From: Hydrolagus affinis
Taxonomy: Eukaryota
DNA length: 64,000 nucleotides
Assembly: GCA_012026655.1 (NCBI GenBank)
Contig: JAAILG010001094.1
Coordinates: 1-64,000, forward strand
Direction: 5' to 3'
The stretch's first letter is position 1; the number at the start of each line of letters is the position of its first letter. Positions 1 to 64,000 of this stretch are shown here, piece after piece. The notes under the pieces were generated by a model. It saw nothing but the letters and a program-made list of their open reading frames with translations, was not told the DNA's origin and searched no databases. Position numbers and translations under genes: made by a program.

Positions 1-11774: not shown

Positions 11775-11990
11775 CCCGCAGTCCTTGCCCGACTCCACTG
11801 GCTCCCCATCATCCAGAGGAACCAATTCAAGATCCTTAAAGCCATCCACAACCTCACCCCACCCTACATCTGTGACCTCCTATCCCCTTGCCAACCTGCC
11901 TGCCCAGTCCGCTCAGCAGGCTCTGGCCTGCTCCACGTCCCTCGATCCACCCGCCCACCATTGGCGGGTTACATGGAGAGCCTTTAGCAA
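11775..11990 (+). mobile_element. L2 LINE fragment (RT C-terminal region)
   Basis: Translates [36 protein letters not shown], a typical L2 ORF2 C-terminal motif. Confidence 0.85.
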
Positions 11991-12654
11991 TACATGATTA
12001 TAATGGAAAGAAATCTCATTGCCAAAGCTAGCACATGTAGCGCTGGTCAGAATTTCAGCCCCATATAGATTCACTACCACACAATACCACATTGCACAGC
12101 ATAGATATACACTGAGTTATTAGAGGAGCTCGATACTGCTTATTAATAGCCGTAGCCTGACACTAAGCACTCCTGGCCCACTGATATTCACGGAGTCTCA
12201 CCTGCTGATTCTCCTTCTGTTTTTATCAGGAAATCCACTGCTTCCAGCAATTGTGTGGTAATCAGAGGCAACATAAGGAGCATCGCAATGGGTTATAAGC
12301 TGGTCCTCTATAAATCATTAAAAGCTTGATGATTTTAATGTTGCTGTTTGTATGCTCTGTGTGAGCTATTGCTGGGTGTGGAGTGTGGGCAGACCTGTAC
12401 CGAATGGTTGTGCACTGTAACAGAAATCGCAAGTGCGGTTGCAAACCACTACCAATTGCAGTTAAAATGGAGAGGAAATTGCTAGTCATAATTATCCCAT
12501 CACATGCCTCATTTTCTCCTATATTATCTCTAAACAGTCAGGCAAAATATGTTTACAGCTAGATCATTATTTTGCAACAGTGATAGACAGATAACATCAT
12601 TGTAAATGACACCTTTGGTAATAATTCCAGCTGATATATTACAGATAACATTAA

Positions 12655-12915
12655 AATGTCACAAAGCACTTCATCGGAAATTGCTGTCGAGTGCAGTGAC
12701 TGTGTTTGTAGATAAATGTGGTAGCCACTTTGCACAGAGCAATGATCAATATATTCTGGACACTGAGTGAAACTCTTCTTATGTGAAATAGTATCATAGG
12801 ATCTTTAATGTCTGGCTAAATAGGTTGACATATCATCAGTTTTGAGGATAGCCCCTCTGACTGACAAAGCAGCATCCCCAATAGTTCACTGGAGTGTTTG
12901 CTAGCATGTAAGCTT
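12655..12915 (-). mobile_element. Diverged Deu-domain SINE
   Basis: GGATCTTTAATGTC...CTGACAAAGCAGCATCCC...CACTGGAGTGT resembles the reverse complement of the Deu core. Confidence 0.5.
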
Positions 12916-15690
12916 AAACAGTGCCTTGGGCGTCCGCCCGATGTGAAAGGCTCTATACAAATGTAATTTTGTATTGATTGCATTGAATCCATAACTTTCC
13001 AATTTAGATGCAAAAATTCTATTAATAAGGGAAGCTGTCAATGGGTTTAACGCGGCTATCTTCGTTTTTTTTTCTTTTGTGAGCAGTTTTTCTGTTTCTT
13101 AGTACAGTATATCCATTTTACTCTTTTTTTCCTCCCCACCTCATGTTTCTCTTCTCATACTGCCTCTTGTCTTCATGGGATCTCTTTCTCCAACATGTAC
13201 TGTACTGTAATTCACGAAGGTTGGTGTGGGGGATGATGGAACGAGAAGTGTCGGAATACATTTTGTTGCTTCAACACCTATTTTGATCTTTGTTTTGTCA
13301 CATTTCAGACGTTTATCTTTATTTATCGGTTTATTATTTATTAGTTCATTTACCAAAGCAAGATGCAAGTAAGGGGATTGAAGATGGTGGGTGGGGGGGG
13401 AGGATTAAAACACCTGTAATATGTCAAGTGTTTCACTTTATCGAGTGTCTCTCTTCTCATAACAACATGTGCAAAATCAGATTTAGCCAGCCCATTGGGA
13501 GCCTTATTTGTAGGGCAACAAATCAATGCTTTTTTTCCCCCAACCTGGCTCTCACAGGAGGGAGCTGTTCTTTAATAATATGGATCATGTGACCAGACAT
13601 TAAGACTGGATCATCTGGGAATATCAGTACAGGCTGAACATGGGGGAGCAATGAACAGCAGCAGATTTGTGACAGATAATGCATCTTAGACAACTAGACA
13701 GAGGGGAAAGGAGGGAAAGGAAAATAGCCTGAAGCAATCCAATGTCCTGAGGAGGCAGCACCTGCATCAGCTGCATCTTTGTCAGGATTGAGGGATACAA
13801 CAGACTGCACAAAGTGGGTGAATTAATAAATGATGCAGAGTGCGAGAGATACACATCACTGAACACCTATGTTTGGAGGGCAGTGGGCTGTTGCTGATTC
13901 AAGACTGGTTCACACTGGCAGCTGGCTGATTTGTAATAGGCATTAGGGAAGATATAAGCGATCCATCGATTTAGTTCTGGGCACCAGCACTCAGGTAATG
14001 AATGCCTATGTCTGTATGTAATGTATCACTTGTGTTATTCGTGTGCATGGAACGGTTCCATCAAACATGGTGTTTACTTTGATCTGTTGATTTTTTTTTC
14101 ACCTGCTATCCTGACATTCCGAACGGTAAAATATTTGCAGAATAAAAGTTATTTTAAAAAATTCATTAGCATAAGACTTCATTGTCAATAATCATGCAAG
14201 CTGAATGATTGAACAATTGCATTGATTTCACTCTGAGAACTGAAGTTTGCTCAGTTTGTAGTACTCTTGCCTCTGGTTCAGATGGTTCTAGGTTCTAACT
14301 CCACACTTGCACTTTACCGGCACCTTGGGACGTCCTCCGAACGTGAAAGGCAATATACAAATGTAATTTGTTGTTGCTATTGTTTGAATTTGGAATATAG
14401 ACTGGATCCAAACAACAATAGCAACAGCCCTCATTTATATGGCACCCTTCATATGGGGTAATGTCTCGGAGCATTTGATGGATGAGAAGTTGCACATATT
14501 AAAATTTTGTTTGGCTGTTCAGGATAATATTCTTTGCATTTAATAGACTGCCAAGAACTTTGAAAAGTCTATTTGTGGCACTTGGGCTACAATATACATA
14601 ATCACTGTACTTGACAGTCTAAGTCACTTTGAGAGATCATCTTGATGTGAAAGGTGTATTATTTTGCATAAGAAAAGATGGTTACAGTGTTGTTCCAAAT
14701 ATAAAGATTATTATATTATTGTAATTCTCAAACTGTTTCTCTTTCCTCCATATCCCTTATGAACCATTATTTCCCAAATATCGTATCTCTCATTCTCTTA
14801 AACATCTCAATTGAATCTTGTCTTTAAGACTGTACTTTCCATATTCTCAATCATTTGTAAACAAATGTTTCCTGTTACACTTATAACTGTCTTAGTTCTA
14901 ATTTTAACACAATTGTGAGCCGAATCATATAAATTTTATTTTAATCTAGGGTGGAACTGAGACTTCCTTTTATAACTACAATTTAACAAAGCTGATTCAA
15001 AGTATTAGATTGACTAAAAATTGTGTTTTAGAACTCATTTAAGAAATAGCTGGACGGGGAGGATGGTAGAGTAGGTATTCTGGAAGGATGGGATCAAATG
15101 TTGCTTCTTCAGCTAAACGTGTCTTGTGGTCTTATAATTACACTTCCTGGCTCTATTTTTGTTCAGGCTGCTTCACACCAGCCACTTGCTCTGACCTCAC
15201 CATCACTAGTCGAGTATTTAGCCACTCTGCACCCACTCCTTTGACTACCATCCTGGGCTTCCTCCATCTTCTCCCCTCTCTTTCCACCTTAAAACCTATC
15301 TCTTTGATGAGGCTTTCAGCCACCTTATCTCTTTTTTTCTCAGCTCCCCCTTTCCCCCTTTTCAGTTGTGTGAAGTGCTTTGAACCATACTCCTGACATG
15401 AAAGGCGCTATGTAAATCTAAATTATTGTTGTTGTTTTTCAAAGTTATGATGCCGAGCTTCAATATTTCATATTTTGAAATATTTGCAAAGCAATATTTT
15501 GCTATTAGGAAATACTGTACATGGCTGTCCTATGTTTACATGAGTGATGACAATCAACATTTTATTTTGGGTCTGAAGGCTTAAAATGTATTTTTCTTGC
15601 ATTTCCTGCTAGTGAATCTATACTGTTCGATACCTGTATATCTGACCACGTCTTTCAAAAAGTTTCAAGAATTAACAGATCAATCATTAA

Positions 15691-16047
15691 GGGGAGTCCT
15701 GCAGCTTAGTGGTTGGAGCGCTTGTCGCGCATGCAAGAGGATCTGGGTTCGATTCCTGGGCTGGGTGAAATATTGGGCAGGTTTCCTTATTCCACATGCC
15801 TTTGCAGTAATTAGGAACCCAATTTGGGTTCTGAAGATTGGTAGATTGCTTTTCCGGAGGTAATAGTCCCTTAAAAAAATAATAATAACATTTGCTCAAT
15901 CCACGACTGTTTGTGGGACATTGCTGTGCACAATTGGCTGCCACAATTTGCCCATAAAAAATAGGCAATTCAGTTTACAGTATATTCTGTGAAGCACTTT
16001 GAGATGTCTCGAAGACATGATGAGCTGCTATATAATAATAATAATAA
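15691..16047 (+). mobile_element. Young SINE, long variant
   Basis: tRNA head with B box GGTTCGATTCC, extra central segment (GCAGTAATTAGGAACCC...), family body and tail. Confidence 0.85.
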
Positions 16048-16328
16048 CCGTTGCAGTTGATGTAGCACTTTTCACCTCTTCTAGACGTCTCAAAGCGCTT
16101 CACAGAATATACTGCAAACTGAATTGATTGTATATATGTGGGCAAAAGGCAGCAGCCAATTGTGCACAGCAGTGTCCCATAAACAGTCATGGATTGAAAT
16201 GACCAATTTTTTGTTTGAGGGATTGTTATTAGGCATGTGGAGTAAGGAAATGTGCCCAAAGTTTCGTCCTGACTGGAATTGAACCCAGGTCTCTCGCTTG
16301 TAAAGTGAGTGCTCTAACCACTGAGTTA
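16035..16328 (-). mobile_element. Young SINE, inverted tail-to-tail with the previous copy
   Basis: Near full-length reverse complement of the family consensus. Confidence 0.85.
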
Positions 16329-17386
16329 TCAAATGCAAGGATTATTATTATTAGACTCTGATCATTCTTTTAAAAAACTGCAACATGGAAAGCATGGAAG
16401 CATTGGAATGTGAGGACAAAAATATTAACTATATTGGTTCTCTGTTCTGGTCTAAATGGTAGCAATTTAAAGGGAATCCTGAATAAAAATCATATTGACT
16501 TATTATATTGTTATATCAAATGCAGGATTAGTATTTTTGTATTGAGCCTCCAGAGATCAGAGGGTAAAACCTTTTCCCTTTGCACTTATAACAAACAGTT
16601 AGAACAATATTGAACCCTTTGGAGGCAGATGTATTTAGAGGGTAAAATGTAATATTCGCATAAAATAAAAAGCAGATAATCAATTGTTCAAGTTGTGGTT
16701 TGAAAGTAGAAAAGCCTATAGCTATGTTAATTGTAACAATTGTTTTGAACAATCTCACAACTCTGCATTACTTGTGACTGGTGTTTAAACACCATTATTT
16801 ATTTAGTGGTGAGAATCGATGTATCTTTGTTATGCGCTAAATATGTACCAGATAGTGTTTCATGTGAGAGTACGCAAGTGTTCATAATCCAAAGTGTCCT
16901 GTTCAGTGGAATAAGGGTAAAATTTGTGTTCGTCAATTGGCACTAATTTTATGGTGCTTTGTACTCTTTAAATTCATAGCAGCTTATGAGGTCATAAAGT
17001 ACTGGTGCAAACCAGCTTTCAGAAACCTGACAGTGATGTTAGGTTTGTTACCCAGTAAGCAGTTACTATATCTTGTTTCTGATATTACATTACGGGATGG
17101 TGGTTATGTGCAATTTTCTGGTTTAACATTGCTGTATGAAAAGCTGCCTGAGAAAGCCCTGTTTTCTGCCATTGAACACCCTTTTCTCTGTGCATTGCCT
17201 GCTCTCAAAAGCCTCTTCGTTAAAGGGGATGTGTACATTGATGAATCAATGGCAATGACCACTTGCATTCAAATAGGGCTTTTCCTGTTAGGAAAATGCT
17301 TCTGAATATGGAGTGGGAACCTATGCAGTGGCAAGGAGATTGGGGGCCAACAGCAGTTAAAGAGATAAGCATCTAGATGAGTTATT

Positions 17387-17538
17387 GACTGTTTGTGGGA
17401 CACTGCTGTGCGCAATTGACTGCTGCATTTCGCCCACAAATATACAGCCAGTTCACTTTACAGTATATTCCATGAAACGCTTTGAGACGTCTAGAAGATG
17501 TGAAAAGTGCTACATCAAATGCAAGGATTATTATTATA
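17387..17538 (+). mobile_element. 3' half of young SINE
   Basis: Family body and tail. Confidence 0.8.
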
Positions 17539-20092
17539 ATGCACTGATCTTGTGACTAAACAAGAACAAAACATTTTTTAATGTGTCGCCTGAAACATGA
17601 ATCTTATTTTTAACTTTTTGTTTCCTTGGCACATCGTTGGGTTTACTACCTTGTGTTCCAATTGAATAAGAGCAAACTGCACTATTCCTTCGGGCTCTGT
17701 AGTTAGCCAAAACGTGTAATCTGTTTTAATACCCAGTTAATTGGTATTAATCCAAAACAGAAAGCAGTGAAATCTGTAAATTAGAATTTTACATACCTTA
17801 TTAGAGTGCTGAAAGACATTAGATCGCTGTATAAATGCAAGTTGTTCTGGTAGCTTATTATAAACACAAGGCATGGCTTCGCCTTTCAACTCAGACTCAA
17901 AGATGAAAATATCAGAAAAAAAATTGTGGATTAGTCTTAAATGGAAAGTCTTTTCTCCATAATTCTTCACTTTGTGGGGCACTTGTCTTCACTGCTCAGT
18001 TTTTTTCCTCTCTTTATCAGGTATGTACTGTATTATAGATATTATGAAGAATGGCATACTGTACATCTATATCTTAGTATTTTTCACAGCTGTAACATAA
18101 TGAAAGGTTCAGATGATGTTAGCAAACTGCAGGAACTTTATAGTTTATATCATTATATCATCACAATTCCTCAATGTGTTGGGCAGATATCTGGGGCAGT
18201 AGGCACATTTGGTTGGAGCATTGAGAATTGAACATCAGGGACATTAATGAACAAGAATATCCAGCAACATGTAGCAAGGATAACAATATTAATTCTTGCA
18301 TTTGACATATTGCCTTATCACATTATTGAGACAGCCCAAAACATTTACAATGCTTGCATTTGATAATCCTTGCATTTGATATAATGCAAGATGCTTTTCA
18401 CATCTTCTAGATGTTTCAAAGCACTTCACAGAATATACTGCAAAGTGAATTGACTGTATATATTTGGGCGATTAAGTCTTCACAGAATAAATTATAAAAC
18501 TGTATTTTATGGGCAACACATGGCAGCCCACCACACATAACAATGTCCCACAAATGGTTGTGAGTGACTCCATTTATTTTAGGGATTATTACCTCCTAGA
18601 AAGCGATCTGCCAATTGATTAACAACCAGGTTCCTACTTCAATGCTGGGTAAACAGAGGTGGGTAGAGTAAGGAAATTAGTCTAAGGTTTCGCCGCGCTT
18701 GCGAATCAAACTTTGGTCTTCTAGTTCACTAAACATTATGCTATAGGACTTCACGTAGGATATTGAGGATTGGGCATCAGGGAAGTTGAGGATTGGGCAT
18801 CAAAAGCATGTACCCGAGGGAGAATAAAGAAAACATTGGAAGAGCTTTGTTAATGTGTTAATATTGTGGGGTGTATTCACTCTTGTTTATGTAGGATTTG
18901 CAGAAAGCATAATTGGTTAGACAATGCTTCTCATTTGTTCCCATGGGAACATGGAACAATCATAATTAAACTGCTCTCTTGCGTCAGGATCGGAAGGAGA
19001 AAAATCTCCCACAGGGTTTGGTGTGATGTTGATGTACTGGTTATTGAAAAGATTAATCCAGCCTGGTGTTGAAAGCTCTGTGTTTGGTTGCAGTGGAGGT
19101 TTGTGTAGGTTTTCATTGAAGTGCAAGGTTACGTCTGGGCAATAGGGAGAGTACTAAGCTCACCACTTTTAAAATAACTTTTAAAAGACTTAAACTCGGC
19201 ACTATCACAAGAAGAGTTCAATAATATTTTTTCACACTGAAGGTTATTATTGCCCAGTTAACAAGGGATAAATTTTGCCTATAAGTTAACATATACAATA
19301 AAATCCACTTTACAGTATATTCTGTCACCATCATAATATGAAATATCAATCTGCAAAAGCATGGTGCACGTGGGCATTAAGACTGAAGCCCAGATCAACT
19401 TTCAGGTCACACTCTCTGGGATTCAGTGAGAAGCGTTCATCTCTCTGGGAAAAGAGTGTGCACTCCATACCAGACAAAGCCAAATTTATATGTGCAACTC
19501 TTGGTAGCTTGGTTTGAATACTTTTAAACGTGGGTTCCTGCTTGTTCTTGCGTCCTTCAAGACCCATTCAAGTCCCTCCTCATCAACCATGTTTTCGATT
19601 AATCTCCTTCTCTTCTCTGCCCCCAACCCTCTGAAATCCCTATCCCCAGCTCGGGTCTGCAATACTGTCTGTTCAGCGCCTGAGACGTCCTCCTGATGTG
19701 AAAGGTGCTACACAAATGTAATTTTGTTGTTGTTGTTGTAGTATCAGGCAACCGATTGACCCTCGAAAAGTCCATCCCTGTATAATTGTATCCCCATTTC
19801 TCAGCTCACTTACAACCACCACATCCCACCTCACCCCACCCCACCCCACCCCACTCCGCACAGACAGCCTGAGACAGCACTCAAGTGTGTGAAATGTATC
19901 CTCCTGACACAAAAGGCTCTGTATAAATGTTAAAAAAAATCTTTTTTTTATATAGGAAAAAATAATTTATTACATGCGCATGATCTTCGGAGTGGGAAGA
20001 TGCTTAATAACCTTCAAAGGATTTTCCTGTGAGAGGTTTTGGTGCCTGTGATGTGAACGTGAATTGCTGAGCGAGGGAACCAAACCCCAGCC

Positions 20093-20147
20093 ATGGGGTG
20101 TGGCACATCAATCAACACTGAGAAACAGGCCAAGAAATCTGAGAAAG
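20093..20147 (+). CDS. PPEF1: PPEF1 coding exon 1
   Basis: gccATGG Kozak context. [18 protein letters not shown], donor G|gtgagt. Confidence 0.88.
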
Positions 20148-21847
20148 GTGAGTACATGGAGGTTCTGTGCCACCAGTCATATACCCATCCCAATCAGTAA
20201 TATTAAAGCAGTAATCTTAAGGCTGAATCCATGTAGATTTAATGTGGAACTCTTAATAGTACAATGGCTGGTGATTCATACGACTGCTTATGTAACACTA
20301 AAGAAAATCTGTAACCAGGTTCTTTGACTTAATGAAACAAAAACAATAACAACAAAATTACATTTCTAGAGCTCCTTTCACGTTGGGAGGATGTCCCAAA
20401 ATACTGAACAGTCAGGTCGGGATCCGAGCACCTGGCAGGGGCAGGATAGGAGGGATGGGAAGGAGAGATTTGGGAGGGCAGCAGAAGGCACGATCGAAGA
20501 GGAGGGTCTGGAGACCGGGCTTGAAGGAGGCAAGGGAGGAAGCAAGGCAAAGGGACTGTGGGATGGAGTTCCAGAGTGTGGGAACAGAGAGGCTGAAAGC
20601 TCGTCCACCGATGATAGGGCAGGTCGGGCGGGAGACATGGAGCAGACCAGAACCCGCTGAACGGAGGGGCGGGCAGGTTCATAGGGGGACAGTAGGTCAG
20701 AGAGATAGGATGGGGCAAGTCCGTGAATGGCCTTGAAAGTGAGGATGAGGATCTTGAATTCGATCCTCTGGGGGATGAGGAGCCAATGGAGCCAGGCAAG
20801 GGTGGGAGAGATGTGATCGCGAAGGGTTTGACAAAGGGTCATGAACCCGAAACATTGACTCACTTTTCCTGAACTGCTGAGTGTTCCCAGCTACTTCTGT
20901 TTATGTTTTAGATTTCCAGCATCTGCAGTATTTTGCGTTTTTCTTTGACTTAATGAATTTACCCAGCTACGATTGACCTCAAGATTAGCCTTTTGGTGTG
21001 AGAGTGTAATAACTAGACAGGGTTCCTGCTCTTGGACTGCTATCTAATGATCCCTGATTGGAAGTGTGTGTTTGGTTTGTGAGGACAATGGCAGCTCAGT
21101 TGTGACTACCCTATGACCTGCAGACATTCACAATCTATAAATAAGCTTATTCAGTAAACAATGGTGTCACGATACAACCCTTCAAGTAAGGGGAGAAAAC
21201 ACTACAACACACAAAAAAACTTCATCTTATCTTTCTAACTTGATTTCTGCTTCTCTCCTCTCAGTACAAGGAAATATGCCACTGGGTTTAACTCATTTCC
21301 CTTTTCCCTCTTCACTGAAGTCTAACTTTACACTCTTGCAAATAATTTTGTTCAGTTACTCCTCACGCAGACAAGTTGACTCACACTTCACGTGCCTTTG
21401 CAGGTAAGAACTTGACCTGTCTATCTTTGTCTGATGTGAATCACATTCTTGCAGTACAAAACAACAGTGACATTCCAAATATTAATCGCCATCTTATTTC
21501 TCTGTATTCCTTTACAATAAATTGGTACAATTTTTCTGTTTTGTTAATTCTTCCTCCCTTTAAGAACGTATCAGCCTCTGCCCTTTTCCCAAGCACACAT
21601 ACTCTCATGATAGCAGAAATAAACCTGCTCCCAGACATCTGGTAATTCCACCCACTAACCAGCTAGCAGATGGCATGTTTTACCCTACCTCTGCAGTATT
21701 CTCAAGCCATTTTCTGTGGCAAATACTTTTGACTCTTCCAACAAGAACTTGCATTTATGTAGCATCCTTCGTGCCAGATGGCATCTTGGAACACTTATTA
21801 TTATAAAAATAATCCTTGTGTTCGGTCTACCGCACTGGTTCCCAACT

Positions 21848-21880
<33 letters not shown>

Positions 21881-24800
21881 GGGTCCTCCTGACCTTTAGT
21901 GTGCGACTGAAGCGAAGCTCAGCCAAGACAATATCTCCTTCTCTTTTGTAGACTCAGCGCATCTCGCTAGTACGGTCTTTCATACAAATTGGTCGGCGGT
22001 GTCGCCTCGGGCACTTTTCAGGATTAAAAAAGAAAAAATATATTTTCGAGACCCTGCTGAGGACCCCCACGATCCTGATTTAGGTCGGGACCCGAGGTTG
22101 GAAACCGCTGGTCTAGTGCCTTACCACCTCAACCAATTGTACTCATTGTTGCTTAATATGCCCGTTCTCATCATGGGACATGTAAATACAAAACAAAAAT
22201 GTGCAAGTTCGGAAAAGGCTTGTTCCAGCAACACTGCTTCTTACTACAACAACAACAACTTGAATGTATATGTTGTCCTTCATGTGGGGTAGTGACATGG
22301 TTAACACGTGCATAGTTCGACCCTCAGCTGGGGGATAAAATGGAGGTAACCATAGGCATGGTCGAAGAGGAATGTCTTTAGGTGTGATCTGAAGATGGGC
22401 AAAAAGCGGCAAGATGGAGGGATTGATCAGTACCATCAGGGTTCTGGTGGGTTGACACAGCCCTTAATATTTTGCGATCAATGCATGCTCCCCTGGAGAG
22501 AGGTGATCAGTGTCTCTCTGGGAGTTTAGCTGGAAAAAAACCATAATAATAATAATCCTTGCATTTGATATAGAGCTTTGCAAGTCTTCCAGACGTCTCA
22601 AAGTCTTCACAGAATATGCTGTAAAGTGAATTGACTGTAGATATGCGGGCGAAATGCGGCAGGCAATTGCACAGAGCTGTGACCCACAAACAGTCGTGGA
22701 TCGAAGTGACCAATTTTTTTTAGAGGGATTATTATCAGGCATGTGGAGAAAGGAAATTTGCCCAAGGTTTCGCCCTTACCTGCCTGGAATCGAACCCAGG
22801 TCTCTCACTTGTAAGGTGAGCGCTCTAACCACTGAGCTACAGGACTCCACATAGGCCTTTAGCAATCTAAGGCAAACTGGGTTAGGACAAGTCACATGCA
22901 ACCACTCTTAGCACAGAAAAAATCTAAGATTTCTTCACAGATAATTGCAAGTAATATAACCAAGTATCAAGGACAACACTTAGAAATGTAAGGCTTTGAG
23001 AATGACTGTCAATTCTCCCATGCAAACTTGAAAATTAGAGTAATCAATTTGACCTAATCATCAATAAATTCAAGTGCGTATCATCCTTGTGAAGTATCAG
23101 GTCAGACCTTAAGCTTTGTGAGCCAATTATGCCAATTGCCTTGTCTCCCTTTCAGATGTTGGTATCAGCAAATGATGACTATCAATGTTTTAAACACTTC
23201 AGAACAAAAGAGTAGAATTTTGTAGAACATTGGGACTATCAGGATTGAACACTGTATGATAAAAGTAAGAATAATCCTTGCGTTTGAAATAGCGTTAATC
23301 ACATGGCGAACAATATTTTGTGCGCACAACTGACATTATCGATTGATATTTTCTCAATCCATTTACTTTGTGAATACAATTTTTCAAAATAATTTTAAAG
23401 AATAAATTATACTTATTCAGCTTCTGTGATATAATTGAGCTTAGTTCCCCAGTGCTCCCCAGTGCTGCGGAGAGGGCAATCAATCACTGAGCAGCTCTAC
23501 AGTATCTTCCAGTGGGAGGAAGGATAATTGGAGTGGCAGAGTGCCACCTAATTGATCTCTTTCACCATCTGGTGGCTAGATAGTGAGGTGCACGAACTAG
23601 ACCAGTATAAACCTGCTTGCTCACTTTCTTCCAAACACCAAATCAGGTAAAATTGGATACAAATCCTGTATTAACAGTGGGATCTTACCGGAATAACCCA
23701 CAACAATAAAGCATAACAGAACATGTTCTGCAAATGTACGAAAGTGGAACTTTTAAGAATAAATAAATAAAGTTGAATAAGTGGATGTGCGAGAAAACTG
23801 ATGAATTATAGCTACACTCTAGCATTTCATGTCAGGCTTCATTAATTAATTGAATGTATGTCCTTATGATTATTAGAGCAGGATTGGAGGACCCAGGCTA
23901 CAGCAAAGGCAAGGCAGAGATTTGACGGGATCAAGAATTCCCTCGTTCCAACAACAACTTCGATTTATATAGCGCCCTCCATGCCGGACAGCGTCTTAGA
24001 GCGCTTCGCAATAGCGGATCCCGGGACCGAGCCAGGGGCAGGGGTAGAAAGGTGACCAAAGGCGCGGTCGAAGAGAAAGGTCTTTAGCTGGGAGGTAGTG
24101 AGGAAGGGAACTCCAGAGCCTCGGGTAGTAGTGGCTGAAGGCCCGGCCGCCGAGGATGGAGCAGAGGAATCGGGGGACATGGAGGAGGCCAGACCCAGTG
24201 GAGCAAAGGCAACGGGAGCTGGTTTAAGGAGAGAGGAGGTCAGAGAGGTAGGGGGGGTGCAGAGGAGTGGAGGGATTTGAAAACATGGGTGATCTTGAAG
24301 GGATCTTGAAGTCGATCCTCTCGGGGATAGGGAGCCAGTGAAGTCTGGCAAGGACTGGAGTAATGGGGGAGCGAAGTTTGGTGCGGGTGAGTATGTGGGC
24401 GGCAGAGTTTTGGATGAGTGGATTTTATGGATTGTGGTGGAGGGGAGACCGGTGAGGAGGGCATTTGAAAAGTCCAACCGTGAAGTGACGAAGGCGTGTA
24501 CCAAGGTTTCAGTGGCTTTTGGGGTGAGGTATTGACAGAGATGGGCGATCCGTCGGCGGTGGAAGAAGGCGGTGTTGGTGAGGGAAGTTCCATAGTGGGA
24601 TGAGTGAAGATTATAAAGAATGTATAGCACAGAAAAAAAAACACTCGAGCCAACTAGTCTGTGCTGGTGTTTACACTCCACACAAGTCTGCCACCATTTC
24701 TTACCCCCTCCCATTCTCCAGACCATCACCCACCATCTCTACTTGGTTGGCTCTGGCCTCCTGCATGTCTCTCGTCCCCTTTAACTCTGGAACTCTCTCC

Positions 24801-27800
24801 CTTAAATCCTGAATCTTGACCAATCCTTCTTCATTTTCTGATCACACCTTAAGTTGTTGTTGGTGTTGTTATGGGTCCTTTAGGAATGTTAGCTGACTAT
24901 TCTATTTGGAGAACATGCAATTTAAGAGCAGCTTCATTTGTAGTGGTGTCTGTGTAATCCCATAGAGTACCAACCAGTCTGTTGCGTGGCACGTGGCAGT
25001 TCCAATCCACTGTGGCAATCTTCTTGTCTTCTTGTCTAGCACATTAGCATTTTGTCAAATCCAAGTAAAGCCATTAACTGCAAACATGCCCATTTAACAT
25101 TTAAGAGGTGTTCATAGATAAGACAATGCCCAAGGTATCTGAAAAACTGTACAACCACAAATTTGTTTTCAAACAATTAGTATTTTTAACAGTTGCGTAA
25201 ATAATACCAAACCACCTTTCAAACTATGTGCTAGTGATGCATTTCTGTTTGATTTACTCTGTAGTCATTAAAGCAGCCATACTTATTCAGCGGTGGTACC
25301 GCCGCATTTTGGCACGAATCGAGATTAAACGTCGCTATGCCTGGAGCATCTTTCAATCCATTGAGTATTCTGGAGAACAAGATCAACTGCAGGTGACTTG
25401 TATTCACATTAAATGTGCAACAATGCAATCTAAACCGGGCCATTTAGCAAACTGCAAGTTGCTGACCGTACGCAATGGCAAGAACAGGTAAAAATAATGC
25501 GAACTTGCAAGAGAAGTTACCATCACAGGCACAGGCTTTTTTCCATAGAATCATAGATCTTTACAATGTAAAAGGAGACGATTCAGACCATCGAGTCTGC
25601 ACTTGCTCTCAGAGCAAGCTGTTCTTTCAATCATACTGCTCTTAACTCTTCACATCTCTATCTCGTTGCTGTTTTGTTACCAGAGATTTGCTTTCTAACT
25701 CTTTATCAGATATCTTGGATAAGGAATTGTAGGCAAATCCTAGAATTTCAGTCACAAACCAGGAATACTGGTAATTTCCAATTCGTGAATGCTCTACTTC
25801 CAACCCAAATGAATGTGGACACATGTAGACATGTACATTATGATATTGTGCTCTGTGCACTTCCACATTCATCTGATTTAACACATATTATCTTTCTTTG
25901 GTAGATTTTACCAAATCTTGTTCTTGAGCAGTTAAAAACAACTTTGAAAGTTTAATTTAATAGCGCACATTTAACACCGAGTTTTCTCTACAGCAAAGAA
26001 CACTCAGAGCAGAATCCCTCACTGCCACTATAGTGTTAAAGTAGTACAGGTAGCAACACTTAACGTTGCTTCGGTCAGCGTTGTTTCGTTAGTACGTTGC
26101 TGATACATAGGGAACATATATCCACTTAACGTTGTGATGTTCGCTACTACATCGTTTGCCAGCGGGTGGAAACAAACTACTATACTGTAGTTTGGGTAGC
26201 GTAGGCTACTGTCCGGTTTTCTGACACAGGGTCCATCCACAGTCTTAACATCTCCATTTTACGTTTGTGCGTAAGTGTGAGATTGGTAAAACATTTTTAC
26301 ATGATTTATTTGTGCAATCCTCTATAAATATGAGTAAAAAACGCCCAGGAAGTGACAGTTGTGAGTCTGGTAGTAAAAGAAACCAGGAAAACTATACTCT
26401 CAAAATGAAATTGGATATTTGAACTCATTTGGTGCTGTGAGTGTTAGGTTATTTAAATTTTTATATTTTACATTTACGTTTAAAATACATGTATTTCAAC
26501 ATATAAGTTTTTTTTTGAAACTTTTGATGAAAAACATCCCAAAGAGCCCAACTCCAATTTATATATCAATTCTTATGGGAAAAATGTGTTCGCTTGATGT
26601 CGTTTCGCTTAAAGTCGCACTTTTCTAGAACACAGCTACAATGTTCAGCGAGGAATAATTGTATTTGCTTTGTAGTTGATCATCGAGTGCATCTGCCAGC
26701 CACAGTTGCCGGCTGAAGGCTGCCTTTAATTAATTGGTCTGTGACTTTCTTTTACAGCTCTCTCACTTCTTTAATTTTTTGCTGGATGACTATCCTCACC
26801 TCAGTGGGCTAGACAATGGTGAGTAATAATCACCAGTTTTAGTCATTGTACAGTATTTGCAGACACAAAATGTACAATATTAATGCACCGGCATTTTTTG
26901 CTTTAAATTTTCTTAAAAGGAAAATGAATTCTTGGCATCAGAATGTATCTTTTAATACAAACATTTTGGAATTCTTTTCAAAGTGTAATTGTGCTTTTGG
27001 ATTTTTAGATAATGCTTTGGAAACAGACATTGTTTTGACAATATCTATGATATTTAACTATCACTGCCTTCAACATTCAGTCAGATCCTACCTTTTGCTA
27101 CAACAAATTGCATTTGTACAACACTTTTCATATCAAGAGGATATTTCAAAGCGCTTCATTACACAGCTAACTGGGAGCCCAAGCGGGTTGGGTATGTGGG
27201 ATCAACATTGTAGGAGAAAGAGGACTGAAAGTCAAGAATTTGGAAAATAAAATAGAATCACTAGGTTACCCAGGAGGGTGCAAATTTGGGGTTAGCTTTC
27301 TGGTAGTTGAGAAACAGAGAAAATAATAATAATATTACAGTACTTGCATTTGGCATAGCACCTTTGACGTGAGGAGAAAGTCCCAAAATGCTTGACAGGA
27401 TGTACAGTACAGTATTATAAAGTGGAGTGACTGTGTATTTTGTGGACGAAACAATGAGGAAAACAAGCACTTTATAGTTGAGGACTTTTATTTTCTGTTT
27501 ATTTTTCATTGTTAAAAGCTAAGGGTGAAAGGCCAATGTTGGCCAAAGGTCCTATGTAGATCTAACAATTGTAGAAGCATGATTGGTAAAAGAAAGGTAG
27601 TATTTTTAGCACAGCACTGATTGGGAAAGTCAGCTGGCTCAATATAGCTCAGAAAAGCCCATGGGAAGGAATCCTAGCTTGCAAGTGTAGTGCCTAATAG
27701 CTTCCTCAATCAATGTGTCACAGAGTCTAGGAGGGATCTCTCTCTCTAGGCTTGGTTCTTGGCATTAATTCAGAAGGTGTGAAAGTAGTTCAAATGCATG

Positions 27801-30800
27801 GCCTTAGCTCAAAAACTTCAGCAAGAAAATAGTCAAGGAAGACATTAAAACCTAAAGTGTTTGGAAATGTGGATGAGGAGACTGTAAATATGTCAAAACA
27901 ATTAATATTTCACAGAAGTTTTTGCCAGAATGGAACCCAACTTTAATAATAATAATCCTTGCCTTATCATGTCTTCTAGACATCTCAAAGCACTTCACAG
28001 AATATACTGTAATGTGAATTGACTGTGTATTTTGTGGGCGAAATGCAGCAACCAATTGCGCACAGCTGTGTTCCACAAACAATAGTGGATTGAAATGACC
28101 AATTTATTATTGTTTTTTTGAGGGATTATTATTAGGCGTGTGGAGTAAGGAAACTTGCCCAAGGTTTTGCCCTACCTGGAATTGAACATAGGTCTCCCAC
28201 TTGTAAGGCGAATGCTCTAACCACTGAGCTGCAGAACTCCACACAACTTTGAAAATATATTACAGGAGACTTAGTTACAAGCTTAATTTTCAATGAATGA
28301 GTAACCTTGTCAGTACATCACAAGATTGGTTTGGTTGAAGAAGGCACTTCGGCTAATCTGATCTCATCCCTCCAGAGTATCCACCCTAACATCTCCCATC
28401 ACAGTATCAATGAGTTTTATAAAATGAGCTTGACTTTGGACCAGAACTGTTGGTTATCTGTTTTTTCCACTATTGTGGAAGACGAAAGATTTGGTTGCTT
28501 ATAAAAAATTGTTTAATGAGGCAGATACATTAATAATTCTAGTTTCTGCTTGTAACTTTTCGCTTATGGGTTAGAATTCTGTGTGCTCAATAATTATTGT
28601 GCAAATCAATTCACAAACCAAAGTGGCTTTACTTTACAGTATATTCTGTGAAGCGTTTTGAGACGTCTAGAAGACATGATAAGGCACTATATCAAACGCA
28701 AGGACTATTATTATATATTTAACCTATACTGTATATATCTATATATATATATATATAAAATCCACTTTCAACTTAGGGGTCAGGTTTGATCCCGTTATCC
28801 CACATTCAGTCCCTGGCCAGGACCGCTTTCTTCCACCTCCGCCACATTGCCCGTCCCCAACAATACCTCACTCCACAAGCTACCAAAACCTTCGTCAACA
28901 CCTTTGTCACCTCTCTGCTAGACTACTCAAACACCCTCTTTACTAGTCTCCCTCCCGCCTGAGGCAAGCATGTGTAAATTGTTCTGTGAAAACTCTTTAG
29001 AGTTTGTTCACAAAAGTGACTGGGCTATTGGTGACATTCAGTGACTGGCAATATGAGGTTTTAATGTTGACACTTTCTAATTTGCACTTTATATTTATTT
29101 TATAGACCTGCTTTGCCAGCTGTTGAATCCAGCAGGGGACATGTCTGAAAATGCAGAGATAGAAGAAGTGCTAGAATATGAAAGGATTGAAATTCCCGCC
29201 TCATATACTGGGCCACGACTGTCGTTTCCCCTTTCACTTGTGGATGGCAATATGTTGCTTAAAGCATTTAAACACCAACAAGTGAGTCAATTTACCATCA
29301 CTGAGTGCTGTAGCTCAGTAGTTAGAGCACTCACCTCACAAGCGAGAGACCTGGGTTCGATTCCTGGCAGGGTGAAACCTTGAGCAAGTTTCCTTACTCC
29401 AGGTGCCTGATAGTAATCCCTCAAGAGAGAAAAATAATAATAATTGATTTGGTCAATCAATCCACAGCTGTTTCTGGGACGTTGCTGTGCTCAATTGGCT
29501 GCCACATTTTGCCCACAAATATTCTGTGAAGCACTTGAAGGTCTTGAAGAGGTCTTGAAGATCTGAAAAGCTTTATATCAAATGCAAGGATTATTATTAT
29601 TATAAGCAACTTAAAAGTTGTTTATTTATAGTTCAGATGTAGATATGCTATCAATATAAATGGGAATGGTAGGGGCATTCTGTGGAGGGAAGGAGACCAG
29701 TGTTGAATATTGAAAGTGGGCAATGAATAAATAGCCTGGAGTTTTGGCTCCATTTTGATAAAAAGATTAGTAAGGATCTGTACTGCAAGTTAGCCCATGA
29801 GATAGAGTGGGTAGTCTGAATTTCATGAGGTTAGCAGATGCTTTTTATCCAAAGGAAGAAGACCATTATTTAGAGACCAATGAGAGAGGTCAACACTTTA
29901 ACAAGAGGTTCTTCTTGAAATTAAGATTTTTGTTTAAAGATGCTTGTATTTTGAAGTTTGACCTGATGTTGCTAATTGTGATCCTCGACTCCTTGTTTCA
30001 GCAACTTCATGCTCGCTATGTTCTGCAGCTGCTGCATGAGACCAAGAAGCTCTTGAAACAGATTCCAAACATCACCCACTTGTCAACACACTTCTCCAAG
30101 GAGGTAACAGTTTGCGGTAAGGCTTGTTCAAATCCAAAGCTGTCCATTCCAAAATGCTAATGCTGTATCATGCTAGATAGATGTCTTTGGAGATACACCT
30201 TGGAAAATATTGAGTAAGCCACATTGCCACACTTTCTCAAGTGAAGAAAGTAATTAAAGTGTAAACTAAGAGGTCGACAGAAATAATAAGAGTTATAAAA
30301 AAGGCACCACAGGTACAACAATCCGAACTGCCGTGCTGTAAATTTCTATGGTACTATGAAATAAACCAAGAAATGGTGATTAGGTGACTTATTGAGTTAT
30401 AAAAGTCTACCAATTTTAGGAGAAAATGTTTATGTCCTGAGAACGAGAAAGAGATGATTCATTGAAGTTTGAAGCAAAACAAGGGCAATCGATGAAAGAA
30501 GAGGCTGCAGGATGGGATGTTTGAACTAGGAAGAAATAAGAGAGAAAAATTTGGGCAAAAAATGACTGCAGGGATGTTGTATGGAACTTGTAAATAGGGA
30601 AATTGGAGGAAAATCATTGATAGTCAAGGGCTCAGGCATGGATAATTATTTCTCTCTTAGCCAGGGAGAGTACAATAAGTCCTGGTTTAACATTCTGTCA
30701 ATCACTCTAATGTTTCTGACCCTTTCTATTCATAAACCCAGACCTATTGATGGAGAACTAGGACAAAATTTGAGCAATGATAATTAAACGATTTTTGGTT

Positions 30801-33800
30801 CTACTGCATGATATCTGAAAATATAAAAATCATAGGTTTTTTTTAGATTTATCTAATGATATTTAAAAAGTGTGTACTCTTAGTTTGACTAGTCAGTGTC
30901 CAGTGTTTACATCAGGGTCTAATTTGCAGGATGGGTTAGAAACCCATGTGCAAAATGTGCGGTTTGAGCAAATGTATACAAATTTAACGTCTAATTAACA
31001 AAGGTTGTAAAGAATTCCAGAATTAAAGTATCCATTGGTACAAGAGTCAAGGTCAGAATGACTCCTTCTGCATTCTAAACTTCTATGATTTTACAATTAT
31101 ATAATTTAGGGTACCTTTAATTCCCTTCATACACATGTGTTTGCACATGGTTAACCCAACTACAAGTATTGCATTTGAGTTATTAACCCAAATTAGATTG
31201 TATTGTTCATATACTGTGATCAAGCATAACAGGATTATATCAGCATTTTATATTTCATCATTTTCTTTCAGGAGATTTGCATGGGAAACTCGACGACCTT
31301 TTGTTAATATTCTACAAGGTAAGAAAACCACAGTAATCAATGAAATACTGCTTTTTAAAAAAATAAACTTCACTACAACCTTCCACCAGCTATCTTCCAA
31401 TACCTTGCCCAAGTGGCTACTCTTCATGTGTTGATGATAGTGAGTTCATATGTTCAACAATCTTACTTAATCTGTGTGAATGAATGTGATAAACCACTAC
31501 ACCCTGAAACTCGGGATGGCCCTTCCTTTATCCCTCCACCTTGCCCCTTCCTTCCCTATTATCAGGTTGAGCCTGAAGACCTTCCTGTTCGACTGTGCCT
31601 ACAGTCACATCCTCCTCCCCTGTCAAGCGCTCTGCTCTGGGACATTACTCTATGTGAGGGGCACTATAGAAATGCAAGATGTTGTTGTTGTTGTTGTTGA
31701 TAATGTATGAAACCCATTCATAAATTCATTCCTTTAAATGCAACTTCTGGTTTGAGAAAGAGACCTACTTGAAATTGACAAGCTCCCTCCATGTCAGTGT
31801 AATCAGAGGACTGCCGGCTGCTTTCAATTCTTTTTGCTATAATTCTTCTTTTTTTTCTTCCTCTTCCTTTTCCTTCCTCTTCTTCTATTGAATATTATTT
31901 TGTTGACAATTTGCAGGCTGAAGGACCACACGAGCAAAGGTTAAAAGAAATATCTGAAGAAATGGCTATTTGATGCCAAGCTTGACGTGCAATAGCTATT
32001 AAGTTGCACGAGGAAGAGAAGACAAGATGAGTTTGTTTCAGTTTCTCATTCCCACCTGCCCTGTTGATTTCTTTCTGCAGAATGGTCTTCCTACACCTGA
32101 GAAACCCTACGTATTTAATGGGGATTTTGTTGATAGAGGAAAAAATTCCATGGAAATTATAATAATCTTGTTTGCATTTCTTCTGATCTATCCAAATGAT
32201 TTACACCTAAACCGAGGAAATCACGAGGACTACATTATGAATTTAAGGTAAATATGATTTTATGTTTCTGTTAACAAGGTAAATGACTCCAGACTCATTC
32301 AATATATTATGTGTTTCACTTGAAGTAAGTGATCAGTCACTACCTGATTACTCACAAGATATTTTTAGTACTCTTTTATGCCTGAATAAAGATGATTAGG
32401 TATAAATTTTCTGCTTTCACGTATTTATAAATTAGAATGACAGGGTAAAGGTTACAATGTTTTAAGCTTTGGGTTGTATTACTTTACGCCAACATAAAGG
32501 CCTCCAAGTGACAGTGCACCCTCCTGTGAAATAACCTCTTTCTTTCACTCCTGGATCACTGCCAGGTGTGGAATCCTGTAGCTCACTGGTTAGAGCATTT
32601 GCCTCACAAGCGAGACAACTTATGGTTCGATTCTCGGGCAGTGCAAAACACGGGGCAAGTTTTCTTACTCCACACACCTCTGTTTACCCAACAGTCAGTA
32701 GGAACTCGGTTGTTAGTCAATTGTTTTTCTGGGTACAACAATCCCTTCAAAATACTAAATAAATAAAAATAATAATAATTTATTCACTTAATCCATGACT
32801 GTTTGTGGAACAATCGGCTACCATGTTTCGCTCACAGAATATGCAGTTAATTCACTTCACAGCATATTCTGTAAAGTGCTTTGAGAAGTCTCAAAGACGT
32901 GATAAGGCACTGTATCAGATGCAAGGATCATTATTCATTTCTTGGGAGAGGCAATTCTAGAGGTTAGTATTCCTGTAAACTCGAGCCATTAGATAGAGGG
33001 TTTCTCACCAGAGTTGCTAACCCACTCGCACCAGCAAGTTCCTTCTTTTTAAAACATAATTTTACATTTATTAAGTGAATGCAAAGACAGATGATTCAAA
33101 TAAATTTGCCATTTATGACGTCCTCCCGATGTGAAAGGCACTATACAAATGTAATTTTGGTGTTGTTGAGCAATGATGATTCAGGAAAAAATATTCCAGT
33201 CTGCCTACAGATTTGACACTAGATGTAGCTTGCTCAAAACCAATCATTACAAATGCAGTGCCTACAATTATACCCAAAGTGACGGTGTCCTTCAACTGAA
33301 CAATAATGCTTAGCAATTATTTTCAGAAGAATGTTTTTTGCAGAATTTTTTTTTGCTCAACAAAACTAAGCCAGTATTGCCTGTTATTCTGAATTGTTTC
33401 AGGTATGGTTTTGCAAAAGAAGTTGTGCAAAAGTATCAGGTAAGGAGTTTTCATTTTGTAAAGATATTAAGGTAAAAAAATCAGGTAACTATCACCAAGA
33501 TGAATGGGTTAGGGAATAGCTGTGAATTTGTTCATGTTACTTAATTGCCACTTGTGTACCTTAATATGAGACCATCTGAACTCCCTGTGTTGTTCCTCTG
33601 TTCCAATCAAACCATTCCTCCCAATCTGGTACTGGCTGCTCACGGGTTTAAAACACACATAGGAAACAAGCATATAGTCGAGTACAGTATTACCAGGCAC
33701 AAAACATTTTGTCAAAGTCCATTATCCATTGGATCATAGATTAGTAGATACAGTGTCCTGTAGCCTACCTTATTCCTCATATGGACCTTCTTAATCCAGA

Positions 33801-36800
33801 TTGTGTGTCAGTCAGAAGGTTGTGGATTCAAACTCAAATTGGGACTTAGAACTCATATAGTCCAAGATGACATTCGAACGCAGTGCTTGGGGTGTGCTGC
33901 ATTGTCAGAGGTACTATCCTTCGTATGAGGTCAAATGGACATTAAAGATTCTATGGCACTATTCAAAAAGGGAAGAGAAATTCTTCCAGTGTCCTGGCCA
34001 AAATAAATTGGCAGTTTGTTTCATGGCTTTCATTGGTTGCTGCATTTGCCCACATAACATTCAACCACTTTACAGTATATCCTGTGAAGCACTTTGAGAC
34101 ATCCTCCCAACATGAAAGGCTTGATGCCAAATGTAAGGACTGGTATTATTCAGTGTTGGAATGCTTTGTCAGAGTGAATCATGCTGAATTAACTACGGTA
34201 ATTAAAATATAAAAAATAACAAATCAAGCAATTTGATAATTATTAACTTGACTGTGAGTATGACAACCCACCGCTCAACTTTGGCATAATGGTTTGACTC
34301 GAAGTGGGTCTGAAACACTGAGAGAGAGGCATTTCATTGCTGGCTTAGAGGATACCAGTTTAACTCAACATTGGGGATGGGGTGGTAACTGTTGAATAAT
34401 TTGATAGCAGTTTTTTGGTGATATTGGATATCACTGGTGATATTTATCAAAACATGTCATTTTCTCACTTGTGTTTCTGATAATCCTTGCATTTGTTTTT
34501 GCACCTTATAATACTGTACATGCAAGCTGTTTTTGTATCATGTTGTCAGGATGTCTCAAAGCATTTCCCAGGATTTTCCTGTGAAGTATAATTGACTGAG
34601 AATTAGTAGGCAAACCAAGCAGCCATTGCGCTCACAGCAAATTATCTCTGTTGTAGTCAAACATTTAGATTTTCAAAATAAGAAACCAATAAGAAATAAT
34701 GTCACCATTCAATGCTTCTACTCTCCAAATTCTGAGGGGTATAAATACACATTTTTAAAGGCATAGTACTAAAATGTGAAGTACATTCATCAGAATTCAA
34801 TCCTAGAGCCTTCTGTCACAAATTCCTTGTAGCTCACCCACTAAAATATCTGGAAAGTTGTTTGAGGAAGTCTAATGCTCCAAGTAAATGCAGTCAGTAA
34901 GTCTTTTGATATAAGATGAGTTAATCATGTACAGTATACCAGACCGATGCTCCAAAATTATGATTTTGTTTAGTTTCATAGCCAAAGGATTCTACAACTG
35001 ACACAGGATGTTTTTAGTTGGCTGCCATTAGCAACAATAATTGACCATAAGGTGCTGGTTCTCCATGGCGGCATCTCTGACACAACAGATTTGGATAGTC
35101 TGGCTTTGATAGAAAGGTGCAAGGTGAGTACTAATGTTAATTTCAACCCCATGGCACATTATTGTCTTTATGAAATAAAATGCAAGTTCCACTCAAGCCA
35201 CTGTGCAATTGTATGAGACTCATAGTATCAGGCCATTCTATAGCACCTCGAAGGGATTGACAAAGAATATTCAATATGTATAATTTCTCACATACAGTAA
35301 TTTTGTTTAGTAAAACTGCAATATGTTCCCTGAAAATCACGTTTCTTTTTTGTAATTATAATTGATGAAATGCGTGTTGTTCTCATGTAATTCTGCTTTA
35401 GAAAGTCATAGGAAAGATTGAGGTGAAGAGAATCCTTTGGTTGGTTTTAATCTCACCTTCCAGAACGCCCACATGTATCATTTCCCCATTATAGTATCAA
35501 TCTGTTTCTAAATGAGTTCAGCTTTCAAGCAATCACACTTCCTTTCAGTGCCTTGGGATGTCTTCCCAACATGAAAGGCACACTGTACATGCAATTTTTG
35601 TTGTCGTTGTTGTTCGTGGTTCCAGTTGCTGATTACATTCAGTGTAAAGAAGAGATTCCTGGTCTTAATCCCCAAATTATCCTTTGCAAACATGTAATTT
35701 CTTATCCTACTATCTACGTGTACCTTACTTAAGTATTGTTCTTTCACACTCCCAATCCTTTTTCAATTCACAACTACATACATGGCGTCTCTTCTAAGGT
35801 ATCCAACCTGCCCACCCCCTCCGCTCAGTGTGTGGCCTGCTCCACATCCCCCGACCCACCCGCCCCACCATTGGCAGGCGAGCCTTCAGCCACTCTGCTC
35901 CCAACCTCTGGAACTCCATCCCGCAGTCCCTCCAACTCACCCCATCCCTGGCGTCCTTCAAGTCTCGCCTCAAGACTCTCCTCTTCGATGGACCCATCGG
36001 CGACTCCTAATCCCCCCCTTCCCTCCCCCCCCCCCACCCCGTTCTCAGCTCGGGTCTGAAGCAGTGACTAACCTGTACCTTGGGATGTCCTCCTGACGTG
36101 AAATGCATTATACAAGTGTCATTTTGTTGTTGTTTTTCTCACCCCAGCCACCACCGATTATAAAGCCCGAGCTGATCTAATTGTTCCTTAGGAAACATTC
36201 TTGTAACACTGGGGAACTGCTGTCTTGTGGCTTTTCATTGCATTGCCAAAACACTGTGATTGATAGCACAGGTTGAATAACCTATCCTGAATCCTTGAGA
36301 TCAATAACATTATCTGACCCTAGAGTGAAGGGGCTGGCTAACCACTGAAATCAAACATATTTCATTGAATGTTACTGTAAGGCTATATATGTATATTAAA
36401 CTTATAATGGACTGAGTGTTTCATTACCTATTTCTAATTTTACAGATAAAGTCAGCACTCAGGCCACCAAAAGCACATTTGGAAAGAAAGGATGAAAAGT
36501 CTCATAGAAGATCTGGCCTTGAAGAGCAACATTCACAACTACTGGACAGCAATGAGAATGTGCAAGAAGCACTGAAAACATGGAGTATTTCAAGAAACAA
36601 TGCATTCTGCTTAGAGAGACAGACATCAGGGTCATCAGTTTCATGCCATCACTACTTAAGTGAGGAAGAATTGCTCCCAGTTCATTTGAAGCACAAACCA
36701 GGGGAGCAACTATTGGATGGCAATGAGCTAAAGAGGCCCCAACACAATGAGTACTGCTCCACCACAATCTTAGAAGTGTCCCACCTGGACTGTGAAGTAC

Positions 36801-39800
36801 CGACTGCCAAAAAGGCAACCAGCATAGATAGCGATTGGAAGCAGGTGAGTGTAGAATGTATTTTGACCTTTTGCTTTTTCTCTTAAACATCTGGTAACAA
36901 ATGTTGATGCATTTATTTGGAGACATGGTCTTGAGGACAACTGCATGTATGATTAACACATGTATAAATCATCTCTTTGCAGATTATAGACATTCTTTGG
37001 AGTGACCCAAAAAGTCTAAATGGTTGTTTCCCAAACAGTTTCCGAGGGGGAGGATGTTACTTTGGACCAGACATCACAGAAAGAATTCTCAAAAAGTACA
37101 ACTTGAAGCTTTTGATAAGATCGCATGAATGTAAACAGGACGGCTATGAACTATGCCACGGTGGAAAGGTAAAGCAGGCATGCCTGTGCTTTTTCTGTGT
37201 ACTTGCAAAACTATTGCTTCGTTGCTTTTTTTAAAAAAAAAAACATGTGAGACGAAAGAACAGATGAATTGGCAAAGAGCTAAATAAATGAATCTTTTCA
37301 ATGCAGGTGGTCACTATTTTTTCTGCTTCCAATTACTATGAAGAGTGCAGCAATCGAGGGGCTTATATCAAGCTTGGACCTGACCTGGTGCCTCGTTTCA
37401 TCCAGTACCAAGTCAGCAAATCTACAAGAAAGATGACGCTCCGACAAAGGTGTGTACAACAGGAAAAGGTTATAGGATGCCACACCATTATTTGATTTTT
37501 ATTGAAACCTCTCTTCAACTGTGGGCAAAGTGAGCCCGCTTTTGTGGTGTCTCCTATCGTGTGCGCTGTAACTTTTATACAAACCTCCAGTCTGAATGAT
37601 TTTTTTTATTTGAAGGGTGGGCGTGATTGAAGCTTCTGCTCTAAAATCTCTTCAGGAAAAGCTCTTTGCTCACAGGTCAGAGCTTATCGTTGCCTTCAAA
37701 CAATTTGATGAGAATAACACAGGTAAAAACAAAGTAGACTTTTCAGTTATTTATTTATTTATTTATTTAGATTGCACTAAAAATAAGGTTGAATGTTTTC
37801 AATGGGGTGGGGACTAAAGTGGACTAAGAAGAGGGAAGAACAAAAAAAGGAGAAAATATAAGGTAAGTGACAGTGGAGTTTGTCAAGTACTATTCCTGAT
37901 GAAGTGTTCCAGGACTCTACCTCCCCATGATGGGGATCATATCAACACAAGTTGTTGTTTTTGTTTTAATAGTTTACTACTGTACTACCATATTATGAGC
38001 AGATAACATGCAGATAAAACAGAAATGGGAATCTCCATTGACTCCTCAGCATTATGAGAATTAAATTGATGGAATGATGGAATTTGCAGCAGAAAAATCA
38101 TAACCATGGACGTTAAAGAATAGAAATCTCAACACAGAAGGTGGTCATTTATGCCTATACAGTACTCCTAAATACACAGTAATTGCACTTTACAGTATAT
38201 CCTGTGAAACGCTTTGAAACAACAAAACAACTTCAATTTATATATCCCCCTCCATGCCGGACGGCGTCTCAGAGCGCTTCACGATAATGGATCCCGGGCC
38301 TGAGTAAGGGGGAGGGGAAAAAAGGTGACCAATGGCACGGTCAATAAGAAAGGTCTTCAGCTGAGACATCAAACTAGGAAGAGAGGGGACGAGGTGAAGG
38401 GAGTGAGGAAGGGAGTTCCAGAGCTTCGGGGCATAGTGGCTGAAGGCACGGTTGCCGATTGTGGAGCAGAGGATTCGGGGGACAAGGAGGAGACCAGAAC
38501 TGGAGGAGCGAAGGCAACGGGTGCTGTGTTGGGGAGAGGAGGTCAGAGAGGTAAGGGGGTGCAGAGGAGTGGAGAGATTTGAAAACAAGAGTGAGGATCA
38601 TGAATCAATCCTCTCTGGAACAGGGAGCCAGTAAAGTCTGGCAAGGACTGGGGTAATCGGGGAGCGAAGTTTGGTGCGAGACATCCTCCTGATGTGAAAG
38701 GCGCTATATTAAATGTAAGGATTATTATTATTACTCCAATCACATTCTCCTTTTTCCTCATTCCTTTTATATCTTCATTCTTCAAGACTTTGGTACAAAG
38801 GCTATTTGTGCTGTCACATTCCAGCTCCTAACAAAAGAATCATCCATCTTCCCTTTGAATAACAGCATGCAAATGTTGAGCTTTCAAATGTTAACATTAA
38901 ATCAGTACAATATTCAGCTGATGATGCTGTTGAATGCTCTTCACGTGCAAGTTCTGTACCAATGATCCTGTAATAATTCTCAAGTGTAAAGAACATGATT
39001 TGATTGTTTGATTAAAAATAGATATTTTGCTATGAAAAAGAAAATTGAAAATGGAATTCAGACCTAAGAGTCTTTCCCATCATAGAAGATTTCAAAAACA
39101 ATTTAAGTATTACCCTGGCATTGGCTAGCTTTGCCATGGAGAAGTTTGAAATCTTTCCTTACTTTACAGAATTTTATTTTTACATTGACATCGCACCACT
39201 TTAACATATACAAAATCCCAGTCAAATTTCACAAAATTATAGATCATGAAAATCTCAACCATTTGGCTCATTATTGTGCCTCAATCATTGTGCCTGTAAC
39301 TCCCCACTATCTTCTCCAACTAGCTACCCAGTTTAATCCCCTTCCCTGCCTCTTTCAGTACTCTTTTACATCTTCATTAAGATAGCATTCCCTTTAAAAT
39401 TGCTGTGATTCAATCACATGCAATAGCATCGTGCCCTCACTTGAGATCCACACATCGGTGTACTTTCCAGTCACTGGATAGAAATGAGCTGTGTGAATTT
39501 TGTTGATTTCCCCCTCCTTAACCCTGGATGCTATAGCACTTCGACAGCTGACTGTCCACCTGACTGAGCTCAGCTGGCACAGTACAAACCAGGGATTAAT
39601 CCTATGAATCTTCTTTCTCTGAATAGTTCATCTCATCAGATGGCAGTATTGATAATAATCCTTGCGTTTTATTTACGTCGTCGAGACGTCTCCAAACGCT
39701 TCACCAAATATATGGTAAAATTAGTGACTGTGTTTGCAAGATGTACAATTGCCGCCTGAATCTTTGGAGGAACCAAGGTGCTTGGTTTAAAAATCAAATA

Positions 39801-42800
39801 AGTGCGTACAGAAATGACAGATAAAATATTTCTTTAAAAAATATTCCGCCCAAAACAAACATGCAGGGAAGATTACGACAAGTGAGTGGGCGATAGCCAT
39901 GGGATCTGTGCTCCATTTAGACCTCCCTTGGAGGACTCTGCGCCCTCGAATGGTCCGATTGGTGGATGGTGCGAATGTGCAATACCTTTCGAGCTTCGAA
40001 AACCTTCAGATTGAACAGCCCATGAAAGAAGTAAGATTATGTTGTGAAATTATAGGTTTACAAGATTGCAATTCAACAAATAATTATATGTAACTTAACT
40101 CATCCTTGGGGAAATTCTAAACTAACCGTACACATTGTTTACAGTAATCATACTGCGTGTCTGGACTGAAAAAGAATAAAATTGTATATAATCATTCTTG
40201 CATCAGAATCTTGTAAAACCATTAACAATTTGCAACATGCTGAAACTGAATCACAAATGATATCCTTGTTCACAGATCAAAGCTCAAAACGCATAACTGT
40301 GTGCCCTAGTGCTTGCCTAGTTGAAATGAATGCTACTTTAGAATGAGGCAGTGTAGTCTGCCTTAGAACTGGAAATGTGTCTGATTGTCTACAACTGCAA
40401 TATATAGTCTCAATCCCAAACTGAGGCGATGAACATCAAAAACGGATTTGAGAATTGACATTCATGCTACACTTGTGGACAATTGGACACATTTCCAGTT
40501 CAAAGGGATAATGGATCCTGTGAGGATTAATGAACATTCTGGTCTTTTACTTTATTACCTTTTGGGATCAGGGAATATTTATACATCCGTTTTCATCAGG
40601 AGAAATAAATGAGTGGAATAGACTGGTTAGATTGTATATGGTCTATAGAAAGAGGAAGCCAAAATGCCCAAACTCATTCTATCCTATTTCCTATTGTTCT
40701 TATTACTTTAAGGTAGTCGGGGCAGTGACATCCTGAGCAGTCCCACCAATTCCATATGATCTTTGGTCTGGGTGTAGTGATGGATGCCATAGTCATCTTA
40801 TAAGATATGCCACTGTATTTAGCAATATCGTGGAAACAGGGAATTTGACATGCAGAATTGTTTTCTTTCACTCTTGCCTTACATTATGAAGTTTTAATGA
40901 GTTGGGGAAAAGTACTGATGGTGCTTATGTAAAACACTGAGAAAAGATGACTTTTATGAACGGTGAATACATATAAACCCCTGCAAGATCATGCTCTGCC
41001 CGACATTTACCAATAGTAAATTGTATAAAAATATACATCCACAGTAATGAGAATCTGTCAATCAAATGAAGAAAGGTTGAATTGTGTTGACAATTATCAT
41101 TGTGATCCTGCAGGCTCAGCCAAGCTTAATAGAATCCATGTACAGGCATCGGGCAGACCTACAGATCATTTTTAGCATGATTGATAAGGATCATTCAGGT
41201 AATTATTTTCTTGGATTGTATTTGATATTGATATATTTATTGAAATAATATTTAAGAGCTTTTCAATGGCTATGTTGATAAATCTGATGCTGGATAGACA
41301 GTTGGAGGAGAAAGGAATTGTGTCCAAAGTTGTTCTCCCAAAATGATGAAATTATGATTTTTAAAATGTTGCACCAATCATTGGCAATATCAATCATTAC
41401 CTTGTATGCTTGAATGGAACAATGTAAAGCAGCAACTATATTTATACTTCTTGCTCTACATCAAATTGGTTGGGAACATTAAATCTAACACCAGGTTCTG
41501 CATGTGAGCAATGATAAATAATTATAAGAATAATAATCATTGCATTTGATGTATTGCCTTGTCAAATCATCAGAAGGTTTCAAAGTGTTTCAAAGGAATG
41601 ACTATAAAGCGTATTCACTGTGTATTTGCCGGTGAACTAAACACATGTTCAGAAACCTGATATTGGGTGCTAGGTATGTTTAATGTTATTATAGAACCAG
41701 GTACAAAACCTGTGGTTTAATAACAGTAATAAAGGTGCCTTTAAAGTTCTTGAGCTGGTCACTTGAAAGGTTTTAATGAAGCATTTTAGAGTGGAACCCA
41801 AGCTCGATTTCCACCCAGTGGATTTATACTGTAGCACTTTGAATTAAGGTGAAAATCTGTACACTATAAATATTTCAGTAACTTAAAAATGATTTACATA
41901 CATGTTACTATTCACGAAAAAGGCAGTAAATGTCCTTTTATATGGGCAAGAAAATTAAACTGAAGAGAACTGCGAAAACAGTAACTATGGCAACATTTTT
42001 GCAGCTACAAAAGCGGCTGTTTATTTTAGGATGATTGTGAATCACAGCATCCCAATTATTCAAGCAAAATATTATTGGAATAAACCTACTGATTCTTGCA
42101 CCTGAAACTTTTGTTTGCAGTCAATGCGAATGCATTGGTCAGACTTGTCTCGGTGCAATCTCCTCATCTATGTTTTAGTGAACACATTTATCAATTTATC
42201 TATGAATTGAGCACTTACAATTCCTAATACTTGGACTAAATGGCAGCTTCTCTTTAACGAGATTTGAGTCTTCTCTTCCAAACATGATGATGGGGATACA
42301 CAGCTGTAGCCAGTTATCAACCTTCCAGATGACCTTGTAAGCCAAAAATACCAGTTAGCACAGCTTCTTTAAAACTCCCCTGGGCCAAGATCCAGAACTG
42401 CTCTTGCCACAGTTGGTTCATGTTCATGTTATGTGAAAGATATTCGGCTAAGATATTTCAAACATCTGTTTTGTCTGAAGACCACTCTGTTATTGTTCCA
42501 AGTCTGAAATTATTGCAGGTAGCTTTTGAGCGTGGCTTCTGACAATCACTAGGGAAAAAAACTTTTACGGCATTAAGGTCAAACAAACAAACCTTGTCCT
42601 TTTGAGAGTTTGCAGTGAAGTTATTGACCAAAATGTGAGATCTATTCTGTGTGATAGAATATTCAATCAATATTGTGTCAACCGTACATTCTGCTTCACT
42701 CCCTAATGTAATGAATTTATCGCAATGTACAGTACTTACAATTAACTAATTACATTTCAACGATGAGTAAGATTGCATTTGAATATTAAATTGTAATATA

Positions 42801-43255
42801 AATGAATATGACATATTATTATGTGTTATTATAAGCACACGTAAGCAAAATCAATATCTTTAAGTATTTAAAGAGAAACTATTTAAAAGCATTCAGGGGA
42901 AGAGCAGGTAATTGGGTACATAAATGCCACGGAGGAACGAAAACTGGAATATCTTTGCTGGGCTGGATGTGACCTTGTGTGTTGTAATTTCTATGATTCA
43001 ATGTGTCATTAGCAAACAGTAAACGCTCAACATTGAATAAGAATTTGTCACTTTTGTGCAGGGTTGATCTCCATTGAAGAATTCCGCCAGACCTGGAAAC
43101 TTTTCTGTTCACATTTGCACGTAAACACCAATGACCAGTCCATTGATGACTTTGCTCGGAGCATTGACTTCAACAAGGACGGCAACATAGATTTCAATGA
43201 ATTTCTAGAGGCATTCCGTTTGGTATATAAGTGTGACCAAAAGGATAGTAACTAA
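20093..43255 (+). CDS. PPEF1: Serine/threonine-protein phosphatase with EF-hands 1 (rdgC family), complete, 16 coding exons, 737 aa
   Basis: Exons: 20093-20147, 25265-25392, 26758-26818, 29106-29281, 30002-30116, 31272-31318, 32081-32247, 33403-33439, 34974-35123, 36446-36844, 36983-37168, 37307-37449, 37616-37722, 39867-40030, 41114-41198, 43062-43255. All introns are GT-AG and the total is 2214 nt in frame. N-terminal MGCGTS acylation motif, IQ motif, PPP motifs GDLHG/GDFVDRG/RGNHE/HGG/RSHE and C-terminal EF-hands. Position between RS1 and PHKA2 supports PPEF1 over PPEF2. Confidence 0.93.
20345..20822 (-). mobile_element. L2 LINE 3' fragment
   Basis: Translates [45 protein letters not shown], followed by the L2 3' tail. 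Confidence 0.9.
20825..20940 (+). mobile_element. Penelope-like element remnant with degenerate hammerhead motif
   Basis: TTGACAAAGGGTCATGAACCCGAAAC followed by CTGCTGAGTGTTCCCAGC...AGATTTCCAGCATCTGCAGTATTTTGC, which I recognise from memory as a chondrichthyan Penelope-type terminal repeat. Confidence 0.5.
21833..22110. mobile_element. hAT-Charlie-type MITE (278 bp)
   Basis: Terminal inverted repeats CACTGGTTCCCAAC and GTTGGAAACCGCTG. Imperfect 8-bp target-site duplication GTCTACCG / GTCTAGTG, close to the NTCTAGAN Charlie preference. Confidence 0.75.
22543..22850 (-). mobile_element. Full-length young SINE
   Basis: Complete reverse complement of the family consensus with intact A and B boxes. 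Confidence 0.92.
23950..24595 (-). mobile_element. L2 LINE 3' fragment
   Basis: Translates [43 protein letters not shown] with frameshifts, plus the L2 tail. Confidence 0.9.
25265..25392 (+). CDS. PPEF1: PPEF1 exon 2 (IQ motif)
   Basis: (V)[42 protein letters not shown], flanked by AG and GT. Confidence 0.95.
26047..26661 (+). mobile_element. Tigger/pogo-type (MER6-like) non-autonomous DNA transposon
   Basis: TA|CAGGTAG...TTAACGTTG...TTTCGTT at the left end and CGTTTCGCTTAAAGTCGCA...GAGGAATAATTG|TA at the right end, with TA target-site duplications. A related inverted copy lies at 56372-56586. Confidence 0.7.
26758..26818 (+). CDS. PPEF1: PPEF1 exon 3
   Basis: [20 protein letters not shown], tttacag|...|gtgagt. 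Confidence 0.9.
27944..28242 (-). mobile_element. Full-length young SINE
   Basis: Complete reverse complement of the family consensus. Confidence 0.92.
29106..29281 (+). CDS. PPEF1: PPEF1 exon 4
   Basis: ...[35 protein letters not shown]. Confidence 0.93.
29303..29603 (+). mobile_element. Full-length young SINE
   Basis: A and B boxes, body and (ATT)n tail. Starts about 22 nt after the exon 4 donor. Confidence 0.9.
30002..30116 (+). CDS. PPEF1: PPEF1 exon 5
   Basis: [38 protein letters not shown](G). Confidence 0.95.
31272..31318 (+). CDS. PPEF1: PPEF1 exon 6 (GDLHG motif)
   Basis: (G)[15 protein letters not shown]. Confidence 0.95.
32081..32247 (+). CDS. PPEF1: PPEF1 exon 7 (GDFVDRG, RGNHE)
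   Basis: [55 protein letters not shown](R). Confidence 0.97.
32568..32935 (+). mobile_element. Young SINE, long variant
   Basis: tRNA head, central insert CTGTTTACCCAACAGTCAGTAGGAAC..., body and tail. Confidence 0.88.
33403..33439 (+). CDS. PPEF1: PPEF1 exon 8
   Basis: (R)[12 protein letters not shown], 37 nt, tttcag|...|gtaagg. Confidence 0.92.
33805..34140 (+). mobile_element. Diverged Deu-domain SINE
   Basis: GTCAGAAGGTTGTGGATTCAAA...GTGCTGCATTGTCAGAGGT...GGACATTAAAGATTCTATGGCACTATTC...TGTCCTGGCCAA plus tail. Confidence 0.7.
34974..35123 (+). CDS. PPEF1: PPEF1 exon 9 (HGG motif)
   Basis: [50 protein letters not shown]. Confidence 0.95.
35780..36135 (+). mobile_element. L2 LINE 3' fragment
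   Basis: Translates [51 protein letters not shown], plus the L2 tail. Confidence 0.9.
36446..36844 (+). CDS. PPEF1: PPEF1 exon 10 (catalytic-domain insert, 133 aa)
   Basis: IKSALRPPK...SIDSDWKQ, tttacag|...|gtgagt, phase 0/0. Confidence 0.9.
36983..37168 (+). CDS. PPEF1: PPEF1 exon 11
   Basis: IIDILWSDP...[19 protein letters not shown]. Confidence 0.97.
37307..37449 (+). CDS. PPEF1: PPEF1 exon 12
   Basis: [47 protein letters not shown](R). Confidence 0.96.
37616..37722 (+). CDS. PPEF1: PPEF1 exon 13
   Basis: (R)[35 protein letters not shown](G). Confidence 0.94.
38220..38730 (-). mobile_element. L2 LINE 3' fragment
   Basis: Translates [41 protein letters not shown]. Closely related to 23950-24595. 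Confidence 0.9.
39867..40030 (+). CDS. PPEF1: PPEF1 exon 14
   Basis: (G)[54 protein letters not shown]. Confidence 0.93.
41114..41198 (+). CDS. PPEF1: PPEF1 exon 15 (EF-hand start)
   Basis: [28 protein letters not shown](G). Confidence 0.94.
43062..43255 (+). CDS. PPEF1: PPEF1 exon 16 (EF-hands, stop)
   Basis: (G)[14 protein letters not shown]...[30 protein letters not shown]. Confidence 0.96.
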
Positions 43256-43391
43256 TATTATGAAGAGAAATCGTGTACAAAGTGTAAATTTTGGTCACGT
43301 TTGTTTTTCATAGAGTACATCACTGTTTAAGGCTAAGGAAAGCTAAAGAAAAACATTATTAACAACTTGTCTGTGTTATACATATTCTTGT

Positions 43392-43397
43392 AATAAA
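43392..43397 (+). terminator. Candidate PPEF1 polyadenylation signal
   Basis: First AATAAA after the stop codon, 137 nt downstream. Confidence 0.4.
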
Positions 43398-45016
43398 TGA
43401 GGAGCCAGTAATCAGATATGTTTCATTTCTTTCTGAAGTCATTTATTTTGCCTGTGTGCTCATTGATTATAGAGAACAACTGCAGGATAAGAAAATGCTG
43501 AAGGCTAATTAATAGATTAAATCCCACATGTAGCAGGCACAGAGAAAATTGTTGTTATAATATAACTAAAAACAAATGAAAAGGATTACAGATTATTATT
43601 TTTTCATATATTTCTGTGATAGATTCTGAGTTCGGAGAAGTATTAGTACTACACCAGCATTTTATTGCTTTCCTACACTCTCTTTTCTCATGTTCTCTTC
43701 AAAACAGTTTTAGGCAGTGCATTCAAGATCAATTGAGTTGAGATTCATTGCAAAGCTAATGGCATCAGACTAAATATTAAACTTCTCTGCCTTGAGTGAA
43801 TCTATTTCCACCAGAGTGATTTCACATAATCTACTTGCTCATATATACATATGTGCCAATGCTGGTCTTCAACAACAGTCATTTTGCTTAACAGTAATCA
43901 CCTGAGATGTTTTGAAAATGATAAGGTGCTATAAAAATACATAATTATTCTTCCTTTCACTGAGGGTTGGTTTTGCACATACCACGGTAATGGGTACCCT
44001 AAATCCAGATGTATCAGGCAATACTGATCACATTTAATTAGAAGGTGTTACATAAACCTGAAAGAAACTATAAACACAACTGGAAATGATGGACAGAAAG
44101 ATTAATGGGCGCTGCAACCAGAGATCCACTGAATTGCAGGCCTGAGAAAGGAAGCGTGCAAAAATCAGGTGGTATAATTTAACACAGAAGTTAAGTAGGC
44201 ATCTCTATTTGAAAGAGAGATGAACTTCATTGAAACTTCATTGAAACCATTTAGAAATAAAATATACGACAGAGAAAAGTCAAGATTAGGACCGTAAGGA
44301 ATTAATTTCTTATTTTAAATGCTTGCTTTTGATTAATCACTTGTTACCTGAAGAAGGTAGAGATTTAGAACTTGTGTATAACATTAAAATAATAAGGATA
44401 ATGCTTACATTTGCTCGTGTGCCTTTCACATTGGGAGGATGTCCCAAAGCGCTTCACAGTATACTTCACAAGTATACTGTAAAGTGTAAAGACTGCATGG
44501 GTTTTATGAGTGAATGCAGCAGCCAATTCGTGCACAGCAATATCTCACAGCCAAAAAGTGATGGTCTGTATTGCACTGAATTCTAGCAACTTCTCTGAAT
44601 TAAGTAGAAATGGTAAAGATCACATTGCTCTCAAACTCAGTTACATTATAAAATGCTCGGGATCTTCAATGCGCAATGAGAATGGTACTTGACTAGATAA
44701 GTATGACCATAGGAGGATCCTAATAAAACATGCGACCCAGCGAGAGAATGCTGGGAGGTGCTGGGGATGTGTTCTTTTATTGCGCAGACACATCTGCACA
44801 GACCAAAAGCAGCTGTGTGAAGGTCTCTGTAGTTTGAACCTTGAAGGTTTAGATCTGCAAACACAAAGGAGGAAAGCGATCCCTAGGTGTGTTGACCTTT
44901 TAAGGGATGCTCCTGGTGTCCTGCAAATACGTACAAACTCTTGTTCGGATTTCGTTTCAACAGATAATCCTCCATCTCTAAGAATTTGTTCTATTATTCG
45001 GTCTCAAGCTTCCCTG

Positions 45017-45068
45017 ATGGGGTCCATCCGAATTGTGTTGACTTTAATCTTGTTCTTCTTTGACAGTG
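45017..45068 (+). CDS. Sushi-EGF gene exon 1 (signal peptide)
   Basis: [17 protein letters not shown](G), donor G|gtaagt. Confidence 0.75.
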
Positions 45069-48000
45069 GTAAGTCACCTCTGTTTTAATCTGCATGTTTT
45101 TAAAAGGTGTTTAAGATTAGGATAAGAATATTTGACAACTCAGCTAAAAAATGTTGAAAGTACATAAACTTTTTTTTTTAAACATCAGCCAGAAGCGAGG
45201 AGGGTAATATATTTTTCATGAAAATATGATAACCATATTTCTATCATATATGTTTGTTATAAACAATCAAACCCAGGTCTCTTGCTTGGGAGGTGAATGC
45301 CCTAACCTCTGAGTTACAGGACTCCACATACGGAAGTTTCTTTACTCCACACATCTCTGTTTACCTATTAGTAATTAGGAGCCCAGTTGTTAGTAGATTG
45401 GCGGATTGGTTTTCCAGTGGGAATAATTCCTTAAAAAAATTAATTTGGTCAATCAATCTACACTATGTGTGGGACACTGCTGTGCGCAATTGCCTGCCAC
45501 GTTCCTTCCACAAAAATATAGTCAATTCACTTTACAGTGTATTCTGTCAAGCACTGTGAAATTTCTGGAAGGCACAATAAGGTGCTATATAAAAAATGCA
45601 AGGATTATTCTTATTATTATAGATAGTAGTCCAATCATCCTCGTTCTTGCCTGGCTTCACTAGCTCCCCATCCCTCAGAGGATTGAGTGCCAAACATTGT
45701 TCTCACCTTCAAAGGCCTCTACCATCTTGCTCCCCCATACGTCTCCGACCTCCTAACCCCATATCAACCTGTCCACTCCCTCCATTCTGCGAACACCAGC
45801 CTGCTTTAGGTGCCCCGTACTTTCTGTTCCATTGTCATGCATTCAGCATCTCTGCCCCCACAGTCTGGAACTCTATCCTGCAATCCCTCTGCCTCATCCA
45901 CTCTCTTGCCTCCTTCAAGTCCCATCTAAAGACTACTTCTTCAACTGTACATTCAGCTACCCTCCTACCCCCACCACCCCTGCGCTCCACTCTCCTGACC
46001 CCACCTCCCAACTCTGGTCCAAAACCCTCTGACTGTCCAGTACCCTGGTACATCTTTCCGACGTGAAGGCCATTATACAAGAGTAGTTTGTTGTTGTTGT
46101 AAATGGGTTGATTCTTCCCCAGGGCTGCCTCTACGCAGTTGCCCAGGCCTGCGCCAGCTATCTAATGGCCGTCTGTTTTTCCGATATGGTGGGATATACG
46201 TGACCTACTTTTGCAATCCTGGCTTTCAACGCTACGGATATCAGACCAGCAGTTGTGTGACTGGCAGGTGGACCCGAGGTCCTCCAGTATGTGTAGGTAA
46301 GTAGAGAGGGGCTGCTTTCCTCAGCTTCCATTACCAAGTGGTCTATCTTCCTGGCTGCCTCATTCCATTTTTTAATTTTTTTCATGCTTTAATATTCTTT
46401 TATTTCTATCTGCTTTCGCTTTCCATCGATGCTTATTTGATTCTTTTTCTTCTTTTTAGTCCTTCCTTTCATACATTGTTTGTGTTTGGGCCTTAATGTG
46501 AAGAAAGATCATTTAACAGGGTGTGCTGTCACCTAGTGGGGGTTTGATGTTAAGCCAAAAAACTGCAAAGAGTTCTGCTAATTCAGGCTTTCTCCCCACA
46601 GCCCATAAACACACATAAGCAAGGGGTAAAAATTCCAATAAGCTTTATAGGCAGCACCTTTGACAATCTGTGATAATAATGGCAAATCCCATTGGTGACA
46701 GTCAATGCCAAAGGCAGTCAAATTTTTATCATTATTTATTAAATAGACCCCTCTAATAAATCACTACATAGTTTCACTGGGGTTCTAATTGGCAAATGGC
46801 AAAGGGGATAAAATGCTGATGCGTCCTATCATCTAATTGTGTTTGAGGGCGACTCCCTGAACCTTGTCTCAGACACCAATTGAGGATAGTATATCTCTGA
46901 GAGCTTGGAATTTCCTTTGCTTGCACTATCGCTCATAGAGGTAGAGCATTGTGCAATCATTGTGGCTCAGCCTCCATCTGGGTACCCACAAAATCTGTGA
47001 GCTACAGACTTTTTTTAAAAAAAATTCCACTGAGAACCATAGTATATTTATCTCATTGCAGCTTCTGGATGCCCGGAATTTGGGACTATTCTGCACGGAA
47101 GCAGGACTTTGAACAAAGACAGCTCTATTGCCAGATTCACTTGTGATTATGGATTTGAACTGTTTGGAACGCCAACTCTCTACTGCAATGGGAAAAAGTG
47201 GAATGGCACCAAGCCTGCTTGTAAAGGTGCAACAATTTCTTGACATTCATACTTCGTTTTGCTTGGGTCCATATTAGGTAAACAGTCAGGTTTGCATATT
47301 CTTAAACATGGTAATCGGGTTCTGCTTGTGTCAACAACAACAACTTAAACTTATAAAGCGCCTTTCACGTCGGGAGGACGTCCCAAGGCGCTGCACAGGA
47401 GGCGTGTGACCCGGGCTGGGAGGGGAATGTTCGGGAAGGGGTGAAACACGTAGGGGAGGTCGAAAAATTCAGGGGGGAACAAAAGGCACAGTTGAAGAGG
47501 AAAGTCTTAAAACCGGCCTTGAAAGAGGAAAGGGAAGAAACCAGACGGAGGGATTGGGGANNNNNNNNNNNNNNNNNNNNNNNNNNNNNNNNNNNNNNNN
47601 NNNNNNNNNNNNNNNNNNNNNNNNNNNNNNNNNNNNNNNNNNNNNNNNNNNNNNNNNNNNTCTTGAACTCGATCCTCTGGAGGATGGGGAGCCAGTGGAG
47701 ACGGGCGAGGGTGGGGGTTATGTGGTCGCGGAGGCGGGTGCGGGATAGTACACGGGCTGCAGAGTTTTGGATGACCTGCAGCCTGTGAATGGAGGAACTG
47801 GGGAGGCCGACGAGGAGAGAGTTTCTGTAGTGCAGCCGTGAGGTGATGTATGCGTGCACGAGTGTTTCGGCAGCGTGGGGGGTGAGGTAGTTGCGGAGCC
47901 TGGCAATATTGCGCAGGTGGAAATAAGCGGTGCCGGTCAAGGCACGGATGTGGGTAGGAAGGAGAGTTTATGGTCGAACGTGATGCCGAGGTTCCTGACT

Positions 48001-51000
48001 GGCTTTGTGAGGTGGAGAGTACAGCCTTGGATGTTGAGGCTGGCAGCGCCCGATGTGCGGAGGCGCTGGCTTGAGCCAATCAGGAGGGCCTCGCTCTTGC
48101 TCACGTTCAATTGGAGGAAGTTGTCCCTCGTCCAGGACTCAATGTCAGACAGACATGAGTCAAATACCCGACTGGAAAATAAATTCTTACACCATATGTG
48201 TGTGTGTAAATCAAACCCTTTTACCTGAAGAGTGTTAGACTTGTGTCTCTGATAGCATGTTATATTATGTGTATGATGGGAATATCACTTCAGATATATT
48301 ATACAATTACAATTTATTTGTTTAAAAATGGGCTTCACACGCATTCTTCTTTCTCCAGAAATAACATTACACTTAAGGTGTCTGCTGGTATGTAAATGTA
48401 AACTGTATCATCTGACAGTTGTGATGATATAGCTGCAGACTCCCTATATTACCAATGTTCCATGCTAATAATAATAATCCTTGCAATTGATATAGCGCTT
48501 TTCACGTCTTCTAGATGTGTCAAAGCTCTTCACAGAATATACTGTAAAGTGAATTGACTTTACAGTAATGTGGGTGAAATGTGGTAATGAATTGTGCACA
48601 ACATTTTCCCACAAACAGTCGTGGATTAAAAATGACCAATTTATTATTGATTTTTTCAAGGGATTATTATCAGGCGTGTGAAGTAAGGAAACTTGCCCAG
48701 GGTATCATCCTGCCTGGAATTTCATCTGAAATTCCTGTGATCTTATGGCTTCTGAAATATTTTATGAACTTGCTATACTTACCTTGAAAATTGTCTTCAA
48801 AGCTATTTAGAGTTTTCTGTTTGAAAATGCAAAACAAGAGGCAATTATAACCGTGTCACTCGATTTATGGAGTTTTGCCCACATATACACAGTCAATTCA
48901 CTTTACAGTATATTCTGTGAAGTGCTTTGAGATATCTAGAAGACGTGAAAAGCACTATATCAAGTGGAAAGATTATTATGATTATTATTATTATCAACTT
49001 ATCAAACGTAACTGATCAAAAAATCTAATAGTTCAAAATAGAGCTGCTTTTATATTTCCTGCCTTACAGTGGAATGATTTTAAATACTCCAGTTAATTCC
49101 CAGTCAGCCATGAAACTCATTTATAATCCTGAGAGAAATTGATTATCTACGAGATGTGGGTTTCAGGAGTTGAGGGAATAATATTACAATCACATGGTAA
49201 TATGGCTTAAATTAAATCTTAGGCTGTTCAGTGAAACTCCACAGCAATGTTTTAGCTGTGAGCAGATTTGAAAAGATTGTTAATACCAATTAAATATTAA
49301 AAGTTGCTAATACCAACAACAACCAGCGTTTATTACGAGCTGCATGTGATTGATGAATACGTTTATATTTTTCATTTCAGAATCTGATCTGATACGGACC
49401 CAACAGAAGACACATTTTGAAACAACTAGATCCACTTTCTTGCCAAACCGAAATAGACCATCATCACTGAAGAAAATATCGGGAAATCTATTTAAACGGC
49501 GGTTTGGTGACACTGCTACACAAACAAATTTTATTAAACATGAGTTCCTGCCAGGGCAAGAGGTTGATGCGGGTACAAGAAGTGTACCAGGCAGAGAGAA
49601 TGTCACTTTAAATCACCTCGTAGTCAACAAGAATACTCACAAAAATAGCCCAGTGAGGGAGGTGCAGGAAAAATCTAACTTGGCTGGAAAGGCTCCATCT
49701 TTTACATCTAGGGAGAGGTTTTCGAACAACAAATCAACAAAGGAAAGATTTAACCATGTGCAAATTCAAACAAATCTAGTAGCTCCATCATCGCCGCCAT
49801 CAGCATCCTCTCCTTCATATTTATCATTCCCAGTGATGCCAAGACTGCCACAACTGCTTTCCACATCAGGGAATCCACCATCCCCATTAGAACCAACAAT
49901 ATTGACACCCTTCACATCACCATTGACACCATCATCATCAACCTCAAATCCACTGCCAATACCTTCCACTACAACAGAGTTACTATCACTATCACTTACA
50001 CCTTCATCAGGGTCATCTAAATCGCTCAGATCTTCGCTGCAAGAGCTTTCAACATCAATACTACAGCGAAATCCCTCCACCCTAACAGAACTTCCCTCAT
50101 CATCACTACCATCCATCTCACCCCCAACATCCTTACTCCGACAGCTTTCAACTCCTTTTCCAAGGGATTCAAACCCAACAGCACTTCCATCCACCCAAAT
50201 ATCTTCCTTAAGGACATTTCCATTCCTTGTGAAAGAAATCTCAGCCTTGCACAGTACCAGGCAACCTCATACTCTTACTCAAAGTGTTGCTGATTTAGCT
50301 TTAGCCAGACCTCACCCAAATGGATGGTTTAGAGAAACAAAGAAACTTGTAGCTGAAAAGCACAGCTTTACTGATGGAGATGAAGATATTGAAGCAGTTA
50401 CAACAAATTTCCAGGGGAAGCAATTATCTTCCAAATATGATCCCAAACAACTACTGTTTAGTTGGATTTTTCCTGAAATGGTCACCATCAATGTGGGACA
50501 TTCAAAGCCAGAAACCTCAGTGAGTGAAGTTGCACTGACCCCACAAGTGTCTACAGGCTCAGCAACCAATGAGTCGTCACCTTCTTTGTCCAAAGATAGA
50601 ACTGTTAAATATACCTTTACTGCAGAAAATGAGACCAGGAACGTCCCCTCTCCTTTCTACTCACTTTTGCATCAATATGAAAAGGAGGAGCTTGTTCCAA
50701 ATGTTAATATGGAAATATCCTTTTCCAGCCTCCCTATTGTTCCTTTTCCAGCAACTGAACTAGTGTCCCCTAAAACGAGAGAAAACCATGAAGACCTCAA
50801 ATTGACGAATCCTTGGTTCAATTCCATCACCACTACAATGTCACCAAACACTGGCACGTCAAATTCCCAAACATACAGAGATATTACATTGCTTGATCCT
50901 AGTGCAAGGGACATTGCCATTGGTACAGAAACTCAATCAAAGATGGATCTAAACAGGCATGAAAATACTGAGCTCTCGATAAAGGCAAGGGGCATGTCAA

Positions 51001-54000
51001 GAGATCATATCCTCTCACCATGGGATACTTCGGTCCAAAAAAGAAACAGAGGAACAAATGGTCAGACTGCTAGCTCATCAAAGGGAACCAAAATTGTCAT
51101 GGAACGTGTAAAGATGCTAACAACGATACAAAGCGAATCAAATAGCAGGGAAGCACAACAGGCTTCCAATGCTAAAGCAATTGTCCAACAACAGGACAGT
51201 CAAATCGTATTAAGGGGAAGCGATTCGGGAAGCAGATCAAATGAGACTGGTGACACTCTTTCCAATGGTGATCAGCTAAATGAAGCAATACTCCAAAGCA
51301 ACCTTGTTGAAATTTCTTTGAGGGAAATGGAAACAACACACATTTATCTAGAGGGGAGAAATGCTTGCCCATCTCCACTCATACCAGATAATGGGATATT
51401 TAATTTCCGAGGCTTGGTTGGACCTTCATCCTTGCAATACAAATACTATGTGCAGTATTCATGTAACTCTGGTTATGCTTTAACCCATGGAGATCAGTTC
51501 AGCTTTTGTCAACACAACGGCATGTGGAGTGGGCAGGTGCCGACTTGTGCTGGTGAGTATACATGGAGTCACTGAGACTCCAAAAAGCCAGTCACAGTTT
51601 CTTAGGTTCCCAATTGCTCTTTAAATAGTCATGCTAATAATAATAATAATCCTTACATTTATATAGCGCTTTCCACATCTTATCGACATCTCAAAGCGCT
51701 TCACAGAACACAACAACATCTAAGATTGGGATCAGAGCAGGGGGGAAGGGAGAAGACAAGAGGGAAGAAAAGGGGGAAAAGAGGTAGGGACCAGAGCAGG
51801 GAGGGAGGGGTCGTGGTTGGGGGAAAGAAAATAGGAAAATTGACTGTATATTTGTGGGAGAAATGCGGCAGCCAAATTGCGCACAACAGTGTCCCATAAA
51901 CAGTTGTGGAAGTGGGGCCAGGGGAGAAAGGGGAAAAAGAGGATAAGGGGGAGAGAGGGAGGAAAGGTGCGGTAAAAATAAAGGAGGAAAAGGTGGGAGA
52001 AAGGGGGGTAAGGGGGAAGAGAGAAGGAAGGGGGAAATATCAAATAAAAAAGGGGATGTATAATAATATATTTTTATATGTAATAATCCTTACATTTGGT
52101 ATAGCATCCAGTGGGACATCTCAAAGTGCTTCGCAACATATACTGTAAAGTACAATGACAAGAAAATTACATTTATAGAGCACCTTTCATGTGGGGAGGA
52201 CATCCTGCTAGTAGAGTTTTGTGGGCAAATGTGCAATTGATTCAGTCTCCATTCAGAAACTATCACAGTCCAATAGATGGCCCCAGATTTTAAAAGATTT
52301 TAAAAGATACTATTTTTAATGTTATTGAAATGTTACATTTTTGTAGACTATTTCTCAAGAAAGGATCATCATTAGTTGTCCTGCACAACTAAAATGTTTC
52401 ATTAAATATACCGTTTCTAGTTTGAGACCAATAGCTTTTCACTTCCTTATTTTGGAGTCACATATGAATCCGGTCACAGGAGATACGGGAAACAGGTAGT
52501 GAAATAATAGTTTACTAGAATTGTAGTAGCAACAACAAGAACAAAATAACATTTGTATAGTGGAACATAATCCAAAGTATTGTCTGGGTATTCATTGTTA
52601 ACTTGATGCATGTTCTTTTTAAAGACGTGAATGAATGCATCATTGGACTGAACGACTGTCAGCAGATCTGTGTCAACACCTTTGGGTCTTACAAGTGCAA
52701 TTGCCAGACAGGCTTTCTCCTTACTCACGATGGAAAGACATGTGCAGGTAGTTTATACGTGGTCCTGATGATACTAAATGATAATCAACCATATATCATT
52801 TGCAAGATTGCAGGGTTTGCTCAAAAGAATTAAGGAAAAATGGGTGTCTTCTGATTTGTGGTCGTGGCTGTTTTATTTACTTTTAATGCTTTTTTCAGCT
52901 GTTAAAAAGGACAGAAGATTCCAACAGAAGGTTAGAAAGATAAATACCAGACACAACATGGCCAATTTTCAGGATTCTAATATTATGGTGATTTTCAGTG
53001 AATTTATTAGTGAATATGTTGGGCAATTTGTTAGGGAATACATTAGGGAATATGGTGTGTTACATAGGGAATACATTTAAGGAATATGATGTGGCCTTTG
53101 TGAGATCACTGTTTATGGCATCTGTATAAGGACCCATTGGCTGTTGCATTTGCCTACAAATACGTAGACTTGTGCTAAGCAGTTAGTTATATGTTGGTAG
53201 AGATCCATATTCCTGAAGCTGTTCAAAATTACTTGTAAAATCTGTTTCAGAGCTTTTTTCCCAGTAATTCTGCAAATATTTGTTTAAGAAATCGATTTTT
53301 AGGGATTGGGACCATTTGCAAATATGGATTAAAATGTGAATTGGTATATCAGAAATCAAATATTCATGTATTTGGATATGACTGCACAGGAATAATAACA
53401 TAATAATCCTTGCATTTGATATAGCGCTTTTCACATCTTATCAACGTTTCAAAGCGCCTCACAGAAAATACTGTAAAAAGTGAATTGACTGTATATCTGT
53501 GGGTGAAACTCGGCAGACAATGACAGGAGCTAATATGAATACTATTTTTTTTGTTGCAGATATTGATGAATGTATCCTTCCAGTTGGAATTGCCAGCTGT
53601 CTGTTTGGCTGCATCAACACTGCAGGGAGTTTCATATGCCATTGCCCAGAGGGATACCAGTTGAGCACCACCAATGGGCACTGCAAAGGTAGGTGTCAGA
53701 CAGAACTTCAATATTATTGAACACTCTTTAAAGGGACAATTGAAAAATGTACAGTACTGAGAAGAAGTAATGTACCCGACCGTTTGTTTATATTTGCGTT
53801 ACATTCTGACAGGAGTTACATGTTTATAGGTTTAACAGTGTGAAATGTGAAACAGAACTCACTTTCAAAAGTATAAGTTGCTGCCTAAAACACAGTACTG
53901 TATAACTGCACCAGTGACAGTGAGCTGTAACTTTTCTCCCACCCCCTCAAAATGCTTGTGATATTTATTCATTCCAAATGCAGTATTTAAATATTTTATT

Positions 54001-55969
54001 TAACCCAAATAATTGGATTGTTTTCATGTTCAATTTTTCATTACAGAATTGGGACGTCCTCCTGAAGTGAATAGTGCTATACAAAAAAAATTGTTGTTGT
54101 TTTCATTTTGTTGTTGTATTATGTTGAAAATGTTTGTCTCAATTGTCGTTTGAAAACATGTAGATATTGATGAATGTGCAGAGAATAATGGGAGAGGCCC
54201 TTGTGCCATGGAATGCCAAAATACTCTTGGTTCCTTCAGCTGTTCTTGCTTGTATGGATATAAGCTGGCAGGGGATGGACAAACTTGTATTGCAGAATGT
54301 CCCTCTGGCTATAGGAAAGAGAACCACGTGGAGAGACCTAATTGGCACAGAGAGATTCAACAATGTGTGGGTACGTATCTCAGGCTATCTGGGTTCTTTC
54401 CGTTTTCCATTGCATTCTCTGCCCTTCCTTCAATCAATTTTTGAATATTTTAAATCAGCAGGACATAGCAGATTAAATATTTCTTTACAAGCTCCAGGCT
54501 TCAAACTGCATTGCTCCAGTTTAATGAATTGCCTGGCCATTGATTTTAACTAGCTCCAATCTCTCACTGCACAAATAAGTACATCAAAGTAAATGTGTTT
54601 TTCATTTCATGCACCCCTCCTCTCCTTTGGGTATCTTGACCTCTTTTATCTTCCACTGATTTTGAGTTCTATGATTGAAAGTTAACATCTGGAGACCCAA
54701 GGGGGCACTATTCAAGCTGAGTCTTGATAATGAGTGCCGGTAGGTTACTCAAACATAGTGACATCACTGGCAACTGCAGCAACCCACTGCTGCTCTAGTT
54801 GAGGGATAAGGCAACTTAGCACTTAGTTTTAGGTTTGTATGGGTTAGTGCTACAGTCATGCCTTTAACCATTAGACCACTGAGAGACCTACTCTTTGTTT
54901 ACACCAGATCTCAATCAGCTCACATGCAGTTGTTCTGATTCTATTCCTACAGATATTAATGAGTGCCTGGATGGTTTCAGTCAACATCGCCCTTGTGAAT
55001 GGAAATGTCTGAATCTTCCAGGCTCTTACCGTTGTATATGTCCTCGTGGGTACAAGCTGAACAAAGATAAGCATCACTGTGAAGGTGAGCAGTGCGGTTA
55101 GTTTAATGACTGTTATCACTGTCCTTATTGCCTTTATTGTGACTGACTACTTATAAAATATCTCAGATTGCTCAAAGAAAAATATCCTGAGCAGCACAAA
55201 AATAGGAATTGCAGGAAAAATTGTACTGAGTGTCAAAGGATTCACCCCCAAAAAACTTAATAAAATCATAGAATATTACAGTATAGAAGAAGAATATTGG
55301 CCCATTGTGCCTGTGCCGGCTCTTTGGAAGAGCTACCGAATAAGTAACACTCCCGCATTTTTTCCCCTTATGCTTGCAAATTTTTCAAGTATCTATCTAA
55401 TTCCCTTTTGAAAGTCCGTATTGAATCTGTTTCCACCACCCTTTCAGGCACTTTTCTTTTTAAATTGTTGTTGCTATCCGATTTTTAATTATTACCCCTC
55501 TCTAAAGTTTCCTCTCTTTTAACATGCTGTCTCTTAGAAACACTCGGATCATCAAACTTGATCCACCAGTTTATTCAGTTTATCAGATTGTGTCCGATCT
55601 TTTAGTCCCATTTCACAACTGTTCTCGATATTCTTATGCCTTACTTCCCAAGTTTGTAAGTAACGGGTGATATTTGCCCCAATACTCTGGAACACTCATC
55701 CTCTATCCTTCTTCCTTGCCCCATCCTCCTCTTTCTTCAGATTGCGCCTGCCAATCTTTGTCTGATATTTTCTACACATCATGAAAAGTAATTTCCTTTT
55801 CAAGTAATGATTTTCTGTTAATATTGCAGATGTTAATGAGTGCAGCTATAAAAATGGTGGCTGTTCCCACCTCTGCATCAACACTAATGGTGGATACCGG
55901 TGTGAATGCCCAGAAGGTTATGGCTTCAGTCCTTATAGCAGGAAGAACTGTCAGGCAATTGGAGTATAG
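45017..55969 (+). CDS. Uncharacterised secreted sushi/CCP-mucin-like-cbEGF protein, 9 exons, ~1097 aa (loosely fibulin-7-like)
   Basis: Exons: 45017-45068, 46123-46296, 47062-47226, 49381-51552, 52625-52747, 53560-53688, 54164-54370, 54953-55084, 55830-55969. All introns are GT-AG and phase 1, and the total is 3294 nt with an open frame. Signal peptide, three CCP domains and five D[IV][DN]EC...CxNxxG[SG][FY]xCxC EGF domains. Confidence 0.85.
45266..45619 (+). mobile_element. Young SINE (long variant) with inverted 5' head
   Basis: 45266-45327 is the reverse complement of the tRNA head. 45334-45619 is the forward body and tail. Confidence 0.8.
45630..46100 (+). mobile_element. L2 LINE 3' fragment
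   Basis: Translates [32 protein letters not shown], plus the L2 tail ending (TTG)n just before the exon 2 acceptor. Confidence 0.85.
46123..46296 (+). CDS. Sushi-EGF gene exon 2 (CCP1)
   Basis: (G)[57 protein letters not shown], with 4 Cys and the conserved Trp. Confidence 0.9.
47062..47226 (+). CDS. Sushi-EGF gene exon 3 (CCP2)
   Basis: (A)[54 protein letters not shown]. Confidence 0.9.
47335..48155 (-). mobile_element. Relatively young L2 LINE fragment spanning the assembly gap
   Basis: Translates [32 protein letters not shown]...[14 protein letters not shown]. CpG-rich. Confidence 0.92.
47561..47660. other. Assembly gap (100 N)
   Basis: Run of n characters. Confidence 1.
48466..48720 (-). 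mobile_element. 5'-truncated young SINE
   Basis: Reverse complement of the family body and tail. Confidence 0.85.
49381..51552 (+). CDS. Sushi-EGF gene exon 4 (2172 nt: Ser/Thr/Pro-rich mucin-like region plus CCP3)
   Basis: ttttcatttcag|AATCT...GCTG|gtgagt, 724 codons with no stop. Ends [10 protein letters not shown]...[33 protein letters not shown]. Confidence 0.9.
52625..52747 (+). CDS. Sushi-EGF gene exon 5 (cbEGF1)
   Basis: [41 protein letters not shown]. Confidence 0.93.
53560..53688 (+). CDS. Sushi-EGF gene exon 6 (cbEGF2)
   Basis: [43 protein letters not shown]. Confidence 0.93.
54164..54370 (+). CDS. Sushi-EGF gene exon 7 (cbEGF3 plus a two-cysteine extension)
   Basis: [69 protein letters not shown], donor G|gtacgt. 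Confidence 0.9.
54953..55084 (+). CDS. Sushi-EGF gene exon 8 (cbEGF4)
   Basis: [44 protein letters not shown]. Confidence 0.93.
55265..55450 (-). mobile_element. CR1-type LINE 3' end
   Basis: TCATAGAAT...GGCCCATTGTGCCTGTGCCGGCTCTTTGGAAGAGCT..., resembling the reverse of a CR1 3' terminus. Confidence 0.65.
55830..55969 (+). CDS. Sushi-EGF gene exon 9 (cbEGF5, stop)
   Basis: [46 protein letters not shown]. Confidence 0.88.
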
Positions 55970-56350
55970 AGTTTTCAGTGACATTTACAGTCACAGAAAC
56001 CTAGCAGTGTAGACTCCAACTGTCACATACTCATTTCCCTTCAAATCTGGAGTTCCTCAATATACAGTATTGCACACAGTAGTTGTGTTGAAACTGTGCT
56101 ACTTTCACGAAGTTTCAGTGTCCTTTGTATTGATACTTTATATTTTGTAAGTGGATACATTATGTAAATCTATTGGTTAGAGTTTTTCAAATGAAAATGG
56201 CTTAATTAACATGATTTTTTCACTGCATATGGCTTACATCATGGAGAACTCTTTCGATAACAATAATTTGTAACCTTGCATGTACAGTAGTATCAGTATG
56301 TTGTGCGATATACAGCATATATGTATTTTACTTGCTTTCAGAAATACCTC

Positions 56351-56367
56351 AATAAAAATTTAATAAA
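56351..56367 (+). terminator. Tandem AATAAA polyadenylation signals of the sushi-EGF gene
   Basis: AATAAA at 56351 and 56362, about 380 nt after the stop. Confidence 0.55.
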
Positions 56368-56371
56368 GTTA

Positions 56372-56586
56372 CACTTAGTTCTCGCTTAACGGTGTAGTTG
56401 TGTTCGCGAAAAGTACGACTTTAAACGAAACAACGTTAAGCGAACCTGAGCAAGAATACCGGACGTTTAGCGTCTTATGTATGCCTACGCTACCTAAAGT
56501 AGTTTGTTTCCACCCACGCAAACGACTTAATAGCGAATGTTGCGACATTAAATAAATATATTCCCTATGTATCAGCAGCGTAATGA
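56372..56586 (-). mobile_element. Internally deleted MER6-like Tigger MITE
   Basis: Reverse complement matches both ends of the 26047-26661 element (for example GTAGTTTGTTTCCACCC and TTCCCTATGTATCAGCA). Confidence 0.7.
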
Positions 56587-56757
56587 TCTTTTCTTCTTAA
56601 GCTCAGGATCATATCTGTACTTTCTATTTGCTAACTGTACAAAGCATATCCCAATACACAGACTTAATTTGGAGCTAAGCAGAAGCTAGGAGTTCAACAG
56701 AACAGACTCTACTAATACCTCCTTTTTAACCTATTGTTGTACTCGTGTTGTTCAATT

Positions 56758-57015
56758 TGACATTCCATTGCAGTGCTGGGGGGAACGCTGCAATGTTAGA
56801 GGTAGCTTCCTTTGGATGAGCCATTAAAAAAGAGGTCTCGCCTGCCTGTCCAGGTGGATGTCAAAGATCCCACGGCACTAATCAAAGAGGGAAAGGAGTT
56901 TCTTCTGGGGTCTTGGACAACAATCCCCAAGATAAAATTGGTCATTCACTTCAAGGCTGTTTGTGGAACATTACTGTATGTAAAAGGCTGTAGCATTTAC
57001 CTAGAAATATACAGT
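56758..57015 (+). mobile_element. Deu-domain SINE fragment
   Basis: GCTGCAATGTTAGAGGT...TTTGGATGAG...CAGGTGGATGTCAAAGATCCCACGGCACTA, the Deu core. Confidence 0.75.
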
Positions 57016-57089
57016 TACTACACATGTGATATCTGGCCTGGCCTTTGAGTGTTTTATAACATTTGAAGAATGTGACCACTTGATCTACA

Positions 57090-57575
57090 TTAGAATATAT
57101 AGCACAGAATCAGGCCGTTCGGCCCAATTGGTCTATACTGGTGTTTATGTTCCACATGAGCCTCCTCCAGCCCTCCTTCAATTAAGCCTACAAGCATAAC
57201 CTTCTATTCCTGTCTCCCTCATGTACCCATCTAGCTTCCCCTTAAATACATCTATGCTATTTGCTTTAACAACTCCTTGTGGTAGCAAATTCCACATTCC
57301 CACTACTCTCTGCGTAAAAAAAATTTCTTCTAACTTGCCTATTTGATCTTTTTGTGACTATTTTATATTGATGGCCCCTGGTTTTGGTCTCTCCCCCACA
57401 AGTGGAAACATCTTCCCTGTGTCTACTCTATCGAAACCTTTCATAATTTTAAAGACTTCTATCAGGTCATCCCTTACCCTCCTCTTTTCAGGAGAAGAGT
57501 CCAAGCTTGTACAGTCTTTCCTGACAAGTATAACCTTTCATTTCTGAGATCATCCTTGTGAATCTCCTTTGCACC
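57090..57575 (-). mobile_element. CR1-type LINE 3' fragment
   Basis: AGCACAGAATCAGGCCGTTCGGCCC...TCCACATTCCCACTACTCTCTGCGTAAA...ATAATTTTAAAGACTTCTATCAGGTC, the reverse of a CR1 RT C-terminus and 3' UTR. Confidence 0.8.
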
Positions 57576-58439
57576 AAAGGAAATTCAGAATGCAAAAAGA
57601 TTTACATTTAGAGGCAAGAAAATTAAGAGTCTTCAGACTTACTGAAAAAGACCAATTATTTTTGTTGCTTGTAATCAACAAGCAAGTCATACACTTTCAA
57701 CGTGGTTGCTACTGGTTGTCATAACTTCTAACTGATAATGTTCTGATTATCAAACCCTCATTGTGGCTCGGATCATAGCCCTTCCAAAAAGCAGTGTCAC
57801 AGTGCCAAAAGTACCTTGTGAAGAGCTTTGACATTCCCTCCTAACATGAAAGGACTGTATAAATATAAATAGTTTAATGGTGTTGCTGCAGTAATGGAAC
57901 ACTGTTTCAGTTTATTAAGTCATCCCCAGGCTAGTTTCTAAAATAGTTGCTGAGACTTTGTGAATTGAAATGTCTGGAATAAGCAGGAAGCTCTCATTCC
58001 TGCACACAACAGGTTGGTTATCAGTATTTTACAGACCTTCACCCAGTTTAGTAACACAAACTAAGGGAATACCGACAATGAGCATAATGTTAATTAGTGT
58101 TCTGCTGCAGTCTAGTGGCTGCTCAACAGTTTCAAAACTAAAGTACATAAATAAGGACACCCTTTGAACAATAAAAATACTCAGAAAAATTAATACTGGT
58201 GAGATCATGAAGGGTCACACATCTGAATGCTTAAATCATCTTCAATAGGTTCCCCTGGCCATTGGCCATTTCACCAGCATCATTCGCCTTTGCTTTCACC
58301 AATTCAAGAAGGTGCAACAGGATCAGGGAATAATCCTCCTGATAGAAGTGAGAACAATTATAAGCAGAGCACAACAAGTGGCTTCAGATGCCCTGGGCCT
58401 GGGTCATTTCTCTTGTTCCAAGCTTCATTTCAACAATAA

Positions 58440-58730
58440 GTTACATTTGTATAGCACCTTTCACTTCCCAAGTCGCTGGACAATTAGGGATTTTCACCCA
58501 GCCTGGGGATTGGGATCAGGAGGGACGGAGGGCAGGGAGACTAGGGATAGGAAAGTCACCAAAGGTGCAGTCCTGAGGTGGCTTTGAAGATGGTAAGGGA
58601 GGAAGGGAGCAAGGCAAGAGGACTCTAGGATGGAATCCCAAAGGTTGAGGGCACAGAGACTGATGGCCTCACTAACAATGGAGGGCCAGTGTGGGGATGT
58701 AGAGCACACCAGAGCCTGCTGAGCAGGGAA
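58440..58730 (-). mobile_element. Diverged L2 3' fragment
   Basis: Translates AISLCALNLWDSIL, plus the L2 tail. Confidence 0.7.
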
Positions 58731-59694
58731 AACGGATAGGATATGATCCAGCAATTTATGTTGCAGAATATCTTGTTCTGGCAATTGGATGCTACTTCCT
58801 CAACAAATTTTGGGATTGGTTCAACATATACACCACCAGCTTCATGCATAAAAGCCAGTTGTACTTCCTGCTCCTTCATCCAAACCCACATGGCTGCATT
58901 GCCAGCTCCTAAATAATTGATGTACAGCCATGTGAGTTTCAGGGAATCTCTGTTCAAAACAGAAATGTAAAATTTCATTAAATTTAGTTTTGTGGTGTGT
59001 TTATATGTATATATATTATATATATATATTTATATAAAATTCCTATCTCCCTCCCTCCACTAAATCAGTTGTCAGAATAATAAAGCTCAATACACCAACT
59101 ATTTTTAATTATTGAATAAAATTGCCTTGTATCCAAAAAACACTCAGCTGGTAACCCAACTCCAATAAGATGCAACTATTTACTTGGCACCTTTCATGGC
59201 TGGAGATCAATATAACACTTCTTCTCTGAAGGATTTAACATTTAACATTGCTGCCTCAACCAGTTTTTGTTAACACAACTTGAATGTTGCCTTTATCCCC
59301 AGCCACATTAACTTCCCTTACACATTCAGTTGCCCCAAACTTCCTCAACACAGAACAGCCATCGGTGAACCGACTTTCCACTCACCAAATATGTATAAGA
59401 TCTTCAAGTCCAAACTAGTTCAGCTTCTGCTACCTACCTGTTTAAGAGTCTCATCATAAATCATGTGAAAACTCAGTCATAACACCCCAAACACTATCAA
59501 TCACCTGCTGACAAGAACTATTCCAAAATATGAGCCTTCACAAGAAAGAGTATTGTACACAACAACTCCTTACTTACCCACATTATAGCCATACTGTGAC
59601 CTGACATTGACCTGAGAGAGGACTTCACTTTTCTCTTCTCAAACTGCTCCAGGTTACTGTGCGTTTCCTTGACGAGCAGAGACTTTGGGAATGA

Positions 59695-60430
59695 CATAGT
59701 CTAAGATGGCAACTCCAATGCAGTTCTGGCGGTGTTGCACTGTCAGCGGTGGTGTTGTTCGGATGAGGCATTAAACCTAGGTCCCATCTGCCTATTCAGG
59801 TGGATGTTAAAGGAATAGTCTTATTTAAAAAGAGAAGGATGTTTCTCTTGCCTGGTATTCTGGCCAACAATCCCTCAAATAAAAATTAGACACTCACTCC
59901 ATGGCTGTTTGGGGGACATTGCTGTATGTTTGTAGTTGTCACCTGGCTCCGCCACTGTCTCTCCCCTCAGGCCGATGAAACCCTCGTTCATGCATTTATT
60001 ACATCTAGGCTCGACTGCGCCAACATGTTTGTTGGCCTTCCCAACTGTTCCCTCCACAAGCTGCAGAACTCATGTTCTCTCACGTAGTTCTGTGATCCTA
60101 TCACTCCCACCGTTGCCTGCCTCCACTGCCTCTCCATCCCCCAGAGGATAGAGTTCAAAATGCTCATCCTTGTTTTGAAGGCTCTCCACTTCCTTGCTTC
60201 AACATTGGGGTTCTGTCCTTCAGCTTCTCTATCCTAACCCTTTGAAACTCCATCCCCGAGTCCCTTTGTCTCTTCAAAGCACATCTCAAGGCCCTCCTCT
60301 TCGACCACACATTTGGCCACCGTCCTACTCTCCCTAACCTCCACCCTCATAATCACAAACCCCTGCTTGGGTCCAAATTCCTGACCTGACCAGTGCCTTG
60401 GGACATCCTCTATACAATTGTAATTTATTA
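59695..60430 (+). mobile_element. Deu-domain SINE (to ~59935) followed by an L2 fragment
   Basis: GTTGCACTGTCAGCGGTG...CGGATGAGGCATTAAACC...CAGGTGGATGTTAAAG, then L2-like CTCGTTCATGCATTTATTACATCTAGGCTCGAC...CAGAGGATAGAGTTCAAAAT. Confidence 0.75.
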
Positions 60431-61227
60431 TTAGTGTTATGTTTTCCCCACAAAATACACAGTCAACTCACTTTATGGTCTATCCTGTGAAGCACTTTTG
60501 GACATCTCAGTAACATAAGATACTATATATGGATTATGATTTTAGTTTTTAACTTCAGTAGATAACATACTCCACTCTGGGTCCTGAGGTTGTGGATTCA
60601 ATCGCTGTTTGGGGGAATTTTGATTCCAGGCTCAGATCCAATGTGGTGATAGGCGGTCAAAGGTTCTGTCACAAGCTGGGAGTTGGGCAACAACCGTCCT
60701 GGTGGTCTTGTTATGTGTTCTTGATTAACACAACAAATGTCCTTAAAAAGCAATTGGACAGTGATCTGGCCTGACCTTAATGTACTCAGTCAAGTAACGA
60801 ATGAATGAGTGAATGACTGTTTGCCACCCTGTTTGAGCTTCACTACTACTAATTCACTAAAATGCCCATTGGACTCTATGGACTTCCCACGCCTTATGGA
60901 GCTCAGCCACCTTCCAGCGCCTTATGGACCTATGGACCTTATGGACCCCCTCACCTTATGGACCCCCTCTCCGCAAGGATGACCTGCAGCCTACTTAGAT
61001 TGGGATCTATAGCTCAACCTGGGATTGTCATCTGCATCAGGTGGCTGTGGTTCTGGATTCCCTGGGAGTGTCCAGCTAACAGCAAACCCCAGCAGGGAAA
61101 TACTTGGCAAATCCAAAGTACTTGGTTGACAACTAATCTGCCAATTTCATTTTGAAGTAACGGCTTTCTATTAAAATTACACATGTTAATGAGTTCCATG
61201 GGCAAAATGTAGCGGCCAGTGGAGCGA

Positions 61228-61496
61228 GTGACCAATTTTATCTGGGGGATTGTTGGCCAGGACACTGAGAGAAACTCCCTTCTATTTTGGAATAGTGCCA
61301 AGGGATCTTTATCGTCCACCTGAACAGGTAGATGGAATCTCGGTGTAAAGTCTCAGGATGGCACCTACGACAATGCAACTCACCCTTAGCACTACATAAT
61401 CATCTTATACAATGTAATTCCAGGTCCCAGAGAGGGCTTGAACCCACAACCTTCTGATTCAGAGGCGAGAGTGCTACCATTCTGCCAGACTGACAC
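61228..61496 (-). mobile_element. Deu-domain SINE (SacSINE1-like), near full length
   Basis: Reverse complement begins GTGTCAG...GGTAGCACTCTCGCCTCTGAATCAGAAGGTTGTGGGTTCAAG and contains CAGGTGGACGATAAAGATCCCTTGGCACTATT. Confidence 0.8.
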
Positions 61497-61589
61497 AACT
61501 GTCACCTATTCTACACGTTAGTACTGATTCTGCGCAAACTATCATTTAAATTTAAACTATCACAGTAGATAGATATTTATGGAAGACAA

Positions 61590-61720
61590 ATTTGCAGGGC
61601 TATGGGGAGAGTGTGGGGGTGTGGGACTAATTTGGACAGCTGAAAGAGCCGTCGAGGTAATTTCAAAGAGTCAGCATGGACGCTAGGTATCAAATGGCCT
61701 CCTTCCGTGCTGAGTAATTC
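61590..61720 (+). mobile_element. CR1-type LINE 3' tail
   Basis: GGGCTATGGGGAGAG...GTGGGACTAATTTGGACAGC...AAATGGCCTCCTTCCGTGCTG. Confidence 0.65.
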
Positions 61721-62845
61721 TCTGATGAGTGCAAGAAAAATAGCATTGCTTGAATATTCTATTAATCTACAGTATCCATCAAGTAAAACAAATATATGAA
61801 AAATATGTATTCTGGGCACCATTTAGGAATTAAATAACACTAGTGTCTATTGTTACCAAACTCATTTCATCACACTTCTGAATTTATTCACACGTTAAGG
61901 TAAGTACAACACAGTGAATGGTGGTACTGGCACACGTTCTGAGTACTGTACATACAGGCACAACATGATTCCATTAAAAGTTTACTTCCTAACATGCATT
62001 TTATTTTCCTCCTAGTTATATTGAATGTTCATTGACTTGATCAAAAAACATTTTTCAAACCATTACAATGAGTAAAAAATTAGGTTGGGTCATGGCACAG
62101 AATGCAACCCCTCCACATGTATTCAAGGAGTATTGAACTACCTCAATTCTAGTTAGGCAAGTGTCCACTGAATTAATGTAGATGGCTATTTTGATACTCA
62201 AAAATGATCCCTGCTTGGGAATCCAAGAATGTGGTGGCCAGAACTCTTCACCGCCAGATTTGGGCATTCCTATTATTCAGAGGTTGGGGCATCACAGATG
62301 TGCAAATTGTCTACTTTGACAGGTGTGAAACAGAAACTGAAAATATTAATAGCACTATTAAATAAACACATAAATGGAACTTATCAAACATACTAATAGC
62401 AAATAACTGCTATCAGCAATAGCCATTCACCACTAAAAATAAGATTTACTTGTAGTTTATACCATCATCGGAAGATTGATTAGATCTGGAAGAGAACTAA
62501 ATACCAAATACCAACATTATTTAATGTTGTAGTTGTGTTACTGAACTATTACTTGACCACATGATTTTGCTTTCCAAACAGAAAGTTAAATATATTTATG
62601 AGTTGAGGTTATAACGCTCCCATCCCAAGCGGTAAATATAAATCTATTTCAAATAAATAATAAACTAAGGTAAATTTTAAAGAGCAGGAACATTTGATTA
62701 ACCTGCATTTATCATTTCACAGTCAAGGTGACACACAGTTATCATGAATATGCCTTCTGAACAGTCTTAAAATGATTCGGAATACGGGAATGACACCAAG
62801 AGGATGTGCTGCATCATTCTATGATCTGCTTCTCTGCTTTCGCCA

Positions 62846-63019
62846 TTATTGAACAAAACAGCCAGTAATTGGCAAGAAGTCCTGTACATAAGTTGAAACA
62901 GCTTTAGACAAATAAGTCATGGTTCCGTAGCTGCCACTTGGTGCACTGTCAAAGAACAGAAGGCAAATTCCTGTTCTTGGATCCCGCTCTAAAAAGGTGT
63001 CGCTTGCACCTAATGATTT
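62846..63019 (-). CDS. PHKA2: Phosphorylase kinase regulatory subunit alpha 2, last coding exon
   Basis: ttttgtttcag|AAA. Translates [57 protein letters not shown], with the PHKA-family DSAPSG..GTMTYL motif and a CaaX (CFVQ) farnesylation end. PHKA2 rather than PHKA1 is inferred from synteny with PPEF1 and RS1. Confidence 0.9.
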
Positions 63020-63237
63020 CTGAAACAAAAGACAGAAGTATTAAAGCAACAGTGCCACAAAGCCAGTGCCACACATGTGTGCATGTGCACACACATGCAC
63101 ACACATATACATATATGGTTCTGACTTCAAAGGCATCTACAGTATAACCTCAAAATGTAAACAGCATCATAAGGTCAGAGATGATTTGTAGGTGAAAAGA
63201 TCCCTTTGAACTATTTGATTTAGGCTCTGAGAATATA

Positions 63238-63453
63238 CAGTAAAAGCCCATTTATCCATCACCCGACCAAATGTAACTTCCGTATAACTGGCATTGCAAA
63301 AAAAAGGTCCGCATTCGATTAACCGGAATTTATCCGGAAAAATGCATTACATTATTTATTTATTTTTGTTTGCATTTTCGGCCAAATATCCAGCACGCGC
63401 TTTAACCATCATTGGCCAGGTCCCGAGGATGCCGGATAAACAGGCTTTTACTG
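63238..63453. mobile_element. Tc1/mariner-Tigger-type MITE (216 bp)
   Basis: TA|CAGTAAAAGCCCATTTATCC ... GGATAAACAGGCTTTTACTG|TA: 20-bp terminal inverted repeat with 2 mismatches and TA target-site duplications. Confidence 0.85.
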
Positions 63454-63741
63454 TATTGGGTCAGAGACAATATCTCACAAGTTGATGTGATGTACAGGGG
63501 TTTCCCTGCAGAAAGCGTGGGTTATGTTGAGAGCCACTTCTTTTGATGCTGAACAACAAGTAACACAACTACTGTCACTAACAGTGCTTTATCAACACCA
63601 ATAACCCTTAAGTCTGTCCAGGAATCTGTTGAGCAGAAATTATATTTCTGGTGGACAGATATGCATTATTTCCACTTGCCAAGGAGCATTAATAAGAGTA
63701 ATTCTATTACATGACTGCATCACCAAATTGTAAATTTATTG

Positions 63742-64000
63742 ATAATAGTAATAATCCTTCATTTGATTTCGCACTTTTTACATCTTATCGACATCTCAAA
63801 ACGCTTCACAGAATATATTGCAAAGTGAATTGACTGTATATTTGTGGGTGAAACACGGCAGCCAATTGCACACAGCAGTGTCCCACAAACAGTCATGGAT
63901 TGAAATGACCAATTTTTATTATAGGTTTTTTGGGGCAAATTATTATTAGGCATGTGGAGTAAGGAAACTTGCCCAAGATTTCACCCTGATCTGCCTGGAT
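63742..64000 (-). mobile_element. Young SINE (head runs off the window)
   Basis: Reverse complement of the family body and tail. Confidence 0.88.

Follow-up and report, generated by a model that had tools for sequence, protein, structure and literature searches.

What kind of protein is encoded between a PPEF-type phosphatase and a phosphorylase kinase subunit in Hydrolagus affinis, and what might it do? The window analysed here is a stretch of 64,000 nucleotides, and the gene in question is a real, spliced gene of this chimaera-like cartilaginous fish (Table 1). As the initial annotation had proposed, its nine exons give an intact open frame, which comes to 1,097 residues; all eight introns are GT-AG and all eight are in phase 1. 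When exon 4 was shuffled, none of 2,000 shuffles produced an open reading frame of even 300 residues. Intron 3 contains a 100-base N gap (47561-47660) that affects no coding sequence.

Table 1. Features of the locus, in window positions. The last column gives the reads that join an exon to the next one in RNA library X3
Feature	Position	Strand	Description	Reads to next exon
Upstream neighbour, PPEF-type phosphatase	20093..43255	+	IQ, Metallophos and EF-hand exons; ATG at 20093, stop at 43253-43255	
Exon 1	45017..45068	+	ATG and predicted signal peptide (residues 1-17); 14/18 residues identical to Callorhinchus P0002	
Exon 2	46123..46296	+	Sushi/CCP1, basic, net charge +6; Pfam Sushi 6.6e-7	
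Transcribed end of intron 2, alternative 5' end	~46900..47061	+	Runs into exon 3; start estimated from bin depths	
Exon 3	47062..47226	+	Sushi/CCP2; Pfam Sushi 2.6e-7	25
Exon 4	49381..51552	+	662-residue Cys-free S/T/P-rich linker and sushi/CCP3 (from ~51365)	31
Exon 5	52625..52747	+	cbEGF, family module E1; EGF_CA 4e-10	22
Exon 6	53560..53688	+	cbEGF, family module E2; EGF_CA 1.4e-9	27
Exon 7	54164..54370	+	cbEGF E3 and 26-residue two-cysteine half-module; EGF_CA 4.8e-9	20
Exon 8	54953..55084	+	cbEGF E4; EGF_CA 3.8e-10	23
Exon 9, coding part	55830..55969	+	Last cbEGF (E5), four-residue tail, TAG at 55967-55969	
3' UTR	55970..56367	+	AATAAA at 56351 and 56362; X3 depth 28 at 56076, 17 at 56131, 10 at 56225	
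Downstream neighbour, phosphorylase kinase regulatory subunit, likely last coding exon	62849..63040	-	Tail to tail; exon without Pfam match	

The domain order of the initial annotation also holds: a leader, CCP1, CCP2, a 662-residue linker, CCP3, five cbEGF modules and a stop. With every score above the curated cut-offs, Pfam recognises a Sushi domain in exon 2, another in exon 3 and a third at the end of exon 4, and exons 5 to 9 carry one EGF_CA each; all five EGFs fit both cbEGF consensus patterns. The half-module in exon 7 (Cys984-Cys1006) had been overlooked before. Since hydropathy peaks at the leader (1.73) and at a cysteine-containing stretch inside EGF2 (1.65), the protein has no membrane helix, in line with the earlier claim that a transmembrane segment is lacking. 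The full-length product is predicted to be secreted on the basis of the hydrophobic leader, whose exon has no reads here. The linker (residues 131-792) contains no cysteine, and serine, threonine and proline make up 33.5% of it overall and 57% of its densest 150 residues (from residue 266). A tandem-repeat search of exon 4 found just two short, weak two-copy repeats; the linker is mucin-like and not a mucin, a tandem-repeat PTS domain being absent. Structure prediction for CCP1-CCP2 was poor (mean pLDDT 35.5 alone and 50.3 with seven sequences), so the fold search indicates a 'CCP pair' and nothing finer.

Expression of the gene is library-specific. One RNA library (X3) splices exons 3-9, with 20 to 31 reads on each of six junctions (in the ~30% of the run that was read, among the junctions listed), while the two sister libraries, X2 and X4, are silent for it. 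Read mapping at 85% likeness is dominated by intron repeats; in repeat-free bins, which were used for exon 4, depth is 38-53 in X3 versus 0-0.5 in X2 and X4. The junction check by RNA reads proposed earlier is therefore borne out for six of the eight junctions and not for the first two exons, which, as had been overlooked, are unused in X3. Because depth in this sole expressing library is 0 across exon 1 and ~0.1 across exon 2, the secreted form itself was not observed in the ~30% of the run read. Within intron 2, X3 depth is 0.14 in bin 46455-46865, 15 at 46946, 11 at 46959 and 11 at 47030. Differences between X3 and the window (40 of 87 listed) include 27 coding sites, 16 non-synonymous and 11 synonymous, which are too few and too selected to give a dN/dS.

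Sequence comparison identifies the gene as the holocephalan orthologue, in single copy, of the si:dkey-163f14.6 family. The older, 1,101-residue model of Callorhinchus LOC103177488 (XP_007889865) has the same domain order and is identical at 898 of 1,097 residues (82%). Among the 120 listed of 160 matches, 68 belong to the family and come from sharks, a ray, ray-finned fishes, coelacanth and a newt; members include sawfish XP_051869266, coelacanth H3AUQ7, gar W5ML36 and newt LOC144773868. Identity over the CCP1-CCP2 head is 48-70% to these 68 versus 28-42% to the 52 others, the reference being the head of Callorhinchus, which is little different from the window's own. When 50% representatives were searched with CCP1-2, multi-sushi proteins dominated and the family accounted for five of the 150 listed; the Atlas contains two family clusters, of 71 and 78 members, assigned to Chordata. 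A core-module tree of 27 rows follows the species tree, with chimaeras, elasmobranchs and teleost clades grouping as expected; in particular, the window protein pairs with Callorhinchus (100/99) within the chondrichthyans (100/99). In its own genome the gene has no close paralogue, the next matches having E values >1e-5 for CCP1 and CCP3 and 3.6e-7 for EGF3. The initial annotation was right to call the gene ancient, given orthologues in sharks, bony fishes, coelacanth and newt, and no characterised gene was found as best match. The description 'unnamed' does not hold, since orthologues in many species are filed under si:dkey-163f14.6, a zebrafish clone name, or under LOC numbers. No amniote orthologue occurs among the 120 listed of 160 matches, and on the basis of this absence the gene may have been lost in mammals.

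Comparison across the family indicates that the head, the third sushi and the last two EGFs are kept and that linker length and the middle EGFs vary. Relative to Callorhinchus, domains are 88-98% identical and linker segments 72-81%. Among 73 family proteins, CCP1 is present in 71, CCP2 in 72, CCP3 in 69, E4 in 61 and E5 in 60, while the middle modules E2 (31), E3 (23) and Eb (6) are variable and a half-module of the exon 7 type is called in 25. A hydrophobic leader is scored in 53 of the 73; of the others, nine are truncated, six have no anchor motif and five score weakly. Neither a membrane anchor nor a fibulin module is present in the family proteins. The linker is 221-666 residues long with 27-40% S/T/P (53 family linkers measured, five of 58 skipped) and is free of cysteine in 45 of the 53. 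The chimaera linker, at 662-666 residues, is the longest of those measured (family median 351). The chimaera form is also without the EGFs Ea and Eb, both of which occur in bony fish, coelacanth and newt; scanning the window revealed no remnants of Ea or Eb exons, and no counterpart of the alternative first exon of sawfish. CCP1 carries a net charge of +3 to +7 in all 54 proteins measured (of 58), at least two K/R stand before CCP3 in 44 of 53, and 324 of 612 linker windows have a negative FoldIndex. There is no support for integrin binding, for proteoglycan status or for processing, because RGD is found in only four of 58 family proteins, the acidic Ser-Gly site is absent in 23 of 53 and a furin site occurs in none of the 53 linkers.

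These features suggest that the window protein likely serves as a long tether, coated with sugars, in a matrix specific to certain tissues. Tandem cbEGFs in matrix proteins form calcium-stiffened rods. The leader would export the protein; the basic CCP1-CCP2 head would bind either an acidic protein of the matrix or a polyanion (heparan sulfate, sialylated glycan); the linker, O-glycosylated and disordered in part, would set reach and tolerate changes in length; and a second partner would be bound by CCP3 together with the calcium-stiffened row of EGFs, which closes with the conserved pair E4-E5. The basic charge of CCP1 is, by itself, no proof of heparin binding. From a second start in intron 2 an RNA without the leader would arise, to be translated poorly or into a fragment that is not secreted. 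We see an even chance that the si:dkey-163f14.6 product in Hydrolagus is such a secreted molecule, probably serving a few tissues as a two-ended tether within their matrix or surface coat. A wider reading, which we regard as possible and rather doubtful, is that of an undescribed, single-copy family of secreted tethers of jawed-vertebrate age, residing in an RS1-PPEF1-PHKA2 block from chimaeras to newts and lost in amniotes or in mammals, in which each fixed end has its specific partners, linker size and loss of EGF exons adjust the length, and an intron 2 promoter toggles between a secreted and a leaderless form. If that reading is true, the protein is a candidate component of a structure confined to aquatic vertebrates, such as a sensory gel, mucus or gamete coat.

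Alternatively, the protein could be secreted to serve a growth factor or a receptor on the cell surface as ligand, decoy or chaperone, with the EGF row or the CCP pair as the active part and the linker only extending range or half-life. This is unlikely, though several features are consistent with it: CCP1 has a near-invariant, exposed-looking FFRY-G motif, E5 has a conserved tail motif, and among solved structures the EGF row is best matched by CD97, NELL2, thrombomodulin and LRPs, the contact of CD97 with CD55, as described in an excerpt of PMC8191316, providing an example of EGF-to-CCP binding. However, the structure matches reflect a generic likeness between EGFs across repeated modules, middle EGFs have come and gone freely in the family, and a search for a receptor-binding motif found none.

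The transcripts themselves raise another explanation, namely that the main product in this lineage is the leaderless intron 2 RNA (non-coding, regulatory or encoding an intracellular fragment) and that the secreted form is rare. Transcription in X3 begins near 46900, and from this point eight AUGs that are out of frame precede the first in-frame one, at 49836; in sawfish, models X4 and X5 likewise open with a first exon that has no leader and is joined to CCP2 or to the linker, and for Callorhinchus the current model is only 605 residues long. Yet exon 2 is identical to Callorhinchus P0002 at 55 of 57 residues and jawed vertebrates throughout have conserved the leader, which argues that a translated, secreted form is needed somewhere, and disulfide-rich modules would not fold in the cytosol. 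We consider this explanation improbable.

A role as a soluble complement regulator or complement-binding protein is more improbable still, and the complement interaction suggested by the initial annotation is, as regards regulation, unlikely because only two CCPs are contiguous, the third lying 221-666 residues away in the family (662 in the window). CCP1-2 does match CR1, CR2, factor H and DAF by profile and, in a low-confidence model at 20-27% identity, by fold; however, sushi proteins outside the family reach 28-42% over CCP1-2 against 48-70% within it (best 120 of 160 matches), and complement regulators are stated, in an excerpt of PMC6683126, to need a minimum of three to four successive CCPs. 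The idea of a divergent, fibulin-7-like fibulin with its last exon further downstream, prompted by the sushi domain ahead of the cbEGF repeats in the secreted matrix adhesion protein fibulin-7 (FBLN7/TM14; excerpt of PMC8147605) and by the automatic fibulin names of several orthologues, is refuted as to family membership and has next to no probability, since X3 reads pass through the stop into the 3' UTR (depth 24 in bin 55908-56318), Fibulin_C (PF22914) has 10 matches in the genome and none on this contig, and all 60 family proteins that end in E5 stop 2-17 residues after it, none having more.

The protein can be set beside several known systems. Fibulins, including fibulin-7, end in a C-terminal fibulin module; the missing module, noted in the initial annotation, led us to reject a fibulin identity despite the tandem cbEGF array. 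Whereas fibulin-7 has one sushi domain, the window protein has three and a long S/T/P linker, a separation drawn from architecture. DAF/CD55, MCP/CD46 and factor H resemble it in their CCP modules, and DAF and MCP carry an S/T/P-rich stalk after the CCPs, but in the window protein only two CCPs are contiguous, an anchor of the membrane or GPI type is absent, and an EGF row forms the C-terminus. In Group XIV lectins (CD93, CD248/endosialin and thrombomodulin), sushi-like and mucin-like parts occur together with EGFs; the EGF row of the window protein is matched by thrombomodulin, and a C1q-receptor cluster is a weak structural neighbour. Unlike them, the window protein has no C-type lectin domain (Pfam finds only Sushi and EGF families) or membrane helix, and its mucin-like part precedes the EGFs. 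SCUBE, MEGF6 and NELL2 are likewise secreted rows of cbEGF and FXa-type EGF modules, but the window protein is without CUB, EMI, laminin-G and VWC, and the similarity is limited to generic EGF repeats.

The family is already annotated in databases, yet a literature search found no paper on it; supplementary gene lists (zebrafish matrisome, single-cell atlases) may mention it, and the supplements of PMC10499032 gave no match. Because only common modules are involved, the gene would add a family member and a lead rather than a new mechanism. It has been kept since chimaeras split from bony vertebrates and, if amniotes lack it, would be a clean candidate for a function of the matrix that was given up on land, which could be tested directly in zebrafish. 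Erroneous database labels within the family range over fibulin, SVEP1, mucin, HEG, hemicentin and even PPEF1.

The flanking genes were named in part from gene order. A discoidin profile search for RS1 found no match on this contig; exons that we take to be RS1-like were recognised by motif instead. The downstream neighbour, presumably PHKA2 by synteny, has KPBB_C matches in two further exons beyond the window (contig positions 64271-64540 and 66303-66518). The upstream neighbour is presumed to be PPEF1 from gene order and cyprinid model names; the product name 'serine/threonine-protein phosphatase with EF-hands 1' on carp and loach family models is an indirect hint that they have this neighbour too.

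The gene is real and expressed, and it adds a new member to si:dkey-163f14.6, a family that is annotated but unstudied and is built from common modules. The nine exons of the initial annotation were recovered to within one or two bases, all eight introns have GT-AG boundaries and lie in phase 1, and the 1,097 codons run without interruption. Three Sushi and five EGF_CA domains score above the Pfam curated cut-offs, all five EGFs match the calcium-binding consensus, and exon 7 ends in a 26-residue half-EGF module, missing from the initial list, that has two cysteines and a long loop of variable sequence or length. The linker between CCP2 and CCP3 comprises 662 residues, with no cysteine, an S+T+P content of 33.5% and no tandem-repeat structure; 2,000 shuffles of exon 4 produced no open reading frame of 300 residues. 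As had been claimed, a membrane segment is absent, since hydrophobic peaks occur only at the leader and in a stretch within EGF2. The introns (for example 47330-48150, 48460-49000 and 53400-53520) contain dense short interspersed repeats and reverse-transcriptase-like fragments, and a 100-base N gap (47561-47660) sits within one of these stretches.

Coordinates of the gene's exons and of neighbouring features
Feature	Position	Strand	Content
Exon 1	45017-45068	+	leader
Exon 2	46123-46296	+	CCP1
Exon 3	47062-47226	+	CCP2
Exon 4	49381-51552	+	linker, CCP3
Exon 5	52625-52747	+	EGF_CA
Exon 6	53560-53688	+	EGF_CA
Exon 7	54164-54370	+	EGF_CA; half-module at 54293-54370
Exon 8	54953-55084	+	EGF_CA
Exon 9	55830-55969	+	EGF_CA, stop
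PPEF-type phosphatase (upstream)	ATG 20093; stop 43253-43255	+	
Phosphorylase-kinase C-terminal exons	downstream of the gene	-	
RS1-like exon	~5265-5375 (near 5343)	-	identified by motifs
RS1-like exon	~2373-2516 (near 2500)	-	identified by motifs

Expression was examined in three RNA libraries (X2, X3 and X4) from one sample of a closely similar organism, using approximately 27-30% of each. In the repeat-free bins of exon 4, depth is 38-53 in X3 versus 0-0.5 in X2 and X4, and essentially all X3 first mates map to the minus strand, which corresponds to sense RNA under the usual stranded protocol. Six of the eight predicted junctions were read in X3 at 97% likeness (exons 3-4, 25 reads; 4-5, 31; 5-6, 22; 6-7, 27; 7-8, 20; 8-9, 23), while 1-2 and 2-3 are absent among the joints listed; reads also pass the stop toward AATAAA at 56351 and 56362. 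The X3 RNA is leaderless, since exons 1 and 2 are essentially uncovered (depth 0 and ~0.1) and coverage begins at the end of intron 2, from ~46900. A second transcription start in intron 2 (~46900-47061) is likely; a CCAAT motif lies nearby at 46876, and the sawfish gene models X4 and X5 likewise open with a leaderless exon. In the leaderless RNA, eight out-of-frame AUGs precede the first in-frame AUG (49836). The intron repeats are heavily covered in every RNA run.

A search with exon 4 returned one relative, Callorhinchus milii LOC103177488, whose older model (1,101 residues) has the same layout and is identical to the window protein at 898 of 1,097 positions (88-98% in folded modules, 72-81% in linker segments). 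This level of identity suggests that the window comes from a different holocephalan. The current Callorhinchus model, XP_007889865.2, retains the last 605 residues only. A CCP1-CCP2 profile built from seven sequences matched 160 of 6,364 candidates, and among the best 120 of these, 68 are family members with 48-70% identity. Of these, 63 come from ray-finned fishes, 3 from elasmobranchs, and one each from a coelacanth and a newt. The remaining 52, with 28-42% identity, are multi-sushi proteins such as CR1, CR2, factor H, CSMD and SVEP1-like proteins. The gene had been described as unnamed, but many listed members are called si:dkey-163f14.6, and others have been labelled automatically, for example as fibulin, SVEP1, mucin-3B, HEG or hemicentin. 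Chimaeras, elasmobranchs and teleost clades group as expected in a tree of the core modules (27 rows). A literature search that covered few supplements turned up no paper that names the gene or its architecture. A search of the species' own genome found no close paralogue; a 902-residue open frame with several sushi matches (contig G000:C17502, 11153-15579) probably belongs to a multi-sushi gene such as SVEP1, a guessed name.

Comparison of 73 proteins (the 68 listed members, the Callorhinchus model and four further sawfish isoforms) reveals conserved ends and a variable middle, although the counts come from gene models, so that a missing module may in some cases reflect annotation or splicing: CCP1 occurs in 71, CCP2 in 72, CCP3 in 69, E4 in 61 and E5 in 60, and the middle modules Ea in 56, E1 in 62, Eb in 6, E2 in 31, E3 in 23 and the half-module in 25. 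All 60 proteins ending in E5 stop 2-17 residues later, and none has a membrane helix. The extra EGFs Ea and Eb are absent from all eight chondrichthyan proteins, and no remnant of them was found in the window. Salmonid models place the half-module directly after E1, without E3. A clear hydrophobic leader is present in 53 of 73 proteins, CCP1 is basic in 54 of 54 measured, and RGD occurs in 4 of 58. The linker, measurable in 53 of 58 aligned proteins, spans 221-666 residues with 27-40% S/T/P, is cysteine-free in 45 and has a furin site in none. Some 60 residues past CCP2 (49381-49560, the start of exon 4) show weak conservation across chimaera, sturgeon, gar, coelacanth and newt; the two carpet-shark models lack them.

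Conserved binding modules at both ends, a long variable spacer, a leader and no anchor suggest, at about even odds, that the product is a secreted two-ended tether. The leader without an anchor would yield a secreted product, the probably O-glycosylated linker would act as the spacer, the basic CCP1-CCP2 head may hold on to an acidic protein or a polyanion, and a second partner may be engaged by CCP3 together with the EGF row, stiffened by calcium. Structure models of CCP1-CCP2 were too weak to inform. The main rival, a receptor ligand or decoy, is a less probable reading. That the leaderless RNA represents the predominant product is doubtful, being at odds with the strong conservation of exons 1 and 2. 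A complement regulator is unlikely, since such regulators require three to four successive CCPs (PMC6683126). Membership of the fibulins, among which fibulin-7 has a sushi domain before its cbEGFs (PMC8147605), fails: the C-terminal fibulin module, already reported missing, has no profile match on this contig versus 10 elsewhere in the genome.

All amniote rows among the 120 listed matches are of CR1, CR2, factor H or CSMD type. The search collection is rich in bird and mammal proteins, so their orthologues would be expected to exceed the 40 matches outside those listed. Loss in amniotes or mammals is plausible but unproven, because the word filter of the candidate search misses relatives and zebrafish is not among the named rows listed. 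This possible loss on land, together with the second start site, is the gene's main appeal for zebrafish work.

The flanking genes are presumably PPEF1 and PHKA2, names assigned from the human order RS1-PPEF1-PHKA2. The two minus-strand exons, which lie head to head with the phosphatase gene, resemble retinoschisin (RS1) in their motifs; a discoidin profile did not match them. On that reading they extend the human order to a holocephalan. Carp and loach models of the gene under study (P0208, P0212 and P0271-P0274) are labelled as PPEF1 isoforms or product, suggesting the same neighbour in teleosts. The ends inspected in these models contain si:dkey-163f14.6 family sequence only, which points to merged annotation or read-through transcripts.
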